A stretch of DNA of 64,000 nt. It comes from a virus. Positions 1 to 64,000 of this stretch are shown in pieces (within the stretch, counting starts at the first letter, position 1; each line of letters opens with the position of its first letter). The notes beneath the pieces were generated by a model. It worked only from the letters and a program-made list of their open reading frames with translations. It ran no database searches and had not been told where the DNA came from. The translations under genes and the position numbers were made by a program. Where the stretch lies: the IMG/VR virus record IMGVR_UViG_3300002098_001673, positions 32,001 through 96,000 of that record. The stretch is one strand, 5' to 3'.

Positions 1-3000
1 AATAAATGAATCAAAAACTCTTCTATTGTAATTAGAAGGATTACCATATCTTAAAATAATATCATATTCCAAAAATGATTTTATAATGTTGGTATATGTT
101 TCTAATTGATTATTTATCGTATTTTGAAAATATATCTGTTCTGAAACTAATTTATCTTTAGGCGTTATTGTCATTAAATGTCTGAATAGAAGTTGAAAAT
201 TTTTAAACCCACTATTCATATCCACTTGAGAAGCACCAATTGGTTCAAAAGTAATTAACCCCAAATCAATATCAGTTACTGGTTTACTAAAGTTTAAAAA
301 TTCTTGTTCAAATTGGTCTAAAACACTTTTTTCAAAAACAGAAAATATTTCTTCTATTTTTGAATACGTATGAAAAGGTAATAAAGACATTGGTGTTTGT
401 TCTGTTGTTGTAGGGTTAATAAAATTCAAATAAGAATCTGGTTCCGGTTTAACTGTTTGGTCATTATCAAAATATCCATAGTTTGGAGAGCCCCATAATA
501 ATCTAACAGAACCATTATACATTGAGGAATTATTAGTTAAATCAACAACAGTTTTATTGCCAATAAAACATTCTGACTTTGTCTGATTAAAAGTCACTCC
601 AAAAGAAGGAATAACAAAATAATTTTCTTCTTTTGTGTTATCTTTAGGCGCACATTCAGTACCACCTAATAAATCATCAATTCTATCAGGTAATAAAACA
701 GACCATGTTTTCAAATTTAATGCTTTAAATCCTTGGAAACCATTAATATTAGAATTTTGAAAATTAAATATTTTTAATCCGTTATTAACACTTTGTTGTA
801 TTTCATAACTCGTATATCCACTATATAAATCATATCCATTATAAAATACATTAAAATCATTAATCACTTTAGGATAAAATCCAGGTTGTAATTTTATTGT
901 TGCGCGACCTTCATCTATTTGAACTTCTTCTTGTAAAACAATATTTGTTTCATTAACTTCTCCTGTATTTGTAAAAGTATATTCTTTACCTACAAAATTT
1001 GTTATTGGGTCATAATTTTCAGTATAATTAAAATTATTCCAAATACCATCTAAAATATCAACACCTGATTCTTTATATTTTTTATATCTATGCCATATAG
1101 AACCAAATTTTAAAACCCAAGCATACGGCATTTTATGTATTGCTCCAAATTTTTTCAAACAAGATGAAATATAATCTAAATTTTCATTATTGATTGATTG
1201 ATATCTTTCTCTTAAGGACGCTAATGGTAATGAGTTTAAAAAAAGATACGCCGCTTGTGTATATGGATATTTATCTTTTTTTCTTACATTATATACTCCA
1301 TTTTGAATTGCGTTTATAAAATAAGGGGTATTTAATATTGATGTTGTTTTTTTATCTGTATTAAAAATTGTCGGTATTTGATTACCAGTATTTTTACTTG
1401 GAGACACAAAATAACAATATCCCTCACTTGGGATAAAGTCTTTTGGTTTTCTATTAAAATAGAATAAATTTAAATCCTCAGAATTTACTACTGATGGTAT
1501 ACTAACATTTAAATATGAAAAATTAGTAACTGGTCTATTAACCGTATAATCATAAACATTATTAAAATTAGCAATTATATTCCTATCCTGAAAAACAGTT
1601 AAAACTTTATTTGTATTATACACATATTGATTTTGGTTCTTAGAACTCAAATTCATATTTTTGGTAACCCATTCATTATTTGTAAATGGATAAGTATCAA
1701 CAATCAAAAGATTATTAGATGCGTTTTTTAATAATTGAGTCAGTGCTGGTGATTGTGGACTATTTTGTGGCGTTTTACCTAAATCAGTAACATTTAAAAT
1801 ACTAAAAGAATTTTCAGTAATACCTTTAATATATGGTGTTACAAAAAAATCTCTTATAAAATCTTGATACGCTCTTCCTGTTCCTTGGTTTGATATATCT
1901 TTTAAAAAAGATTGATAATCATTAGAATTATAATTAAAGTTTTTTAATTTTAATGCTAAATATGGAGAACTAACTCCTAAACTTGTAACAATATTATTTG
2001 TTTCTGTTTCAATGTTTAAAGTAATTAAATCACTAATTTGATTTTTATTCGCTCTTATCAATCCAGAATAATGTGACGTGAGTAATTGTCTTTCCCAAAT
2101 CTCATAAAAAAATTTAATTTCTTCTTTATTCTGATAAGCAATTCCTGTTTGAGGAAATTCAATAGCATTTATATTAATTAAATTTGTTAATGTATTAGAA
2201 TCTGTTGTAGGTTGTGATGTTGGATTATCAACTTTTTTAATAAGTCCTTTCATAAACTCTTCAACAAATTCAACTTCAGGCCAAACATAAAATAAATTAC
2301 CTTTAGTTATATTTACCACGGATGGGTCCGCAATATATTTTAATTGAAATCTTCCATTTTTATCTTCGGGCGTTTCAACAAAAAATTGAGGCCAAGGGTA
2401 AACAGGTATTTGTGATGTTGATAATCCTTGGTTTTCTTGTTGAGCATTATTAGAAATAGATACTTTATCTCTTGTTTCAGTACTAGGTGCTGAAGAAGGA
2501 TTATCAAGAATTGCCAATCTTCTTATTGGGTCATACTTCATATTCCAAGCATTTGTATGTACGTCATCTAACAAACGTATAAACGCTTCTGCTGATGCCA
2601 TAATAACACCAATTATATTTCTAATTGTTGGTTTAAATCCAATTCCAGTTGCAGAATCTTCAATTTTTTTTGCCAACTGTTCGGTTAATAAATTCTCATA
2701 TTCAGATAGCTTTTTATTTGCTTCAGCATCTATTCTTGAAATAGTTTTATCGAATCTTTGTTCTCCATCAAACACATAAAAACTAGGTGGAACAATTGTT
2801 TTTGGTAATGAAACATTTGAGATTCCAATATTCATAGTTTCAGTATCAAAAGTTAATTTAAATAAATCTTTATATTTTTCTATTACTTTTCTAGTATTTT
2901 CATACGTTGGTGATATAATTCCTGTTTGTTGCTTAGTTGTTTCTTCCCAATTTATTAAATTAAAATTAACATCTTTTTTAATCATTTTATAACTGATATC

Positions 3001-4335
3001 ATATTTAATTTCAGTTTTTGATTTATTACCTAATGTTTCATTATTTTTTAGAAGTTCATTATACCTATTAATAATTTCTTCTAATTTTCCTTCAGCAGCA
3101 TTTTTTGCTGCAGCATCAAGATTTTCTTTAAAAGTATATACTAAAGATTTGTCGTTTAAAACAATAGGTCTTGGGTTTAAAAATGTGTTAAACCATGAAT
3201 TTTGAGAACCTCTTACTTCATCAAAATAATTTTTTAAATTTTCTTTATATGTTCTAATATTTGTTAAAGGTTCTAAATCTGCCTTGGTATATGCGTTAGA
3301 AACTGTTTGTTCAAACAAATCTAATTTATTTGATAATTGAATTAATGTTAATTCAGGAAAATTTGGTGCAAGTAATCCTTTCGATTTATACTCACTATAA
3401 ACTTCAACAATTTTTTGATATCCTTTTTCAGTTAATAACTGTTCAACAATATTATTTTTACTATTTGTTAATTCTAATTTGTTTTGTCCTGATTGTCTTG
3501 TTTGTCCTTCTATGGTTGAATTAGTTGTAGATACGTCAGTCGTTGATTTTATAATGTCAAATCTTTGACTATACATATGTGGTGTAGCAACTAAATTACC
3601 AATTGAAATTTCATTTAAAATGTTAAATTTAAATCCATGAAAATTTAAAGTAACTTGATAGTTTCCACTAAATGAGTTGAATCTAGCATTAAATGTTTCA
3701 AGATTTAATTGATATCTAATAGCTTGTCCATAATACCCCTTTAAAGTTAAATAGAATGGACAAAATGGCATATTAAAAAATGCTGCATACGGTGAATTAT
3801 TTCCAAGTTGGAATAACGCTTTACCTTGTACATCTTCAAGTTCAATGGTTACTGATGGTATAAAAGATGTGTTTGTATTCACAGTTATGCTTTTAATACC
3901 TAATAATCCATTATCAATCACATTTTGTGGGTCTACAACTGTATTTTCTATATATGGTTTACTACCATTTTTAGGATAAATTGTTTGAGATTCAGGTTGA
4001 TTTTGTCCATTTTTATCTACAGTATTTTTTCCAGTTAATTCATCATAATATCCATCATTTAAATACCCATTTTTTGATGGTTTTAAAAAATTTATTTTAG
4101 CAATAGATAATGTTCTTGTCCTATCATCAGGACTACCTCCAATAGCCAATTTAGTTCTTGGAACTATTTCAGCCTCAAGATTAGCATACATTACCAAATT
4201 TTCATGGTCGACTAATCTTTCAGATACTTTTCCAAAAACATCAATTGTTTTATTTGGGTCGACTACAATAATATTATTGTAATCAAATTCGACAAGAATG
4301 TCTCCATTGTTATCCGATGTATATTTACCTGCCAT
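1..4335 (-). CDS. Very large baseplate hub/tail-associated structural protein (>=1445 aa, runs off window start; absent from ORF track)
   Basis: ATG at 4335 (MAGKYTSDNNGDILVEFDYNN...). Frame spot-checked open at 3541, 2581, 1261 and 1. N-terminal LLGIKSITVNTNTSFIPSVTIELEDVQG...FYLTLKGYYG resembles hub (gp27-like) beta-strands; follows the LysM/gp53-like gene. Confidence 0.7.
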   Translation of the reverse strand, partial: MAGKYTSDNNGDILVEFDYNNIIVVDPNKTIDVFGKVSERLVDHENLVMYANLEAEIVPRTKLAIGGSPDDRTRTLSIAKINFLKPSKNGYLNDGYYDELTGKNTVDKNGQNQPESQTIYPKNGSKPYIENTVVDPQNVIDNGLLGIKSITVNTNTSFIPSVTIELEDVQGKALFQLGNNSPYAAFFNMPFCPFYLTLKGYYGQAIRYQLNLETFNARFNSFSGNYQVTLNFHGFKFNILNEISIGNLVATPHMYSQRFDIIKSTTDVSTTNSTIEGQTRQSGQNKLELTNSKNNIVEQLLTEKGYQKIVEVYSEYKSKGLLAPNFPELTLIQLSNKLDLFEQTVSNAYTKADLEPLTNIRTYKENLKNYFDEVRGSQNSWFNTFLNPRPIVLNDKSLVYTFKENLDAAAKNAAEGKLEEIINRYNELLKNNETLGNKSKTEIKYDISYKMIKKDVNFNLINWEETTKQQTGIISPTYENTRKVIEKYKDLFKLTFDTETMNIGISNVSLPKTIVPPSFYVFDGEQRFDKTISRIDAEANKKLSEYENLLTEQLAKKIEDSATGIGFKPTIRNIIGVIMASAEAFIRLLDDVHTNAWNMKYDPIRRLAILDNPSSAPSTETRDKVSISNNAQQENQGLSTSQIPVYPWPQFFVETPEDKNGRFQLKYIADPSVVNITKGNLFYVWPEVEFVEEFMKGLIKKVDNPTSQPTTDSNTLTNLININAIEFPQTGIAYQNKEEIKFFYEIWERQLLTSHYSGLIRANKNQISDLITLNIETETNNIVTSLGVSSPYLALKLKNFNYNSNDYQSFLKDISNQGTGRAYQDFIRDFFVTPYIKGITENSFSILNVTDLGKTPQNSPQSPALTQLLKNASNNLLIVDTYPFTNNEWVTKNMNLSSKNQNQYVYNTNKVLTVFQDRNIIANFNNVYDYTVNRPVTNFSYLNVSIPSVVNSEDLNLFYFNRKPKDFIPSEGYCYFVSPSKNTGNQIPTIFNTDKKTTSILNTPYFINAIQNGVYNVRKKDKYPYTQAAYLFLNSLPLASLRERYQSINNENLDYISSCLKKFGAIHKMPYAWVLKFGSIWHRYKKYKESGVDILDGIWNNFNYTENYDPITNFVGKEYTFTNTGEVNETNIVLQEEVQIDEGRATIKLQPGFYPKVINDFNVFYNGYDLYSGYTSYEIQQSVNNGLKIFNFQNSNINGFQGFKALNLKTWSVLLPDRIDDLLGGTECAPKDNTKEENYFVIPSFGVTFNQTKSECFIGNKTVVDLTNNSSMYNGSVRLLWGSPNYGYFDNDQTVKPEPDSYLNFINPTTTEQTPMSLLPFHTYSKIEEIFSVFEKSVLDQFEQEFLNFSKPVTDIDLGLITFEPIGASQVDMNSGFKNFQLLFRHLMTITPKDKLVSEQIYFQNTINNQLETYTNIIKSFLEYDIILRYGNPSNYNRRVFDSFI

Positions 4336-4648
4336 AATAATAAAAATGATTTTCTAATGCTGCTTTATAATCTTGTAAAGATGGTATTAAAGGAAAAGGT
4401 ATTATTAATACCGCACCATCATATATATAATTTTCCAATCCCCCAAATTGGGGATTTGCTTGCAAAATTAACCATCCAAAATAAGGTGAGTTATAATATT
4501 CTTGAGAAACTTTATCTAATCTACTTTGAGCAACTTTATATATATAAGCCTTATCTGTCGTTTTTTGAGGCAAATAAACAAAAGGAACTACAGTTTGTTC
4601 TCCATTTATTAAAAATTCTGAATATCTGTTATAATAAGGAAATGCCAT
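4325..4648 (-). CDS. LysM-like baseplate wedge / tail protein X (T4 gp53-like)
   Basis: RLDKVSQEYYNSPYFGWLILQANP...GAVLIIP pattern; 107 aa; position in tail module. Confidence 0.75.
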   Translation of the reverse strand: MAFPYYNRYSEFLINGEQTVVPFVYLPQKTTDKAYIYKVAQSRLDKVSQEYYNSPYFGWLILQANPQFGGLENYIYDGAVLIIPFPLIPSLQDYKAALENHFYYYGR

Positions 4649-7600
4649 TAGTTTAATTTTATTTTAGAAATATATACATTCGTATTATTTAAAGTATTCC
4701 ATTTTTTATTATTAGTATTTTGATTTCCAGTTTGTGTTGAATTATTTAAACTAATAATTAATTCTTTTTGTTCACTCTTTGGATTATTCATTACTTTATA
4801 AGTAAACATTCTTTTTTTATTTTTTGGAAACGGTGTATACACAACAAAATCTTTAAAAATTCCTTTTTCAAGACTATTTAAAAATTCTGTAGTAATATTA
4901 TTTTCTTCTTCAAATTTAGGTTTTGCAATACTCATCCAATAAAAAGAAAATTCTTTATCCACATCAACATTTCCATTACCAAGTATAGATGAATTATTTA
5001 CAATATCACCAATAATTGCAGTTTTGAATGTTTGAAAATTTTTATCATCAATAATATCATTTGATAAAATCATATACATTCGTCTAAAAGTTTTATTATT
5101 AAACTCATCTAATTCACTAAATGGATTAAAAACTTCTTTTAGCAAAGTTTTCGAACTTGTTTTATCACTTTCACCATTTGCCCCATATAGTAAATAACCA
5201 ATATAATCTTTTGATTTGTATTTAAATAAAATTTGATTTTGAGCAAACTGATAATACCCAATCAACCCATCACCAATTTTTTTAATGTCTTGGTTTAATT
5301 CATCTAATGTTGTTCCATCACTTCCTTGATAAACATCAGTTGTCCCACTAATGTTATATATTACGGCATTACCATTTAATTGTTGTAATCCATCAGTACC
5401 CTCTGTTGGTGTTGGTGGATATAATAATACGTTCGCTTTACTAAGATATTGGATATAATTTTGTTGTGCAATTGTAAATTCTTGAGTTATTTTTGTTATA
5501 TCAGTTTGGTATCTTGATTTTTTATTTTTAATAAAATTACCATAATTATGTTTTAATTGTCTAATAACTTTTTCAGAAAATCCAAGTTTTTTTTGTGACA
5601 TATATTGTATAAATCTATCTTGTTCTTCTTCATTATTTGTTTTAATATTAGACATTAAATCATCAAATACTTTATCTATTCTATAAACTAATCCATTTTT
5701 TTTACTATCTAAATTTGGTTTTCCAATTAATGGTACATTAACTGTTGTATTTGATAATAAATTTCCATCAACATATAATCTTTCAGCGGTCCAGTTTTGA
5801 AGCAACGCATTATTATATTGTTTAAGAGATTCTTTACTCTTATTAATAAAATTAATAAAATAATTTTGAGATGCTTCTGAAAAACTATCCATAAATGTTT
5901 GATATGATATTGTTCCTATCGTATCACCACTTACATTTTTTACAGTCGATATTATTGTACCAATAGTATCATTATTTGATTGTCCATTATTGTTTTGAAC
6001 TTGATTTGTTGTTGGTGGATTAGTTTTTGTATAATTTAAAAAATCTTTATCTATTATTTTTAAGCTGTCATCAGTTACATCTGCTCTATCATCATACATT
6101 TCAGTATTTGCGTAATAGTTAAACGTTAAAGCGTTTTGAAGTTTATCTACGGCAGTTTTCAATCCACTACCTCCAACAAAACTAAATCCTAATGTAATAT
6201 TAGCAATCATTGGTTGTATCCCAATTCCTTCAGGATTCAAATCTAAATTTTCATAAGTAATACTTAAATTTGATGGAATAATTTTAGTATTATAAAAATC
6301 CCCAATTCTTAATACTAAAACAGGTGGAGCACCAAATGCAGTATTTGTCGCATCATTGTATTGTAATTCTGGTTTACCATCAGGCGAATTTTGTTTTATT
6401 GTTGGTATTGTATCTCCAGGTCTCATACATTGTTGTAAAAAAGTAAGTCTAGAATTTAATCCTTCAGGTGTCGTAGAATGAAAAGCTGGTTGAAAATATT
6501 TTAATTTTTCTTTTAAGTTATCATAAACCATAGGTGTATCTTGTTTTATTGTTTCAAAATAATCACATTCTGACAATAAAGCTCTTAACACTTTTTTTGT
6601 TATATTATCACTAGGTTTAGGATTTTGTTCTAAACTTTGTGGTTTTGTTGTTGATGGAGTTATTGTTCCAACTAAAACATCTGGTGGTTTTTGTTGTGTA
6701 ACATTTACAGGTTGAGCTGGCGGTGGTTGATTTAGGTTTGGAATTATACTTGATATATAAGCCCTTCTACACGCCATAGCATTTGTCGAATAAATCTTCG
6801 TGGTAAGAGTTTGGCTATCTGATGGGTTATCACCATCAGTACAACTAACTTTTTGTCCTGATAATTTACCAGTTTCTTTATTATATATTGATACTTCAGA
6901 ATTTTCTCCCAAAGCCTGCCCTTTTTTAATTAATAATCTTTGTGTCTGAACAAAATTTTGAATACGAGTGTCTGATGTAAAAAATATAATGGCAGAATCA
7001 ATTCTTTTTTCAGATAATTTTAGATTATATGCGTTTGATGCTGGAGCAGAAGTCATTCCGTCAATAATTATTGTTACAGTTCCTGTACTATTAGTTAATT
7101 GTTTTTGTAATTCATTTATTAACTCATTTAAATTATCATAATTAGATGTTACAACACTATTAAAAAATGATGATGTTTGTTCTGCAGTACTTGGTGATTG
7201 TTCTTGATAATATTTTTTATTTGAATCTGAAGTATACCTTGTATATTCAGTGTTATAATTAACTCCAAAAGTTTTCGGATAGTCATTACCAAAATAAAAC
7301 CCTAAATTATTAAAACTTTTTAAGTCTACTTTTGTAGTAGAATTAGCACTATTACTTGAACTAATAGATTGGTTTACTTGATTATCAACTGGTTTATCTC
7401 CAGATTGTGCTGTTTCAATTGAATATTGAATTTGTTCTTTTGTTTCTTTTTTTGAAGAAATCGCTTCTTGTAGTAATTGTAAATCGTTTGGTGGTATTGT
7501 ATAATATTTTTTAGCTAATTCATATAAATCATATTTTAAACATCCAGCAAAGAAAGATTCTAACATTTGGTCTATTCTTGCTTTATTTGTTTCATTTGTT

Positions 7601-9705
7601 AATATTTTATTCACAATAACATTTAAAACTGATGGATGGTCAACAACAACTTTCCATTGTAAACTACCACCTCTACTTGTATTTTTATATGTGTATACAG
7701 GTTCTGGCCTTCCAATAAAATCAGTTGTAACCCAATTTGCCTGAACATTTTCACTAAAAACTAATCCATAGGGAGGAAACCACATTACTCTACCTCCGTT
7801 TGGACCTCTTTCACATATTGCTAAATCAGATACAGTATATCCTGGTGCTCCACCTGTTCTCCACGCTAAATTTTCCAAAGAAAACATATATTTTTTAGCG
7901 TAAGCTTGATTTGTATTTCCAATTAAATTACTTGAATCTTGTCCACCTTCTTGTTTATTTGGAGCAATATTAAGATTATATGTTTTATCTAAAACAGAAT
8001 AACTGAATTTTCTACCTTCAGTTGTCATGCCATCTGTTTTCTGTAAATTATTATATTGAAGATATGGTATATCTTTAGCAAAAACTCTACAATATTCTGT
8101 ACCAACCTCATTCCCTATCGAACCAACGTAACTTAATACTCTTGAACCTTTTGTTAATTCTTTATATCCATCATTAAATACTTTACTAACTTGGTCAATA
8201 GCGTTACCTACGTGTTGTAACCTTCTTCCTCCGCTTGGTTGACTATCAATAATCCTTTGAGTATCGTCAAGTATTGAACCTTCTCTAAATGTTCTGTTTG
8301 TAGATTCTGTCGAATCATACGATGACGTCTTATAATTTAAAGCTTGGTTTGTGACCTCTCCACCAATACCAACTTTTTTACCGGCATTACCTTTATACTT
8401 TGGAGATACCCATGTAAATCCTCCTTCCACTCCACCCCCATCACTATATGTAGGTCCGTTAGCGCCCAATTTTACATCTTGACTTGGTCCTTCATATAAT
8501 TGAGCCAATTCTTGTGGACCATAAACAGGAGACTGTACTTCTTGTCCATATTCATTAACAGGTAAATCACCACCAGGTGAAAATACTCTTGATGGGTCGG
8601 ATGTTTTTGAACCAACATAAAAATCACTATTGTTAGTTGTTGACCCTACAATAACACCTGCAACCCTATCAAATAAAGTTCTATCATAATCAGGTTTAAA
8701 TTTATTATAATCTAAATTACCAAATAATCTTGATTTTTGACCTCCTCCTGTATTATTTAAAAATAATTGTGAACCTGTTTTATCTCCACCTAATAATCTA
8801 TTAAAAAATTTACCAACACCATTATTTGATTGTCTAAAAGCGTTTTGTAATTGTTGTATCGTTGTTGGTTGTCCAGAATTAATACTTGAATCAAAATATG
8901 AACCAGGTATTGTTGATACTGGTAATATACTTCCAGCCAATCTTAAGGCATAAGTAGTTGCAGCTAAAACAGGGTTAGCAGGCATTGTAATTGTATAATC
9001 AGGTTCTATAAGTGGAACCCTACCTGTAATTAAATTTAATACATCAGTACCACTCCTAACATTAAAAATATTAGCTCTTCCTGTAGTATTTTTTACTACT
9101 TCCCTATTAATATTATTTTCAAAAGCTTCTTTTAATTTTACCGCACCTAATCTAGCCAAAAAAGAATCTTGGCTTAATAAACCATTACTACCTAAAGGGT
9201 CTTTACTTAATAAAATAGATACAGGAGAATATGATGAATTAATTAAAGATGCTGGATATGGTTGACTATTTGGTGTTCTATCTTGGTCAGGTCTTACCGT
9301 TTCAAAAGATGCAATAGCATTTGCTGCATCAAAAATTTGTGTCGTATCGGCATAAGCGTTTAATGGTCTCCAATTTCTTGGAGCGTCGTATCCCTCATCA
9401 ATTATATGCGCATCTTGAAATCCATATTCACCTTCGTTAGATTTATTATTTAATAAGGAACTTGGGTCAGGAACTTGTTTATATCCACCCTCATTACCAT
9501 ATTGATTTAATGGGAATAATTTATTTGCAAAGGATGGTACGTCAATAAGTTGGTCTGGACTATCTACAACAGATAAATCTGATTGAATTACTTCGTAATC
9601 AATCGGAGGGTCAGTTTTACTAGGGGATTTAGCATAAGGGACTAAGTTTCTAGTTATTAATTTTTTTCTAAACCCCGCAGAATCTATTAGTAATGGACTT
9701 GGCAT
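4648..9705 (-). CDS. 1685-aa baseplate/tube-initiator-like protein with an internal OmpA-like domain
   Basis: Tube-fold-like segments (IGRPEPVYTYKNTSR; FGAPPVLVLRIGDFYNTKIIPSNLSITY) flank an OmpA-C-like segment (FYFGND...IIIDGMTSAPASNAYNLKLSEKR...ALGE...CRRAYI). Confidence 0.65.
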   Translation of the reverse strand: MPSPLLIDSAGFRKKLITRNLVPYAKSPSKTDPPIDYEVIQSDLSVVDSPDQLIDVPSFANKLFPLNQYGNEGGYKQVPDPSSLLNNKSNEGEYGFQDAHIIDEGYDAPRNWRPLNAYADTTQIFDAANAIASFETVRPDQDRTPNSQPYPASLINSSYSPVSILLSKDPLGSNGLLSQDSFLARLGAVKLKEAFENNINREVVKNTTGRANIFNVRSGTDVLNLITGRVPLIEPDYTITMPANPVLAATTYALRLAGSILPVSTIPGSYFDSSINSGQPTTIQQLQNAFRQSNNGVGKFFNRLLGGDKTGSQLFLNNTGGGQKSRLFGNLDYNKFKPDYDRTLFDRVAGVIVGSTTNNSDFYVGSKTSDPSRVFSPGGDLPVNEYGQEVQSPVYGPQELAQLYEGPSQDVKLGANGPTYSDGGGVEGGFTWVSPKYKGNAGKKVGIGGEVTNQALNYKTSSYDSTESTNRTFREGSILDDTQRIIDSQPSGGRRLQHVGNAIDQVSKVFNDGYKELTKGSRVLSYVGSIGNEVGTEYCRVFAKDIPYLQYNNLQKTDGMTTEGRKFSYSVLDKTYNLNIAPNKQEGGQDSSNLIGNTNQAYAKKYMFSLENLAWRTGGAPGYTVSDLAICERGPNGGRVMWFPPYGLVFSENVQANWVTTDFIGRPEPVYTYKNTSRGGSLQWKVVVDHPSVLNVIVNKILTNETNKARIDQMLESFFAGCLKYDLYELAKKYYTIPPNDLQLLQEAISSKKETKEQIQYSIETAQSGDKPVDNQVNQSISSSNSANSTTKVDLKSFNNLGFYFGNDYPKTFGVNYNTEYTRYTSDSNKKYYQEQSPSTAEQTSSFFNSVVTSNYDNLNELINELQKQLTNSTGTVTIIIDGMTSAPASNAYNLKLSEKRIDSAIIFFTSDTRIQNFVQTQRLLIKKGQALGENSEVSIYNKETGKLSGQKVSCTDGDNPSDSQTLTTKIYSTNAMACRRAYISSIIPNLNQPPPAQPVNVTQQKPPDVLVGTITPSTTKPQSLEQNPKPSDNITKKVLRALLSECDYFETIKQDTPMVYDNLKEKLKYFQPAFHSTTPEGLNSRLTFLQQCMRPGDTIPTIKQNSPDGKPELQYNDATNTAFGAPPVLVLRIGDFYNTKIIPSNLSITYENLDLNPEGIGIQPMIANITLGFSFVGGSGLKTAVDKLQNALTFNYYANTEMYDDRADVTDDSLKIIDKDFLNYTKTNPPTTNQVQNNNGQSNNDTIGTIISTVKNVSGDTIGTISYQTFMDSFSEASQNYFINFINKSKESLKQYNNALLQNWTAERLYVDGNLLSNTTVNVPLIGKPNLDSKKNGLVYRIDKVFDDLMSNIKTNNEEEQDRFIQYMSQKKLGFSEKVIRQLKHNYGNFIKNKKSRYQTDITKITQEFTIAQQNYIQYLSKANVLLYPPTPTEGTDGLQQLNGNAVIYNISGTTDVYQGSDGTTLDELNQDIKKIGDGLIGYYQFAQNQILFKYKSKDYIGYLLYGANGESDKTSSKTLLKEVFNPFSELDEFNNKTFRRMYMILSNDIIDDKNFQTFKTAIIGDIVNNSSILGNGNVDVDKEFSFYWMSIAKPKFEEENNITTEFLNSLEKGIFKDFVVYTPFPKNKKRMFTYKVMNNPKSEQKELIISLNNSTQTGNQNTNNKKWNTLNNTNVYISKIKLN

Positions 9706-9730
9706 CTATAGTTTATTTATGATAAATAGA

Positions 9731-11683
9731 TTATGTATACTTTTTCTTCTCAAGTTCAATAGCTTTACTGTCAACCATTTTATAAACTTTATCTTTAAAT
9801 TCAGAACTATTCAGATAATCGGTTAACCATTGTAAGCTTATACCAGGAGGAGCATCAACTTTAAATGTTACCGTTCCACCAAAATCAACTTGTTGATTTA
9901 TCACACTTGTCAGTGATTCATCTCCTGTTTTTCCTCTTAAATTATTATAATTATCCGATGTAATTGCCTCTACTTGAGTTGATGGTGTTGAATCAACAAT
10001 CGGCATACCAACTTGTTGATTTGCTTCTTGTGGTTTTATTTTTGTTTGTTTTCTATCTGTGTTTGGATTTACAATTTGAGTCGTTTGTTTTTGTTGTGTT
10101 GTTGGTTTTTCTTTATTTAAAAAATTTGATAAAGGTTCAAATATCATACTTTTAGCATAGTTTTCAATATCGCTTCTTTGTGGTTCTATTTTTTTATTAA
10201 TTTCTTTTACTGCATCTTTTAATACATTTAAAGCGTCTCCCTGTACTCCTTTAAATTTAGTCTCTAAACTTTTTTCGGTTTCTTTTATTTTTAATTGAAA
10301 CTCTTTATCACTCATTTTGTCTCTGCCGCTTAACAAACTTTGTATTGATGTCATAGCCGTAGCGAGTTCTTTTGTGATTGGAGTTTTTTCTACAGTTTTA
10401 TTAACAGTTCCAACAACAGCAGTAGTGAGTCTATCAACCCCTGAAATATTTTTTCTAATAACAGATAAATCAGCAACACTATATCCAATTTTATTGGAAG
10501 CTCCTTCAGCAGAATTAGCAATTTTTTCAAGAAAGTCTAATTGAGCCAAACCAATTTGTTCCATAGTTTTTGGAGCTTTTTCTTGAATTTCTTTTAATTT
10601 ACCAAATTGGTCTTTTGTAACATCTCCAAGACCTTCCCATATTTCTTGTCCTTGGTTATCTAACCCAAGTTTAACTTGATATTTCCCATCTCTCATTACT
10701 GCCATATTCGCTAATAACTTTCTATCATCTTCAGGAATATCTAATTTAACATCAGATAATCTTCTATTTAAATCGGCAGAAGCAATTGCAGCTTTTGATA
10801 ATTCAGCAGCAGTTGTACCTAATGGACCAGCCATTTCTTTTAAAGTTAAAATCCCTTGTGGATTTATTTTAAATGTTTTTGTTTTTTCATCAAATTCTGT
10901 AAATTGTTGTGTTGCCTTAATAATACTATCTTGTAATGCTCCAGGGTTTACTAAAGCATCATTCATCATAGTTAATGGGTCACCTAAATCGCCAACAGCA
11001 ACTCCTAATCTTTGGAAAGCTGAAGCAGCTTCTATTGCTCCTTCAGGACTTAATACTTTATCTGCAAAATCTGCAGTTGTTCTCATATCAAATTTTAACA
11101 TAGAAGCTTGAGCAGCCATTTTTGTTAAACCTTCAACTCCATTAGTAAAACTGAATCGATTTAACATTTCTATGTTGTTTAAAACATCTTTCATTACTGT
11201 TTTAGCATTAAGTCCAATACTTTGAACATAATGTACAGAGTCTTCAACATTTTTACCTATATTTTCAGTTTGAATTCCAACATTGATAAATGACTCGGTC
11301 AAATCTTTAAGGTCTACACCCAAAACTTTTGATGTGGCATATATTTTTGTAATAACATCTTCTGTCTCAATAACATTTCTTCTAGACGAATCGGCAATTG
11401 CCTCAATTATATTTTTAACGTCATTTATACTTCCTCCAAGTGTCCTAACAATAGGAACGGTTTTGGCAAAAGCAGATTGCATTTCATCAATCCTTTGTCC
11501 AGACGTTAAAAAACTTCTATCTAATGTTTTTGCGGCAACTATCATTTGTTCTGCAGATGTTGCCATGTTTTTCAATAAATTAGATGAAAACATATCATTA
11601 AAAGACTTTTGTAAAGTTTCTAATTGTTTTTTATACTCTTCAGCTAATTGTTCTGGAGTTTTTATTTGTTCAGAATCCGCCAT
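9731..11683 (-). CDS. Putative tape measure protein (650 aa)
   Basis: Ala/Gln/Lys-rich, helical-looking sequence; directly downstream of the tube and chaperone genes. Confidence 0.65.
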   Translation of the reverse strand: MADSEQIKTPEQLAEEYKKQLETLQKSFNDMFSSNLLKNMATSAEQMIVAAKTLDRSFLTSGQRIDEMQSAFAKTVPIVRTLGGSINDVKNIIEAIADSSRRNVIETEDVITKIYATSKVLGVDLKDLTESFINVGIQTENIGKNVEDSVHYVQSIGLNAKTVMKDVLNNIEMLNRFSFTNGVEGLTKMAAQASMLKFDMRTTADFADKVLSPEGAIEAASAFQRLGVAVGDLGDPLTMMNDALVNPGALQDSIIKATQQFTEFDEKTKTFKINPQGILTLKEMAGPLGTTAAELSKAAIASADLNRRLSDVKLDIPEDDRKLLANMAVMRDGKYQVKLGLDNQGQEIWEGLGDVTKDQFGKLKEIQEKAPKTMEQIGLAQLDFLEKIANSAEGASNKIGYSVADLSVIRKNISGVDRLTTAVVGTVNKTVEKTPITKELATAMTSIQSLLSGRDKMSDKEFQLKIKETEKSLETKFKGVQGDALNVLKDAVKEINKKIEPQRSDIENYAKSMIFEPLSNFLNKEKPTTQQKQTTQIVNPNTDRKQTKIKPQEANQQVGMPIVDSTPSTQVEAITSDNYNNLRGKTGDESLTSVINQQVDFGGTVTFKVDAPPGISLQWLTDYLNSSEFKDKVYKMVDSKAIELEKKKYT

Positions 11684-11711
11684 AATATTTTTTTTATTAT
11701 ACTATAAATAG

Positions 11712-11739
11712 AAGAAGGACTGATTTTTCAGTCCTTCTT
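11712..11739 (-). terminator. Perfect 12-bp hairpin overlapping the stop codon of the gp51-like ORF
   Basis: aagaaggactga-tttt-tcagtccttctt; weak U-tract on the minus strand. Confidence 0.55.
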
Positions 11740-11907
11740 ATTCTCTTCAATCCATTTATCAAGAAGATATTTTCTAACGAAAATTGGCATCTTTTCAAAA
11801 TCTTGGTATGTTATTTTTAATAATGTATTCAAATAGTAAAACTCATCTATTTGACCTTTCCTATAATCAGAAGAAAGGACGAAAGAAATCAACCCCAAAC
11901 CCAACAT
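11728..11907 (-). CDS. Small gp51-like tail assembly chaperone (59 aa, or C-terminal part of a frameshift product)
   Basis: Hand translation MLGLGLISFVLSSDYRKGQIDEFYYLNTLLKITYQDFEKMPIFVRKYLLDKWIEENKKD. Has the ITYQDFEKMPIFVR chaperone-like pattern; lies in the +1 frame overlapping the end of the gp26-like gene. Confidence 0.65.
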   Translation of the reverse strand: MLGLGLISFVLSSDYRKGQIDEFYYLNTLLKITYQDFEKMPIFVRKYLLDKWIEENKKD

Positions 11908-12610
11908 TAAACGTTAGTTTTTCTCCTGATGGGGTTGTTACTGTTCTATTCATATCTAATTTTGGTTCGTTTGAATCCATAAATTTTCTAATGTATTTTG
12001 AATCCGCAATAGGCATTTGTTCTACAAACTTCGCAATTTCGGCTCTATCAGTACTTCCGTCAACTTCAATAATTTCTTTTTGTAGTCTCCATGTTACTTT
12101 CGGAGCAACTCTTCCTTGAGGGTACGATTCTGTCATTTTTTGTATTTCCATAACCTCACCATAACTTAATGGTTTTATCTTAACCGTTGATTGTGATTTA
12201 GGTAATGGTGTTACAAACGTACCATCTTCTAATGGGGGTTGTCCATTAATTATTGGTAGTTCATCCAATCTAACAGTTGTTTGGAATGGTTTCCTTGTTT
12301 GGGGGTCAGTTAAAGTCATATTTATTTCAGGACCAAAAGCTGTATTTCTTAAGAAAATTAGAATTGATTCAACATCACCTTCTAATAAATCTTCAACTCT
12401 AATATCTGGTTCATATATCTTCGCTCTAAGAAGATTTAATGTGAGGTCAGAACCTCCAGCCATTAATATATTTTCATCAGAAGCGGTTAAATATCCAACT
12501 TTAATTGACTTTTTTTTATTTTTATAAAAAACTCCTTGCGATGGTAAAGGAACCACATCATGTGGTAATGTGAAATTTTGTTGAGCGTAATCTCTTGTTT
12601 GATTATCCAT
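11867..12610 (-). CDS. Baseplate hub / tail assembly chaperone (T4 gp26-like)
   Basis: VPLPSQG...YLTASDENIL...LLEGDVESILIFLR; internal two-fold repeat; ends FFRPFF; between tube and tape measure. Confidence 0.75.
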   Translation of the reverse strand: MDNQTRDYAQQNFTLPHDVVPLPSQGVFYKNKKKSIKVGYLTASDENILMAGGSDLTLNLLRAKIYEPDIRVEDLLEGDVESILIFLRNTAFGPEINMTLTDPQTRKPFQTTVRLDELPIINGQPPLEDGTFVTPLPKSQSTVKIKPLSYGEVMEIQKMTESYPQGRVAPKVTWRLQKEIIEVDGSTDRAEIAKFVEQMPIADSKYIRKFMDSNEPKLDMNRTVTTPSGEKLTFNVGFGVDFFRPFF

Positions 12611-12611
12611 A

Positions 12612-12651
12612 TAAAAAAATTAACCGTAAAGTTTATGTGCTTTACGGTTAA
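12612..12651 (-). terminator. Intrinsic terminator after the tail tube gene
   Basis: 12-bp perfect stem ttaaccgtaaag/ctttacggttaa, 8-nt loop, followed on the minus strand by a U7 tract. Confidence 0.75.
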
Positions 12652-12694
12652 ATATAATTGTTATTATTTTTAAATAAATCTTTTCTTTAAAAAA

Positions 12695-13183
12695 TTAGTA
12701 AACTAATACACATCTGTCCATTCTTAGTGTTGCTGCGATTGTTGCCAAAGCATCTGCATTGTAAGCTAATGTATTAAAGTTAACATCTGTTAAGAATGTA
12801 CCATATAATATCCATTTTTCAACAACAACTCCAGTTGGGTCCAACATTTCCAAGTCAATGTCTTTCTTATACCCTGCAGCGTATCCCATTCTACCTGTAA
12901 CAGACTCAGCGTGTAGACGAACCCATTCCATTAGGGCTTGAGCCGCAGAAGGTCCTATTGGGTCTCTAAATGTAACATTAAGAGTTTGCCATGTAAATCT
13001 ACCAGCAACATATGTTGACGTATTTAAAAAGGGTATTTCTACCGGATTAATCATAATGTGAGGTCTTTGGGCTGTTTCTACAAACCACTCATTTATTCCC
13101 AAACTTGATGGAAATCTTAAAATGAATCGATTCTGACGTTTCGGTTCATACGGTATCGGCATTTTCATTAGTAAATCAGCCAT
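12695..13183 (-). CDS. Tail tube protein (T4 gp19-like)
   Basis: YEPKRQNRF...YVAGRFTWQTLNVTFRD...GYKKDIDLEMLDPTGVVVEKWILYG; 162 aa; near sheath. Confidence 0.9.
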   Translation of the reverse strand: MADLLMKMPIPYEPKRQNRFILRFPSSLGINEWFVETAQRPHIMINPVEIPFLNTSTYVAGRFTWQTLNVTFRDPIGPSAAQALMEWVRLHAESVTGRMGYAAGYKKDIDLEMLDPTGVVVEKWILYGTFLTDVNFNTLAYNADALATIAATLRMDRCVLVY

Positions 13184-13273
13184 ATTATTATAATTTTGTT
13201 TTTTTGTTTATTTATATAAATATATCTTAGTTAAAAATTTTTCTATTTACTTTATTTTTAAATAAATTATTTC

Positions 13274-14101
13274 TTATTTAACTTCCTTTTTAATTCCTCC
13301 AGCAGTAGAATAAGTCCTAACTAGATTATCTGGTTTATCTTTAAAATGTTTCTTCATTACTTCAACATTTCTAATATCATCATCTGAAAATCCAATTAAT
13401 GGTTTTTCTGGTTTAAATTTATTAGCAATATCTTTTTTTAGATATGCTTTTTTATTTAATAGTGCCGCCATTCCTTTAATGTAAGAAACGAAATCATCCA
13501 TTGCCATAACTTTTAATTCTTCAGGATTTGCACTAGAACCACCCCCAAATGTTACAGGGTGATATTTGTTGAGTTCTAAATAAGATTTTATTAATTCATT
13601 ATCTGACATATCATCTTCATCCACAAAAGACCTATATTTTTTTAAGTTTTTAACTAATTGATTTTTATCAATACCATTAAATCCTGTAATAATATAATTA
13701 TAAATCGCTTGTTTTAATGTGTTTGGATTATGTCCCCTAGCAGTAATTATGGAAAAAATTGACCCATTATTTATTGACTCTTTAAAATCATCAAATGCTG
13801 GACCTGGTTTTGCTTTCATTGCATCAATCAAGAAAGTTTTATCACCTTCAGTTCTAAAATTTCTAAAAGGATTTTCCGCAAATCCGACTATTTTTTCTCC
13901 ATGATAATTAAAAGGTTTTGAACCAATCATTGTTCTATATTCGGCAAAATCTTCAGTACTCATTCCAATCTCATCACCATTATCATTTTTTAAAATAATT
14001 TTTGTTGGCATATGAACAATATTATCATCCCAATCGAATGCATAATATTTCATGTCAGGGGTACCTTCTTCTTTGAAACCTTCTTTAAATTCTTTTCTCA
14101 T
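13274..14101 (-). CDS. HAD-superfamily phosphatase-like protein
   Basis: Motif I AFDWDDNI, motif II IITARG, motif IV FSDDD. Confidence 0.65.
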   Translation of the reverse strand: MRKEFKEGFKEEGTPDMKYYAFDWDDNIVHMPTKIILKNDNGDEIGMSTEDFAEYRTMIGSKPFNYHGEKIVGFAENPFRNFRTEGDKTFLIDAMKAKPGPAFDDFKESINNGSIFSIITARGHNPNTLKQAIYNYIITGFNGIDKNQLVKNLKKYRSFVDEDDMSDNELIKSYLELNKYHPVTFGGGSSANPEELKVMAMDDFVSYIKGMAALLNKKAYLKKDIANKFKPEKPLIGFSDDDIRNVEVMKKHFKDKPDNLVRTYSTAGGIKKEVK

Positions 14102-14103
14102 GT

Positions 14104-14138
14104 TAAATTAAAACTGGGATACAATATGTACCCCAGTT
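14104..14138 (-). terminator. Intrinsic terminator after the sheath gene
   Basis: Minus-strand AACUGGGGUAC-AUAUU-GUAUCCCAGUU (11 bp, one G-U pair) followed by UUAAUUU. Confidence 0.7.
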
Positions 14139-14148
14139 ATTTTTTTTA

Positions 14149-17100
14149 TTATATGTTTTCAAATGAAGCTCCTGTTGGTGTGATAAAGAATTCAATATCA
14201 ATAAATTCAAGAGCTTTAGTTGGTTTAAGATAAATTTTACCTGTTAAAGTATTTCTATCTAAATCTTCAGGTGATGAAGAAACTGTTACACGGAAATCAT
14301 AAAGACCTCTATCTCTTCTGATAGAATCCAAAATAGGATTAACGCTATCCAAGAATTGTTGTCTAACGATTTGGTCGTTTTGTTCGAACAATAATCTTAC
14401 TGCTACAGCTGATATTAATTTACGAGCTTGTAATAATAATCTTCTTACATTTAACCTGTTCAATGCTGATTCAGTTACTTGTAAAGTTTTATTACCCCAA
14501 ATTACAGTTCCTACATCGGAGAAAGTTGCGATTGGGTTAATTCTACCTTGATAAAGTGTATCTCTATCTTCTTGAGTTAACTTACGTCTAGCTTTAATTG
14601 AATTTACAAGACCTCTTGTGTAACCCGCTGATGCGAACCAAGGGAATGCAATGTTATCTGTTAATGCTAAGTTTCTACAAACTTCACCTGTTGGCGGAAG
14701 ATATATTTGTGTATTATTCACAGTATCTCTCACAAGTATCCAAGGATAGTAAGTTGCTGTATAGTTTGAATCAATTCCTGTATTATCAAGATTATCAACA
14801 GCTTCTTGTGGATAAATCACATCATATTGACTTGTTCCATCAGGAGTATACATGTTATAATCTGGTGTTGTTGCAATATAAACAGAATCCGCTCTTTGAT
14901 ATTGAACCATATTAATAGTCTCTTCCACTAAATTGGAGTTATTAACATAATCGATACCTGCAGTAGCAAAAACATTAATGTTTGTTGCTTCAGGATTTGC
15001 AAAAGTTAAAATACCAAGTAAATAAGCGTAGTAATCAGAATTAGCAAAATCTTGAGTATTGTTTTGAACAACAATCCTTTTGAATAAACCATCTCCTGTA
15101 GCTGTTGGATACCTTGTTGAAGGTGCTGCTCCCGCTAAATAACCTGACGCTCCTAATTGGAATCTATCTTGGTTTGTTCTATATTCTCTATAAATGTCCC
15201 ATCCATCAAATCCACCCGCAAAACATACTGTATATTTTCTTGAGTAAATAAAATAATAAGGATTTTCTTGAGTTTCTGGGTCAAATCTAAAATCCGCAAC
15301 TCCACATTCAAAAGCAGTTTCACCACTTGTTAATAAAGCCGAATTTGAAATTGAAACTACAGTAGCTCCTGAGTCCATGTGAAATCCTTTACTTAAGTAA
15401 TTCCAAGGTGCAGAATCTGTAGCATCTGCCCATCCAACTATTGGATTTTGTTTTCCCTTATATTCTAAGAAAGATTCGTCAATTCCAAATTGACTTGAAA
15501 ATCCTAAATAAGTTCTTCTAACAATATCACCTCCAGATTCAACAGCATTTGAACCTCCTGAACTTGTTCCAAATGGAGGGTCAAATACTACTTCACCAGG
15601 ATAATAGTATTTTGTTTTATATACAGGATATGGTGATGGATTATTAACACTTTCATATTGTCTCTGTGTGTAACCATAGAATCCACAAGGAAGTGCATCT
15701 ATAGGATAATCATTAGCCATTTCCAACATGATGTATTTTGAAATCAGTGCAAATTCACCATTTGAAGAGCCTATTTTTTTAGCAACAAAACTATTTGAAC
15801 CAGGGTCCATAGTACAGTTTGTGAACTTTTCAATAACAACAGGATTTGCGTCTGTATCGTAGAAGTTTCTAACTAATACATCAAATGTCATATTGTTAAA
15901 TGATAAGTTTGCAATTGAAACTTTAATTTCTGTATTTGCAGATGCTCCGTCAGATATCGAAATAAATTTAAATAATCTATAAACTTTATTACCTCTTAAT
16001 TCTGAAACTAAAAAAGGTGTTTCAGGAGATTGATATTTTTCCAAATTCCAAGCTATAGATGAAGGGCTTTCACTTCTTGCGTCTGGAAGAGCAATTAAAT
16101 CACATTTTAAACCACGGATATAACCTTTATTGTATGCGTAATTTAATGTCGCTTGATAATACTCCTCAACAAAAATAGGAACTTGAGTTCTATTTTTTCC
16201 AAAGTTATCAATACCAAGAACTTTTGTAATATATTTTGAAGAAGATGCTAACATCGAAACTTCAAATGAGAAAGTGTTACTATCTTTAGTTATACCTGAA
16301 AGTAAAAATGTTGCGTATGGATTTTGAGTTATACCCGAATACTGACCACTACAAACTAATTGTAAATCAGTTAATCCACTAACTTCATAAACGGGACCAT
16401 GGTCAACACTATCACTACTATTAGAATATAATGATATACCTCTAGAACGAAGAGTTGAAACAACCATATTATTAAAATTAGTATATGCTGTTCCTGTAAA
16501 AGAATATGTTTTACCAGTTATAGTACCTGTAAAAGTGTTTGATGGTCCTGAAACTAAAGATGTAATAACATAATCAAAAGAATATCCTGTATAATTATTA
16601 CCACTTGTAATATCAAAATTCGCATAAAACCAAGGGTCGTTGGAAGATGCTGTTAAATCATTTGTAGCTAAATTATTTGTATCACATCCATATACATTAG
16701 TAACTGCTGAATATTGACCTGTTATTGTATTATAATTTTGTTCAGGTATCGCTCCATACATAACAACAGTTGTTGCCGATGTTTGAGGACTATCATAAAT
16801 AGAATTAATTATATTAGTAAAATCGGATGATAATGTTGATACACTGCCATCAGATAATCTATATTGTTTGTTAAAGTTTACCAAAACATTAGCAGGTAAA
16901 GAACCACTAACAAATGTTAATGTATTAGCTGAAGAAATTCCTGTGAAACTTGCCGTAAAAGTAGTTGCAGATATTCCTGAATTAATACCAATTGTTGTTG
17001 GGTCAACATTAGCAATTAAACTAAGGCTCCATGAAGGACCAGCATCATAACCAGATAATCCTAAAATTCTAGTTACAAATAATTGATTAGATTGTTGTAA

Positions 17101-17361
17101 ATAAGATTTTGCAATATATGCTGCTTCATATTTAGGAATTTGAGTATTCACAAATTTAACGGGTTCTGTTCCCCCAAAATAAGCTTGGAATTCATCATAA
17201 TTAGTGATAAAGATTGGTTCGAATGCAGGACCTTTTATAGTTTCTCCTACTAAACCTAACGTAGTAACACCGACACTTTGAGCTACAAATGATAAATCTG
17301 TCTCAGAAGTGTATACGCCGGGTGATACATATACTTTTTGATTTGCTTGTGCTGTTGCCAT
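14149..17361 (-). CDS. Contractile tail sheath protein (T4 gp18-like)
   Basis: VSPGVYTSETDLS N-terminus; YYPW, PWFASAGYTRG, LYQGRINPI, WGNKTL, LNVRRLLL, KPTKALEFIDIEF. Confidence 0.95.
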   Translation of the reverse strand: MATAQANQKVYVSPGVYTSETDLSFVAQSVGVTTLGLVGETIKGPAFEPIFITNYDEFQAYFGGTEPVKFVNTQIPKYEAAYIAKSYLQQSNQLFVTRILGLSGYDAGPSWSLSLIANVDPTTIGINSGISATTFTASFTGISSANTLTFVSGSLPANVLVNFNKQYRLSDGSVSTLSSDFTNIINSIYDSPQTSATTVVMYGAIPEQNYNTITGQYSAVTNVYGCDTNNLATNDLTASSNDPWFYANFDITSGNNYTGYSFDYVITSLVSGPSNTFTGTITGKTYSFTGTAYTNFNNMVVSTLRSRGISLYSNSSDSVDHGPVYEVSGLTDLQLVCSGQYSGITQNPYATFLLSGITKDSNTFSFEVSMLASSSKYITKVLGIDNFGKNRTQVPIFVEEYYQATLNYAYNKGYIRGLKCDLIALPDARSESPSSIAWNLEKYQSPETPFLVSELRGNKVYRLFKFISISDGASANTEIKVSIANLSFNNMTFDVLVRNFYDTDANPVVIEKFTNCTMDPGSNSFVAKKIGSSNGEFALISKYIMLEMANDYPIDALPCGFYGYTQRQYESVNNPSPYPVYKTKYYYPGEVVFDPPFGTSSGGSNAVESGGDIVRRTYLGFSSQFGIDESFLEYKGKQNPIVGWADATDSAPWNYLSKGFHMDSGATVVSISNSALLTSGETAFECGVADFRFDPETQENPYYFIYSRKYTVCFAGGFDGWDIYREYRTNQDRFQLGASGYLAGAAPSTRYPTATGDGLFKRIVVQNNTQDFANSDYYAYLLGILTFANPEATNINVFATAGIDYVNNSNLVEETINMVQYQRADSVYIATTPDYNMYTPDGTSQYDVIYPQEAVDNLDNTGIDSNYTATYYPWILVRDTVNNTQIYLPPTGEVCRNLALTDNIAFPWFASAGYTRGLVNSIKARRKLTQEDRDTLYQGRINPIATFSDVGTVIWGNKTLQVTESALNRLNVRRLLLQARKLISAVAVRLLFEQNDQIVRQQFLDSVNPILDSIRRDRGLYDFRVTVSSSPEDLDRNTLTGKIYLKPTKALEFIDIEFFITPTGASFENI

Positions 17362-17423
17362 TATTTAATAATTCTATTGTGGATTTATTTTAATGATAAA
17401 TATTAGTTAGAATGTGAAAAAAC

Positions 17424-17445
17424 TTGACTTTTAAATATATATTTG
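17424..17445 (+). promoter_or_regulatory. Candidate host-type promoter: TATATTTG (Bacteroidota -7 element TAnnTTTG) with upstream TTG
   Basis: TATATTTG at 17438-17445, upstream of the small DNA-binding gene; spacing to TTG shorter than canonical. Confidence 0.4.
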
Positions 17446-17481
17446 TAAATGGTGAGAATAAATTCTACCTTTTTTCTACCT

Positions 17482-17643
17482 ATGAAAATAAAGAAAGAAA
17501 TAAAAAATATTAAAATATCGCCAGAATCACACGATGTCTTAAAAAAATACTGTGATAAGAGGGGAATTAAAATTTATAAATTTTTAGAAAATTTAATTTT
17601 TGAAAAGTGTAAAGAAAAAAAAGATATTTATGGGGAGAATTAA
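17482..17643 (+). CDS. Small ribbon-helix-helix-like DNA-binding protein
   Basis: KNIKISPESHDVLKKYCDKRGIKIYKFLENLI; likely start ATG 17482. Confidence 0.6.
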   Translation: MKIKKEIKNIKISPESHDVLKKYCDKRGIKIYKFLENLIFEKCKEKKDIYGEN

Positions 17644-18680
17644 ACTAATTTACAATTATAAATAATTGTTGAATCTTTTGTATCATCATTTTTGATTACT
17701 TCTATTCTTAGAATATCGTTTGTTGTGATTTGAATTATTTCTACATTACTACCATAATAATTGTTGTTTATATAAACATCAAACGAATCAATATTGTCGG
17801 TCGACACTAAATTCATATTTGCGGTAAAATCCATAACATCACTTAATGTATTATTATCAACAACAAATAAAAAATCTAATTTAAATTCATCAGGATTTTC
17901 AGGGAATCTTAAAGGTTTCTTTTTTAATGTACTTGTATCAATTTCAAACAATTGAACAACTCTTGAAATTGCTGGTTTAACTTGAAATTCTTCTTCGTCA
18001 ATAAGATATCCCAACATTGTAAAATCATAATTCTGTATATAATATTTTCTTTTATCTAAATCCATAACAGATTCATCAGAAATATTATTCATTATTATTG
18101 GAACATATTGTCCTTTAATAAAAGTATATGCTTGTCTTGAAGAAAATTTTTGTAAAACAACTTTATTAAGTTGATTTAATTCTCTCATTCTATTACAAAT
18201 AATTTTCACACTATAATTAATATCAACAGGTACAGGTTGTGGTATTGTGTATATATCCATACCTTGTCTGTTTCCATCCCATGTTGGGACCGATGCATAA
18301 TAAAATTGTTTTCTGTTTGGTATTGTATATTGAAGTGACGGATTTGTTCCGTATTTGACTTCGGGACTTCTAACAACAGTTATAAATGGAAGTTTAACAT
18401 TTAAATCGTTATCTTGAAAAGTCCCTGTTTCTGCAAACTGAGACCAATTCTGTGTTGTAATCATAATATCAATCATAGGTACAACAGCACCTTCACTAAC
18501 AACTTTCAATTCTTCTTTAACAAAATCTAACATACCTCTATCCAAATCTGCATGCAATACTGATTTAGGTAGATACGTCCCATCAGAGTTGATGTACTCC
18601 AATAATTGCTCTCTTCTTGCTGAAAGAATTTTTTTTGGAACTAAAGGTAATGTTTTTTTTATTTGTTTTGGAAATCCCAT
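17640..18680 (-). CDS. Tail terminator / sheath stabiliser (T4 gp15-like)
   Basis: KLPFITVVR...PQPVPVDINYSVKIIC...YDFTMLGYL; adjacent to sheath and neck genes. Confidence 0.7.
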   Translation of the reverse strand: MGFPKQIKKTLPLVPKKILSARREQLLEYINSDGTYLPKSVLHADLDRGMLDFVKEELKVVSEGAVVPMIDIMITTQNWSQFAETGTFQDNDLNVKLPFITVVRSPEVKYGTNPSLQYTIPNRKQFYYASVPTWDGNRQGMDIYTIPQPVPVDINYSVKIICNRMRELNQLNKVVLQKFSSRQAYTFIKGQYVPIIMNNISDESVMDLDKRKYYIQNYDFTMLGYLIDEEEFQVKPAISRVVQLFEIDTSTLKKKPLRFPENPDEFKLDFLFVVDNNTLSDVMDFTANMNLVSTDNIDSFDVYINNNYYGSNVEIIQITTNDILRIEVIKNDDTKDSTIIYNCKLV

Positions 18681-18682
18681 AA

Positions 18683-19096
18683 TTATTTTTTTGTTACAAA
18701 TATTTTATCTTTAGAATTTATCATATTAACTTTATTGGCATGATAAACTGGTTCTTGATTATCTTTATATACAAAAGTATCAAACATATAAGGATTATAT
18801 GTTACAATTTTTCCAAATGTTTTTACAGGTAAATCATCACAAGGAAATTCACAATAATCCAATAATTTACCTATTACAAAGGCATGAACATTTTTACTTT
18901 TTTCAGTTCTAACTTTTTCTTTACCACCTTGTCTAACTCTAAATTCAACATCACCAAGTTTAACATAATCGGCGTGCATAATAACTTTACCATCATATGT
19001 TACCGAAAAAGTGTGTTTATGTAAATTATAATAAACCATAACTTTTTTACCTACAAATAAAGAATCAAATTGAGATTCGTTAATAATAGTTTTCAT
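18683..19096 (-). CDS. Conserved phage hypothetical protein with an MKTIINESQF leader
   Basis: YYNLHKHTFSV...VRQGGKEKVRTEKSKNVHAFVIG, a pattern I recall from phage hypotheticals; function unknown. Confidence 0.6.
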   Translation of the reverse strand: MKTIINESQFDSLFVGKKVMVYYNLHKHTFSVTYDGKVIMHADYVKLGDVEFRVRQGGKEKVRTEKSKNVHAFVIGKLLDYCEFPCDDLPVKTFGKIVTYNPYMFDTFVYKDNQEPVYHANKVNMINSKDKIFVTKK

Positions 19097-19102
19097 AATA
19101 TT

Positions 19103-19615
19103 TTATATACCTTTAAATTCATTTTCATTTACAGGAGTTGCGATAATCGTTCTATAAAAAGGACGAACACCTCCATAAGTGTGGCGGTTGTCTGAAACCA
19201 CCCTACCATCATCAGACACACTATAGTATCTTACTTTTTTCTCCGTTTCATAATATCCAATATAATCTCCAAATTGAATATCAACTTCCATTTCACTAAG
19301 GGTTTGTTGATAAATAGAGAATCTTAAATTTCCTGGCTCATCTTGTTGAACTTTTGAAGTTCCAAGTTTTTGATTTGTTGGTGCCATAATTTGAACATAA
19401 CCCTTAAGTTCAATAGGAGATAAGAATTGAATTCCATCTTTTAAAGACTCCCCATACACATCGTCCGTTTTTGTTTTATATCTATCAATACGATATAAAA
19501 TTATTGTGAAATTCATATCCCCCAATAACCATTCTTCACCCATATTAATATCTAAAGTATAATCTTCATCACCAAAAAACTTACCAAGACGTGTTACCGG
19601 AACTAATTTTTGCAT
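19103..19615 (-). CDS. Head closure / neck protein (T4 gp14-like)
   Basis: DDVYGE...IQFGDYI pattern; upstream of the gp15-like gene. Confidence 0.65.
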   Translation of the reverse strand: MQKLVPVTRLGKFFGDEDYTLDINMGEEWLLGDMNFTIILYRIDRYKTKTDDVYGESLKDGIQFLSPIELKGYVQIMAPTNQKLGTSKVQQDEPGNLRFSIYQQTLSEMEVDIQFGDYIGYYETEKKVRYYSVSDDGRVVSDNRHTYGGVRPFYRTIIATPVNENEFKGI

Positions 19616-19675
19616 AATATGTTTATTTTTCCTTATTGATAAATACTCAAAATTTTATTATAATTAATTAACTTA

Positions 19676-22600
19676 ATGAACAAAGAAATAAGTTTAGAAT
19701 CGAAAGCTATGTCCATCCTTGAGACATATGATGGAGGTAATAATTATATATTTGAATTAAAAAGAAAATCTCAAATTAATAAAAAGTTTTATCCGACAAG
19801 AAGTCAATCAGAATATATTATTAATTTTCATGATAAACCACCGAAAATTGCAAAGAAGTGGGTAATATTAGATTCGTATTTTGCACAAAAATTAGCTGAC
19901 GATAAATTATATACAGAAATTCCACAAAAAATTTGGGTTGAAAAACTTTTAGCAGATAAAGAAAAATCTTATCATATTTGGGGAAAAGTATTTGAAACAG
20001 AACAACTTCATGATTTTTGGTTACCAAAGGCATCAATCATTAAAGATAACAGAGTAAAAGATGTTGTTATTAATTATGACAAATATTCAAATCGTCCACC
20101 ACTACCGCATCAAAAAGAAGCGATTCAAAAGCTGGTTGAAAATAAAAAATTTATACTTGCTGACGATATGGGTTTGGGTAAAGGGATTACCAATAACACA
20201 CTGATTTACAATGAATTGGGAGTAAAAAAAATGGGTGAAATTGTGGTTGGAGATAGGGTTATTGGTTCCGATGGTAAAGCATATAATGTGAATGGTGTGT
20301 ATCCTCAAGGAAAAAAAGAAACGTACAAAATCACGTTTAATGATGGATATTCCATAATAACGGATGACGTACATTTATGGTCGGTATCTTCACCCAATTA
20401 TGGTGAAAATAGAAAAAACGAAAGACGAAAAAAATCTTTAACTCTATCTACTAAACAAATGTACGAAGGAGGTAAGATTATAATAAAAGGTGATGGTTAT
20501 AATTCGGAAAAAAAATATGAAGTTGAAACTTTTTATAAATCACCAAACGGAAATAATAAATGGCAAATACCTATTGTTCAACCTATCCATTTCAAAAATA
20601 AATATGATTTACCAATTGACCCCTATTTGTTGGGACTATCGTTGGGTGACGGTTATTTTGATAAGTACAAGAATTGTCGCTTTACCGTTCACAAAAATGA
20701 TTATGATGAATTATTTCAAAATTTTGATTTGAAAAAAATCAAAACAAGAGTCAATCAAAAAGGTGGATATATAAATTTTCAAAATAAATTAAATGACTTA
20801 AAATTAAACAATACTAAAGCCCATAATAAATTTATACCTGATATATACAAATACACATCAATTGAAAATCGTCTTGCGATTTTACAAGGTTTAATGGACA
20901 CTGATGGTCACTGTATGATATCAAAAAACGGTAGTTTTAACGGAACCGAATTTTCAACAATTTCAGAAAAACTTTGTGATGATGTTTGTGAAATTGTACA
21001 AACATTGGGTGGAATAGCACGTAAAAAATCAAGACGTAGTTTCTACAAAAAAGATGGTAAACGAATTGAATGTAACATATCTTATCGAGTTAACATTAAA
21101 TTACCAAAGGGTATGAACCCATTTAAGTTAAAAAGAAAAGCAGATAGATATGTCGAACCAAAAAAATATCCAATCGGAAGATATATAACAAATATTGAAA
21201 AATATGGGGAAGATGAATGTACTTGTATATCTGTGGATTCTCCAGATAAATTATATGTAGCCCAACATTGTATAGTAACACATAATACTACGTCAACCAT
21301 AATTGCCACTTTAGAAACAGGAGCAAAAAAAGTTCTGATTATATGTCCTGCAACACTTAAGATAAATTGGAAAAGAGAAATTGAAAACTATACAGACAGA
21401 AGTATATTCATTGCGGAAGGTAAAAACTTTTCAACCGTTCACGATTTTGTTATAATAAATTATGATATCATAAAAAATTTTCACGAAACCAAAAAGAATG
21501 GTAAATCTTTAATTAACGATACAAATTTTGATTTAGTAATTTTAGATGAATGTTTTACATACGACACTAAAATTATGACCGAATCTGGTGAAAAAAATAT
21601 TGGAGATATTGTAGAGAATGGATTAGATATTAAAATTTTAACATATAACCATAGAAATAAAATTTTGGAATATAAAAAAATAAATAGATGGATTAGAAAA
21701 AATAAAGACACTATTTACAAAATAAAACTCAACAACGGACTATTTTTAGAGTGTACTGATAATCATAAATTCTATGTAAATAATAAAGGATATGTTAGGG
21801 CAAACGAACTCACAACAACCGATGACTTGTATATGTTGTCAGAAATTACTAACGAAGAAACAGATTTGGAAAAAAACAAAATGTTGCTCAAAAAGTTGTG
21901 CATCTATAATAAGGAACAAAACTTCACCACAAAAAACAAAAGAATTGAAGTTTCACAAAAATTGTCCGGAATGTGGAATCCTAATGAGTTTTACAACGGA
22001 CATAAAAATGAAAAAGAAAACATATTGCTCTGTAAAATGTTCAAACAAAGTAAAATCAAAAAATCCAGAGGTAAGAGAAAAACGGAGAAAAACAATAGAA
22101 AAAAATGGGGGGTGGTCAAAAATAATGAAAAATACTCATATGAAAAATCCTCATACGGCAAAATTTTCTTCTCAAAGGATGAAAAAAAACAACCCAATGA
22201 AAAATTTGGAGAGTTTAGAAAAAATGAGAGAAAAATTAAAAGGAAGAACCTTCTTATCAAGAGGAGGGAATGGGAAAATAACACCACAACAAGAAATATT
22301 ATTTCAAATGTTAGGGGAAGGATGGATAATGGAATTACCAATTCTAACAGAAAATGCAAAAATGTTATTCAAAAGTTTGCCACCATCATACAAAGTAGAT
22401 ATTGGAAACCCAAAACTAAAAATATCCATAGAAATAGATGGGAGAACGCACAAACAAAAAAAGTGGAAATTTTTGGACAAGAGAAAAACCAAAATATTAA
22501 ATATGTTAGGGTGGAAAGTATTGAGATTTTGGAACGAGGAAGTTATGACAAATCCACAAAAATGCATTCAACAAATACAAGAGTGTATGATTTAGAAATT

Positions 22601-23632
22601 GAGGATAATCATAACTATTTTGCAAATAATATTTTAGTTAGTAATTGTCACTATATCAAAAATGTTACAGCGCAAAGAACAAAACTAATTAATGATTTTG
22701 TAAAAAATATTGACAGGTTATGGTTATTGTCTGGTACACCAATGACATCAAGACCAATTGATTATTTTAATTTATTAAGTTTAGTTGATTCTCCTACAGC
22801 AAAAAATTGGATGGCTTATGCAATTAGATATTGCCAAGGATATCAATTTAATGTTGGAGGTAGAAAAGTTTGGAATGTTGTCGGAGCCTCAAATTTAGAA
22901 GAATTGAGGGATAGAACCTCCCCAACAATCTTAAGAAGATTAAAAGAAGATGTTCTTGATTTGCCTGAAAAAATAATAACACCAATCTACCTTAGATTAA
23001 AATCTAAAGAATATGAAGAAGTTATGGGTGAATATTATAATTGGTATGATAAAAATCCTGAAGAGTCAAAATCATTAACAGTTCAGTTTACCAAATTAAC
23101 AAAAATACGACAAATCATTGCCAATGAAAAAATAGAACATACAATTGAGCTTGCTGAAAATATTATTGAACAAGGAAAAAAAGTAATCATATTTTGTAAC
23201 TTTACAGAATCTTTAGAAAAGATAACACAACACTTTGGTAAGAGTGCTGTTAAGTTAAATGGAACAATGTCAAAGGTAGAGAAACAAAACAGCGTTGACC
23301 AATTTCAAGAAAATGAAAAAATAAAAGTATTTGTTGGTAACATTAAAGCGGCAGGTGTTGGTATTACATTAACTGCTGCTGAAGCTGTTATAATGAATGA
23401 TTTATCTTTTTTACCTTCAGACCATTCACAAGCAGAAGACCGTAGTTATAGGTATGGTCAAAAAAATAATGTTTTAGTATATTATCCAATATTTGAAAAT
23501 ACAATTGAAGGGATAATATATGATATATTGAATAATAAAAAACAAGTGATTGCAACAGTAATGGGGGATAATCAAAATTCTGCAAATGCTGCTGAAGAAA
23601 TACTACAAAGAATTAATGAATTAAGGCAATAA
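19676..23632 (+). CDS. SNF2/SWI2-family helicase (SMARCAL1-like) interrupted by two inteins; spliced product about 585 aa
   Basis: LADDMGLGK|T Walker A, ILDE|CH Walker B, LSGTP, RRLKEDVL, AAGVGITLT, QAEDRSYRYGQ. Confidence 0.92.
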   Translation: MNKEISLESKAMSILETYDGGNNYIFELKRKSQINKKFYPTRSQSEYIINFHDKPPKIAKKWVILDSYFAQKLADDKLYTEIPQKIWVEKLLADKEKSYHIWGKVFETEQLHDFWLPKASIIKDNRVKDVVINYDKYSNRPPLPHQKEAIQKLVENKKFILADDMGLGKGITNNTLIYNELGVKKMGEIVVGDRVIGSDGKAYNVNGVYPQGKKETYKITFNDGYSIITDDVHLWSVSSPNYGENRKNERRKKSLTLSTKQMYEGGKIIIKGDGYNSEKKYEVETFYKSPNGNNKWQIPIVQPIHFKNKYDLPIDPYLLGLSLGDGYFDKYKNCRFTVHKNDYDELFQNFDLKKIKTRVNQKGGYINFQNKLNDLKLNNTKAHNKFIPDIYKYTSIENRLAILQGLMDTDGHCMISKNGSFNGTEFSTISEKLCDDVCEIVQTLGGIARKKSRRSFYKKDGKRIECNISYRVNIKLPKGMNPFKLKRKADRYVEPKKYPIGRYITNIEKYGEDECTCISVDSPDKLYVAQHCIVTHNTTSTIIATLETGAKKVLIICPATLKINWKREIENYTDRSIFIAEGKNFSTVHDFVIINYDIIKNFHETKKNGKSLINDTNFDLVILDECFTYDTKIMTESGEKNIGDIVENGLDIKILTYNHRNKILEYKKINRWIRKNKDTIYKIKLNNGLFLECTDNHKFYVNNKGYVRANELTTTDDLYMLSEITNEETDLEKNKMLLKKLCIYNKEQNFTTKNKRIEVSQKLSGMWNPNEFYNGHKNEKENILLCKMFKQSKIKKSRGKRKTEKNNRKKWGVVKNNEKYSYEKSSYGKIFFSKDEKKQPNEKFGEFRKNERKIKRKNLLIKRREWENNTTTRNIISNVRGRMDNGITNSNRKCKNVIQKFATIIQSRYWKPKTKNIHRNRWENAQTKKVEIFGQEKNQNIKYVRVESIEILERGSYDKSTKMHSTNTRVYDLEIEDNHNYFANNILVSNCHYIKNVTAQRTKLINDFVKNIDRLWLLSGTPMTSRPIDYFNLLSLVDSPTAKNWMAYAIRYCQGYQFNVGGRKVWNVVGASNLEELRDRTSPTILRRLKEDVLDLPEKIITPIYLRLKSKEYEEVMGEYYNWYDKNPEESKSLTVQFTKLTKIRQIIANEKIEHTIELAENIIEQGKKVIIFCNFTESLEKITQHFGKSAVKLNGTMSKVEKQNSVDQFQENEKIKVFVGNIKAAGVGITLTAAEAVIMNDLSFLPSDHSQAEDRSYRYGQKNNVLVYYPIFENTIEGIIYDILNNKKQVIATVMGDNQNSANAAEEILQRINELRQ
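20183..21286 (+). mobile_element. Intein 1 (368 aa): class 3-type, Gly at position 1, with LAGLIDADG homing endonuclease
   Basis: Inserted in Walker A (GLGK|T). Starts GITNNT; block B DVHLW; block F CTCISV; ends IVTHN|T. LAGLIDADG motifs LLGLSLGDG and LQGLMDTDG. Confidence 0.88.
21551..22645 (+). mobile_element. Intein 2 (365 aa): class 1, inserted in the DECH motif
   Basis: Starts CFTYDT; block B CTDNHKF; ends VYDLEIEDNHNYFANNILVSN|C. Confidence 0.9.
21792..22595 (+). CDS. Vsr/DUF559-like (PD-D/ExK) endonuclease encoded in the +1 frame inside intein 2
   Basis: Two CxxC...CSxxC Zn-finger-like units; NUMOD-like NPMKNLESLEKMREKLKG; C-terminal YKVDIG...IEIDGRTH...DKRKTKILNMLGWKVLRFWNEEV. Alternative start ATG 21822. 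Confidence 0.82.
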   Translation: MLGQTNSQQPMTCICCQKLLTKKQIWKKTKCCSKSCASIIRNKTSPQKTKELKFHKNCPECGILMSFTTDIKMKKKTYCSVKCSNKVKSKNPEVREKRRKTIEKNGGWSKIMKNTHMKNPHTAKFSSQRMKKNNPMKNLESLEKMREKLKGRTFLSRGGNGKITPQQEILFQMLGEGWIMELPILTENAKMLFKSLPPSYKVDIGNPKLKISIEIDGRTHKQKKWKFLDKRKTKILNMLGWKVLRFWNEEVMTNPQKCIQQIQECMI

Positions 23633-23696
23633 TATTTATGTTATTATCAATATGTGAAATAGAATATGATTGATGATATTTATTATAAAAAAGGAT

Positions 23697-24815
23697 ATGC
23701 CTGTAATACCAGAACCAGAAAGGTCGAAAATATATACAAGAGTCAAACATTTATTAGGTGCTCCATTAAGAAGTGTTGAAATTGAAGATGAGATGATGGA
23801 TTCTTTAATGGAACTTTCTATTCAAGATTATGAACAATATACTTTAGATTGGCTTATTGAAAGTCAATGGGTTAACTTAGTTAACTTAAATATGTCAGAA
23901 AAATCTGTGGCAAAAGCTTTAATAACAAGAACTATGGATTTTGAACAACAATTTGCTTATTCATATTCAAAAATTGTTGGATTACAAACTATGGGTCCTT
24001 GGGTTTTGAAAAAAGATTATTTTATATTAAGTGCCAATACACAAAATTACGAAATTCCTGCTGGTAGAGAAATAAATGAACTTCTTTGGTTTAGTAACCA
24101 AGCATTTAGTGCTTTTGGATTAGGAGGAATTGGTGGATTTGGTTTTGGTGGTATCGGATTAGGTGCAAGTGAAGCTGGATATGCTCAAATGGGATATCAA
24201 GGTTCTTATTTTATGATGTCAGGTTTTGATTACTTAATAAGAATGCAAGAAGCAAATATTTTGAATAGAATTTTAGGTGGTTCATTAACATATAGAATAA
24301 CAGGATTACCTGATGGTAAGAAAAACATTATGTTATATAATACACCAGGTGGAAAATTCAATTGGGGCAATTATAGTTTATATGAAGGAAAAGTAGTTTG
24401 GTATTGGTATTATGATGTAGGTCCTGATGATAGAGCGGCGTGTTTAAAAGAAAATAAAGATGTAATAAAATTACCTTCAGATGTACCTCTTGAAGAATTA
24501 AATTGGATTGATTTAAATGTTCCGGCACAACAATGGGTAAGAAGATGGTTTACTGCATACGTTAAAGAAACATTGGGTAGAGTACGAGGAAAATATAGCG
24601 GTAATTTAAAAACACCTGATTCTGAAATCACAATGGATTATACAAGTCTTTTAACCGAAGGTAAAGATGAAAAATCAAAATTAGAAGAAGAATTAAAACT
24701 ACGATTAGAAAGATTAAGACCTGAAAAACAAATGGAAAAAGAAGCATCGATTGCTGAAAACTTAAATAAACAAATGAAGTTTAGAGCCTTTCCAAGACAA
24801 ATATATGTAATATAA
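23697..24815 (+). CDS. Head-tail adaptor / neck protein (T4 gp13-like)
   Basis: LLGAPLRSVEIEDE...WVRRWFTAYVKETLGRVRGKYSG...LLTEGKDEKSKLEEEL; likely start ATG 23697. Confidence 0.75.
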   Translation: MPVIPEPERSKIYTRVKHLLGAPLRSVEIEDEMMDSLMELSIQDYEQYTLDWLIESQWVNLVNLNMSEKSVAKALITRTMDFEQQFAYSYSKIVGLQTMGPWVLKKDYFILSANTQNYEIPAGREINELLWFSNQAFSAFGLGGIGGFGFGGIGLGASEAGYAQMGYQGSYFMMSGFDYLIRMQEANILNRILGGSLTYRITGLPDGKKNIMLYNTPGGKFNWGNYSLYEGKVVWYWYYDVGPDDRAACLKENKDVIKLPSDVPLEELNWIDLNVPAQQWVRRWFTAYVKETLGRVRGKYSGNLKTPDSEITMDYTSLLTEGKDEKSKLEEELKLRLERLRPEKQMEKEASIAENLNKQMKFRAFPRQIYVI

Positions 24816-24822
24816 TTATATT

Positions 24823-25158
24823 ATGGCAATAATAAGAACAATACCCTCTCAAAAAATTATTAATGGAGATATTATTAATACTTCAGAAGTATCTTTAATA
24901 TCTGAATTAGAATATAGTACAAATGGTGAAGATTGTATTATAATTATGGGAGTATCAGAATCAATCATTACTTTAAATTCAAAAACAACAGACCATATTG
25001 TTGTTAAATCAATGATTAAAACAACAATAAAACCTGATTTTGGTAAAATTGATGAAGATTATGATGAAATACTATTAGATAGATATGCTTGTGTTGAATT
25101 TAGATTCTGTGGTGGTAATTGGTATATTTTAAGTTCCGACGGGTTGAAGCAATCTTAA
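24823..25158 (+). CDS. Small beta-rich putative virion protein
   Basis: C-terminal CVEFRFCGGNWYI resembles fibre-tip beta-sandwich ends; follows the neck gene. Confidence 0.45.
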   Translation: MAIIRTIPSQKIINGDIINTSEVSLISELEYSTNGEDCIIIMGVSESIITLNSKTTDHIVVKSMIKTTIKPDFGKIDEDYDEILLDRYACVEFRFCGGNWYILSSDGLKQS

Positions 25159-27921
25159 TTTATCTTCCCACCCTTCTTCGGCTAATTTATACATATAATC
25201 CGATTCGATACCTCTTTTTTCCCAATAAGATACTTCTCCCTCAGATAACATCATAACATCTTCTAATTTATCCTGAGAACCTTCATCTAATGGATGTCCA
25301 TTAATAAGTTCACATTGTGATGTTGTAAATAATCCTCTTTCTGCTGGGTCAGTAACAATTAAACCGTTTCTAACCTCATCTTTAAATACAACCATTAATG
25401 GTTCAATTCTTTTATTGAATGTTGCAACAGCTCTCGGTACATTATAATCCCCTGTTAAATTAGGGTCATTTTCTAAGATATCTTTATCCAACATATAACA
25501 ATTAATCATAACTCCATCAGATATTGGTTTGGATTTAGGATTATTAATTAAATTTACTGAATTTGTATCTTTTATTTGTTTTACGGTCATCTTCTGAACA
25601 TCTCCTTGAGATGCCTTATTTCCATTATTAACATACATAATAACGTCTCCCAAATTAACATTTATATTATTTTGTATTGCAAGTTCCATATGAGCCATTC
25701 TACTCATACTATTACCAGATTTAGTTTTGGTATTCAATCGTTTTTTATAATCTTCAAGAGTTAATTTAACCTTAGCTCTCTGAGCAATTTTACTTAATGG
25801 TATTTTCTTATCAAATATTATTTGTAGATATTCATAATAATATTCCACAAAAGATTTGCCATCGCCTTGTAATAAAAACTTAATTCCAATATCCAAAAAT
25901 TCTTCAATATATAATGGAAGTTTTTTTGATTTAATACTATTACCGGTTAGTTTAATCTTACCCTTAGCATCCATAACTGCATAATTCTTACGAGCTAAAT
26001 TTATACATGATGGCCAAACTCCATCAGTATCAAGAGCCATCTCACCTCTCATAAAAATATCATTATATTCTGCTACATCAGCCTCAGGACCAGTGTATTC
26101 TAAACCCTCTTTAACCTTCCAATTTAGACCTCTACCAATATATTTATGTGTATCTACGTCATCAGGAGATGAGAAGTTTACACCATCCGTATCCATTACC
26201 AGAGGGGTATATCCACGAGACATAAAGAACTTAATCATTTGACGAAGATATTGTCGACCTGTACATGTTATTTGTTCACCCATAAACATATCACCCCAAG
26301 CATAAACTTGTGGGGCTGATAAAGCTCCGAACATTGAGTTAATGAATATTTTAATCGGTAATTGTTTATTTCCGTATGACGCAGATTTTTCAGGGTCAGT
26401 AGTATAATACTTTTCGGCAAGTTCTTTATACTTAATACGAGTATCACGAAAATATTTTAACATTCCTTTCATTGCGCCTGTCACATCACATTCTGGAAAT
26501 ACATCATGAACCAATTGAATTGATGGGTACAGGGAACTAAAGTCAAGTTTTAAAACATTCTTTGAATATCCTACTTTTAATAGTCGAGATAAACCACCGA
26601 CAAAATCAGTTTTACCTTGTTTGGCAGGAATTGCCAAATTATGTTTATATGACCAAGCCAACATTAACATTTTCCATAATGTTGCGGTTCCCATTGTCGA
26701 TACTCTTTCATATGTTGTTGGAATCATTGATGCCAATAAGAATGATGCTTGATTAAATTCATGGTCAACTTTTAGAGTTTCATCCAAGTCATCCTCAAGG
26801 TACATCTCAACCAATTTATCGCCTGTTATTTTTTTATAGATACCAGGAAATCGTATATCCAAATCAGCATATTCTGTAGCCTTTTTATAATTACCATTTT
26901 TTACGTTTAACCAATATTCATCTTTATTCTTATACATTTTACCAATGTTCTCATGTTCAATATAAACTCGGTCAGTAGATTCCGCCTTAATATATTTTGT
27001 AATATATTTTAATCCGGCGCTTTTAATACTTGAATTAATTGCTTGAGCTCTACGAACAGCGTGAATAATATCAATACTATTATAACCCCATATTGATGTT
27101 TGAACAAAACTTTCGACCTCATTTGCAAGTTTTAACATACTATCCTTCCTTGTGAACGAATGTTGGGGGTGCAAGGACTTACAAATCTTTTTAGCGTCAA
27201 TCTTTAAAATTCTACACCTTTCAAATATCCAATGCCAATCAAAATTTGCGGAATTATAACCTGCAATAATACTTGGCTTTAACTCATCAATAACTTTAAA
27301 GAATTCTATAATTGCATTTTTTTCTTGGTCCTCATCAATACACTCAATAACTCTATGATATCCTTTATTAGTTTTTATTCCAATCATGAATATATTACCA
27401 TTTTCAGGTTCTAATGACGTTGTCTCCAAGTCAAATACAAGTCTGGTTATTTGATTGTAATCTTCAAATCCTTTAAATAATCTTTTTTCTCGCGCAATTA
27501 AATATTGTTCTACAGGAGGTAGAATTATAATCTTATCTTTTGACTTATCACCCCAAGGGTCACATCCACCGTCTCTAAAAAATTGAATTAATTCTCTATA
27601 ACCTTTTAATGATTTAACCATAAAAGTCATACCGTTATTAAGCCTTTCATTATTATGGGTATCTAATTTCTCAATCATAATACCATACTTAGTCATGGCT
27701 TCTTTCTGAACTGATTTAGAGTCGTTATAGAATTTTAATCCACGTAAATCACCAACCCAAGCAAATGGGATAAATGTATCTTTTCTAATTTCTTTTCCTT
27801 TACCAGGGATTTCTTTGATTTTGTAAATTGAATTAGATAAGTAGTCAAATTCGATTGCTACTATAAATTCTTCGGGGTCATTACCTAATAGGAATGATTC
27901 AATCTCTTCGTTAGATATCAT
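25129..27921 (-). CDS. Family B DNA polymerase with 3'-5' exonuclease
   Basis: ExoI FDLETT, ExoII GYNSANFD, motif A LDFSSLYPS, motif B KIFINSMFG, motif C MDTDG. Confidence 0.95.
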   Translation of the reverse strand: MISNEEIESFLLGNDPEEFIVAIEFDYLSNSIYKIKEIPGKGKEIRKDTFIPFAWVGDLRGLKFYNDSKSVQKEAMTKYGIMIEKLDTHNNERLNNGMTFMVKSLKGYRELIQFFRDGGCDPWGDKSKDKIIILPPVEQYLIAREKRLFKGFEDYNQITRLVFDLETTSLEPENGNIFMIGIKTNKGYHRVIECIDEDQEKNAIIEFFKVIDELKPSIIAGYNSANFDWHWIFERCRILKIDAKKICKSLHPQHSFTRKDSMLKLANEVESFVQTSIWGYNSIDIIHAVRRAQAINSSIKSAGLKYITKYIKAESTDRVYIEHENIGKMYKNKDEYWLNVKNGNYKKATEYADLDIRFPGIYKKITGDKLVEMYLEDDLDETLKVDHEFNQASFLLASMIPTTYERVSTMGTATLWKMLMLAWSYKHNLAIPAKQGKTDFVGGLSRLLKVGYSKNVLKLDFSSLYPSIQLVHDVFPECDVTGAMKGMLKYFRDTRIKYKELAEKYYTTDPEKSASYGNKQLPIKIFINSMFGALSAPQVYAWGDMFMGEQITCTGRQYLRQMIKFFMSRGYTPLVMDTDGVNFSSPDDVDTHKYIGRGLNWKVKEGLEYTGPEADVAEYNDIFMRGEMALDTDGVWPSCINLARKNYAVMDAKGKIKLTGNSIKSKKLPLYIEEFLDIGIKFLLQGDGKSFVEYYYEYLQIIFDKKIPLSKIAQRAKVKLTLEDYKKRLNTKTKSGNSMSRMAHMELAIQNNINVNLGDVIMYVNNGNKASQGDVQKMTVKQIKDTNSVNLINNPKSKPISDGVMINCYMLDKDILENDPNLTGDYNVPRAVATFNKRIEPLMVVFKDEVRNGLIVTDPAERGLFTTSQCELINGHPLDEGSQDKLEDVMMLSEGEVSYWEKRGIESDYMYKLAEEGWEDKLRLLQPVGT

Positions 27922-28012
27922 AATATTTTATTTAAAATGGTTCATTAGCTTTCATATTATAATGAAGTTAACCTTATTAAATAAATATAAAAAATGATTT
28001 TGATTAATCAAA

Positions 28013-28390
28013 TTAACAACAAGCCGTTTCAGAAATAAATGAATCTTGAATGTTAATATATAATTCTTCTCTTAATGGTAAAATAAGATTACCCTCATCA
28101 TTTTTAATTAAAAATTGACCTTGATATCTGCCAGGAGTATTTGTATCTCTACTTGTAAATTTAAAATATATATAATATTCGGTCGTTGAGCCTTCGGGTA
28201 AAATTAATCCAACAATATCTGCAGGGGCTGAAACAATTTTAGGTATTCCGGTTTGAACATCAATCATTGAAAAATAAATTGATGATATTATCAAATCATT
28301 CATAAATTGGTCATATCCACTTCTACCGTCACGAACTATTTGCATCTTAAGAACTGGAAGTGTCGCTCCCTTTTTTATAAAAAATTCCAT
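28013..28390 (-). CDS. BppU-N-like baseplate/virion protein
   Basis: FFIKKGATLPVLKM...DTNTPGRYQGQF pattern; TATTTAT motif upstream. Confidence 0.5.
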   Translation of the reverse strand: MEFFIKKGATLPVLKMQIVRDGRSGYDQFMNDLIISSIYFSMIDVQTGIPKIVSAPADIVGLILPEGSTTEYYIYFKFTSRDTNTPGRYQGQFLIKNDEGNLILPLREELYINIQDSFISETACC

Positions 28391-28469
28391 ATTTTGTTTA
28401 TTAATAAATATGTTGTATATTTATTTAGATAAAGTGAAACTTTAATTAATTATTAGATATTTATATTAT

Positions 28470-28625
28470 ATGGCAAGACCAAAAAAATTAGAAAAAGACC
28501 GAAAAGTAAAATTTGGTATTAGTTTAGATAGAGAACTATTTGATAGGATGGTTAAAGAAAAAACTAAAAAATCAACATTATTAAACAAACTATTAAAATC
28601 GTATTATGAAAAAAAAGATTTGTAG
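28470..28625 (+). CDS. Small ribbon-helix-helix-like protein (51 aa, absent from ORF track)
   Basis: Hand translation MARPKKLEKDRKVKFGISLDRELFDRMVKEKTKKSTLLNKLLKSYYEKKDL; overlaps the HNH start. Confidence 0.65.
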   Translation: MARPKKLEKDRKVKFGISLDRELFDRMVKEKTKKSTLLNKLLKSYYEKKDL

Positions 28626-29220
28626 TAAGTGTAAGGTAGAGAAAGATGTTTGTGAGTTTTATAAACACAGTAAAAAACCAAACATTTATAGATGTCAATG
28701 TAAGAAATGTATGAATGAATTTTCTTTTGATTATAAGAAAAAAAATGCAAAAATAATTTCTAAAAAGGGAAAACAATTTAGGTTAGAAAATCCTGAGATT
28801 AACAAAGAAAAATGTCGGATTTATAAAAAAAATAATCCTGACCATTTTAAAAAATGGGTAGATAAAAATAAAGAACGCAGAAAAAAATATATAAATGAGT
28901 ACAATTCAGACCCAAAAAATAAAATTAAAAATTCTTTGAGGTCTAGAATAAATCAATTACTTAATAAAAAATATAAAAATCCGAGAACACTTGAACTTGT
29001 TGGTTGTGATTACGAATTTTTAATAAAATATATTGAAAATAAATTTACCGAAGGTATGTCTTGGGATAATTATGGTTATTATGGATGGCATATTGACCAC
29101 ATAATACCCGTCTCATCTGTTAAAACAGAAGAAGATATTTACAAACTTTACCATTATACAAATCTTCAACCACTATGGGCCAAAGATAATCTTATAAAAA
29201 GTGATAAGATTTTAGTTTAA
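28606..29220 (+). CDS. Free-standing HNH endonuclease
   Basis: N-terminal CSKC...CKKC; C-terminal WHIDHIIP...HYTNLQPLWAKDNLIK. Confidence 0.85.
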   Translation: MKKKICSKCKVEKDVCEFYKHSKKPNIYRCQCKKCMNEFSFDYKKKNAKIISKKGKQFRLENPEINKEKCRIYKKNNPDHFKKWVDKNKERRKKYINEYNSDPKNKIKNSLRSRINQLLNKKYKNPRTLELVGCDYEFLIKYIENKFTEGMSWDNYGYYGWHIDHIIPVSSVKTEEDIYKLYHYTNLQPLWAKDNLIKSDKILV

Positions 29221-30902
29221 CATTCTTTTCTTAGAGAGTGGTCATAATGTTCAAATCTATGGTGTTCAGTTGGTGTTAACAATAACAAACCAGGATTAAT
29301 ATTTCCTTTAACTGTTTCTTGATAACAATGAGACATCAAAGTGTTTTCAAAAGGATGAGCCCACTTAGTTTCTAAATAACATTTATAATTACCTTTTTTG
29401 GTTAAAAGAATTGGCCAATTACACAAAAAGATTTCACCATCAACATATGACAAACCTTGATGTGTCTTTATTGATTTAAATTTAGTTCTTGGTGCATTTG
29501 GGTCTAATCCTTGCACAGGTAATGATTGTTTTTCGGGAAATAACTCTCTTCTTTTGTCTTGCGGTAAGTTGTACCAACTCCACTGCGTACCATTATCACC
29601 GTAAAATTCAGTAAAATTCAATTTTAAAAAGTCAAAATTTTCTTGTTTAATTATTGATAGTGTTTTTTGATATAAGTTTGGAACGAATCTATTAAAACCA
29701 TTTCTACATACTTCACCTTTTTTAGGATAAAATGCCATGTCATCTTCAAACCAATAATAAAAATCCAATCCTGTTTCATCAAAATGTTCTGCAACAAATA
29801 CTCTCCCCCCAACAATTCCAATATTATCTTTCTTAATATGTTCAAATCCGTATTCATCACAAAGTTGTTTATATCTTGTAGTTGTTGATAAATCGGTTGA
29901 ATTGTCTAATAAAAATTTTTTAGGTTTAAGAATAAAATCTTTATCATATTCTAACATTGATTGGATTAATCTTTCAAATTGTTTTGGACTATTGAATGTT
30001 ATAACATATAACCCACATTTATTAATATCTAAATTATTTGTTATTTCACTAACGGGATTAGTTTTATTTTCGCTTTTAACTAATAAAGTATCGTTTTTTA
30101 AATCTTCAAAAAACCTACCAATTAACCCATTAGATTCTATTTCGAAATAGTTTATCAAATCAGAGTGTCTATATACCATGATGGAAAATATGCTTTCTTC
30201 GGTCCCCATATAACCCTCATCTAATGTAGATTTTAATATACTATAATATAATCCATTAATATCAGATATCGTATGTTTTGGTCCACCAAAGAATCCTCCA
30301 CGACCAACTTTATTTACTTTATCACCAGCGATTGAATTTAATTTATTATATTCAAATCCATGAATTTCTGTTTCAGCATCATATGGAAAACATATAAAAG
30401 AAAATTTTGAAATATATTTAGATAATTTTTCTAAAACTTTATCATGTGTAAAATAACCTGGATGTACTGTATTTGTTAAACCCCCATCAATCCAAAACAT
30501 ATATTCTGAATTAAATTTATCCATAATTTTGGCATCATTTAATAAGAATACTTTGGACATTACAAGTGGATTGTAATTTTCTAATTTTGCTTGAGTAGAT
30601 TCTCTTAACCAACTTGACCTATTTAACCAATCTTCTTGAGTTCTGATTTTTTGAATTTTATCATAAAATTCATTCTCTTTAAACCAAGATAATGGTCTTA
30701 CAATAAATTGGGTATTTGAATCATTTCTTCTGTCTGAAACAAATTTTTTAAGTTCTTCATCTCCAAAAATTATAAGATTGTTATCAATTTCTAAAAGTTT
30801 TTCAAATTTATCTAAATAATGTTGATAAGTTCTTGACCATCCTTCGGTGAGGTTTCCTCTACCAATATCCCAAATACCTGTTACCAATGTTATATTACTC
30901 AT
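29217..30902 (-). CDS. HtrL/YibB-like domain fused to a GT-A-fold glycosyltransferase domain
   Basis: TLVTGIWDIGR...FWIDGGL...GGFFGG; C-terminal YVITFN...LLDNS...WFEDDM. Confidence 0.65.
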   Translation of the reverse strand: MSNITLVTGIWDIGRGNLTEGWSRTYQHYLDKFEKLLEIDNNLIIFGDEELKKFVSDRRNDSNTQFIVRPLSWFKENEFYDKIQKIRTQEDWLNRSSWLRESTQAKLENYNPLVMSKVFLLNDAKIMDKFNSEYMFWIDGGLTNTVHPGYFTHDKVLEKLSKYISKFSFICFPYDAETEIHGFEYNKLNSIAGDKVNKVGRGGFFGGPKHTISDINGLYYSILKSTLDEGYMGTEESIFSIMVYRHSDLINYFEIESNGLIGRFFEDLKNDTLLVKSENKTNPVSEITNNLDINKCGLYVITFNSPKQFERLIQSMLEYDKDFILKPKKFLLDNSTDLSTTTRYKQLCDEYGFEHIKKDNIGIVGGRVFVAEHFDETGLDFYYWFEDDMAFYPKKGEVCRNGFNRFVPNLYQKTLSIIKQENFDFLKLNFTEFYGDNGTQWSWYNLPQDKRRELFPEKQSLPVQGLDPNAPRTKFKSIKTHQGLSYVDGEIFLCNWPILLTKKGNYKCYLETKWAHPFENTLMSHCYQETVKGNINPGLLLLTPTEHHRFEHYDHSLRKEC

Positions 30903-31776
30903 ATATTCTATTAAATTCTTCTAAAATTTTATAAAAACTTTTATTCTTTTCAAGAGTTTCATCTGAAACTCCTTGAGGAGCATTTCCTTTATACCACCAA
31001 ATATCAAAATCTTTTCTTTCAAATAATTCTTTATGATTTACGTTCATTAAACTCATAATAACCTCCTCATGTAAAATTACTTTATCTTCGATTATAATCT
31101 TTTGAAGATAATCTTCAAATATATTTACAACTTCATCCCACTTATCTTTATGACCACCAAATAACCCACCAATAATGTGAATACTTCTATCATATTCTTT
31201 ATACCATTTAGGGTCAACAGTACCTGACCAATAATTTCTGTCATTTTCTTTTCCAAGTAATAAAAATTTATCATTAGTATCTTTTATAAGATTTTTTAAA
31301 AAATTATTATTAAATAAAATACTTTCATAATATCTTGCTTGAGAATGGTTGTTAACCAAATATTTTTCAGGAATTAATCCGCAATGTGATAATCCAGCGT
31401 CAATCCAATAATAATAATCATAAGATTTATCTTCATTCCACCACCAATGAAATTTACTATATTGTATTTCAATACATCTGTCAGATTTTTTTGTTTCATC
31501 AATATTTTTATATTGATTAATTAATTCTTTAAACTTTGTTTCTGATATATCAAATATTTTAAATATTAATTTATCTGAAGAAATATTATTTTCTTTATAA
31601 AAAAAATTAATTAAGTCATCTATTTCCCTATCTGATGTGTAACATAAAAAATCTGCATCAGTCATTTTTAGTAGTGACAATAAACTATATTTATAATGGC
31701 CACCTCTACTTGGTCTTCCACCAAATTTGGTTCCATGTAAATCGCTATAAATTGATGTTATAAATTTAATTTTCAT
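30895..31776 (-). CDS. HtrL/YibB-like putative glycosyltransferase
   Basis: YWIDAGLSH...IGGLFGG...HEEVIMS; likely start ATG 31776. Confidence 0.6.
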   Translation of the reverse strand: MKIKFITSIYSDLHGTKFGGRPSRGGHYKYSLLSLLKMTDADFLCYTSDREIDDLINFFYKENNISSDKLIFKIFDISETKFKELINQYKNIDETKKSDRCIEIQYSKFHWWWNEDKSYDYYYWIDAGLSHCGLIPEKYLVNNHSQARYYESILFNNNFLKNLIKDTNDKFLLLGKENDRNYWSGTVDPKWYKEYDRSIHIIGGLFGGHKDKWDEVVNIFEDYLQKIIIEDKVILHEEVIMSLMNVNHKELFERKDFDIWWYKGNAPQGVSDETLEKNKSFYKILEEFNRIYE

Positions 31777-31780
31777 AAAA

Positions 31781-32500
31781 TTAATTATTAAATCTTTGTG
31801 AATAATGTTTATTACCCCAATCAGAAAAATGAGGCAAATGAAATGGTGCAAAATTATTTGTTGGTTTGATTGAATGTGTTATATGTGTATAATAAATTCT
31901 ACCCATCATATCTCCATCTTCTCCACCCCATCCTTCATATTTTTCATCAAATCCACCTAACGATAATAATAATTCGGTATCACATAAATAAACACCACCA
32001 AGTCCACCTGTATGGTGTCTTAATGGTCCATTTTCTCTCGCCCCTGAATAAGCGTAAGACCAATTAGCTTTATCAATAATAAAATTACCATCGATAATAT
32101 AATCAGATATATTGTCTTCTAATTTTGCTAAATCAAAAGTACAAACATCTCCTTTATTCAATCCTTTAATTAAATTAAATAAAACTTCATAATCTTTTTC
32201 ATAAAAAAAAGCGTCACAATCTATCATCATAAAAAAATCATAATTTTTTTTATCTTTTAAAATAATATTAGTTTTTTCCGCTTTTTTATAAACACCTAAA
32301 GGATATGATATATGAATCGAATCAGGCATAATTTGTTCAGGAGAAAAATCGTATAGAGTTGATGATACATTAATTCCATTATTTTGAAGATACTTTGTTA
32401 ATTTTTTTAATTCATTCCATGAAAAATTAACATTTCTAATTCTTGTTGAATTTTCATGACCATCATCCCAAAATTTCATATTTAAAGAAATACTATTCAT
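31781..32500 (-). CDS. GT2/GT7-type (galactosyltransferase-like) glycosyltransferase
   Basis: DxD in IDCDAF; GGFDEKYEGWGGEDGD. Confidence 0.75.
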   Translation of the reverse strand: MNSISLNMKFWDDGHENSTRIRNVNFSWNELKKLTKYLQNNGINVSSTLYDFSPEQIMPDSIHISYPLGVYKKAEKTNIILKDKKNYDFFMMIDCDAFFYEKDYEVLFNLIKGLNKGDVCTFDLAKLEDNISDYIIDGNFIIDKANWSYAYSGARENGPLRHHTGGLGGVYLCDTELLLSLGGFDEKYEGWGGEDGDMMGRIYYTHITHSIKPTNNFAPFHLPHFSDWGNKHYSQRFNN

Positions 32501-33428
32501 TAATTAAAGTTTTAATTTTTTCCCAAACGCTATAATTTGAATTTGTAAAATATTCTTGTTTTAATTTTTTTACATTGTTAATGTGAAAATTATATAATTC
32601 AGTTTCGTTATTAATTATATCTTTAATTTTATGTACCATTTCATCCATTGTCATGGCATTTAAAGAAATGTAACATTCTTTAGGTAACAAATCATTAATG
32701 TTTGAACATCCTAAATAAATCGGTACAGTATCTGTTAAAATAACATCCCAAAATTTTTCACTGATATAATTTTTTTGAATTGTATTTTCACAAGCTATTG
32801 AAAATTTATATTGGTCAAGACCAATATGTTTATTCCATACTTCACCTTTAATATTTTTACCGTTATTTTCCCAATAAGTTCCAAATATATCAATTCGTTC
32901 ATCTGTAGATAAATTAATACCCAAATTGGTTCTTTCTTCGTAATTTATTTTATTAGTATTTGGATTCTGTAAATGATTATAATGACTATAATGGTCTTTT
33001 CTAACAATAATTGATATTATTTTGTCTTTTGAATAATTTTTATTTTTCAGTTTTAAAGACCAATCAAATTCTTCTCTACTATCATTCTCTCCTCTTCCGG
33101 CATAAAACATAGGTAATAGTGTTTCAATATATTCTTCTCTATCAGGATATTCTCTTTTATCTGATATTAAAATTTTTGAACAATAATTATGTATATCATC
33201 TTTTGGTTGGTTTGGAGACCATAATGGTTCTTGTGAAATATAAAAAGTTTTATCTTTTGAAGTTTCAATTTTAGTCCAATCAGTTTTACCAAAAACTATG
33301 GTAAAATCAGGATTTTCATTAACAAATGAATAATTAATCAAATCATCATTTGGTACAAATTGTTTTATCATTCTTGTATTCAATGAATATGTATCTGTCC
33401 ACCAACACTCTAATTTTATTTTAATCAT
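32493..33428 (-). CDS. GT10 alpha-1,3-fucosyltransferase-like
   Basis: YKFSIACENTIQKNYISEKFWD...VPIYLG. Confidence 0.85.
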   Translation of the reverse strand: MIKIKLECWWTDTYSLNTRMIKQFVPNDDLINYSFVNENPDFTIVFGKTDWTKIETSKDKTFYISQEPLWSPNQPKDDIHNYCSKILISDKREYPDREEYIETLLPMFYAGRGENDSREEFDWSLKLKNKNYSKDKIISIIVRKDHYSHYNHLQNPNTNKINYEERTNLGINLSTDERIDIFGTYWENNGKNIKGEVWNKHIGLDQYKFSIACENTIQKNYISEKFWDVILTDTVPIYLGCSNINDLLPKECYISLNAMTMDEMVHKIKDIINNETELYNFHINNVKKLKQEYFTNSNYSVWEKIKTLINE

Positions 33429-34024
33429 ATAATTTCTAAAGATAAACTATTGTATCTTACAAATTTATCAGGACAATATCTAAAAGTATGTTCATTTTTT
33501 AACTTTCTAATATCTAAAGCATAATGTCCATCAGCATTCCTATAATTAACATCACGTATATATGTTTTTTTTAACATACGATATCTAATCATACAAGACG
33601 CAATATCAAAAAGACCCAAATCAAATCTATGTTCACCATCACCATACAATCTAATTTTTTCTGTTAACCCCGCTTTTTGTGAAAATAAAACTAAATCAAT
33701 ATTTGAATTTATTTCTTCATTATATGTAGAAATTAAATCCCATGTAACAACATTATCATCATCTAAAAAATAACACCAATCATTATCGTCAACATGAATA
33801 TCGGTTATAAAATAATTTCTTTGTTCATGTCCCCAAATATGTGAAGTATATATTTTATAAAATTTAACTCTTTTATCTTCTTTTAAAAAAGAAAAATTAT
33901 CTTCTCCAATAGTATTATTACCCTCAATTAAATGCCAATTAAAATCGTCTATTTGATGTTTAATTGTTGAATATATTATCTTTATATTGTTATAACGATA
34001 AAGTGGTGTTATAAAATGAATCAT
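33425..34024 (-). CDS. GT-A glycosyltransferase, GT43 (glucuronosyltransferase)-like
   Basis: FITPLYR, EQRNY, YFLDDDN and FDIAS parallel the GT43 motifs TPTY, QRN, YFADDDN and IDMAG. Confidence 0.6.
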   Translation of the reverse strand: MIHFITPLYRYNNIKIIYSTIKHQIDDFNWHLIEGNNTIGEDNFSFLKEDKRVKFYKIYTSHIWGHEQRNYFITDIHVDDNDWCYFLDDDNVVTWDLISTYNEEINSNIDLVLFSQKAGLTEKIRLYGDGEHRFDLGLFDIASCMIRYRMLKKTYIRDVNYRNADGHYALDIRKLKNEHTFRYCPDKFVRYNSLSLEII

Positions 34025-34776
34025 AATTTATCTTTATTTTCTTTAAAAAATTTTTCATATGGATATAAATTAACGTCTTCTAATAATGGGTCACAATCAA
34101 TTCCAAACATACCACTTATCCCACTTTTAGAATTACCACATTTATATTTTTCATTAAACGTAAAATTTCTATTAAAAAAAGAATATTTTCCAACTCCAGG
34201 TTTTACGTGTTCATGTCTTACATCTGAAATTATATTATGAATTCCTTGAGCGTATAATCGATAAACATCTTTATTTTTTTTATTTAACATTCGATAAGTT
34301 ATATCCCCATCTTCTTCACCAAAACCTAATAATCGTTCATCAAAATACCCTAATTCATCCATTAAATCTTTATTGGTAACAAAAAATGAAAAAGTATCGT
34401 TTATCTTTGATAGACCGTAATACATTTCAGAATCAATATGTGACGAAACAACTTCAAATAAATTATCGTTATATATTTGAATATCATCATTTAAAATTAA
34501 AATATCTTTTTTAGTTGAATGAACTATTAATGTATTCCACATTTTAGATAAACCTCTCATTTCCACAAAAAATATTGGAAACACATTTTCATATGATAAA
34601 CAAATGTTTAATATATTTTTCCTATATTCCTCATTAAATTCCCCATTTTTTTCACCATTTATACATAAGATAATATTATTATTAACTCCGATGTCTCTAA
34701 TACTTTTAACCAATGAACTTATAAAATCAAATCTTAGTGAAAAAGTTGTAATTCCAATATCAAAATTATTTTTCAT
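34021..34776 (-). CDS. GT2-family glycosyltransferase
   Basis: ILNDDI; GYFDERLLGFGEEDGD. Confidence 0.75.
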   Translation of the reverse strand: MKNNFDIGITTFSLRFDFISSLVKSIRDIGVNNNIILCINGEKNGEFNEEYRKNILNICLSYENVFPIFFVEMRGLSKMWNTLIVHSTKKDILILNDDIQIYNDNLFEVVSSHIDSEMYYGLSKINDTFSFFVTNKDLMDELGYFDERLLGFGEEDGDITYRMLNKKNKDVYRLYAQGIHNIISDVRHEHVKPGVGKYSFFNRNFTFNEKYKCGNSKSGISGMFGIDCDPLLEDVNLYPYEKFFKENKDKL

Positions 34777-35320
34777 ATATCCAACAAGCCCCCATTTGTT
34801 TTATATTTTTTTTATCTTTAAAAAATTCATTGACTGCAGAATAAACACCACAATCATAATGATAATCATGTCCCGCAATAATACCATTCTCTTTTATTTT
34901 TGGATACCATGAATTAATGTCTTTAGTAACACTTTCATGGTCATGTCCTGCATCAATAAAAACAAAATCTAAACTATTATCCACATAATTTATAGATGTT
35001 TCCCATGAAACACCTTTAACAATATTTATATTATTTTTTACAGGTTCAATATTTTTTTTGAAAATATCAAATAAATTATAAAACATATCTTTTTCAATCT
35101 CATTTGAAGTTTCAACATATTCCCAAGTATCGACACAATCAAATTGTATATTTTTTTTAGAATTAATAATTTCAACAGCCATAAAACAAGCACTAGTTCC
35201 TTTCCACACACCGACTTCTACAAAGTGAGAACCATCACCAAATTTAGAAACCATTGAAGAATATAAATCTTCATAACCAAACCAATTTTCGCTATTAATA
35301 TTTTTATAAAAATGTTCCAT
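34766..35320 (-). CDS. Class I SAM methyltransferase (Methyltransf_24-like)
   Basis: VEVGVWKGTS; DFVFIDAGHD; GIIAGHDY. Confidence 0.85.
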   Translation of the reverse strand: MEHFYKNINSENWFGYEDLYSSMVSKFGDGSHFVEVGVWKGTSACFMAVEIINSKKNIQFDCVDTWEYVETSNEIEKDMFYNLFDIFKKNIEPVKNNINIVKGVSWETSINYVDNSLDFVFIDAGHDHESVTKDINSWYPKIKENGIIAGHDYHYDCGVYSAVNEFFKDKKNIKQMGACWIYEK

Positions 35321-36194
35321 TAGTTATTATATTATATATATTATTTGATAATTTTAATTTAAAATCAAAATACCATTTTATTAATTCATTTTGTAAATGA
35401 TAATATTTTTCATTATCCATCATGTAATATTTTTTAATTTCATCCCATGAACTAACAATAGGTAATGGAGAATTACCCCAAACTTTAATAAAATAGTTTA
35501 AATTATTATAATTTTTTAAAATTGGAATAGACCCTGATTCTAGACATTCCATTATCCTAAATGAATCAGGATGAACCCAACCCATGGGACAAGGAACAAA
35601 TTTTGTTTTATTATAAATTGAAATACATTCATTTTGAGTTAACGATGTTGAACAATTCCAAGAATTTGTTTTATGAATAAAAACATTTTCCATTTGTTCC
35701 ATAATTGATAATAGTTCTTGTCTATCTGACTTTGATTGACCAATGAATGAAAACTCATATTCTTTTATTATCGAAGTAATATTATTATTTTTATTAATAA
35801 ATCCTGATTTAACACCTAAAGGAATAAATGTAACATTATTATTAACAATATTAGAATCATAATAATTTCTAAAAACATGTTTAGCTTTTGAGTAATATTT
35901 ACAATTATGTTCTAAGCTTTCATTAGAAAAATGTAATAAATAAAACGTATATCCAAGTTCGACAAATTTATTTAAATAATTATTAAATTCTTCAGATATA
36001 TTATTTAAATTGTTAGAATAAATTATCACAGAATTATCTAAAACTGTTAATAATTTACCATCATCAAAAATTCTTTTTTGTTTAAAGTTTTTAAATAAAA
36101 TTTCCGTAGTATATTCAAATTCAAAAGTTGTTTGGTCTCCATTAAATGTTTGCCAAATTAAATTAATTTTATCCTCAATTTTTGTTGATACCAT
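35304..36194 (-). CDS. GT47 exostosin-like glycosyltransferase
   Basis: FSFIG...KFVPCPMG...DSFRIMECLESGSIPI. Confidence 0.75.
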   Translation of the reverse strand: MVSTKIEDKINLIWQTFNGDQTTFEFEYTTEILFKNFKQKRIFDDGKLLTVLDNSVIIYSNNLNNISEEFNNYLNKFVELGYTFYLLHFSNESLEHNCKYYSKAKHVFRNYYDSNIVNNNVTFIPLGVKSGFINKNNNITSIIKEYEFSFIGQSKSDRQELLSIMEQMENVFIHKTNSWNCSTSLTQNECISIYNKTKFVPCPMGWVHPDSFRIMECLESGSIPILKNYNNLNYFIKVWGNSPLPIVSSWDEIKKYYMMDNEKYYHLQNELIKWYFDFKLKLSNNIYNIITNGTFL

Positions 36195-36202
36195 ATAAAA
36201 AA

Positions 36203-37468
36203 TTAACTAACAACATTATTTAATTGTCCTGTAATTCTATCACACCATCCTTTTGATTCTGAGTGTGGCCAAACAACCCAATATGTTGGCATAGTCGCCG
36301 TTTGAAATTCTCTCCAAACTTTACAATATTTATCTGGGTCTCTAAAATACCCATCAATTTCATTCTTATCAGAATCTTTTCTGAATAATGTTTCGTCATT
36401 TGGTCCATGAAATGCAACAACCCAAAAATCATAATCTTTCTCTGGAACACTAGAATATCCTATATCAATACAATGTTTGAATACGGATGCGAAATCTTGT
36501 TTCCAAGCTTCTTCTGAATCATAATTGTATGGATTTGGAGGATAATTTTTATCAATAGTATATTGTTGAATAGCTCTTCTTTCAAATAATAAACCAGAAT
36601 ACTTCTCATAATCTCTTAAAGTTCTTAAAGGTCCGAAACCAAATAAACCATCATGACCTTCTTGTATTTCCCCATCCATACCGAATAATTTCCTATTTGT
36701 TAAATGAGATATTCTATTTCTTTCTCCCCATCCTTTATCATCATCCCATTGTTTTGTTCTACCTTTACGAGTGTATTCATGATATACGACAGGAATGTGT
36801 GGATGGAACAAATCATAACCCCATGTATACGCTCTTGCAGCAATAGAAATTTCTTCACCATGAAAATAGTATTCAGGGTTATGTTGAACTTCTGTTGAGA
36901 ATTGCCCTAAAGTAAAACAAAAGTGTGCGGAATAAAATCTTGCAGTTACTGGTTTTTTCATTTCTCTCCATCCTGGAATTGTTTCAGGTAAAAAGAATAC
37001 CGCTCCTTCAGGAATAAATCTATCAAATACCATTCTCCAAGCGTCTGGAGCTCTTCCTGCTGGGTCATTTTCAGGGTCAAAAGATGGTACGTATCCCGTA
37101 AGTAGAGGTTTTTGATATCCATCTTTTTGAAGCCCTTTTATCATTTTAATTAGGATATCATCCCAATCTTTAACAAATCTCATATGTGAATCTATTTGAA
37201 GAGTATATTCTTCACCATCATAAAGTTGTTGTGTTAAATTTCTTGCCCAACATACTCCTTTAGCATCTTGATATGGAATATCAATTATTTTAAATCTTTT
37301 ATCTTTTCTATATTCGTCAAGATTATCAAATTCATCTGTTTCACTAAATTGTCTAGCGATTGATAATACTAAATTTTTTGGACGCTTGGCATTTGCCAAC
37401 ATATCTTTAATTGTTGGAACAAGTTGAGGGTCGCGGTATGATGCGATTTGAATGAAAATTTTACTCAT
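36203..37468 (-). CDS. GT60-like polypeptide alpha-GlcNAc transferase (Skp1 GlcNAc-transferase family)
   Basis: IFIQIASYRDP, GVCWAR, QIDSHMRF, FHGEEI, AYTWGYDLFHP. Confidence 0.85.
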   Translation of the reverse strand: MSKIFIQIASYRDPQLVPTIKDMLANAKRPKNLVLSIARQFSETDEFDNLDEYRKDKRFKIIDIPYQDAKGVCWARNLTQQLYDGEEYTLQIDSHMRFVKDWDDILIKMIKGLQKDGYQKPLLTGYVPSFDPENDPAGRAPDAWRMVFDRFIPEGAVFFLPETIPGWREMKKPVTARFYSAHFCFTLGQFSTEVQHNPEYYFHGEEISIAARAYTWGYDLFHPHIPVVYHEYTRKGRTKQWDDDKGWGERNRISHLTNRKLFGMDGEIQEGHDGLFGFGPLRTLRDYEKYSGLLFERRAIQQYTIDKNYPPNPYNYDSEEAWKQDFASVFKHCIDIGYSSVPEKDYDFWVVAFHGPNDETLFRKDSDKNEIDGYFRDPDKYCKVWREFQTATMPTYWVVWPHSESKGWCDRITGQLNNVVS

Positions 37469-37488
37469 TAAAATATAATTTGTATTAA

Positions 37489-37521
37489 AAATAGAAAACC
37501 CTATCTAAAAAGATAGGGCTT
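37489..37521 (-). terminator. Intrinsic terminator between the fibre genes and GT cluster 1
   Basis: ccctatct-aaaa-agataggg stem-loop; minus strand continues UUUUCUAUUUUU. Confidence 0.7.
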
Positions 37522-37540
37522 AAATTATTTTTTTTTAAAA

Positions 37541-37750
37541 TTAAGATGTTGGAGGAAATGCTCCATCATCAATAAATTCTATCGATGATTTAAATGCTGT
37601 TGAATATGTATTATCAATTAACCATATATTTTTAATTTGATTTGGTTCTAATTCTACTTGATATTCCCACATTGAATCATCACATCTTCTATAATTAAAA
37701 TTGACTATTGTTGAGCCAGTATTTATTAAAGTATATTTGCTACATGCCAT
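37541..37750 (-). CDS. Small putative virion protein (69 aa)
   Basis: MACSKYTLINTGSTIVNFNYRRC...PPTS; TATTTAT motif upstream, terminator downstream. Confidence 0.6.
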   Translation of the reverse strand: MACSKYTLINTGSTIVNFNYRRCDDSMWEYQVELEPNQIKNIWLIDNTYSTAFKSSIEFIDDGAFPPTS

Positions 37751-37804
37751 AATGTTATATTTAATATATAAATATCAATAATTTATAAAAAAACAAAATA
37801 TAAA

Positions 37805-39421
37805 TTATAAATGAACAATTTTTAAAAAATCTCCAGTTCTATATACATCTCCAATTGTTAGTCCACTTAGAATCGCATCAGAATTATCTGAAGCTTCAAT
37901 AACTTCTCCAAAATTAATGGTACCGCCTGTAACAGAAAAATTTCCAACATTTGTCGTATTACCTGATATAGTTGTATTTCCATTTAAATCATGTTCATTA
38001 TTTGCTCTAAGTATTATTTTTCCATTTCCGTATCCGTCAAAGTTTGGACCTGTAAATATTACAATGTCTCCATTGGTTGGACTTCCGATATAGTGATTAT
38101 TTGCAACAGATAATAAATATGTATCATTAGCTCCTCCAACACTATATGTAAAATCAGGAGTGTGAGTACTACTATTTATACCCATATCAACATAATAACT
38201 TGTTTCTGTACCTATATCATTTGTTGCAACAATATCTGCAGAGGCTGTAGTTCCTGAATTTAAATTCTTCATCACAATCTGACTATAATAATCAATATCT
38301 CCAAGTATTGTTACCATATTATATGTAGCATTTGTTGGCGGATAAATTCTTAAAGCATCTGGATTAGATTCATCGTATCCATCTCCATTAATTGTAATTG
38401 TTCCTTGTTGATGAACAAAAATTTTAGAATATAAACTACTATCATAACCCCCATTAAATAAAATTAATTTTTTTCCTGGAGTTGCGTTTCCAACATATAA
38501 ATCGTTACCAGTACTATATAAGTAAGCATCATTTTGAAAACCAACACCTCCAGGTATTACATGATTACTACTATTAATACCCATATCAATATAAAACTCT
38601 TCTTCTGTTCCATTATCCGCAGTTGCAACAATATCAGTACTAGCCTGAGGTCCTATATTTACATTTTGCAAATTAATTTGAGTATAGTTATCAACATTAC
38701 CAAATGCGGTCATTAAATTATATGTAGAATTTTGTGGTGGATAAATCCTTAAAGTATCTGGATTTCCGGGGTCATAGTTTGCTCCATTGATTGTTATTGT
38801 CCCTTGTTCATGCATATAAAGTTTGGAATAAAGATTTGTTTCAAATCCTCCATTAAAAAATACCAACCTTTTTTCTTTACTTGCATTACCAATATATAAA
38901 TCATTTGCTGTACTAAAAAGATATGCATCAGAAGCCCCACCCAAAGCAGTAACTCCTGTAAATCCTGTATATGTTGATGAGTTAACACCCATATCAATAT
39001 ATCCAGTATCAAAATTTCCAACATCTCCAATAATAACAATATCTGAAGACGCGGAATGTCCTGTATTTGTATTTTGATTTGTAATTCCTAAAGCAAAATC
39101 AATACTTCCTGTTCCATTTATAAGTAGAAATGAATTAGTATCACCAGCATGAACACCAAATGTTTCTGGAACATCTGGCTCAACCGTAGGGTTATTTGCA
39201 ACTCTAACACTTTCTAAAGGTGTTTGAAATATTTTTGATGAAACATATGTTGTATTTGAACTTAAAATAGGTAAATAATTTTCATCTACATTATTAATTA
39301 ATGTGGAGGTTAACGCACTGAAAGGTATTTTATAAGTTGTTCCTGAAGTTACTATGACCAAAAGAGCGTTTGGGTCCGTAACATTTATTTCAGGTAACTG
39401 GGATATAGGAATTGAGCTCAT
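37805..39421 (-). CDS. Fibre/spike-like protein with three internal ~115-120 aa repeats
   Basis: Three copies of AS.DIV...D.G....Y.DMG.NSS...D.YL.S.....Y.G; IPISQLP N-terminal anchor; GDVYRTGDFLKI C-terminus. Confidence 0.65.
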   Translation of the reverse strand: MSSIPISQLPEINVTDPNALLVIVTSGTTYKIPFSALTSTLINNVDENYLPILSSNTTYVSSKIFQTPLESVRVANNPTVEPDVPETFGVHAGDTNSFLLINGTGSIDFALGITNQNTNTGHSASSDIVIIGDVGNFDTGYIDMGVNSSTYTGFTGVTALGGASDAYLFSTANDLYIGNASKEKRLVFFNGGFETNLYSKLYMHEQGTITINGANYDPGNPDTLRIYPPQNSTYNLMTAFGNVDNYTQINLQNVNIGPQASTDIVATADNGTEEEFYIDMGINSSNHVIPGGVGFQNDAYLYSTGNDLYVGNATPGKKLILFNGGYDSSLYSKIFVHQQGTITINGDGYDESNPDALRIYPPTNATYNMVTILGDIDYYSQIVMKNLNSGTTASADIVATNDIGTETSYYVDMGINSSTHTPDFTYSVGGANDTYLLSVANNHYIGSPTNGDIVIFTGPNFDGYGNGKIILRANNEHDLNGNTTISGNTTNVGNFSVTGGTINFGEVIEASDNSDAILSGLTIGDVYRTGDFLKIVHL

Positions 39422-39551
39422 TTTTTTTATTTATAAATATCTTTTATTTTTTTATTATCTTAAAACCCAAAAGACAATAGTTAGACATAAGTTGGTTTAA
39501 ATAAATTGTCCTTGTGTAAAATCTGTTATATACATTTTAATTTAAATTATA

Positions 39552-40406
39552 TTAATATATTGTTCCATAACTTACATTCCAAGCACCTTGAGTAAAGACG
39601 GCTGTTACTAATACAGGCACTGAATTCGCAGGTAGGTCTGGTTGAAATGGTTGCCAATTTGCATTAGTAATAACTGAAGCATTGCTTTTTCTTAAATGTG
39701 TTACTCTAACCGTAATATCCGCAGGAGAACCTCCAGTGTTTAACACAAAATAACAAATCTGACATTCAGCACCGTCAGGTAAAATCCATAACCCATCACC
39801 AAATGTAAAAACTTGTTTAGTTAAATCTAATATTTCAGGAGGATTTTGATTACCATCTTGAGTCCCAAGAGATAATACATACGGACTACTCCACCCCCAT
39901 TCGTAATTTGTATTTCCTGTTTGAGTTAATACTTGATTAATGGTTCCACCTGTTAGTACTAATTGGTCGGTAATACTATAGATTGTACCTCCACTATTGT
40001 TTTGCACTAATAATTCATTATTTATAACTGAAAATGTATAACCACTTGTACTTACAACACCACCCGAACTTGTAATATTTCCTACTTGGAATGTTGGTGC
40101 GGCAAACACATTTGTTGAATATAAAACACCACTATCATCAATCGCCAATGAATTATTTGGTCCAATAAATACTGAACCTGTTGACACATATATTGACTTT
40201 AATGGGTAGGCAATTGACCCTATGGTGTGAGCACTTGGTGCATCAGGAATTAAATCCTGATACATAACACCAAATGGTTGCTCACTTTTCCAAAAATCTT
40301 GGGCGTTTATGTTAGATGTAACTCCATCAACTTCAACCACGAGTAAAGTGTTGTTAGTTGATGCACTAATGTTAGTTAATTGACCTATAGTTTTTCCTGT
40401 TAACAT
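39552..40406 (-). CDS. Fibre-like virion protein
   Basis: KTIGQLT anchor; LIPDAPSAHTIGSIAYPLKSIY; GGTINQVLT...YEWGW shaft motif. Confidence 0.6.
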   Translation of the reverse strand: MLTGKTIGQLTNISASTNNTLLVVEVDGVTSNINAQDFWKSEQPFGVMYQDLIPDAPSAHTIGSIAYPLKSIYVSTGSVFIGPNNSLAIDDSGVLYSTNVFAAPTFQVGNITSSGGVVSTSGYTFSVINNELLVQNNSGGTIYSITDQLVLTGGTINQVLTQTGNTNYEWGWSSPYVLSLGTQDGNQNPPEILDLTKQVFTFGDGLWILPDGAECQICYFVLNTGGSPADITVRVTHLRKSNASVITNANWQPFQPDLPANSVPVLVTAVFTQGAWNVSYGTIY

Positions 40407-40417
40407 GATGTTTTTTT

Positions 40418-43400
40418 TTAATATTCTAAATATTGATTATCCCCAACTATTAAATATTCGTCGACACTTATTAATAATGGGTTAATAAGTACAATAGAAG
40501 TTGAAGTCGGTGTTGGCGTTGGTGTTTCAGTATAAGTTGGTGTAGGTGTTGGTGAAGATGGGTAGCAAGCCATAACACAATCCACATATCCTGGTTCACC
40601 TGTTAAATCATAAGCCCCTCCCACTGCAGGTATTAATGATAAAATTTCAAAAGTATAACCTCTATTTTCAGGATTATTATAGAAATATCCAATGGTTAAA
40701 GGTGTTGGTGACATAACAGTATATGTACCTACCAAACTACAAGGAGTTCCACAACTATAACCATTAACATCATAATAATACATTGTAGGAGTTTGAGTTG
40801 GAGTTTCTGCAGGAGTTTCGGTTATAGTTGGAGTTGGAGTCGGAGTTTCAGATTCAGTAATTGTTGGAGTTGGAGTTTCCGTATTTGTGATGGTTGGCGT
40901 TGGAGTTGGTTGAACCCCAATAGCACAAACATTTGTAACACCAAAACCATTTGTTAAAATTGAGAAGAATATATGTAATGGTTGAATTACCGAGTTTAAA
41001 GATGTATACAATAATATATTATTTTTGTAATATTTAACATCCATACCATTATAGTCCACTTTCCATACATCACTATCCGTATTAACCATAGAACCAGGAA
41101 CTGTAACTTGATTGCCATTTTCATATATTTCTAAAAATGCGGGTTGTATGTAAAATCCGTATGAAATATTTTGATAAGTTTCAGAATAATTTGTTGGATT
41201 ATATGAAAAACCTCCCATAAGGTAACCGCTACCTGAAATTTGGAATGTTAGTGAAACTGCATTTGAATATGTCTCTAATGAATATGCCGACGCATTCCAA
41301 CCTCCTTCTGATGTTTTTACTACAGAATTGGTTGTTGTTGTAACATTATCTCCTGATAATGTAATTGAATCACAAGTAAGGGGTATTGTTGATGTTGGAG
41401 TATTAGTTGGGGTTTCGGTAGGAGTTTCTGTTACAGTTGTGGTTGGTGTAAGAGTTTCGGTAATAGTAGGCGTTAGTGTATTTGTTGGCGTAGGTGTTGG
41501 AGTTATTGAAGTTGGTGTAGGTGTTGGAGTTATTGAAGTTGGTGTAGGTGTTGGAGTTGGAGTTGGGGGTATTGGTTCTAATATCTCATAATACAAGTCG
41601 TTATTTGGTATTATTTTATACGTAAAATCATTTGTAGGTGGAATTAATGAAATTGTTGAAGTTGGTGTAGGTGTTGGAGTTGGAGTTGGAGTTGTGGAAC
41701 AATTATCTTGTTCTGCAAGTATAAATTCAGTATTTTGAGTAAGAATATCTTCATCATTTTCAGTTGTTAAATATAGTTTACAACTATCAAATGAAGAAGG
41801 TACTAAATCACATTTTAAACAGAATGGGTCTAATAAATTATATTTTTCTTTTAATAATTTAAAATTATGTCTTATTTGAGAAGCGTTTAATGGTTCTGTA
41901 TACATTCTAAATGCACTGATATCACCAATAAAACTACCACCAAAATATTCTTCTAAATGAATTTCAGTTGAAAGACCTTCATAAGATGTTTTATTTAAAA
42001 CTTCTGTTGGTAAACATTCAGGGTCTTGCTGATATGTTATTCCAGATATGGAATCTGCGCATCCACTCACTGTTAAATTATCATGTAATCCTTGTGTACC
42101 ACCACCCAATGAAATATTATATGCAACACCTATTTGTGTTTCTTTTGATGTATTGAGAGGTCTTGGAATTATTTCTTCAAAATTTTCAATAACCATGAAA
42201 ATCTTTCCATTAACAAAAAATTTTAATTTTCCTAATCTAAAATTCTTTTCTTCAATCCAAGTTTCGTTCATGTTAACAATCTCAACTTTAGGAGGATTGT
42301 ATGGATTTTCATGTGTTGTTGGAGGTTCAATTAAACTAACACTATTATTTTGAAGTGTTGCTTCATACACGTCAAAAATAATTTGACCTGTACCTCCTTT
42401 AAATTCTAAATCACATTTATCGAGATATGTATTCCTTTCAAAAACAGCGTCTATTTGTACCCAACGTTCATAATCAGAATAATCTGTTAATAAACAATCA
42501 TCAAAAATTCCTCTTGTTGAGCACCATTCAGTAACTGAAGTACCTGTAGTATAAGTTATACCTGTTGAACAATATCCAGTTGTTTCACATCCACCAGTTA
42601 TTGTAAAAGTTTTGGCACATAATTTAGGATTTCCAGTATCCCCACTTAATCTTAAAGACAATGCGTTTGAAACTTCATCATAAAGTGGATTAATTTCAGG
42701 AATAGATGAACTTACCGGACAATCACATCCGCAAGAACAATTACAATTTGTTACTGTAATTCCTGATTGTTGATATACATGATGACAAGATGATAACCCT
42801 GAAAGAGTTTCATCCAAACATTCGCAGGTTTTTAAACAATTTAAACCATGTGTTACTCTTATGTTTGAATAAATTGTAAATTCGCTCAAGTTTTCGGTAA
42901 TATTACCTTCCACAAATTGATATGGACATGGTGACGCAAATGGCATGTCACCGTATGCTTCTGTATTATTTAAAAATACTCCTTCAGAATATCCATCCCA
43001 TATTGTTGTTGATGAACTTGTTAATGTAATATTAATTGATTCAATACTATTACTTGACCCATTCCTACCTGTTATTATTGAATAATCTCCATTTGGAGCA
43101 ACTAATAGCATTCCAACATTTCCAGGGTAAGTATGACTATACCCTGATAATGTTAAATTTACTATTTCAATTTTAGAATCATAGTTTAAAACTTCAAAAG
43201 TGATTGGATATATCGAAGCGATTGAATCATCATTAATTAAAATATTTTTTTCTTTTGAATGATGGTCTACACATATGTTTGAAGAACATAAAGATAATGT
43301 TGCAGAACTTAATGAACCAATATTATTACCTTCAAAATCTTGTATATATAATTTCCAAATACCATTTGCATCAGAATCAGTAAAAGGTTCTCCATTCGCA

Positions 43401-44164
43401 TAATGATAAAATTTATTTTCAGCTCTTGCTCCATAATAAAAGAAAGTTCCTTTATTATCAGGATATCTAGCATTCAATCCTACATTAGTATCTCCTGTCC
43501 ATCTATATCTTAAAAGAAATTCTGTTGTCCAACCTAAACTATACCTTTCAGGTAAAACTTGATAGTCGTATCCAAATAATTGATAAAATCCTTGATAGAA
43601 TCCCCCTTTTAATGTTGCAAATCTTCCAACATCACCTACAGGGTCAACAGAATAAAATAAATTATAGTCATACGAATCGTCTTGAAAAATTCTATTAGAA
43701 GGAGTTGTAAACCCTTGAATAGGGTGCATCTTAAATCTTCTATCGTATTTGTATCTACTAAATTTATCGCTTTCATTTGTGTATAAGCCAGTATTGACTT
43801 GAATTGTTTGTCCCGAAAAACTTCTAACAAGACCATTATCAATTCCAGTTAATCCAACATTACAAATGTTAGTTATTTTGCCACAATTTAAAAGGTCCAA
43901 ATTTTTTGGGTTCCAATAATTTTCAGAAACAATAACATCTTTGTTAAAATCCATACAATTAACACACCCAACAGTATCATTACTGTTGATGTCAAATTTT
44001 AACGGCATTCTATTTCCATCATCAATAGCAATAATAAATGGGGAAAAAACAACCTCTTGGTCGTAATCTTTTTCATCTGATGCTAATGAAATGTCGTATA
44101 TCTCTCTTAGTGGCTGGAGATACCATTTGCGAAAATTATATTGATTTATATTTTGATATGACAT
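40418..44164 (-). CDS. 1248-aa virion protein: LamG/ConA-like core, P-domain-like insert, Cys-rich patches, four Pro/Thr-rich tracts
   Basis: LKFFVNG, FIGDISAFRMYTEPLNASQIRHNF (LamG-like end); SHTYPGNVGMLLVAPNG; several TPTPTP tracts. Confidence 0.7.
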   Translation of the reverse strand: MSYQNINQYNFRKWYLQPLREIYDISLASDEKDYDQEVVFSPFIIAIDDGNRMPLKFDINSNDTVGCVNCMDFNKDVIVSENYWNPKNLDLLNCGKITNICNVGLTGIDNGLVRSFSGQTIQVNTGLYTNESDKFSRYKYDRRFKMHPIQGFTTPSNRIFQDDSYDYNLFYSVDPVGDVGRFATLKGGFYQGFYQLFGYDYQVLPERYSLGWTTEFLLRYRWTGDTNVGLNARYPDNKGTFFYYGARAENKFYHYANGEPFTDSDANGIWKLYIQDFEGNNIGSLSSATLSLCSSNICVDHHSKEKNILINDDSIASIYPITFEVLNYDSKIEIVNLTLSGYSHTYPGNVGMLLVAPNGDYSIITGRNGSSNSIESINITLTSSSTTIWDGYSEGVFLNNTEAYGDMPFASPCPYQFVEGNITENLSEFTIYSNIRVTHGLNCLKTCECLDETLSGLSSCHHVYQQSGITVTNCNCSCGCDCPVSSSIPEINPLYDEVSNALSLRLSGDTGNPKLCAKTFTITGGCETTGYCSTGITYTTGTSVTEWCSTRGIFDDCLLTDYSDYERWVQIDAVFERNTYLDKCDLEFKGGTGQIIFDVYEATLQNNSVSLIEPPTTHENPYNPPKVEIVNMNETWIEEKNFRLGKLKFFVNGKIFMVIENFEEIIPRPLNTSKETQIGVAYNISLGGGTQGLHDNLTVSGCADSISGITYQQDPECLPTEVLNKTSYEGLSTEIHLEEYFGGSFIGDISAFRMYTEPLNASQIRHNFKLLKEKYNLLDPFCLKCDLVPSSFDSCKLYLTTENDEDILTQNTEFILAEQDNCSTTPTPTPTPTPTSTISLIPPTNDFTYKIIPNNDLYYEILEPIPPTPTPTPTPTSITPTPTPTSITPTPTPTNTLTPTITETLTPTTTVTETPTETPTNTPTSTIPLTCDSITLSGDNVTTTTNSVVKTSEGGWNASAYSLETYSNAVSLTFQISGSGYLMGGFSYNPTNYSETYQNISYGFYIQPAFLEIYENGNQVTVPGSMVNTDSDVWKVDYNGMDVKYYKNNILLYTSLNSVIQPLHIFFSILTNGFGVTNVCAIGVQPTPTPTITNTETPTPTITESETPTPTPTITETPAETPTQTPTMYYYDVNGYSCGTPCSLVGTYTVMSPTPLTIGYFYNNPENRGYTFEILSLIPAVGGAYDLTGEPGYVDCVMACYPSSPTPTPTYTETPTPTPTSTSIVLINPLLISVDEYLIVGDNQYLEY
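41390..41700 (-). repeat. Pro/Thr coding repeats, including a tandem 27-bp unit
   Basis: gttgg(c/t)gtaggtgttggagttattgaa at 41484-41537 plus a partial third copy; ttgaagttggtgtaggtgttggagttggagttgg at 41533 and 41656. Further PT tracts near 40500-40555 and 40785-40910. Confidence 0.85.
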
Positions 44165-44173
44165 AAACTTATG

Positions 44174-44200
44174 ATAAATACTTTATTAACGAGTATTTAT
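44174..44200. promoter_or_regulatory. Divergent pair of TATTTAT motifs (candidate late promoters)
   Basis: ataaata at 44174-44180 faces the minus-strand gene (start 44164); tatttat at 44194-44200 faces the plus-strand gene (start 44216). Confidence 0.55.
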
Positions 44201-44215
44201 AGTAAAAAAGAACTA

Positions 44216-45049
44216 ATGATTACAATTGATAAAGAATTTTTTTCATCTCCATACTATTTTTACCTTAGAGATAAAGGAAAAGAGTATTCATTATATTTTT
44301 CTTCAGAAAAAACATTAACTGAGGCAAGAAAAAAAGACGAAGTAATTAAAATACCAAAAAGAAAAATTAAGGATATTAAAAATTATCTTGAAAAGATTCT
44401 TAAAGAAAAAAATAAAAAATCTACAAAAGATATTAAAGGTGAAATAGAAGAATTGGTAAATGCTGATGGAGCAATGTCAAATTCAAAAATACCAATTTTA
44501 GACCCAAGATTACACCCTAAAAAAACTATGGACCAAACGGTTTCTGCTGCAAGAATTACAAACGACCCCATTACTCGTGGATATAGAACTTATTATGGCG
44601 AATCTGTTGAGGAAGATGTGAATGAAATAGATATGTCGGGAGCTTTTGGATATGAAGAAACAAAAGATTTAGATGGAAAAGAAACGTACAAATATTTTAA
44701 AGATAAATTAGATATGGATGATTCTGAGGCTGAAGAAAGAACAAAACAACAAGGAAAAGACCCATCAGGGAATAAAGATAAAAAATCAAAATATTATGAT
44801 GACCCAAATTTTATCTCAAGAGAAACTTTATCAGAAATTCAAAAACAAAAAATGATAAAAGTAGTTGAAGATATTTTAAAAGATAAAAAAAATTCAGACA
44901 ATTCTGAAATTAGAAAAAAAGAACTTCCTAAAAATATTGATGAATTACCATTATTAATTAGAAAAAATTTAAAAAGTCTTTTGAATCATGTTGAAAAAAA
45001 TGGATATTCAAAAGAAGATTTAATCAAACTTATAAAAAAAGATGAATAA
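44216..45049 (+). CDS. Hypothetical protein (probably virion-associated)
   Basis: Long ORF, likely start ATG 44216 after a TATTTAT motif; charged, several L/V-x-E sites. Confidence 0.6.
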   Translation: MITIDKEFFSSPYYFYLRDKGKEYSLYFSSEKTLTEARKKDEVIKIPKRKIKDIKNYLEKILKEKNKKSTKDIKGEIEELVNADGAMSNSKIPILDPRLHPKKTMDQTVSAARITNDPITRGYRTYYGESVEEDVNEIDMSGAFGYEETKDLDGKETYKYFKDKLDMDDSEAEERTKQQGKDPSGNKDKKSKYYDDPNFISRETLSEIQKQKMIKVVEDILKDKKNSDNSEIRKKELPKNIDELPLLIRKNLKSLLNHVEKNGYSKEDLIKLIKKDE

Positions 45050-45509
45050 ACATTTATACGATAAAAAAATTGAATTACCGAAAGAAAAAAGAGAACATTT
45101 TAAAAAATGTTTTTTAATGGTAAAAAATGCGAATTCTAACATTGAAGGGTTTAATAGAAATAAAGAATTACAAAATAAAGAATTTATTACATATCAGCAG
45201 CTTAAAAGAATAAAAAACTTTTTTGATAATTTCAAGGGAAATCAAAATGAACCATCATTTATTCTTAATGGCGGTTTTGAAATAAAAAATTGGGTAAATA
45301 ACGAATTAAGAAAAATGAGAGATTTTATTGATAATACAAAGAAAAATAAAATGGAAACTGGTATGCAAAATCAATATATTGACCCACACGAAAAAAAGGA
45401 TTTTACTAATGTAAGACCTTCTCAAACTCACAAAAATACTGTTCAAAAATATGATACTGCAGTTACAGAATCTTTAAAAAGAATAAACGAATTAATAATA
45501 AAATTATAA
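45042..45509 (+). CDS. Hypothetical protein
   Basis: Overlapping operon ORF; ITYQQLKRIKNFF...LNGG; ends VTESLKRINELI. Confidence 0.6.
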   Translation: MNKHLYDKKIELPKEKREHFKKCFLMVKNANSNIEGFNRNKELQNKEFITYQQLKRIKNFFDNFKGNQNEPSFILNGGFEIKNWVNNELRKMRDFIDNTKKNKMETGMQNQYIDPHEKKDFTNVRPSQTHKNTVQKYDTAVTESLKRINELIIKL

Positions 45510-45513
45510 CAAT

Positions 45514-45813
45514 ATGGCAAATGAATTATCAATTGATTTAAGTCAAAATGTTGCAAATCAATTAACCGCTGTTGCAGACCAAGAAAGAGCTAGATTAATA
45601 CCTAAAAATGATTACTTTGAAAAAGGAAATCAATATTCATCAACAAGTCCTGATGCAGTTGCGGATGGTGATTCAAAGGGAAGAGGAACCGGTGTTTTTC
45701 TTGACGTTTACAATACAGCAGCTGGAACTATAGATGATGTGGTTGAAAGAAAAAACGAGGTAAAAATTAATAAATTTAACTCATCAAAACCTTATCCGAA
45801 TTTTCAAATATGA
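45514..45813 (+). CDS. Hypothetical protein (99 aa)
   Basis: Tightly packed operon ORF. Confidence 0.6.
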   Translation: MANELSIDLSQNVANQLTAVADQERARLIPKNDYFEKGNQYSSTSPDAVADGDSKGRGTGVFLDVYNTAAGTIDDVVERKNEVKINKFNSSKPYPNFQI

Positions 45814-46190
45814 AACTTCAAGAATCATTAAAAAAATTAATATATGAAATTGCGTCTCTTGATAGCGTAATTGATTCTATAAAACAGAAGCAAAAAGTAA
45901 TCATATATTATGATGGTGATGAACCTGGTGGTAGAGGTCTTAGAGAGATTGAACCAGTATGTTTAGGCGTAAGTAAATCAGGTAATAAAGTTGTGAGGGC
46001 TTGGGACAATGAAGGAGCTTCTCACACCAGTTATAAAGGAGAACAACCTTTACCAGGTTGGAGGCTTTTTAGATTGGATAAAATACTTTCTTTAAAGCCA
46101 ACTGGAGAAAATTTTACAGAAATGAGACCAAATTTTAATCCTAATGGTGACAAAAGTATGGAAAGTGTTATTATTAATAGTAAATTTTAA
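45810..46190 (+). CDS. Stand-alone WYL-domain protein
   Basis: VIIYYDG...REIEPVCLG...VRAWD...WRLFRLDKILSL...ENF. Confidence 0.75.
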   Translation: MKLQESLKKLIYEIASLDSVIDSIKQKQKVIIYYDGDEPGGRGLREIEPVCLGVSKSGNKVVRAWDNEGASHTSYKGEQPLPGWRLFRLDKILSLKPTGENFTEMRPNFNPNGDKSMESVIINSKF

Positions 46191-46193
46191 TTT

Positions 46194-46811
46194 ATGGACA
46201 AACTAACGGAAAAATTAATAATGGCAAAGGCCATTATGGATAGAGCTGATACTATAAAAAATAGTAATGTGATTAATGGAGGACTACCTCCAACATCTCT
46301 TCAGCAATTTGATGTTCCAAATGTAAAGTATAATATCCCTTCGGAATTTTTACAAGAAGAACCATCGCAAGAGACTAAACCATACTTATCTCAAATACCA
46401 AAAGAAAATACAAAACCTGTTGGTGTTCCAAGTGTAGATGCAATAAAAAATTCTAAATTACCTGATGAAATTAAAAGATTAATGATTGAAAATCCGATAG
46501 CACAACCACAAATGCAATCAACAACTATATCAGATGAACTTGTTGAAAAAGCATCTAGATTAATGAAAGGAATAAATAATAACTATATTCCTGAATCGGC
46601 AAAATCAAAAACTGTACAAGAACAACCTTCAAACAATTTAATTATTGATTATAAGTTAATTAAAAAAATGATTGATTCTTCAATTAATGAAGCATTAAAA
46701 GAAAATGGATTACTTATAGAAAGTTCTGAAAAATCTAATGAAGTTTTTAGTTTTAAAGTTGGTAAACATATATTTGAAGGTAAAGTTACAAAAATTAAAA
46801 AAATCTCATAA
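46194..46811 (+). CDS. Hypothetical protein
   Basis: Operon ORF; IKNSKLPDEIKRLMIENPI; FKVGKHIFEGKV. Confidence 0.6.
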   Translation: MDKLTEKLIMAKAIMDRADTIKNSNVINGGLPPTSLQQFDVPNVKYNIPSEFLQEEPSQETKPYLSQIPKENTKPVGVPSVDAIKNSKLPDEIKRLMIENPIAQPQMQSTTISDELVEKASRLMKGINNNYIPESAKSKTVQEQPSNNLIIDYKLIKKMIDSSINEALKENGLLIESSEKSNEVFSFKVGKHIFEGKVTKIKKIS

Positions 46812-46869
46812 TAGCATCTTTCTTTCTCTAATTTAAATTACTATATTTTATAAAATATATTAATTTATT

Positions 46870-48081
46870 ATGTCAAAAATTAAAGTTTTAGTAGTACCTT
46901 CAGATAGAACAGGTGTTGGTAAATTTAGGTCAGTTGACCCTCATATTTTCTTACAAAACCTATATCCTAATGAATTTCATGTAGACATCATTTACGATGT
47001 ACCATTAGACGACCTTTCTTTTTGGAAAGAATATCAAATTGTTGCTTTTCATAGAAGTCTTCATCCTGACTTTGAAAAGTCTAATATTTTAATTCAAAAA
47101 TTAAATAAATTAGGAATTGCAACTGTTGGTGATATTGATGATTATTGGATGCCAGGTAAAGAACATCCTATTCATGATATAATTGTTGAAAACAAAATTC
47201 ATGAGAAAATTGTCGCTAATTTAAAAGTTGCAAAATATGTTACTACAACAACAACTTTATTTGCGGATGAAATTAAGAAGTTAAATAAAAATGTTTTTAT
47301 TTTTCCAAACGCAATTAACCCCAAAGAATCACAATTCTGTGAACCAACTTTAGAATCTGATAGATTAAGAATCGGATGGTTAGGAGGTTCTTCGCATTTA
47401 CATGATTTAGAATTATTGAATCAATCCTTTAGTAAATTATCTCACTTAAAAAATGATTTACAATATGTATTGTGCGGATTTGATACAAGAGGAAGTGTTA
47501 CTGAAATAAATAAAGAAACGGGTGAACATAAAAAAAGAAATATTCTTCCTGAAGAAACTGTATGGTCGACATATGAAAAAATATTCACACAAAATTATTC
47601 TATTGTATCTCCTGAATATCAAAAATATCTCTTAAATTATAAAGAAGAAGTTTTTGATAATGAAATAAATGAATCATATATTAGAGTTTGGACAAGGCCT
47701 GTTAATTCATATGCTAAAAATTATTCTAAATTTGATGTATCTTTATCCCCTATTAAAAATCATATGTTTAATAGGATGAAATCACAATTAAAGGTTATTG
47801 AAGCAGGATTTTATAAAAAGGCATTAATCGCATCTAACTTAGGACCATATACAATAGATTTGAAACATTGCTTACAAAATGGTAATTTTGTTGACGGAAA
47901 CGCTTTATTGGTTGATGAAAATAGAAATCATTCTGATTGGGCTAAGAACATAGAAAAATTACTTAAGAATAGAAATATGGTTAAAGATATGGGTGAAAGA
48001 TTATATGAAACAGTAAAAGACACATATGACCTTAATGTTGTAACAAAAAATAGAGCAGAATTTTATAAATCAATTATATGA
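46870..48081 (+). CDS. GT-B (GT4-like) glycosyltransferase
   Basis: DIDDYW; RIGWLGGSSH; FNRMKSQLKVIEAG...IASN. Confidence 0.8.
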   Translation: MSKIKVLVVPSDRTGVGKFRSVDPHIFLQNLYPNEFHVDIIYDVPLDDLSFWKEYQIVAFHRSLHPDFEKSNILIQKLNKLGIATVGDIDDYWMPGKEHPIHDIIVENKIHEKIVANLKVAKYVTTTTTLFADEIKKLNKNVFIFPNAINPKESQFCEPTLESDRLRIGWLGGSSHLHDLELLNQSFSKLSHLKNDLQYVLCGFDTRGSVTEINKETGEHKKRNILPEETVWSTYEKIFTQNYSIVSPEYQKYLLNYKEEVFDNEINESYIRVWTRPVNSYAKNYSKFDVSLSPIKNHMFNRMKSQLKVIEAGFYKKALIASNLGPYTIDLKHCLQNGNFVDGNALLVDENRNHSDWAKNIEKLLKNRNMVKDMGERLYETVKDTYDLNVVTKNRAEFYKSII

Positions 48082-48779
48082 TAAATGTACCAATTACAAA
48101 ATTATTATTTTTAGACATTGAAACTGTTGGTGTTGAACCCGATTGGGATTCATTGGTCAAAAATAAAAAAGAATTATCTTTTCAGTTTGAAAACTATTTT
48201 GATTGGTTTCAAAAAAGATTTCCTGAAGATGCAAATAAACCTGTGGGTGAAATGTTTGTTAACAGAGCGGCATTAGTTCCAGAATTTGCAAGAATTGCAT
48301 GTGTTAGTGTTTCTTTTGTAACCGAAAAAGATGAAATAAAAACACAATCTTTTAGTGATTTTGATGAAAAAAAATTACTTACAGATGTTCAAAAATTATT
48401 ATATAGAATAGGTGAGCTTGGATTTTTCTTATGTGGACATAATGTTAAAGGATTTGATATTCCAATGTTAGCTAAAAGAATGATAATGAATGGATTAATG
48501 CCTCCAAAAATTTTGCCAGGCCATGATACTAAACCATGGGAAATTAAAGCTCTTGATACTAAAGACCTTTGGCAATACGGTGGATATGGTTCAATTGCTT
48601 CTCTAGAACTTATGTGTGTATGTTTAGGTGTTGAGTCATCTAAAAATATGGAAGTTACAGGTAATAAAGTCCATGAAGCTTTTTGGGTAAAAAAAGATAT
48701 TGATGGGATTGTTAAATATTGCGAAAAAGATGTTGCTGTTTTAATCGATGTTATAAAAAAACTTATAAAACTTAAATAA
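48078..48779 (+). CDS. Stand-alone PolB-type 3'-5' exonuclease
   Basis: FLDIETV, GHNVKGFDIP, YCEKDV (DEDDy). Confidence 0.85.
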   Translation: MINVPITKLLFLDIETVGVEPDWDSLVKNKKELSFQFENYFDWFQKRFPEDANKPVGEMFVNRAALVPEFARIACVSVSFVTEKDEIKTQSFSDFDEKKLLTDVQKLLYRIGELGFFLCGHNVKGFDIPMLAKRMIMNGLMPPKILPGHDTKPWEIKALDTKDLWQYGGYGSIASLELMCVCLGVESSKNMEVTGNKVHEAFWVKKDIDGIVKYCEKDVAVLIDVIKKLIKLK

Positions 48780-49393
48780 TGGAAAAAAATTTAGATTCTA
48801 AATTATTAGAAGAAATTCAAAAACAATTTGAAAAAATTAAGTCTGATGCGGAAATTGAACCTGATGAGTTAACTCAAAATAGTATAGATGAGTTATTCAA
48901 TCTTTCATTTGATGAAATGACCGATGAAATGAATAATATTTTAAAACTTAAAAAAATAAAAGTTAAACGATTACATCCGGATGCTGTTTTACCTAAATAC
49001 AATTATGGTAGTGACTCCGGATTTGATTTATACTCTATTGAGGGAATAACAATACCTCCGTTTGGAAGAGCATTAGTTCCTACAGGAATATCTGTACAGT
49101 TTGATGAGAATCTTGAAATTCAAGTCAGACCAAAAAGTGGGTTAGCTTTAAATATGGGATTAACCGTATTAAATACTCCTGGTACTGTCGACCAAGGATA
49201 TACAGGAGAGATTAAAGTAATTGTATTCAATACAAATAACAATTCAGTTATGATTGAAAAAGGTATGAAAATTGCTCAGGGTGTTTTGTGTCCAGTAATG
49301 AATGGAAAATATGTTGAAATTGAGGATGTTGATAACATAGAAGATTCGGATAGGGGAGATAATGGATTTGGTAGTACTGGTATAAAACTTTAA
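48779..49393 (+). CDS. dut: Trimeric dUTPase with an acidic N-terminal extension
   Basis: SGFDL, RPKSGLA, GTVDQGYTGEI, KIAQ, RGDNGFGSTG. Confidence 0.93.
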   Translation: MEKNLDSKLLEEIQKQFEKIKSDAEIEPDELTQNSIDELFNLSFDEMTDEMNNILKLKKIKVKRLHPDAVLPKYNYGSDSGFDLYSIEGITIPPFGRALVPTGISVQFDENLEIQVRPKSGLALNMGLTVLNTPGTVDQGYTGEIKVIVFNTNNNSVMIEKGMKIAQGVLCPVMNGKYVEIEDVDNIEDSDRGDNGFGSTGIKL

Positions 49394-49403
49394 ATAAATC
49401 TGT

Positions 49404-49574
49404 ATGGGTAAATATTATGAAAATTTAGGAGATTTAAACAAATTGGTTAAAAAATTAGATAAAAAAAATAATTTATCTGAATTTATTTTATCTTGTTTAA
49501 TTTTTGCAAAAGAACATCCTGAAATGAGTATTCACGAAATTATAAAAAAATCTAAAGAAAAATGGGACAAATGA
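49404..49574 (+). CDS. Hypothetical protein (56 aa, absent from ORF track)
   Basis: Hand translation MGKYYENLGDLNKLV...KEKWDK; fills the gap and has an ATGA overlap with the next gene. Confidence 0.55.
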   Translation: MGKYYENLGDLNKLVKKLDKKNNLSEFILSCLIFAKEHPEMSIHEIIKKSKEKWDK

Positions 49575-51211
49575 TAACTGTAGGTTATTCAACAAGAAAA
49601 TCAAATCCTGAATTTACAGAATATTTGAAAAAAAGTTCTGGATTTAAAAAAATTAATGTTATTGAAAAAATAAATAATGGTGAGAAATCATTGTCTCAAG
49701 TTTATAATGAAATATTATCTGAATCTACAACTGACATAATTGTTTTTTGTCATGACGACATTTATTTTGATACTCCTGGTTGGTATTATAAATTACTAAA
49801 ACATTTTCAAAAAACTGATTATGGTATTTTAGGAGTTGCAGGAACAACAGATATGTCAGAAACTGGTAGATGGTGGGAGACAAATAAAAGAAAAAACATG
49901 ATTGGAATTGTTAATCATGAAAGTGGTGGTAAAAAATGGACATCAAAATATTCTGAAGATTTTAATAACGGTATTAAACAATCTGTAATTGTTGATGGAC
50001 TTTTTATTGCAGTTAATAAACAAAGAATTAAAAGTAATTTTATTGAATCTTTTAAAGGGTTTCACTTTTATGACATTTCTTTTTGTTTTGAAAATCATAT
50101 ACAAGGGGTTAAAGTTGGGGTTATCACAAATGTTAGAATTACACATAAATCTATCGGAGAAACTAATGAACAATGGGAAGAAAATAGAATTCAATTTGCC
50201 GAAAAATATAAAAATAACTTCCCTGCAAAAGTACCTTTTGACCCAAATAAAAGGATAAAAGTTTTATTATCTTGTTTATTTTTCGGAGGATTTACTGGTT
50301 CTGAATTATATGTATTTGAACTCGCTAAAAGTTTAATGAAACTTAATTGCAGTGTTACTGTATTGTCTCAAATAGGAGGTCCATTAACAGATATGGCAAA
50401 AAAAATAGGAATTAAATGTTTATCCTATGAGAACGCTCCAGGGTTTAAATTAGGTGATGGGGTTTGGTCATTTAATGGACCAAACGGAAAAGAAGTTTCA
50501 AAATTAAATACATTATATAAAATATCAGATGTTGATTTTGATATAATACATGTCCAACATAAACCAGTCGCTGAAAGAATTCTTGGTATGTATCCTGACA
50601 TAAATATGATTTGTACAATACACTCTGAAGTAATGTCTAAAAATCTTGAGGACCCAATTATCAATAATTCAATAAAAAAATACATCGCAATTAGACCTGA
50701 AATTAAAGAACATCTTATCAATAATTTTGATATTCCTGAGAATATGATTGAAATCATTTACAATCCTATTGATAATGAAAAATTTAAACATAAAGATATT
50801 AAAGAAGAAAATTGTTTAGTTTTTGTTGGAACAATTGATTATTTGAGAGAAAAGGCGATTAAAGATTTGATTGAAAAAACAAAAAATGATGGATTGGAAT
50901 TATGGCTAATTGGTGAGAATAAATCAAATTATTTGGAAGATATTTTACAAAATTCGCATGTGAAACATTTTCCTCCAACATGGAATGTAGAGCAGTATGT
51001 TACCAAATGTAAAGAAACTGCAGGAATACAATTAGGAAGAACCACAATTGAGGGATGGATGTGTAATAAACCTGGATGGATATATAAAGTAGATTCTAAT
51101 GGTGATATTTTAGAAATAACTAAAAATGAGCCACCCTCCGACATTGAAAAGTATTATTCATTAAATGTTGCCAATCAAATAAAAGAAGAATATATTAAAA
51201 TATTATCATGA
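49571..51211 (+). CDS. Bifunctional GT-A (GT2-like) + GT-B (GT4-like) glycosyltransferase
   Basis: FCHDDI, VDGLF, FHFYD; then TGSELYVFELA, TIHSE, IYNPID. Confidence 0.78.
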   Translation: MITVGYSTRKSNPEFTEYLKKSSGFKKINVIEKINNGEKSLSQVYNEILSESTTDIIVFCHDDIYFDTPGWYYKLLKHFQKTDYGILGVAGTTDMSETGRWWETNKRKNMIGIVNHESGGKKWTSKYSEDFNNGIKQSVIVDGLFIAVNKQRIKSNFIESFKGFHFYDISFCFENHIQGVKVGVITNVRITHKSIGETNEQWEENRIQFAEKYKNNFPAKVPFDPNKRIKVLLSCLFFGGFTGSELYVFELAKSLMKLNCSVTVLSQIGGPLTDMAKKIGIKCLSYENAPGFKLGDGVWSFNGPNGKEVSKLNTLYKISDVDFDIIHVQHKPVAERILGMYPDINMICTIHSEVMSKNLEDPIINNSIKKYIAIRPEIKEHLINNFDIPENMIEIIYNPIDNEKFKHKDIKEENCLVFVGTIDYLREKAIKDLIEKTKNDGLELWLIGENKSNYLEDILQNSHVKHFPPTWNVEQYVTKCKETAGIQLGRTTIEGWMCNKPGWIYKVDSNGDILEITKNEPPSDIEKYYSLNVANQIKEEYIKILS

Positions 51212-52368
51212 AAATTGGTGTTATTGGTGCCGAAAAAGAAGGACTTGCGTTTTCACTCATATGTAAAAAAAACGGATACAATGTGATGATTTCAGATGAA
51301 GATGAAAATTTAATTTTGAATCTAAATCAAGGAATTTATTTACCAAATGATAATAGTATTAAAAAACTTTTATTTGAAATCGGTACTTCACCAACAACAA
51401 CATCAGTTATAGATATAATAAAACATAGTGATATTATTTTTGTATTTGTTCAAACCCCTTTAAATATTGATGGATATTATGATACGAAAAATATTTTTGA
51501 TGTATTAAAATATTTTTACGATTGTTCTTCTTTAGATATTCCATTGTATGATAAAAAGTTTGTTATTTGTTCTTCAACAAATATTGGTGAAGTAGAAGAA
51601 ATACAAAAAAGATTATCTATGTTCAGTATTCAAGTGGCATATAATCCGTTCTTTGTATATGAAGATAATACTGTGAATCAAATTGAGGAATCGGACATCG
51701 TTTTAATTGGAACTGAATTTGAAACATTATCAAATGATTTAATCAATTTATATCGTAAAATTCAAACAAAATCAGTTAACGCATTTGTAATGTCTACAAA
51801 AGCGTCTGAGATGACCAAATTATCAATAAACTCTATGGTTGCTTATAAACTATCGTATTCTAATATGATAGGTGATATTGCAACTAAAATGGGGTTTAAA
51901 GACGAAATAAATTTAATATTCAAAGCTATAGGTAATGATAAAAGAATCGGTGAAAAATCTTTAAATTATAATTTTGGATTTGATGGACCACATTTACATG
52001 GGGATAATAAATCATTAAATTATTTTATAAAAAAAATAGAAATAGATAACGGCTTAATTCAAGGTGTTGAAAATTTTAATGAGTCACATTTAATTTTTTT
52101 AAAAAATTATTATCTAAATTTAAATCCAGATAAAACTATACCATTTATTATTGATGGGATAGGTTTTAAAAAAACAAATAATACAATTGAGAATTCTAAA
52201 AAATATCAACTTTGTATTTCTTTATTAGAAGAGGGATATACTTTATATGTTATTAACAACGAAAAAATAACAAAAGATTTAAATGATTTGAGTGAATCTT
52301 ATAACAATAGAATTAAGTTTTTTAAAATAAACTCAAATTTAAAAGGATGTAAAATTAAAATAAATTAA
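51208..52368 (+). CDS. UDP-glucose/GDP-mannose dehydrogenase homologue with degenerate catalytic motifs
   Basis: FVFVQTP, SEMTKLSIN and IGNDKRIG retained; GxGxxG reads GAEKEG, NPEF reads NPFF, GGxC reads DGPH. Confidence 0.75.
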   Translation: MKIGVIGAEKEGLAFSLICKKNGYNVMISDEDENLILNLNQGIYLPNDNSIKKLLFEIGTSPTTTSVIDIIKHSDIIFVFVQTPLNIDGYYDTKNIFDVLKYFYDCSSLDIPLYDKKFVICSSTNIGEVEEIQKRLSMFSIQVAYNPFFVYEDNTVNQIEESDIVLIGTEFETLSNDLINLYRKIQTKSVNAFVMSTKASEMTKLSINSMVAYKLSYSNMIGDIATKMGFKDEINLIFKAIGNDKRIGEKSLNYNFGFDGPHLHGDNKSLNYFIKKIEIDNGLIQGVENFNESHLIFLKNYYLNLNPDKTIPFIIDGIGFKKTNNTIENSKKYQLCISLLEEGYTLYVINNEKITKDLNDLSESYNNRIKFFKINSNLKGCKIKIN

Positions 52369-52373
52369 ATAAT

Positions 52374-53090
52374 ATGAAATTAAGAGTATTAATCATAAAT
52401 TTAAATAATAAAAATTATACAACTAATTGTATTAACTCATTATTTAATCAAAAATTTAATGAATTCAAAATAACATTATTTGACCAAAATTCTAATGAAG
52501 AAGGGACTAATGAAATGTTGGATTATTTTGAAAGTAAAAATGTTGATGTTATTAGAAATAAAACAAACGACCCTGTAAATTCTGTTTGGAATTGGTTTTA
52601 TAAAAATCATACGGAGGACATTTTATGTTTTTTAAATAATGATGTTTTAATTCATAATAATTTTATATCAGATGTTATTCATGTTTTTGAAAACGAATTA
52701 AATGTCGGTATTGTTGTACATTCTACAAATCATGATGACTTTACAACAAAAAAGGATATTGTTGAGTATAAAATTGTTGAACCAAAAAAATACATGCAAG
52801 GATGGGATTTTAGTATTAGAAGAGAATTATTTACTTTAATACCTGAGATATTAAAAACTTATTGTGGCGATGATTTTATTTTTTATAATTTATATAATAA
52901 AGGTTTTGATTTAGCATATATCACCAGTTCGCCTATGATTCATTTCGAGGGTCAGAGTAAACCTTTTATGATTCACGGTGGATATATTGATACGATAAAT
53001 TATTTAAAATTAGGATTACCTCATAATTTAATGATTAATCCAAACTATTCAAAAATAAAACCCAATAAAATTTTTATCACTAATGGATAA
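52374..53090 (+). CDS. GT2-family glycosyltransferase
   Basis: LFDQNS, FLNNDV, YCGDD. Confidence 0.78.
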   Translation: MKLRVLIINLNNKNYTTNCINSLFNQKFNEFKITLFDQNSNEEGTNEMLDYFESKNVDVIRNKTNDPVNSVWNWFYKNHTEDILCFLNNDVLIHNNFISDVIHVFENELNVGIVVHSTNHDDFTTKKDIVEYKIVEPKKYMQGWDFSIRRELFTLIPEILKTYCGDDFIFYNLYNKGFDLAYITSSPMIHFEGQSKPFMIHGGYIDTINYLKLGLPHNLMINPNYSKIKPNKIFITNG

Positions 53091-53676
53091 CGATATTATA
53101 GATATTGTTGCGGTAACATACGGACAGAATGAAATATTAAAATGTTTTATCAATTCAATAAAAGCGCAAACCAATAATAACTGGAGACTTTTTTTGATTC
53201 ATGATGGTAAAAATAATGAATTACATAATGATTTGAGAGAAAATGGTTACCTAAATGAAAATGTTATTTTTATAGAATATCCTGAAAGAACTATGAATTA
53301 TGGTCATTCTTTAAGAAAATGGGCTTTGGAAAATTTAGTGACCAATGAATATGTTCTTTTAACTAATGGGGATAATTACTATACACCAAATATGGTTAGT
53401 GAAGTATTAAATAAAAAAGAGGATTTAATATATTTTGATTGCGTTCACTCACACAATAACATAATGAATCATAATAAATCTTCATATGGTTACATGAATA
53501 GTATTTTATCTATTTCTAATATCGATATGGGATGTGTTGTTGTTAGAACTAGTATTGCTAAATCTGTAGGATTTAATTCGATTGGATTTGCAGCAGATTG
53601 GAATTATTTTAGTGATGTAATTAAAAAAAATCCCTCAATAATAAAAATAAACAAAATCTTGTTTGTTCATAACTAA
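53083..53676 (+). CDS. GT2-family glycosyltransferase
   Basis: IHDG, TNGDNYY, IDMGC, AADW. Confidence 0.78.
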   Translation: MDNDIIDIVAVTYGQNEILKCFINSIKAQTNNNWRLFLIHDGKNNELHNDLRENGYLNENVIFIEYPERTMNYGHSLRKWALENLVTNEYVLLTNGDNYYTPNMVSEVLNKKEDLIYFDCVHSHNNIMNHNKSSYGYMNSILSISNIDMGCVVVRTSIAKSVGFNSIGFAADWNYFSDVIKKNPSIIKINKILFVHN

Positions 53677-53690
53677 AAAAAATAAAACTG

Positions 53691-54179
53691 ATGGATTTAA
53701 TAAATTTTAAAAATAAAGACTATCCATATTTTCAGTCTATAGGATACGCCTCTCAATTTGCAATACCATACGCAAAATTTTTTTGTAAAGGAATTGGTTA
53801 TGATATTGGATGTAAGAGAATTGAATGGTCTTTTCCTGGTTCAATACCAATTGACCCTGTAATTAATGAAAAATATGACGCAACCAACTTACCAAACAAT
53901 AATGTTGATTACATTTTCTCAAGTCATTGTTTAGAACATTTAACTGATTGGGTTTCCGTTTTAGATTATTGGTACGATTCTATAAAAGAAGAAGGAGTAA
54001 TTTTTCTTTATCTTCCCAGTTATTCGCAAGAATATTGGAGACCTTGGAATAATAAAAAACATGTTAACATTTTTACACCTCAAATAATTTCAGATTATTT
54101 CAATCATAAGAATATGAAAAATATTTTTTATAGTGGGATTGATTTGAATAACTCCTTTATGATTGTTGCGGAAAAATGA
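53691..54179 (+). CDS. Class I SAM methyltransferase (type 11-like)
   Basis: GYDIGC; DYIFSSHCLEH; GVIFLYLP. Confidence 0.8.
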   Translation: MDLINFKNKDYPYFQSIGYASQFAIPYAKFFCKGIGYDIGCKRIEWSFPGSIPIDPVINEKYDATNLPNNNVDYIFSSHCLEHLTDWVSVLDYWYDSIKEEGVIFLYLPSYSQEYWRPWNNKKHVNIFTPQIISDYFNHKNMKNIFYSGIDLNNSFMIVAEK

Positions 54180-54880
54180 AATACATATTTAATCAATATC
54201 AAGGATTGGGGGATATTTTATTTTGTGAACCTATTGCCAAATATTTTTATGAAGATGGGAATAATGAAATTTTATGGCCAGTAAATGATGAGTTTATGTG
54301 GTTAACTGACTACATAAAATATATTAATTTTGTTCCTAAATCAAGTTGTAATATTAATTACGAATCATTACATTTGGGGTTACTTGATTCAAATACATAT
54401 TTTGTACCATTACGATTTGCAAATCCAATTGTTAGGAAATTAAGACCTCACGATTATTCTGACCAATATCACACAATGTTAGATAAATATAGGATGTTAA
54501 ATCTTCCTGAAGATATGTGGAGAACATTTAAATGGGAAAGAAATTTAACTAAAGAAAATGAACTTTATGATTTACTAATAAAAGATGAAAACTATATATT
54601 AGTTAACGGTAAATGGAGTGATGGTAATGTTGAAATTAAAACTGAATCTAATTTTAAAAGAATTGAAATGAGTATTTTAAACGGATTCTCATTATTTGAT
54701 TGGTCTAAAATTATTGAAAATGCTTTGGAAATTCATACTGTATCCACATCAAATTTATTTTTATTAGAAACTTTAAAATTAAAAACTGATAAAATTAATA
54801 TCTACCTAAGAAAACCAAGAGAAAATAATTTTGACGGTATATCTGAATTTGTTAATAAAAATTTTAAATTGATTTTATAA
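54176..54880 (+). CDS. Putative GT-B glycosyltransferase-like protein
   Basis: QGLGDIL N-terminus; DWSKIIENALEIHTVSTS; cluster context. Confidence 0.5.
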   Translation: MKYIFNQYQGLGDILFCEPIAKYFYEDGNNEILWPVNDEFMWLTDYIKYINFVPKSSCNINYESLHLGLLDSNTYFVPLRFANPIVRKLRPHDYSDQYHTMLDKYRMLNLPEDMWRTFKWERNLTKENELYDLLIKDENYILVNGKWSDGNVEIKTESNFKRIEMSILNGFSLFDWSKIIENALEIHTVSTSNLFLLETLKLKTDKINIYLRKPRENNFDGISEFVNKNFKLIL

Positions 54881-54881
54881 A

Positions 54882-55625
54882 ATGAAAATTAACTCTTATG
54901 GAATAAATTTTATTTTTAATAATCAAAAAAATAAAAAAATACCTAATTTTGATTGGTTTATCGATGTGTTAAAAAAACAAATATGGGAACCTGAAACTTT
55001 TAAAATTTTTAATAAATTTAAAGATAAAGATAAAATTGCCATTGATATTGGAGGATGGATTGGTCCTACAACAATTTTTTTATCTAAAATCTTTAAAGAA
55101 GTAATAACAATTGAAGCAGATATTATCGCTTTTGAGTCATTATCCGAAAATATTAAAGATAATTTTTGTGAAAATGTTACTTTGCATAATAAAGCGTTCC
55201 ATAACAGTAAAACTAATAATATTTTTTTTGGTGTTAATAATTTTGAATTTGACTCTATTTTAGGTTCATCAACAAGTCAGACTAAAACTGAAAAAAAAAT
55301 AGATAATGATTATTTAATCGATACAATTAATATTATTAATTTAATAGAAAATATTGACCCATATAACATAGGTTTAATAAAAGTTGATATTGAGGGTGGT
55401 GATGAAGATGTTTTTGAAGAATTAATTTTATTTGGTTCTAAATATGGGTGGAAAATATGGATTTCATTTCATTATGAATGGTGGAAAGATAAAAATATTA
55501 AAAAATTTGAACACTTAATACCTTTGATAAAAAAAGTTAGTATAAATAGTGATGAAATATTAAAAAATGATTTGTTATCATTAATAAAAAAAAATGTACC
55601 AGAATCATTTCTAATTGAACTATAA
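54882..55625 (+). CDS. FkbM-family methyltransferase
   Basis: IDIGGWIG; IEAD; IKVDIEGGD. Confidence 0.82.
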   Translation: MKINSYGINFIFNNQKNKKIPNFDWFIDVLKKQIWEPETFKIFNKFKDKDKIAIDIGGWIGPTTIFLSKIFKEVITIEADIIAFESLSENIKDNFCENVTLHNKAFHNSKTNNIFFGVNNFEFDSILGSSTSQTKTEKKIDNDYLIDTINIINLIENIDPYNIGLIKVDIEGGDEDVFEELILFGSKYGWKIWISFHYEWWKDKNIKKFEHLIPLIKKVSINSDEILKNDLLSLIKKNVPESFLIEL

Positions 55626-55634
55626 ATTTATAAA

Positions 55635-56372
55635 ATGAAAATACACTCATACATCGTTGCATATAATGAAGAAAAATTATTACCATTCACTTTAGATTAT
55701 TATTCTATTTTCTGTGAAAAAATATTTATTTACGATAATTTTTCAACAGACTCTTCTGATGAGATTTATAAAAAATATAATAAAGTTATTGTAAATAAAT
55801 TTGATACTCAAAATACACAAGATGAAATTATTACAAGAAATATTAAATCAAATGAGTATAAAAAATATAGTAGAAATTGCGATGTTGATTGGGTAATTAT
55901 TGCCGATTGTGACGAATTTATATACCATCCTAATTTAATTGAAAAGCTTAAAGAATATAAAAAAAATGGTATCACAGTGGCTCAAACAAGTGGACATGAA
56001 ATGGCTAGTGTAACATTTCCCGAATATGATGGACAATTATTGCCAAACATAATTAAAATAGGTTCTGAAAAAATGAAAATGTTATCTAAAAATACTATTT
56101 TTAATCCAAATATTGATATTAATTTTGGTATAGGAACACATAATTTTACTTCCAATAATACAGTTTTATCCCCTAACGATGATATTAAAATTTTGCATTA
56201 CAAGTGTTTAGGTAAAGAATATGTTACTAACATATATAAAGAACGATTTAAAAGATTAAGCCATTCAAGTAAAATGAACGCATGGAATACTCATTATTCT
56301 AAAATAGATGAATTTATAAAACTGATGGATGATATCTTAGAAAAAAATAAAAATGTTGTAGATAATTTATAA
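55635..56372 (+). CDS. GT2-like glycosyltransferase
   Basis: AYNEE, YDNFSTD, WVIIADCDEF, ILHYK. Confidence 0.8.
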   Translation: MKIHSYIVAYNEEKLLPFTLDYYSIFCEKIFIYDNFSTDSSDEIYKKYNKVIVNKFDTQNTQDEIITRNIKSNEYKKYSRNCDVDWVIIADCDEFIYHPNLIEKLKEYKKNGITVAQTSGHEMASVTFPEYDGQLLPNIIKIGSEKMKMLSKNTIFNPNIDINFGIGTHNFTSNNTVLSPNDDIKILHYKCLGKEYVTNIYKERFKRLSHSSKMNAWNTHYSKIDEFIKLMDDILEKNKNVVDNL

Positions 56373-57037
56373 TGATACCAGTAACATTTACTATTACTTC
56401 CTGTAATAGAATTGATTTATTAAAAAAAACAATAGATAGTTTTACATCAATTAACAATTATATAATTGATGAATTTATATTATCTGATGATTCTGATAAT
56501 ACAGAAATTTCAAATCATATAAAAATTAATTACGGAGATAAATTTAAAATAATTTCAAACTCACCAAGAATAGGACTCTCAAAAAGTTTGGATAATTTAT
56601 TTAAAACTTCAAAAAATGAATTTATTTTTCATTGCGAGGATGATTGGATGTTTGATAGTAATCCTAATTTAATTAATAATTCTTTAGATATATTAAATGA
56701 AAATCCAGATATACATCAAGTAAGTGTTAGGCACGCTTATAATAGTCCTCATAAACCTATTGGAGATAAACTATATACTAGTACATCGGTAGAATATTGG
56801 ATTTTAAGTCAAGAATTCAGAAGTATGCCAACACAAGTATGGAATGGGTATAGTTGGAACCCTGGATTAAGGCGTAAATCAGATTATTTAAAAATGTTTC
56901 CTAACGGTTTATCCGAATTTGGTGATGAATATAATTGCGCCGATTATGTAAGAAAATTTAACTATAAATCCGCAGCATTGGTTAATACTTCTTGTTATCA
57001 TTTAGGAATAGAAAGGACTAAAAATTTTATATTATAA
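56372..57037 (+). CDS. GT2-like glycosyltransferase
   Basis: TSCNRIDLL, SDDS, FHCEDDW, WNPGLRR. Confidence 0.78.
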   Translation: MIPVTFTITSCNRIDLLKKTIDSFTSINNYIIDEFILSDDSDNTEISNHIKINYGDKFKIISNSPRIGLSKSLDNLFKTSKNEFIFHCEDDWMFDSNPNLINNSLDILNENPDIHQVSVRHAYNSPHKPIGDKLYTSTSVEYWILSQEFRSMPTQVWNGYSWNPGLRRKSDYLKMFPNGLSEFGDEYNCADYVRKFNYKSAALVNTSCYHLGIERTKNFIL

Positions 57038-57048
57038 AATATTATAAC

Positions 57049-58338
57049 ATGGATTTATTAATAAATGGAAAATTTGTTAAAGTCATAGAATATGAAACAG
57101 ATATTAATGGATTAAAATTCAGGCCTCAATTTGATATAAATTACAATAATGATGCTGATTGGGAATCATTTACTTTGTCTCACACACAAGAAGTATCCCA
57201 AAGAAATTATAATCTTGTAAAAGAAATAACATCAAATTATATGACTCATGGTATCATGGAAATTGGTATTTCCAGAAATGGTGATGGGTCTTTTACAAAT
57301 GCAATTTTAAATAACAAACCAAATAACATACCTTATTTAGGTGTTGATATAGAAGATAAAACATATTTAAATAATGAATTTAAAAAAATTTTCACAATTA
57401 AAGAAAATTCATTTAATCAAAGAACTGTTAGAAATTATGCAAAAAAAATAGGATTAGAAAAAATATCAATACTTTTTATTGACGGTTGGCATTCTTTAAA
57501 TGCTGCGATAAATGATTGGATGTATTCTGATATGTTATCAGATAATGGTATTGTAATAATTCACGACACAAATGGGCATCCGGGTCCATATGTTCTTATG
57601 GAATCAATAGATGAAACAAAATATAGAATAGAAAAACATTTCCAAAATGAAGATGATTATGGTATTGGAATTGCATATAAATTAAATAATAATTTACGAC
57701 AAATTTTTAGAAATTATGGTTCATACGGTAGAATTGAATTAAATGAAGACCATTGTGGACCAGGGTCAACTTTATGGTATACTCAACCAATTCGTAATCA
57801 ATTACTTCCTTTATTAAAAAAATATAATATTAATAGTATATTAGATGCTCCTTGTGGAGATTTCCAATGGATGAGTAAAATTAATTTCCCTCAAGAATTC
57901 GATTATTTAGGTGGGGATTTACATGAATCTTTAATAGAAAGAAATAGAAAATTATATAAAAAAAATTTTATGGTAATTGATATTACAGAAGATATATTAC
58001 CATCAAAAGATTTACTCTTTGTGAGAGATTGTCTATTTCATTTAACCGATGAATTTAAATTAAAATTTTTTAAAAATTTTTTATCATCTAATTTCAAATA
58101 CATATTAACAAGTAATCATCCTAAACACAATTATAATAAAGATGTTAGTATTTCGATGGATGGTCATTTTCATGAAAACATTAATTGGGAATTACCTCCT
58201 TGGAATTTTCCAAAATCAATAGACACTATTATAGATTATGATGAAAAAAATTCTAATTTTTTATATTACCCATATAGAACAATGGAATTATGGTCATTTG
58301 AACAAATAAAGTCGGTGTTTAAAGATTATTTTATATGA
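57049..58338 (+). CDS. Tandem two-domain SAM methyltransferase
   Basis: Domain 1 MEIGI...LFIDGWHS...IHDT; domain 2 CGPGST...ILDAPCGDFQW...RDCLFHL. Confidence 0.75.
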   Translation: MDLLINGKFVKVIEYETDINGLKFRPQFDINYNNDADWESFTLSHTQEVSQRNYNLVKEITSNYMTHGIMEIGISRNGDGSFTNAILNNKPNNIPYLGVDIEDKTYLNNEFKKIFTIKENSFNQRTVRNYAKKIGLEKISILFIDGWHSLNAAINDWMYSDMLSDNGIVIIHDTNGHPGPYVLMESIDETKYRIEKHFQNEDDYGIGIAYKLNNNLRQIFRNYGSYGRIELNEDHCGPGSTLWYTQPIRNQLLPLLKKYNINSILDAPCGDFQWMSKINFPQEFDYLGGDLHESLIERNRKLYKKNFMVIDITEDILPSKDLLFVRDCLFHLTDEFKLKFFKNFLSSNFKYILTSNHPKHNYNKDVSISMDGHFHENINWELPPWNFPKSIDTIIDYDEKNSNFLYYPYRTMELWSFEQIKSVFKDYFI

Positions 58339-58766
58339 TACTAATATCTCATAGAGGAAATATTAATGGAAAAAATTCTGATAGAGAAAACTCAATAGAA
58401 TATATCGAAGAAGCTCTTGATATGGGTTATAATGTTGAAATTGATGTTTGGGTTATTGATAATAAATTTTATTTGGGTCATGATAATCCACTTTATGAAG
58501 TGGATTTTTTATTTTTAATTAATAATAAATTATGGTGCCATGCAAAAAATTTAGAAGCGTTATTAAAAATGAAAAATTATGATATAAATTGTTTTTGGCA
58601 TGAAAATGACGAATTTACTCTTACTTCAAAAAATTACATATGGAGTTATCCAAGAAAAGAAAGTTGTGAAAATACTATTGTGGTTATGCCAGAAATATTT
58701 AACACTAATATCGATAATTGTTTAGGAATTTGTTCTGATTTTATTGCAAATTATAAAGAACATTAA
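58335..58766 (+). CDS. Minimal GDPD/PLC-like phosphodiesterase
   Basis: ISHRGN, EN, VEIDVW, LGHD, HAKN, GICSD. Confidence 0.75.
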   Translation: MILISHRGNINGKNSDRENSIEYIEEALDMGYNVEIDVWVIDNKFYLGHDNPLYEVDFLFLINNKLWCHAKNLEALLKMKNYDINCFWHENDEFTLTSKNYIWSYPRKESCENTIVVMPEIFNTNIDNCLGICSDFIANYKEH

Positions 58767-58817
58767 AATCGTATACTTTTTAATAATCATGATTAATTTT
58801 ATACAAAATATATTATT

Positions 58818-59537
58818 GTGGTTAATGTAATAATACCAATGGCAGGTGCAGGAAGAAGATTTTATGACGCAGGGTATACAATACCAAAACCATTTATCCC
58901 CGTTTTCAAAAAACCAATGGTACAATCAGTTGTTGAAAATTTAAATATTAATGGAAATTATATTTTTATAATTCAAAAACAACATTCAATTGGTAATAAT
59001 TTAGAAATTTTTTTAAACAGTATTAGTCCAGGATGTGTGATAATTTCAATAGATGAATTAACCGATGGACCCGCATGTACCGCCTTATTAGCTGAAAAAT
59101 ATATTGACGATAATCCATTGATTATTGTTAATTGTGACCAAATAATACACGACTTTGATGTGAATAAATTACTTGAATTTAGTGAAAAAAATAATGCTGA
59201 TGGTATTTTAGGTGCATTTATTTCTTCTTCAAAGAAAAATTCTTACATGAAATTAGACCCCCATGGTGAAGTAACCGAAGTAAAAGAAAAAATTGTTATA
59301 AGTAATATTGCAACTAATGGATTACATTTTTGGAAAAATGGTAAAGATTTTATATCTTCTGCTAAAGAAATGATTTTATCAGGTGAAAAATATAATAATG
59401 AATTTTATATTGCACCATCTTATAATCATTTAATAAAATTAAATAAAAAAATATTACCATACTTCTATAATTTACATTTTCCAATAGGAACTCCTGAAGA
59501 TTTAAAAATTTATCAAAACTTATATGGATATAATTAA
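58818..59537 (+). CDS. Sugar-phosphate nucleotidyltransferase (NTP_transferase family)
   Basis: IPMAGAGRRF...PKPFI, TDGPACT, VNCDQ, EVKEK, NEFYIAP, IGTPEDL; GTG start. Confidence 0.85.
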   Translation: MVNVIIPMAGAGRRFYDAGYTIPKPFIPVFKKPMVQSVVENLNINGNYIFIIQKQHSIGNNLEIFLNSISPGCVIISIDELTDGPACTALLAEKYIDDNPLIIVNCDQIIHDFDVNKLLEFSEKNNADGILGAFISSSKKNSYMKLDPHGEVTEVKEKIVISNIATNGLHFWKNGKDFISSAKEMILSGEKYNNEFYIAPSYNHLIKLNKKILPYFYNLHFPIGTPEDLKIYQNLYGYN

Positions 59538-59844
59538 AATGAAAACTATGTTGGGTGGGTGGTTTATAGGAAACTTTGAACCATCAGCATACAAAACAGA
59601 CCAGTTTGAAGTTTGTTATAAACATCATTATAAAGGTGAAAAATGGGATTCTCATTATCATAAAGAAAGTACTGAAATAAATTATTTGGTTAATGGAAAA
59701 ATGATTATTCAAAACAAAGAATTAAACACTGGAGATATATTCATATTAAAACCTTATGAAATTGCTGACCCGGTCTTTATTGAAGATTGTACAGTTTTAA
59801 TTGTTAAAACTCCATCAGTACCTAAAGATAAATATATTATATAA
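59524..59844 (+). CDS. Cupin (RmlC-like) protein
   Basis: GWFIGNFEP; HYHKESTEINY...G; overlaps the nucleotidyltransferase gene. Confidence 0.75.
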   Translation: MDIIKMKTMLGGWFIGNFEPSAYKTDQFEVCYKHHYKGEKWDSHYHKESTEINYLVNGKMIIQNKELNTGDIFILKPYEIADPVFIEDCTVLIVKTPSVPKDKYII

Positions 59845-59845
59845 T

Positions 59846-61030
59846 ATGGTAGATATTTTTAGAGAAAATGTAGATACAGAAAAATATTTTATAGTTACAT
59901 ATTATTTGGAATCCCAAAGTAATTTAAGAGACGCATCTTGGAATTTAGCTATAGGTCAAAGTGTTGGTAATCCAAACGTAAGAAATCAATGGGAAACCGA
60001 TGAATTATTTGAAAATCACTCCTGCATTATATTAGATTATGAATTAAGATTAGAAACACTCTCTAAAGGAATTGTAAAAATCGCCTTCCCTATTATTAAT
60101 ATAGATTTTAAAACTGATGGTATTTCACATCTGTTAGTTAATATAATGGGGGGACAGATGGATATTGATAATATTAATAAATGCTCTGTAATAGATATCG
60201 AATTTCCAAAATCAGTAAAAGATTGTTTTTTAGGTCCCAAATTCGGAATTAATGGTATAAGAGAATATACAAAAGTTTTTAATAAACCATTGTTAGGTGC
60301 AATTATAAAACCAAAAACAGGTATCTCACCAAAGGTCCTTTTAGAAATGGTTAAAGAACTAGTTGATGGTGGGGTTAATTTTATTAAAGAAGATGAAATA
60401 ATGAGTAATCCTTCTTTTTGTAAAATAGAAGAAAGAGTTCCATTAATAATGGATTATCTAAAAGATAAAAATGTAATTTACTGTGTTTCAATTCATTCTG
60501 ATTATCCATACATAATTGATAGAGTTAAACAAGTATATGAGTTAGGTGGTAATGGAGTCCACGTTAATTTTTGGTGTGGTGTTGGAGTATATAAAGCAAT
60601 TAGAGAATTAGACCTTCCAATATTTGTTCATTTTCAAAAATCAGGAGATAAAATCATAACCAATAAGAATCATGATTTTCATATTGATTGGAGAGTTATC
60701 TGCAAATTGGCAGGAATGATGGGGGTCGATTTTATTCATGCAGGTATGATTGGTGGGTATTATAAATGGGATGAAATTGAAACAATTGATGCCGTAAAAA
60801 TTTTAAACGAACATAATGTAATGCCAGCTTTAAGTTGTGGATTTCATCCTGGATTAACTAAATGGGTTACAGATAAAATTGGTACTGACTATATGGCAAA
60901 TGTTGGTGGAGCGATTCACGGACATCCTAATGGTACTACAGATGGAGCAAAAGCCATGAGACAAAGTATTGATGGTATTTACAAAAAAGAATATGAAAGA
61001 GCAATACATAAATGGGGTAAAATATATTAA
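59846..61030 (+). CDS. RuBisCO-like protein (form IV-type, predicted non-carboxylating)
   Basis: GPKFGINGIR, GAIIKPKTG, GGVNFIKEDE, GVDFIHAG, PALSCG, NVGGAIHGHPNG..GAKAMRQ; likely start ATG 59846. Confidence 0.9.
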   Translation: MVDIFRENVDTEKYFIVTYYLESQSNLRDASWNLAIGQSVGNPNVRNQWETDELFENHSCIILDYELRLETLSKGIVKIAFPIINIDFKTDGISHLLVNIMGGQMDIDNINKCSVIDIEFPKSVKDCFLGPKFGINGIREYTKVFNKPLLGAIIKPKTGISPKVLLEMVKELVDGGVNFIKEDEIMSNPSFCKIEERVPLIMDYLKDKNVIYCVSIHSDYPYIIDRVKQVYELGGNGVHVNFWCGVGVYKAIRELDLPIFVHFQKSGDKIITNKNHDFHIDWRVICKLAGMMGVDFIHAGMIGGYYKWDEIETIDAVKILNEHNVMPALSCGFHPGLTKWVTDKIGTDYMANVGGAIHGHPNGTTDGAKAMRQSIDGIYKKEYERAIHKWGKIY

Positions 61031-61050
61031 TTTAAACTAAAAAACAAATA

Positions 61051-61785
61051 ATGGGTAGACAAATGAAAAAGAACACAGTACAAATACCGGCAATTGAAAG
61101 TTCAGTAAAAAAAACTAAAAAACAATTAATCAACAACATTATTAAGAAAAAAACAAAAGATAAGTTTTTAAGTGAAAGTCAAAAAGAGTATTATGATAAG
61201 TTATCTAAAAATCAAATCACTCTTTGTTCTGGTCCCGCAGGCGTTGGTAAAAGTTATATAGCTATGAAATGCGCTGTAGACCTTTTAATTGACCCAGAAA
61301 CTTCATATGAAAAAATAATCATTGTTCGTCCCGCAGTTGAAGCCGAAGAAAAATTAGGTTCATTACCAGGTAATGTAGAAGAAAAACTAGACCCGTATAT
61401 TTTTCCTTCGTATTATCTTTTAAATAAAATAATTGGTAAAGAAATTAGAGAAAAATTAAAAGAAATTGAAGCGATTGAAGTTTTTGCTTTAGCATATATG
61501 AGAGGTATGAATATTGATAATTCAATATTAATATTTGAAGAAGCACAAAATTCGACTCCAAGTCAAATGAAATTACTTCTAACAAGAATAGGATTTAATT
61601 CTAAATTTTTTATTTCTGGAGATTTGGAACAATTTGATAGACATAAAGATAAAACACAAACGGGTTTGTGGGATGCATTACATAAATTTCAAAATATGAA
61701 TGATGTTGCGACATTTGAATTTAAATCTGAAGATATTGTAAGGAATCCATTAATAACACAAATTTTAAAAAGATACGAAGAATGA
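61051..61785 (+). CDS. phoH: PhoH-family ATPase
   Basis: GPAGVGKS, RPAVE..EKLGSLPG, AYMRG, EEAQN, LLTRIG, GDLEQ, DIVRNPL. Confidence 0.93.
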   Translation: MGRQMKKNTVQIPAIESSVKKTKKQLINNIIKKKTKDKFLSESQKEYYDKLSKNQITLCSGPAGVGKSYIAMKCAVDLLIDPETSYEKIIIVRPAVEAEEKLGSLPGNVEEKLDPYIFPSYYLLNKIIGKEIREKLKEIEAIEVFALAYMRGMNIDNSILIFEEAQNSTPSQMKLLLTRIGFNSKFFISGDLEQFDRHKDKTQTGLWDALHKFQNMNDVATFEFKSEDIVRNPLITQILKRYEE

Positions 61786-62375
61786 GAATTGGAATTGAGT
61801 TAAATGGTGTATTAAGAGACACTTTAAAAAAAATACAACAGGAATACGAAAAATGGTACATAGAAAATCCATTTAAAGAAGAAACTGAATTTGAGTATAA
61901 AGTTATTTCTGATTTAACATCATTAAATATAATGAATCATTTATCATTTAAAAATGATGACGAACTTTATGATTTTTTATATAAAGAACATACTATGGAA
62001 ATTTTTGGACATTCTGGTTCTGTTGAAATTTCAAGTATGATGGATTTAAATGAATTTTATTTGGATATGAGAGATTTCCATGATATTTTAATTGTTTCTG
62101 ATGAAATTGGAAAATCAAAACCAGCTTCTTTATTTTTCATATCTAAATTTGGATGTTTAATAGAAACTATAAAATTTTATAGTGAATCAACAATTAATTC
62201 TATGTGGAATTCAATAGATATTTTACTTACAGCAAATCCTCAACTATTATTAAACCATCCAAAAGATAAAGAAGTGATTAAATTTAATACTTCGTATAAT
62301 AAAGATATTAATGTTACAAATTCAATATCAAATCTAAAGGAATTAACGAATAAAATTAAAGAAATATATGATTGA
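61782..62375 (+). CDS. 5'(3')-nucleotidase-like HAD-fold protein with degenerate motif I
   Basis: RIGIELNGVLRD in place of IxxDxDGVLxD; C-terminal FNTSYN. Confidence 0.55.
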   Translation: MRIGIELNGVLRDTLKKIQQEYEKWYIENPFKEETEFEYKVISDLTSLNIMNHLSFKNDDELYDFLYKEHTMEIFGHSGSVEISSMMDLNEFYLDMRDFHDILIVSDEIGKSKPASLFFISKFGCLIETIKFYSESTINSMWNSIDILLTANPQLLLNHPKDKEVIKFNTSYNKDINVTNSISNLKELTNKIKEIYD

Positions 62376-62646
62376 AGTTTTAGGTGAAAATTATTTTATC
62401 GATTTAGACCAAATCGAAAAATATATTGATATAGGTAACATACCTGATTTTGAAATGTCAGGAGGAACAGAAATGAGAATCAATATTATAAAATATGAAA
62501 TGGTAAAAATATTATTAGAAATTATTTTAAGTGAAGATATTGAAATGGATGAAAAATTAGGAACTAAAGGGAATAGTAATATTAGTATTCCATTTAAATT
62601 AGCATTTAATAGTTTACTAAATAAAAAATTAATTAATTATTATTAA
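62368..62646 (+). CDS. Hypothetical protein (92 aa)
   Basis: Overlapping operon ORF. Confidence 0.6.
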   Translation: MIEVLGENYFIDLDQIEKYIDIGNIPDFEMSGGTEMRINIIKYEMVKILLEIILSEDIEMDEKLGTKGNSNISIPFKLAFNSLLNKKLINYY

Positions 62647-62647
62647 T

Positions 62648-63703
62648 ATGGAAAATGAATTAAAAGAAAAAGTTAAAAACTCTATTAAAATATTAAAAGA
62701 GAAAAAAGCCAGAATTTATTTCCTTGTTCAAGACACAAAAGGAAATGCAAAGGCTTCGGTAAGATTAATTTACCAAATGGCAAAAACATTAAAAGATAAT
62801 GGATTTAATTCTATAATTCTTCATGAAAAAAATGATTACACTTCTGTATCATCTTGGTTAGGTGAAGAATATATGACAGAATTACCACACAAAGTAATTG
62901 AAGGTCAAAATCTAGAAATTTCTCCAGAAGATTTTATTATTGTTCCAGAAATTTTTGGATATATTATGGAACAAATAAAAAAATTACCTTGTGCTAAAAT
63001 TGTATTAACACAATCTTACGCATATATGTTAGAAACATTACAACCAGGTCAATCTTGGAATCAATTTGGATTTTTAAAGTGTATAACAACAAGTGAGACA
63101 CAAAAAGGTTATATTGAGAAAGTAATGAGACAATCTAGTTTTGATATTATTGAACCATTAATTAGTGAAGATTTTTCTCCCAAAAATTTTCCAGCAATGC
63201 CAATTATTGGCGTTCATTCTAAAGAACAAAGTGATACTATTAATTTAATAAAAACATTTTATTTGAAATTCCCACAATATAGGTGGTTTACATTTAGAGA
63301 TTTAAGAGGGTTATCTCAAAAAGAATTTGCCAATTCTCTAAAAGAATGTTTTTTAAGTGTATGGATTGATAATGAAAGTGGATTTGGAACTTTCCCATTA
63401 GAATCCATGGCATCTGATGTTCCTGTTATTGGTAAAATACCTAATTTAAAACCAGAATGGATGACAGAAGATAATGGAGTTTGGATTTCAGATAGTACAT
63501 TAATTACGGATTTTATTGCTGATTTTATACAAAATTGGTTAGAAGACGCTATAAATCCAGAACTATATGAACACATGAGAAATACTGTTAAAAAGTATAC
63601 CAATAAACAAGAATTTGAGTCTAAAATTATTTCCACGTTTGAGGGATATATAAGTAATAGAGCAGATTCTTTTGAACAACAACTTTCTAAAACCGAAGAA
63701 TAA
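62648..63703 (+). CDS. GT-B (GT4-like) glycosyltransferase
   Basis: DFIIVPE; SGFGTFPLESMASDVPVIG. Confidence 0.75.
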   Translation: MENELKEKVKNSIKILKEKKARIYFLVQDTKGNAKASVRLIYQMAKTLKDNGFNSIILHEKNDYTSVSSWLGEEYMTELPHKVIEGQNLEISPEDFIIVPEIFGYIMEQIKKLPCAKIVLTQSYAYMLETLQPGQSWNQFGFLKCITTSETQKGYIEKVMRQSSFDIIEPLISEDFSPKNFPAMPIIGVHSKEQSDTINLIKTFYLKFPQYRWFTFRDLRGLSQKEFANSLKECFLSVWIDNESGFGTFPLESMASDVPVIGKIPNLKPEWMTEDNGVWISDSTLITDFIADFIQNWLEDAINPELYEHMRNTVKKYTNKQEFESKIISTFEGYISNRADSFEQQLSKTEE

Positions 63704-63704
63704 T

Positions 63705-64000
63705 ATGAGTAATAAATTATCAGTTTCCGTCATATTGCCAATTAAATCATCAAAATCAAGAGATTTTTCAGAATATTTTGATAAGGCAATTAAATCCATT
63801 CAACTACAGCAAGTTGAAGTTGAAGAAGTATTAATCATTCATACTACTGAAGAATCATTAATTAGTCATTTAGATAATTACGATTTTGGAGAATTGAATG
63901 TAAGAAAATTACTATGGGACAAAACTCCAAATTACGCCGACCAAGTTAATTTTGGTATAAAAAATTCAAATTCTACATGGGTTTCTTTATTTGAATTTGA
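63705..64000 (+). CDS. GT2-family glycosyltransferase (truncated by window end)
   Basis: MSNKLSVSVILPI...AIKSIQLQ...EVLII...QVNFGIKNSNSTWVSLFEF. Confidence 0.75.
   Translation, partial: MSNKLSVSVILPIKSSKSRDFSEYFDKAIKSIQLQQVEVEEVLIIHTTEESLISHLDNYDFGELNVRKLLWDKTPNYADQVNFGIKNSNSTWVSLFEF

Follow-up and report, generated by a model that had tools for sequence, protein, structure and literature searches.

We have found that intein 2 of an SNF2-family helicase gene is very probably a composite mobile element, in which one stretch of DNA is read in two frames; we put the probability of this reading at about 85%. An earlier note on the window, that is, the whole 64,000-nt stretch analysed, had claimed an intein (21551-22645) whose endonuclease is hidden in the +1 frame (21792-22595, 267 aa), and both the coordinates and the content were found to be as claimed. 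Frame 0, translated with the helicase, would give the two halves of the splicing (Hint) domain joined by a disordered, functionless linker of about 225 aa, which would occupy the place of the endonuclease domain in canonical inteins, and once splicing had removed the whole of intein 2, motif II of the SNF2 helicase would read DECH. Frame +1 would be a homing endonuclease gene (HEG) of the free-standing type, comprising Zn ribbons, a helical DNA-binding region and an EDxHD/Vsr nuclease, and translated alone from ATG 21792 via internal initiation independent of a Shine-Dalgarno (SD) sequence, apparently the mode of the phage's other genes too. The nuclease would cut intein-free alleles at the site coding for DE/AH, and repair would copy in the intein together with the nuclease. 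The features are as follows, a slash marking a splice junction.

19676-23632, plus strand: SNF2-family helicase precursor ORF, 1318 aa, with two inteins (Pfam SNF2-rel_dom, Helicase_C, Intein_splicing).
20183-21286, plus strand: intein 1 at Walker A (GLGK/G...THN/T), with an in-frame LAGLIDADG domain (Pfam LAGLIDADG_3, Hom_end).
21551-22645, plus strand: intein 2, 365 aa in frame 0, after the 'DE' of Walker B/DExH (Pfam Intein_splicing, alignment, empty-site alleles).
21551-21791, plus strand: Hint N-terminal part with blocks A and B, coding in a single frame (wobble at frame-0 position 3; dN/dS 0.16).
21792-22595, plus strand: predicted homing endonuclease gene in the +1 frame, 267 aa (Pfam DUF559, PDB profile, AlphaFold, Foldseek, dN/dS).
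21792-21842, plus strand: N-terminal overlap, nuclease codons 1-17 over Hint strand GYVRANELTTTDDLYML (ATG conservation).
21843-22499, plus strand: dual-coded core, the nuclease under purifying selection and frame 0 a K/N/R/E-rich read-through linker (positional variation).
22500-22595, plus strand: C-terminal overlap with both frames constrained, the nuclease tail (GWKVLRFWNEEV...MI and stop) over Hint strands VRVESIEILERG...RVYDL.
22646-22648, plus strand: Cys+1 codon of the C-extein (DEAHYIKN uninterrupted in 80/80 closest helicase alleles).

Frame 0 is free of stops throughout 19676 to 23632. The helicase gene comes from a freshwater phage, and a blastn search of GenBank phages with the region as query gave no match. 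Intein-less relatives of the helicase are about 590 aa long, with GLGKTT and DEAH both uninterrupted, and the boundaries of intein 1, which lies outside the present finding and serves as context only, were set by relatives without it that read GLGKTTSTII. Intein 2 matches Pfam Intein_splicing (PF14890; E 7.9e-14, 52 bits, cut-off 35.8) and runs from Cys1 at 21551 to an Asn at 22645, with the junctions ILDE/...VSN/CH. Its motifs are Cys1, block B (TDNH, within ECTDNHKF, whose T69 and H72 are invariant in the Hint alignment), block F VYDLEIEDNHNYF, block G ILVSN and then Cys+1; the C-terminal junction, with blocks F and G, the terminal Asn and the following Cys, reads VYDLEIEDNHNYFANNILVSN/C. 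The exact boundaries are borne out by empty alleles (DE/AH; DNA ...GATGAA/GCACAC...), and motif II is DECH in the predicted spliced helicase, whereas it is DEAH in intein-free alleles. The penultimate residue is Ser (VSN) and not the common, non-obligatory His; family members end in HN (77/114) or SN (34/114). From the intact motifs and the need for a working helicase, we infer that intein 2 splices. A canonical intein with an in-frame endonuclease was rejected because frame 0 has no domain in the middle of intein 2, where the K/N/R/E-rich sequence matched none in Pfam, and a fractured gene with a split intein was rejected at this locus because no frame-0 stop interrupts the intein.

The +1 ORF is, by profile and structural model, a nuclease of the DUF559/Vsr (EDxHD) type with the fold of I-Bth0305I and Vsr, and its activity is predicted. 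It matches Pfam DUF559 (E 6.4e-15, 55 bits, cut-off 20.6) as well as MTES_1575, and its profile retrieved 3hrl (8e-13) and I-Bth0305I (3r3p; 0.005) from PDB. The AlphaFold model has a pLDDT of 84 overall and above 90 over residues 160-267, and the best Foldseek matches are 3hrl (TMt 0.79), 3r3p (0.67), TnsA and Vsr, with probabilities of 0.9-1.0; their E-values are modest (about 5e-3) because the match covers only the 100-aa domain. Besides two Zn-ribbon-like units and a helical repeat region with the motif RMKxNNPMxN, the protein has a nuclease domain of the EDxHD/Vsr type, whose catalytic residues E214, D216, H220 and D229 are invariant across 22 aligned sequences; both CxxC...C units are there and conserved. 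The Zn-finger-like units and the Vsr/DUF559 end, which had been noticed before, were thus confirmed, and the label 'NUMOD-like' was not: in the N-terminal half, where the conserved RMKxNNPMxN motif and helical repeats are seen, Pfam gave no NUMOD match even at E 10.

Both frames are open across the overlap, as had been claimed: from 21777 to 22593, frame 0 and frame +1 contain no stop and the third frame contains 35. When the nuclease was recoded with the codon usage of the window, a mean of 25.9 frame-0 stops was expected, and when its own synonymous codons were shuffled, 11.9, against 0 observed; in each of the two tests, 0/20,000 trials were stop-free. The open frame 0 over the nuclease ORF is beyond chance, and the double coding is maintained by selection. 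A frame-0 stop would require T at the third position of a nuclease codon ahead of AA, AG or GA, and since the change from NNT to NNC is always synonymous, all frame-0 stops are removable with the nuclease protein unchanged; the codon choice of the nuclease would be moulded by this need for a stop-less frame 0. The depletion of NNT ahead of AAN, AGN and GAN codons, which the earlier note had proposed as a check, proved complete in the window (0/101; third-base T is 18% in the nuclease ORF vs 44% in the window's other genes) and likewise in the family (0/10,285, where safe contexts have 27% and exteins 23%). For 126 nested loci, the median expectation was 12 frame-0 stops and 0 were observed.

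An ordinary in-frame endonuclease intein altered by two compensating indel errors was considered here, because the region abounds in A runs, where homopolymer errors arise easily. However, the contigs of four runs (depth 6.5-104) are identical over the locus and show no indel, in a comparison made on contigs and not on raw reads, with rare variants still possible, and with three of the four runs possibly being the source sample and hence not independent. Furthermore, the 804-nt overlap has no indel among six homologues, the same phase occurs in five independent metagenome relatives and 125 distant loci, and the absolute avoidance of third-base T is predicted by no error model. Paired indel errors are refuted for practical purposes, and we consider their probability negligible.

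Variation among relatives is specific to the frame. By frame-0 codon position it is 0.087/0.082/0.276 in the Hint N-terminal part, with the maximum at position 3, and 0.385/0.176/0.152 in the dual-coded core, so that the wobble there tracks the nuclease frame; in the C-terminal overlap, where the TAG stop of the nuclease (22593-22595) falls within intein block F, all three positions are conserved (0.048/0.044/0.11). The wobble changes frame exactly at the overlap. Substitutions at nuclease codon positions 1/2/3 number 583/525/1265 in five relatives, and dN/dS over six copies (those of the window and of these relatives) is 0.13 for the nuclease frame but 1.41 for the frame-0 linker; therefore only the nuclease is selected as protein. 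Among relatives, the nuclease has an amino-acid identity of 0.75 and frame 0 one of 0.53, equal to that of the dead third frame (0.54), and the pLDDT of the linker is about 24 (range 21-28), in a frame-0 model built from 7 sequences only, whose Hint part is low too (about 55). The linker is thus the passenger that the earlier note had supposed, unconstrained and merely held open, and its partner frame a conserved nuclease. A functional linker, acting as a basic nucleic-acid-binding tether or as a regulator of conditional splicing, which the literature reports for some inteins, would make both frames functional over 800 nt and would fit the strong richness in K, R, N and E. We give this only a slim chance, because the identity equals that of the non-coding frame, dN/dS is above 1 and no structure is predicted, the composition follows from the A-rich codons of the nuclease, and two relatives, L012 and L013, do without the linker. 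Selection across relatives indicates past function and says nothing on activity in the present phage.

The earlier note had allowed either a separate start (ATG 21792 or 21822) or a frameshift, and the sequence evidence favours separate translation. ATG 21792, which sits within Tyr-Val codons of the intein frame, is kept in all close relatives, and ATG 21822 is lost in two of them (L005 and L006). The leader of ATG 21792 is A/T-rich and without a proper SD, with AAAGGA 1 nt 5' of the ATG. A programmed +1 ribosomal frameshift, yielding a fusion of the N-extein, the Hint N-terminal part and the nuclease, would be in line with this missing SD in the window's clade, with an overlap phase that is +1 every time, and with a +1 frame that opens a mere 12 nt upstream of the ATG, within translated sequence. 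However, the missing SD is not special, because the other genes of the window also lack one (the SD-like core is absent from all 46 other large ORFs), and across the family an SD-like core precedes the nuclease ATG at suitable spacing in 69/119 (58%), against 17% at internal Met codons as control, and nearly every member has an ATG ahead of the first Zn ribbon. Each nuclease made by frameshifting would also cost one helicase precursor. No conserved slippery site was seen among relatives; a Ty1-like shift at GTT AGG G was rejected because the relatives read GTT AGA G there. We regard frameshifting as very unlikely.

The +1 nesting appears to be the normal state of a large intein family. The nuclease is nested in +1 in 125/132 related loci, whose GC content ranges over 27-69%, and placement in +2, in antisense or in frame was never found among the 132. 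The insertion site is always after the DE of Walker B, and the hosts (DnaX-like, SNF2, SF2, methylase-helicase and others) belong to at least six NTPase families. One relative, L083, is the sole fractured gene with a split intein, and L012 and L013 are mini-inteins from which 184 nuclease codons have been deleted. A further locus, P0013, was rejected as an in-frame fusion of intein and nuclease; its frame 0 switches to the nuclease frame midway, the mark of a 1-nt indel or of an error in the 2-kb contig, and the copy is probably broken. That all 125 nested loci share one phase points to an old composite element that travels as a single unit; the correlation between Hint and nuclease similarity (rho 0.45, from pairs that are not independent) is only suggestive.

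It is possible, although we hold it to be rather doubtful, that the fixed +1 phase is a selected design beyond shared ancestry. The +1 phase would be the sole one in which synonymous T-to-C changes in the nuclease remove every host-frame stop, and it would put the start and stop of the nuclease within conserved Hint strands. Nuclease synthesis would be tied to the host mRNA, with helicase-frame ribosomes crossing the internal start, and nuclease levels would thereby be low and timed with replication. If this is true, the Walker-B intein with its EDxHD gene is an old phase-locked composite that has hopped among at least six NTPase families, and represents the long-sought stable intermediate linking free-standing HEGs, fractured genes and canonical inteins.

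Signs of homing are the intein-free state of all 80 closest helicase alleles (80/80) and the lower divergence of the intein, whose DNA identity is 83-94% vs 47-80% in the flanks. Identity to the closest empty alleles is 88-97% in the downstream flank and only 73-77% in the upstream flank, an asymmetry that could also stem from ordinary recombination. In the homing cycle, decay is expected after fixation, and the element may have spread formerly and now carry a silent or inactive nuclease on its way to a mini-intein, as the codons already missing from L012 and L013 and the frame-fused P0013 copy would illustrate. We think this improbable: the window's nuclease is full length with every catalytic and Zn-binding residue in place, its frame is under purifying selection over the six copies (dN/dS 0.13, as above), and the element is far from fixed, which is the condition under which a nuclease keeps being selected.

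The novelty is lower than had been hoped, because out-of-frame intein endonucleases are already in the literature, in Gorbalenya 1998, according to work citing it, and in two preprints. Gosselin, Arsenault and Gogarten (bioRxiv 10.1101/2025.01.02.630785) described actinobacteriophage inteins of DNA polymerase, minor capsid, terminase and thymidylate synthase whose endonuclease is encoded by an overlapping ORF of its own (LAGLIDADG or VSR-like in antisense, endonuclease VII-like in sense 'frame 3'); they proposed invasion by a free-standing HEG as the origin and stated that annotation misses such genes. The invasion of a mini-intein by a nuclease, as in the earlier note, is plausible at the window locus. 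Intein 2 resembles the actinobacteriophage inteins in having the Hint domain in the host frame, an unstructured middle and an endonuclease in an overlapping ORF that annotation misses (the nuclease has no match in PHROGs), but differs in that its nuclease is of the VSR/EDxHD type and in sense +1, its family inserts at Walker B of helicases and clamp loaders, and the phase of that family is fixed over 125 loci and many phyla. In cyanobacteria, Phillips, DeSimone and Gogarten (2026; bioRxiv 10.64898/2026.09.14.751524) described a dnaX intein whose LAGLIDADG endonuclease is out of frame. This intein too has a sense-strand overlapping ORF and a disordered in-frame middle, with omega high for the host frame but low for that of the nuclease, and it occurs as full, mini and empty alleles side by side; its nuclease type, its phase, named '+2 ORF', and its location in cyanobacterial chromosomes differ, and the DnaX-like hosts of the present family carry an EDxHD nuclease. 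No sense-strand +1 Vsr-type endonuclease was found in those published accounts of out-of-frame intein nucleases that were read; the type of layout is known from the 2025-2026 preprints, and the Vsr-type sense +1 version is what differs here.

The same nuclease family, in the same habitat of phage replication and repair genes, is known from I-Bth0305I, which resides in a group I intron (Taylor et al., 2011; PMC3239194), and from fractured genes, in which a free-standing Vsr-like (EDxHD) HEG lies between split-intein halves (Dassa et al., 2009; PMC2677866); the latter authors wrote that Vsr-like nucleases were 'not known to be present in inteins'. Fractured genes, too, have an HEG whose 3' end runs into the C-terminal part of the intein, but the frame of intein 2 is uninterrupted, so that it is contiguous and predicted to splice in cis. 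The case meant in the earlier note is probably the ShiLan insertion (Arsenault et al., 2025; PMC11855218), which hides an HNH endonuclease out of frame within a phage methylase. Its host frame is also open across the insert and its true product is also a nuclease in another frame; however, that nuclease is HNH and not EDxHD, and the element has no splicing domain, so that the insert remains in the host protein, unlike intein 2.

All testable parts of the earlier reading were supported, and they extend to a whole intein family, put at hundreds of loci with 132 surveyed, whose members sit at Walker B in helicases and clamp loaders of phages and bacteria and conceal their homing endonuclease in an overlapping frame. 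Because the nuclease is hidden in this manner, gene callers and family libraries have missed it, and inteins of this family are wrongly scored as endonuclease-free or decaying. Four living states (contiguous-overlapped, fractured, nuclease-deleted and empty) make models of endonuclease gain and loss directly testable. The overlap of intein 2 is also an unusually clean case of overprinting, one frame being selected as protein and the other solely for the absence of stops, against which methods for detecting dual coding can be benchmarked. An antisense ORF of 122 aa at 21991-22359 was discounted as a presumed side effect of the purine richness of the sense strand.

The window comes from a large freshwater phage, of which a fragment of 105 kb is available (completeness 36% according to CheckV). 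Adjacent to the intein locus are genes for tail sheath, adaptor and DNA polymerase, and no tRNA gene was detected in the window. The features concerned are as follows.

19676-23632, plus strand: ORF of an SNF2-family helicase with two inteins
20183-21286, plus strand: intein 1, at Walker A, with an in-frame LAGLIDADG domain
21551 (Cys1) to 22645 (Asn), plus strand: intein 2, between DE and (C)H of motif II
21792-22595, plus strand: nuclease ORF of 267 aa in the +1 frame, matching DUF559 (E 6.4e-15)

Intein 2 has the motifs of block B (TDNH), block F (VYDLEIEDNHNYF) and block G (ILVSN/C), and its match to Pfam Intein_splicing exceeds the cut-off. In the frame of the helicase and intein 2 (frame 0), the linker between the two halves of the protein-splicing (Hint) domain is rich in K, N, R and E and is domain-free. 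The observation in the earlier note of an intein with a nuclease in its +1 frame at this location is confirmed, and the overall reading of an out-of-frame nuclease within an intein is supported.

In the alignment of 22 homologues of the nuclease, E214, D216, H220 and D229 are invariant, and a conserved RMKxNNPMxN region, GRTFLSRGGNG and two CxxC...C units are found, the last corresponding to the two Zn-finger-like units noticed originally. The nuclease profile matched the PDB entries 3hrl (DUF559; 8e-13) and 3r3p (0.005), the latter being I-Bth0305I, which was characterised by Taylor et al. 2011 (PMC3239194). The AlphaFold model of the nuclease has a pLDDT of 84, exceeding 90 across the nuclease domain, and Foldseek ranked 3hrl, 3r3p, TnsA and Vsr at the top; the model of the frame-0 intein has a pLDDT of 21-28 at residues 95-319. 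On the basis of the conserved residues, profile matches, predicted fold and Foldseek ranks, the +1 protein is predicted to be an EDxHD/Vsr-type homing endonuclease. The proposed Vsr/DUF559-type nuclease end therefore holds, Pfam, PDB profiles and Foldseek being in agreement, and the label of a NUMOD-like segment was supported by no HMM.

The layout recurs, with zero indels across the 804 nt, in five IMG/VR relatives whose nuclease identity is 72-84%. When these and the window were compared, substitutions at nuclease codon positions 1, 2 and 3 numbered 583, 525 and 1265, and amino-acid identity among relatives was about 0.75 for the nuclease, 0.53 for frame 0 and 0.54 for the stop-filled third frame. 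In the exteins and the single-coded Hint parts, the wobble signal is at frame-0 position 3; over 21843-22499 it moves to frame-0 position 1, which is nuclease position 3, and it is absent over 22500-22595, where the nuclease tail overlaps conserved Hint strands and all codon positions are constrained. The dN/dS values (NG86) were 0.13 for the nuclease frame versus 1.41 for the frame-0 linker, with 0.16 for the N-terminal Hint half and 0.23 for the C-extein. These frame-specific results show that the nuclease is under selection as a protein and that the linker, whose identity matches that of the third frame, is selected only for the absence of stops, in line with its description as a passenger in the earlier note.

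Frame 0 can acquire a stop only where AA, AG or GA comes after a nuclease codon whose third base is T. Third-position T was found in 0/101 window nuclease codons before AA, AG or GA and in 28% of those in other contexts, so that NNT codons are depleted before AAN, AGN and GAN codons as had been suspected. The region is A-rich (49% A), but the nuclease recoded with the codon usage of the window gave a mean of 25.9 frame-0 stops, and shuffling of its own synonymous codons gave 11.9; because neither test produced a stop-free frame in 20,000 trials each, the open frame 0 exceeds chance and is not explained by A-richness.

The nuclease alignment was used to search IMG/VR and the GTDB species (one genome each); together with three GenBank phages (Vibrio CP-T1 gp10, Vibrio 1.088.O and Corynebacterium phi673 gp43), 132 loci with a GC content of 27-69% were obtained, and about 340 loci were detected in all. 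In 125 of the 132, a long ORF that is open on both sides holds the nuclease ORF in its +1 frame, and +2, antisense or in-frame placement was found in none of the 132. Host-frame stops across the nuclease number 0 in all 126 nested loci (the 125 plus the window; median expected about 12), and third-position T occurs in 0/10,285 codons before AA, AG or GA; in these loci its frequency is 27% in safe contexts and 23% in exteins. Intein_splicing is present in the host ORFs, and the intein, which ends in HN or SN with C or S as the next residue, terminates just past the nuclease stop. Their exteins belong to at least six unrelated groups, every insertion being after the DE of Walker B.

Host groups of the loci
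DnaX-like clamp loaders: 33 loci
SNF2: 28 loci
SF2 DEAH/ResIII helicases: 27 loci
Methylase-helicases: 11 loci
Chloroflexi helicases: 6 loci
Others, including UvrD-like DE/CQD: remaining loci

Among the exceptions, L064 has one host-frame stop, and five bacterial chromosomal loci, L101, L107 and L111 (Polaromonas, Massilia), L115 (Pontibacter) and L126, have a free-standing nuclease copy with no enclosing intein ORF, which may be a domesticated copy or a HEG of another type. In L083 (2300-4500) the host frame is stop-filled across the nuclease gene and the C-terminal intein part restarts at its own Met; with its split intein and the same nuclease family, this locus is a fractured gene of the type described by Dassa et al. 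2009 (PMC2677866), who placed the EDxHD/Vsr-like family between split-intein halves and described it as not known inside inteins.

These independent relatives also bear on whether the layout is an artefact. Four freshwater metagenome runs gave Logan contigs (depth 6.5-104) that are identical to the window over the covered stretch and indel-free; three of the runs are possibly the source sample and hence not independent. A paired indel error is ruled out by these contigs together with the independent relatives, whose same layout settles the question. In one database protein (P0013), the helicase N-extein, the N-terminal Hint half and part of the frame-0 linker are fused to the C-terminal nuclease half; this 1-nt frame change in a relative marks a broken allele or results from a sequencing error.

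In the standard code, NNT to NNC is synonymous in every codon box, and therefore every host-frame stop in the +1 phase can be removed with the nuclease unchanged. The +2 phase has an unavoidable TGA wherever a codon beginning with A comes after Met, so the +1 phase is an advantage, not a necessity. Common descent of the composite element would be a simpler reason for the uniform phase than this advantage.

Translation of the nuclease had been proposed to start at an internal ATG (21792 or 21822) or to use a frameshift. Independent initiation is favoured by the family sequences, because a Shine-Dalgarno (SD)-like core lies 4-17 nt upstream of the nuclease ATG in 69/119 members, many of them textbook-like (e.g. 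...GGAGG...ATG), versus 17% for internal Met codons; no conserved frameshift site was seen. ATG 21792, located inside Tyr-Val codons of a Hint strand and preceded by an A/T-rich leader, is the conserved start in the window's clade, and ATG 21822 is missing in two relatives. None of the 46 window ORFs of at least 150 aa, whose leaders are A/T-rich, has an SD-like core (background 7%), suggesting that SD-less initiation is the rule in this phage. Initiation without an SD occurs in Bacteroidota-type systems, and the lack of SD-like cores together with the A/T-rich leaders suggests a host, for instance one of the Bacteroidota, that does not depend on SD.

As for novelty, the principle of an out-of-frame nuclease in such insertions is already known from earlier publications. 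The first hint for inteins is attributed to Gorbalenya 1998, as cited by Phillips et al. 2026 (bioRxiv 10.64898/2026.09.14.751524); the nuclease that the latter report in cyanobacterial dnaX is a sense out-of-frame LAGLIDADG, whereas that of the window is a sense +1 EDxHD. For actinobacteriophage inteins, Gosselin et al. 2025 (bioRxiv 10.1101/2025.01.02.630785) describe endonucleases in overlapping ORFs, with LAGLIDADG and VSR-like types on the antisense strand and an endonuclease VII-like type in sense frame 3. The insert of Arsenault et al. 2025 (PMC11855218) is non-splicing and hides an HNH nuclease, unlike the present intein. In the literature searched, we found no report of an EDxHD nuclease encoded on the sense strand in the +1 frame of Walker-B inteins, nor of the near-universality of +1 nesting in this intein family.

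In the 80 closest IMG/VR helicase homologues (L173-L252; 84-98% C-extein identity), DEAHYIKN is uninterrupted and both inteins are absent. Because these empty alleles have DEAH and the predicted spliced product of the window gene is DECH, the intein would impose Ala-to-Cys in motif II. The empty site has the DNA sequence ...GATGAA/GCACAC..., as in L173-L176. Downstream of the site, the window and the closest empty alleles are 88-97% identical, versus 73-77% over the 200 nt immediately upstream, and DNA identity among intein-bearing relatives is 83-94% in the N-terminal Hint half versus 47-80% in the flanks. Two loci, L012 (3748-4290) and L013, have the same intein with a clean 184-codon deletion, in which most of the nuclease is gone and both Hint halves are kept, a natural mini-intein derivative. 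An ongoing homing cycle would be expected to show these empty, full and nuclease-deleted states. Nuclease and Hint similarities co-vary (rho 0.45, the pairs not being independent), and the nearest nuclease relative is in a different host family for 19/114 loci, which suggests that the pair travels together, sometimes switching host genes.

Intein 1 (GLGK/G...VTHN/T) begins with Gly, neither Cys nor Ser; the close relatives L005-L010 lack it and read GLGKTT, and the helicases of L024 and L025 likewise have two inteins. In two metagenome runs, X1 and X2, the match of short low-depth contigs to intein 2 is confined to its final 44 nt (22604-22647), after which the contigs enter a different extein (CHKLKQG...), and therefore the same samples hold a related intein in another gene or phage.

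What the first reader, a model, noticed from the sequence alone, without database searches (positions are those of the whole stretch)
58335..61030. Phage RuBisCO-like protein coupled to a nucleotidyltransferase, cupin and phosphodiesterase: possible new sugar-donor pathway
Seen: NTP-transferase overlaps cupin by 14 nt, the RLP ATG follows the cupin stop after 1 nt, and a GDPD-like gene lies just upstream, all at the end of a GT/methyltransferase cluster. By-eye alignment to RbcL: K175/K177 (IKPK), K201/D203/E204 (KEDE instead of KDDE), H327, S379 and G403/G404 are kept; E60 (AIGQS), N123 (MGGQ), H294 (HFQK) and K334 (GGYY) appear replaced. Established: such losses exclude CO2 fixation, and characterised RLPs are enolases, isomerases or (trans/de)carboxylases in methionine salvage or branched-sugar catabolism (apiose, hamamelose). 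Inference: this RLP works biosynthetically, rearranging a sugar phosphate into an unusual (branched or acid) unit that the cupin modifies, the transferase activates as an NDP/NMP donor and the GTs install. I know of no characterised RLP in glycan biosynthesis.
Basis: partly seen in the sequence, partly recalled or inferred. Interest (0 to 1): 0.88.

Follow-up and report, generated by a model that had tools for sequence, protein, structure and literature searches.

The report
Phage RuBisCO-like sugar-activation gene cassette
A freshwater tailed phage carries an intact RuBisCO relative that cannot fix CO2 and is wired, as in about 190 other viral contigs, SAR11, Legionella and tiny archaea, to a sugar-activating enzyme, a small cupin and a miniature phosphodiesterase. 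It most likely prepares an unusual activated unit for surface sugars, a role never tested for this enzyme family.

Summary
In detail: gene layout, overlaps and every residue call hold. The four genes are a miniature GDPD-fold protein, a 4EVW-like sugar-phosphate nucleotidyltransferase (NTP-transferase), a metal cupin closest in fold to mini phosphomannose isomerases, and a RuBisCO-like protein (RLP).

- **Recurrence.** Loci were fetched by RLP similarity alone. In 80 viral loci the transferase is present in 79, mini-GDPD in 73 and the cupin in 57. In 48 cellular loci the transferase is adjacent in 42.
- **Fusions.** RLP-transferase-cupin, RLP-transferase and miniGDPD-RLP fusions all exist.
- **Clade.** All 123 RLPs compared share an invariant signature, with E60G, N123G, H294Q and K334Y beside K175, K177, K201, D203 and E204. 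They form one clade (support 100), apart from carboxylases and MtnW-type enolases.
- **Cellular context.** This is surface glycan throughout: the border of SAR11 hypervariable region 2, LicD in Legionella, and GT2/GtrA in a Francisellaceae genome.
- **RLP-less version.** Cultured cyanophages hold the transferase, mini-GDPD and DUF7796 without the RLP. Two of them carry a class II aldolase and a sugar isomerase instead.

Best reading (0.6): the RLP is an enolising isomerase that supplies a nucleotide-activated glycan unit. The substrate is unknown.

Phage RLPs themselves were reported by Jaffe et al. This scan found the same cassette before on other DNA.

The parts
49562..57037 (+). Glycan island upstream of the cassette: a GT2_5+GT4 fusion, a UDP-glucose/GDP-mannose-dehydrogenase-like gene, four GT2 genes, and class I and FkbM methyltransferases
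   Evidence: Pfam. All genes are on one strand, with gaps of at most 14 nt or overlaps.
57049..58338 (+). 429-aa protein made of two methyltransferase-like halves. The N-terminal half (Methyltransf_24-like) is a frequent cassette neighbour.
   Evidence: Pfam PF13578 weak. phrog_3382 methyltransferase on the C-terminal half. Relatives of the N-terminal half, about 210 aa, occur in 28 of 80 viral loci, often directly beside the RLP. The gene overlaps the mini-GDPD start by 4 nt.
58335..58766 (+). Miniature GDPD-fold protein of 143 aa (phrog_34507, function unknown)
   Evidence: No Pfam or NCBIfam hit. A profile matches the N-terminal catalytic motifs of GDPD 7e0v, E 1e-4. AF2 pLDDT is 96.8. VIA-align Z is 8-10.6 to 20 GDPD/PLD chains over residues 1-143. 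H6, R7, E18, N19, E35, D37, H49, H69, K71 and H89 are invariant. Present in 73 of 80 viral loci.
58818..59537 (+). Sugar-phosphate nucleotidyltransferase of the 4EVW-like subfamily (phrog_3980)
   Evidence: PF00483, 47 bits against a cut-off of 21. A profile gives 2e-36 to PDB 4evw (uncharacterised NDP-sugar pyrophosphorylase). The next matches, GDP-mannose, dTDP-glucose and heptose enzymes, lie at 1e-11 to 1e-8. All NCBIfam equivalogs score far below their cut-offs. Present in 79 of 80 viral loci and adjacent in 42 of 48 cellular loci.
59524..59844 (+). 106-aa metal-site cupin (phrog_24762)
   Evidence: Motif H44-x-H46-x4-E51 plus H35, conserved. AF2 pLDDT is 97.3. The top Foldseek matches are the Thermococcus mini phosphomannose isomerases 7zvm and 7zvy, then KdgF. 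Present in 57 of 80 viral loci and fused to the transferase or to RLP-transferase in others.
59846..61030 (+). RuBisCO-like protein, 394 aa, of the 'GNPG-Q-Y' clade
   Evidence: PF00016, 1.3e-34. Best solved relatives are 8dht at 1.5e-38 and 2oek at 1e-35. The active-site signature is invariant in 123 sequences. One clade, SH-aLRT 100. No PHROG family.

Best explanation
The four genes form one conserved precursor-supply cassette of a glycan island.

- **RLP.** It keeps the Mg2+/carbamate core (K175, K177, K201, D203, E204) and the phosphate-gripping glycines. It has lost every residue specific to carboxylation. It is therefore read as an enolising isomerase or epimerase that rearranges a common ketose phosphate.
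- **Cupin.** The small metal cupin is a second isomerase-type step.
- **Nucleotidyltransferase.** The 4EVW-like enzyme couples the resulting sugar phosphate to a nucleotide.
- **Mini-GDPD.** It handles a phosphodiester at the transfer end of the pathway.
- **Installation.** Glycosyl- or phospho-transferases of the island (GT2 here; DUF7796, LicD or GT2/GtrA elsewhere) install the unit on a surface glycan of the infected cell or of the virion.

Shown: the gene identities, the linkage, the fusions, the invariant active site and the glycan context. Inferred: the reaction type, the order of steps, the substrate, and whether the unit is transferred as a sugar or as a sugar-phosphate.
For: 1. **Linkage.** Loci were fetched by RLP similarity alone. 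In viruses the transferase is present in 79 of 80 loci, the mini-GDPD in 73 and the cupin in 57, often with 1-14 nt overlaps. In cells the transferase is adjacent in 42 of 48 loci, down to 34% RLP identity. These include Legionella, Francisellaceae, Nonomuraea, Turneriella, DPANN, CPR and SAR11.
2. **Fusions.** P0121 and P0122 are RLP-transferase-cupin, P0124 is RLP-transferase, and P0159 is miniGDPD-RLP. Transferase-cupin fusions occur in L032, L033, L036 and L037.
3. **Glycan context in cells.**
 - In the closed genome of Pelagibacter sp. Uisw_094 the cassette begins about 1 kb past the 23S rRNA gene. In a SAR11 single-cell genome it lies 3.2 kb from the 5S rRNA gene. These are the two borders of SAR11 hypervariable region 2, which is known for glycosyl- and methyltransferases (PMC3448164). 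GT9 and a CMP-sugar-type cytidylyltransferase lie alongside.
 - Four Legionellaceae genomes have LicD (3e-43) divergent from RLP-transferase.
 - A Francisellaceae genome has a Wzz-like gene, RLP, cupin, transferase, an 8-TM protein, GT2, mini-GDPD and GtrA in a row.
 - WavE, GT1/GT4 and SDR epimerases recur.
4. **One isofunctional RLP family.** An 18-position signature is invariant in 78 viral and 45 cellular sequences. The family is a single clade, SH-aLRT 100.
5. **Fold leads.** The cupin is nearest to mini phosphomannose isomerases. Transferase+cupin repeats the ManC/AlgA architecture (my knowledge).
6. **Exchangeable front end.** Cultured cyanomyophages lack the RLP. They carry the same transferase subfamily (35-45% identity, fused to a HAD_2 domain in S-CAM9 and B23), the mini-GDPD and DUF7796 paralogues inside GT islands. 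In Bellamy and S-SM2 a 'class II aldolase/adducin' gene and a 'phosphoheptose isomerase' gene sit directly before the mini-GDPD. No homologue of that aldolase was found in the 128 RLP loci.
Against: - No biochemical datum exists for any of the four proteins.
- The cassette holds no kinase, mutase or phosphatase. A route from a common metabolite to a sugar-1-phosphate is therefore not closed on paper, although a HAD_2 domain is fused to the transferase in L005 and L013.
- A phosphodiesterase has no obvious place in a classical nucleotide-sugar pathway.
- RuBisCO-fold active sites are known only with small linear sugar phosphates and in catabolic or salvage roles.
- The window has no DUF7796 or LicD gene, so the enzyme that uses the product here is not identified.
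Confidence: 0.6

Rival explanations
1. Same pathway, other order. The transferase first activates a common sugar-1-phosphate. The RLP and the cupin then rearrange the nucleotide-bound keto-sugar, as RmlC- or FdtA-type cupins do. The RLP's P1 phosphate site would hold the beta-phosphate of the nucleotide.
For: - The P1-site glycines G381, G403 and G404 are invariant. The partner-subunit residues that close over P1 and the substrate (E60, T65, W66, N123) are replaced by G, N, P and G in all 123 sequences, which would open space there (the structural reading is my inference).
- SDR epimerase/dehydratase genes lie within 7 kb of the RLP in 35 of 80 viral loci and within 8 kb in 14 of 48 cellular loci.
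- The cassette has no mutase or kinase, so the transferase may well take a ready-made sugar-1-phosphate.
Against: - No RuBisCO-fold enzyme is known to act on a nucleotide sugar.
- More than half of the loci lack an SDR nearby, this window among them.
- The cupin's nearest folds are sugar-phosphate isomerases and KdgF. No RmlC or FdtA is named among the listed matches.
Confidence: 0.15
2. A methionine-salvage-like recycling module. RLP, cupin and, in some loci, a HAD phosphatase would mirror MtnW, MtnD and MtnX, or the Rhodospirillum RLP plus cupin methylsulfurylase. The module would dispose of the S-adenosylmethionine by-products made by the island's many methyltransferases and radical-SAM enzymes.
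For: - The second-best solved relative is DK-MTP-1-P enolase 2oek, E 1e-35.
- An RLP next to a cupin is the pattern of both known salvage routes (my knowledge; papers listed, not read).
- HAD_2 domains are fused to the transferase in L005 and L013.
- Methyltransferases and radical-SAM genes are frequent neighbours.
Against: - The RLP scores 153.5 and 133.9 bits against MtnW cut-offs of 409 and 513.6.
- It has Gly, not Lys, at position 123. The YkrW-like group forms a distant, separate clade.
- No MtnK, MtnA or MtnB partner was seen in the annotated neighbours, and no homologue of the class II aldolase (MtnB-family) query was found in the 128 RLP loci.
- Salvage has no use for a nucleotidyltransferase, yet the transferase is the most constant and even fused partner.
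- The Pfam scan at E <= 0.01 returned only a weak Cupin_7 match for the cupin. No acireductone dioxygenase is named among the listed Foldseek matches.
Confidence: 0.06
3. The activated unit is used to hypermodify phage DNA (sugar on a base) rather than a surface glycan.
For: - Large phages combine nucleotidyltransferases, GTs and methyltransferases for DNA modification (my knowledge).
- The Nonomuraea locus has an integrase and a deoxynucleoside-kinase-like gene nearby.
Against: - The same cassette sits in chromosomal envelope-glycan settings: SAR11 hypervariable region 2, LicD in Legionella, GT2/GtrA and membrane proteins in a Francisellaceae genome, and WavE.
- No base-hydroxymethylase or DNA glycosyltransferase was seen in the cassette.
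Confidence: 0.04
4. A true carboxylase, or an AMP-pathway-type RuBisCO that draws carbon from nucleotides.
For: The best solved and NCBIfam relatives are form III enzymes.
Against: - E60, N123, H294 and K334 are all replaced, invariantly.
- The RLP scores 185 bits against a form III cut-off of 497.
- It forms a clade separate from the sequences with the full catalytic signature.
- No AMP phosphorylase or ribose-1,5-bisphosphate isomerase was seen among the annotated neighbours.
Confidence: 0.01

Closest known systems
'Form IV-like' RuBisCO-related proteins of phages and Beckwithbacteria (Jaffe, Castelle, Dupont and Banfield; bioRxiv 10.1101/386292 = PMC6389311)
   Same: Phage-borne, in myovirus-type and roughly 200-kb phages. 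Divergent key residues. Groups with a Beckwithbacteria sequence: L090 is 57% identical and lies inside the clade.
   Different: In the passages I read, that work leaves the function open, and none of them mentions the transferase, cupin and mini-GDPD linkage, the fusions, or the SAR11, Legionella and actinomycete members. Here the phage sequences are nested inside a wider cellular clade.
DK-MTP-1-P enolase MtnW/YkrW (PDB 2oek) with MtnX and MtnD
   Same: RuBisCO fold with K175, K201, D203 and E204 kept. Enolisation chemistry. A cupin acts downstream.
   Different: Gly instead of the catalytic Lys at position 123. Scores far below the family cut-offs. A separate clade. The constant partner is a nucleotidyltransferase, not salvage enzymes.
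Type II phosphomannose isomerase / GDP-mannose pyrophosphorylase (ManC, AlgA, XanB) and the archaeal mini phosphomannose isomerases (7zvm, 7zvy)
   Same: A nucleotidyltransferase joined to or beside a metal cupin that isomerises a sugar phosphate. The cupin's best fold matches are these mini isomerases.
   Different: Sequence identity is only about 20%. No phosphomannomutase is present. An RLP and a mini-GDPD are added.
NDP-heptose pathway (GmhA isomerase, kinase, GmhB HAD phosphatase, HddC/HldC transferase)
   Same: A ketose phosphate is isomerised, carried through a 1,7-bisphosphate, trimmed by a HAD phosphatase and nucleotidylated. HddC-type enzymes are among the transferase's relatives. 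HAD_2-transferase fusions and 'phosphoheptose isomerase' genes occur in sister cassettes.
   Different: In the RLP cassettes the RLP stands where an isomerase or aldolase-family enzyme stands. No kinase is conserved.
Glycerophosphodiester phosphodiesterases (GDPD, PF03009)
   Same: Same barrel (Z about 10 over the whole model). The HR, EN, ExD and HD motifs are kept.
   Different: 143 aa against 220-250 aa. Below Pfam detection. A virus-dominated family of unknown substrate.
PDB 4evw, uncharacterised NDP-sugar pyrophosphorylase
   Same: Full-length match to the transferase profile, E 2e-36.
   Different: No function is assigned to it, so it adds no substrate information.

Membership tests
Carboxylating RuBisCO (forms I-III) | Catalytic set E60, N123, K175, K177, K201, D203, E204, H294, K334 | tested here: not met
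   E60G, N123G, H294Q and K334Y in the window and in all 123 clade members. K175, K177, K201, D203 and E204 are kept.
Carboxylating RuBisCO (forms I-III) | Score over the curated family cut-off (TIGR03326 form III; NF010002 form II) | tested here: not met
   184.9 bits against 497.45, and 97 bits against 489.
RuBisCO large-chain superfamily (PF00016) | Catalytic-domain match over the Pfam gathering score | tested here: met
   120.3 bits against 30.1.
DK-MTP-1-P enolase MtnW/YkrW | Equivalog cut-off, Lys at position 123, and clade membership | tested here: not met
   153.5 bits against 409 and 133.9 bits against 513.6. Gly at position 123. The N123K group is a separate clade.
3-oxo-isoapionate-4-phosphate decarboxylase OiaX | Equivalog cut-off | tested here: not met
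   143.5 bits against 700.
Phage/Beckwithbacteria 'IV-like' RLP clade | Phage-borne RLP that groups with Beckwithbacteria, apart from the other forms | tested here: met
   Clade with SH-aLRT 100 that holds the window, 7 viral rows and the Beckwithbacteria MAG row L090.
Sugar-phosphate nucleotidyltransferase (PF00483) | Gathering score and the N-terminal G-x-G-x-R loop | tested here: met
   47.2 bits against 21.2. P7, G10, G12 and R14 are invariant.
Named transferases (RmlA, GalU, GlmU-type, MurU, HddC) | NCBIfam equivalog cut-offs | tested here: not met
   All score 20-46 bits against cut-offs of 250-660.
GDPD (glycerophosphodiester phosphodiesterase) | Pfam PF03009 match | tested here: not met
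   No family at E <= 0.01.
GDPD (glycerophosphodiester phosphodiesterase) | GDPD barrel fold with the catalytic His/Arg, Glu/Asp metal site and second His | tested here: met
   Z 8-10.6 to 20 GDPD/PLD chains over residues 1-143. H6, R7, E18, E35, D37 and H49 are invariant. The N-terminal motifs match 7e0v, E 1e-4.
GDPD (glycerophosphodiester phosphodiesterase) | Hydrolysis of glycerophosphodiesters | not testable with these tools
   Needs an enzyme assay.
Cupin superfamily, metal-binding | Double-stranded beta-helix with the HxH...E motif | tested here: met
   pLDDT 97.3, 142 PDB matches at E <= 1e-3, all cupins among those listed. H44, H46 and E51 are conserved.
Acireductone dioxygenase (MtnD) | Sequence or fold match to ARD | tested here: inconclusive
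   The Pfam scan at E <= 0.01 returned only a weak Cupin_7 match. No ARD is named among the listed Foldseek matches. An absent match does not exclude the family.

The most novel reading that the evidence does not exclude
A new reaction class for the RuBisCO fold: a biosynthetic sugar-phosphate isomerase or epimerase that feeds a dedicated nucleotidyltransferase. The resulting sugar or sugar-phosphate donor is undescribed. It decorates cell envelopes in strain-variable islands, such as SAR11 hypervariable region 2. Large phages copy the cassette to rewrite or mimic the host surface during infection.
Probability: 0.45. Interest if true: 0.85.

Novelty: new variant of a known kind. Interest (0 to 1): 0.74.

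Why it matters
**Open question.** The function of the phage 'IV-like' RuBisCO relatives has been open since they were reported in 2018-2019. All characterised RuBisCO-like proteins work in salvage or catabolism.

**What the cassette offers.** It gives a concrete, testable biosynthetic hypothesis and names cultured systems for the test:
- Pelagibacter sp. Uisw_094;
- Legionella drozanskii, L. nautarum and L. maceachernii;
- Nonomuraea rosea;
- the RLP-less comparators, Synechococcus phages Bellamy, S-SM2, S-CAM9 and B23.

**If confirmed**, three things follow:
- a new chemistry is added to the best-studied enzyme fold on Earth;
- an unknown activated sugar is revealed;
- phage auxiliary genes are linked to the hypervariable surface-glycan island thought to govern SAR11-phage interactions.

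Tried and rejected
Contexts came from the search for related loci and annotated records instead.
- **RLP in other collections.** No match in the 50,697 GenBank phage records, none in the plasmids, and no PHROG family.
- **Expression.** No RNA holder was listed. The DNA holders are freshwater metagenomes.
- **Promoter and terminator scan.** Counts were no higher than in shuffled sequence in this AT-rich DNA, so it says nothing about transcription units.
- **Foldseek on the mini-GDPD model.** Only weak E-values. The exhaustive VIA-align search was needed to see the fold.
- **DUF7796 family profile against the PDB.** Nothing credible. The Atlas holds no model of it.
- **P2-site variants and the cupin.** I asked whether the two P2-site variants of the RLP (K295/D298/H327 against S/A/Q) track the presence of the cupin. 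They do not.
- **'Long GDPD-like paralogues'.** My first clustering suggested these. They were an artefact of single linkage through one fusion protein (L006). The long proteins are DUF7796, unrelated to the mini-GDPD.
- **A literature search with 'IV-GOS'** was swamped by plant RLP papers and gave nothing.

Full report
**Observation.**
- The 143-aa GDPD-like gene lies at 58335-58766 and overlaps the upstream methyltransferase-like gene by 4 nt.
- After a 51-nt gap comes the nucleotidyltransferase at 58818-59537. It has a GTG start, which the conserved N-terminus of its homologues supports.
- The cupin lies at 59524-59844, a 14-nt overlap with the transferase.
- One base after the cupin stop, the RLP ATG lies at 59846, and the gene ends at 61030.
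- Upstream, 49562-58338 is an unbroken same-strand run of GT2, GT4, sugar-dehydrogenase-like and methyltransferase genes.
- Downstream lies phoH.

**The phage.** The window is part of a 105-kb IMG/VR virus record with a CheckV completeness estimate of 36%.
- GC content is about 27% throughout, the cassette included.
- It carries tail-sheath, DNA-polymerase and helicase genes.
- The polymerase is only about 24% identical to any GenBank phage.
- The DNA recurs in freshwater metagenomes.

**The four proteins.**
- *RLP.* It matches PF00016 at 1.3e-34. Its best solved relatives are a RuBisCO chain (8dht, 1.5e-38) and DK-MTP-1-P enolase (2oek, 1e-35).
- *Transferase.* It matches PF00483 over its cut-off. 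A profile of 52 homologues matches one uncharacterised structure, 4evw, at 2e-36. The named GDP-mannose, dTDP-glucose and heptose enzymes follow only at 1e-11 to 1e-8. Every NCBIfam equivalog scores far below its cut-off.
- *Cupin.* It has a conserved H-x-H-x4-E metal motif. The confident model (pLDDT 97.3) is closest to the 105-115-aa Thermococcus phosphomannose isomerases and to KdgF.
- *GDPD-like protein.* It has no Pfam or NCBIfam hit. Its profile finds the N-terminal catalytic motifs of GDPDs at 1e-4. Its model (pLDDT 96.8) aligns over all 143 residues with 20 GDPD/PLD chains at Z 8-10.6. The HR, EN, ExD and HD residues are invariant. It is a miniature GDPD barrel of a virus-dominated family.

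**Recurrence in viruses.** A scan of IMG/VR with the RLP alone found 193 contigs, at 55-94% identity among the 80 loci kept, on contigs of up to 294 kb.
- In the 80 loci fetched, the transferase is present in 79, the mini-GDPD in 73 and the cupin in 57.
- A Methyltransf_24-like gene is present in 28.
- The flanks differ from locus to locus.
- Gene order varies, with the mini-GDPD before the transferase or after the RLP. Starts and stops often overlap.
- The RLP is the most conserved member.

**Recurrence in cells.** A scan of one genome per prokaryotic species found 48 loci at 34-63% identity.
- *Hosts.* A closed Pelagibacter genome, SAR11 single-cell genomes, a Verrucomicrobiae chromosome, CPR bacteria including Beckwithbacteria, DPANN archaea, four Legionellaceae, a Francisellaceae genome, Nonomuraea rosea, Azospirillum and Turneriella.
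- *Linkage.* The transferase is adjacent in 42 of the 48 loci. The cupin and the mini-GDPD are present in many.
- *Context.* It is envelope glycan throughout.
  - In Pelagibacter sp. Uisw_094 the 16S-tRNA-tRNA-23S cassette ends about 1.3 kb from the RLP.
  - In SAG-MED47 the 5S rRNA gene lies 3.2 kb away.
  - These are the two borders of SAR11 hypervariable region 2, known for glycosyl- and methyltransferases (PMC3448164). GT9, a CMP-sugar-type cytidylyltransferase and a HAD-transferase fusion lie alongside.
  - In Legionella, a LicD gene (3e-43) is divergent from RLP-transferase.
  - In Francisellaceae the row is a Wzz-like gene, RLP, cupin, transferase, an 8-TM protein, GT2, mini-GDPD and GtrA.
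  - WavE, GT1/GT4 and SDR epimerases recur.
- *Frequency.* The gene is rare within lineages. It was found in 2 of 301 sampled genomes of the Pelagibacter family and in 5 of 149 Legionellaceae. This fits a strain-variable surface trait.

**Fusions.** P0121 and P0122 are RLP-transferase-cupin, P0124 is RLP-transferase, and P0159 is miniGDPD-RLP. L032, L033, L036 and L037 are transferase-cupin. L005 and L013 have a HAD_2-transferase fusion in the cassette position. Each partner is therefore found covalently joined to the RLP somewhere.

**The RLP clade.**
- Across 78 viral and 45 cellular sequences, 18 active-site positions are invariant: G60, N65, P66, G123, I173, K175, K177, K201, E202, D203, E204, Q294, Y334, S379, C380, G381, G403 and G404.
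- An exhaustive search of 1.8 billion cluster representatives shows a gap in score between this group (at least 249 bits) and most other full-length relatives (at most about 180 bits). A few weaker rows still carry the signature.
- In a tree of 124 rows the signature group is one clade with SH-aLRT 100. It stands apart from rows with the full carboxylase signature and from the N123K (YkrW-like) rows.
- The phage rows are nested among the Pelagibacter, Verrucomicrobiae and Beckwithbacteria rows. The Legionella, actinomycete and Turneriella rows branch deeper. The root is a midpoint root only.
- The scores are far below the curated cut-offs of form III, form II, MtnW and OiaX.
- So the RLP is neither a carboxylase nor a member of a characterised RLP family.

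**A cassette without the RLP.** Cultured Synechococcus myophages lack the RLP.
- They hold the same transferase subfamily at 35-45% identity. It is HAD_2-fused in S-CAM9 and B23, and duplicated in Bellamy and S-SM2.
- They also hold the mini-GDPD (38-48% identity) and several DUF7796 paralogues, all inside GT islands.
- Bellamy also has the cassette cupin.
- In Bellamy and S-SM2 the genes directly before the mini-GDPD are annotated as class II aldolase/adducin family and phosphoheptose isomerase (depositors' names).
- No homologue of that aldolase occurs in any of the 128 RLP loci.
- I read this as a constant back end (transferase, mini-GDPD, DUF7796 or other transferases) and an exchangeable sugar-phosphate-rearranging front end, of which RLP plus cupin is one version.

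**Mechanism, shown and inferred.**
- *Shown.* The gene identities, the linkage, the fusions, the invariant site and the glycan context.
- *Inferred from established RuBisCO chemistry.* With K201, D203 and E204 kept, together with K175, the enzyme can still form a metal-bound enediolate. Without E60, N123, H294 and K334 it cannot add CO2 or cleave. The likely outcome is therefore reprotonation, that is, epimerisation or carbonyl migration of a ketose phosphate.
- *Further inference.* The cupin would be a second isomerase, the transferase makes the nucleotide donor, and the mini-GDPD acts on a phosphodiester at the transfer end.
- *Open.* LicD in Legionella hints at phospho-transfer. GT2/GtrA in Francisellaceae hints at glycosyl transfer. 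This is unresolved.
- *Unknown.* The substrate. Pentulose or heptulose phosphates are only examples.

**Rivals.**
- The RLP acts after activation, on a nucleotide-bound keto-sugar (0.15).
- A methionine-salvage-like recycling module (0.06).
- DNA hypermodification (0.04).
- Carboxylation (0.01).
Evidence for and against each is listed in the Rival explanations section.

**Novelty.** Phage RLPs are known, with their function left open (Jaffe et al.). I found no paper that ties an RLP to a nucleotidyltransferase, LicD or glycan synthesis. This scan had already met the same cassette on other DNA and read it in the same way.
- the invariant signature and the clade test;
- the SAR11 hypervariable-region placement;
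- the LicD and Gtr-type contexts;
- the miniGDPD-RLP fusion;
- the RLP-less cyanophage cassettes.

**Limits.** There is no biochemistry and no expression data, and the RLP was not modelled. ORFs in loci were called mechanically, with the longest ORF kept, so some starts are approximate and the high-GC loci (L119) were poorly resolved.

Noticed in passing
window 29217-37468 (- strand): A second glycan-type gene block: HtrL_YibB, GT7C-like, a GT10 fucosyltransferase-like gene, a TylF/Methyltransf_24 sugar O-methyltransferase, a protein with the RXYLT1 C-terminal domain (the ribitol-phosphate xylosyltransferase family, 8e-12) and a PF11397 GlcNAc-transferase (phrog_24687 at 2.8e-163). Together with LicD in Legionella, the RXYLT1-like hit is a faint hint at polyol- or sugar-phosphate-linked glycans.
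   Followed up: partly
L130 (S-CAM9), L131 (B23), L132 (Bellamy), L133 (S-SM2): Cultured Synechococcus myophages carry an RLP-less version of the cassette: the 4EVW-like transferase (HAD-fused or duplicated), the mini-GDPD and DUF7796 paralogues. In Bellamy and S-SM2 there is also a class II aldolase and a short 'phosphoheptose isomerase'. None of these genes has a known role.
   Followed up: partly
L003:8808-9464, L037:4160-7288, L005, L065 and others: DUF7796 proteins (about 220-270 aa, motif YDxVIxxRxD) occur in 1-5 tandem copies beside the cassette in many phages. They also lie next to it in SAR11 single-cell genomes, in L100 and in L125. One is fused to the mini-GDPD in L006. No structure or function is known. 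The window has none.
   Followed up: partly
RLP positions 265, 268 and 298 (R295, H298, H327 in RuBisCO numbering): The distal phosphate site comes in two forms. K/D/H is found in most viral and nearly all cellular sequences. S/A/Q is found in 25 viral sequences, and the three sampled in the tree form one subclade. The forms do not track cupin presence. This may mark a second substrate.
   Followed up: partly
window 57049-58338: The 429-aa protein is a fusion of two methyltransferase-like halves. In the closest relative (L002) the N-terminal half is a separate 216-aa gene that is 86% identical. The C-terminal half has a relative in only one other locus.
   Followed up: partly
L083:2749-4119, L005:6777-8138, L013:4602-5972, L007:13569-14963: HAD_2-nucleotidyltransferase fusions of about 455-465 aa. 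In L005 and L013 they replace the plain transferase inside the cassette. In L007 and in Pelagibacter they are an extra copy.
   Followed up: partly
window 1-9705 (- strand) and 40418-44164 (- strand): Three very large ORFs: 1445 aa (open at the window edge), 1685 aa and 1248 aa. The 1685-aa ORF has no PHROG match and the 1248-aa ORF only a marginal one; the 1445-aa ORF was not scanned.
   Followed up: no
window 19676-23632 (+): A 1318-aa ORF that matches helicase, primase and terminase-large-subunit-like PHROGs in different parts. This is an unusual multi-domain replication protein.
   Followed up: no
L118 (Nonomuraea rosea): The cassette (mini-GDPD, RLP, cupin, transferase, GT2) lies next to a phage-type integrase, a protein with an AdoHcyase NAD-binding domain, and a deoxynucleoside-kinase-like gene. 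It may sit on an integrated element.
   Followed up: no
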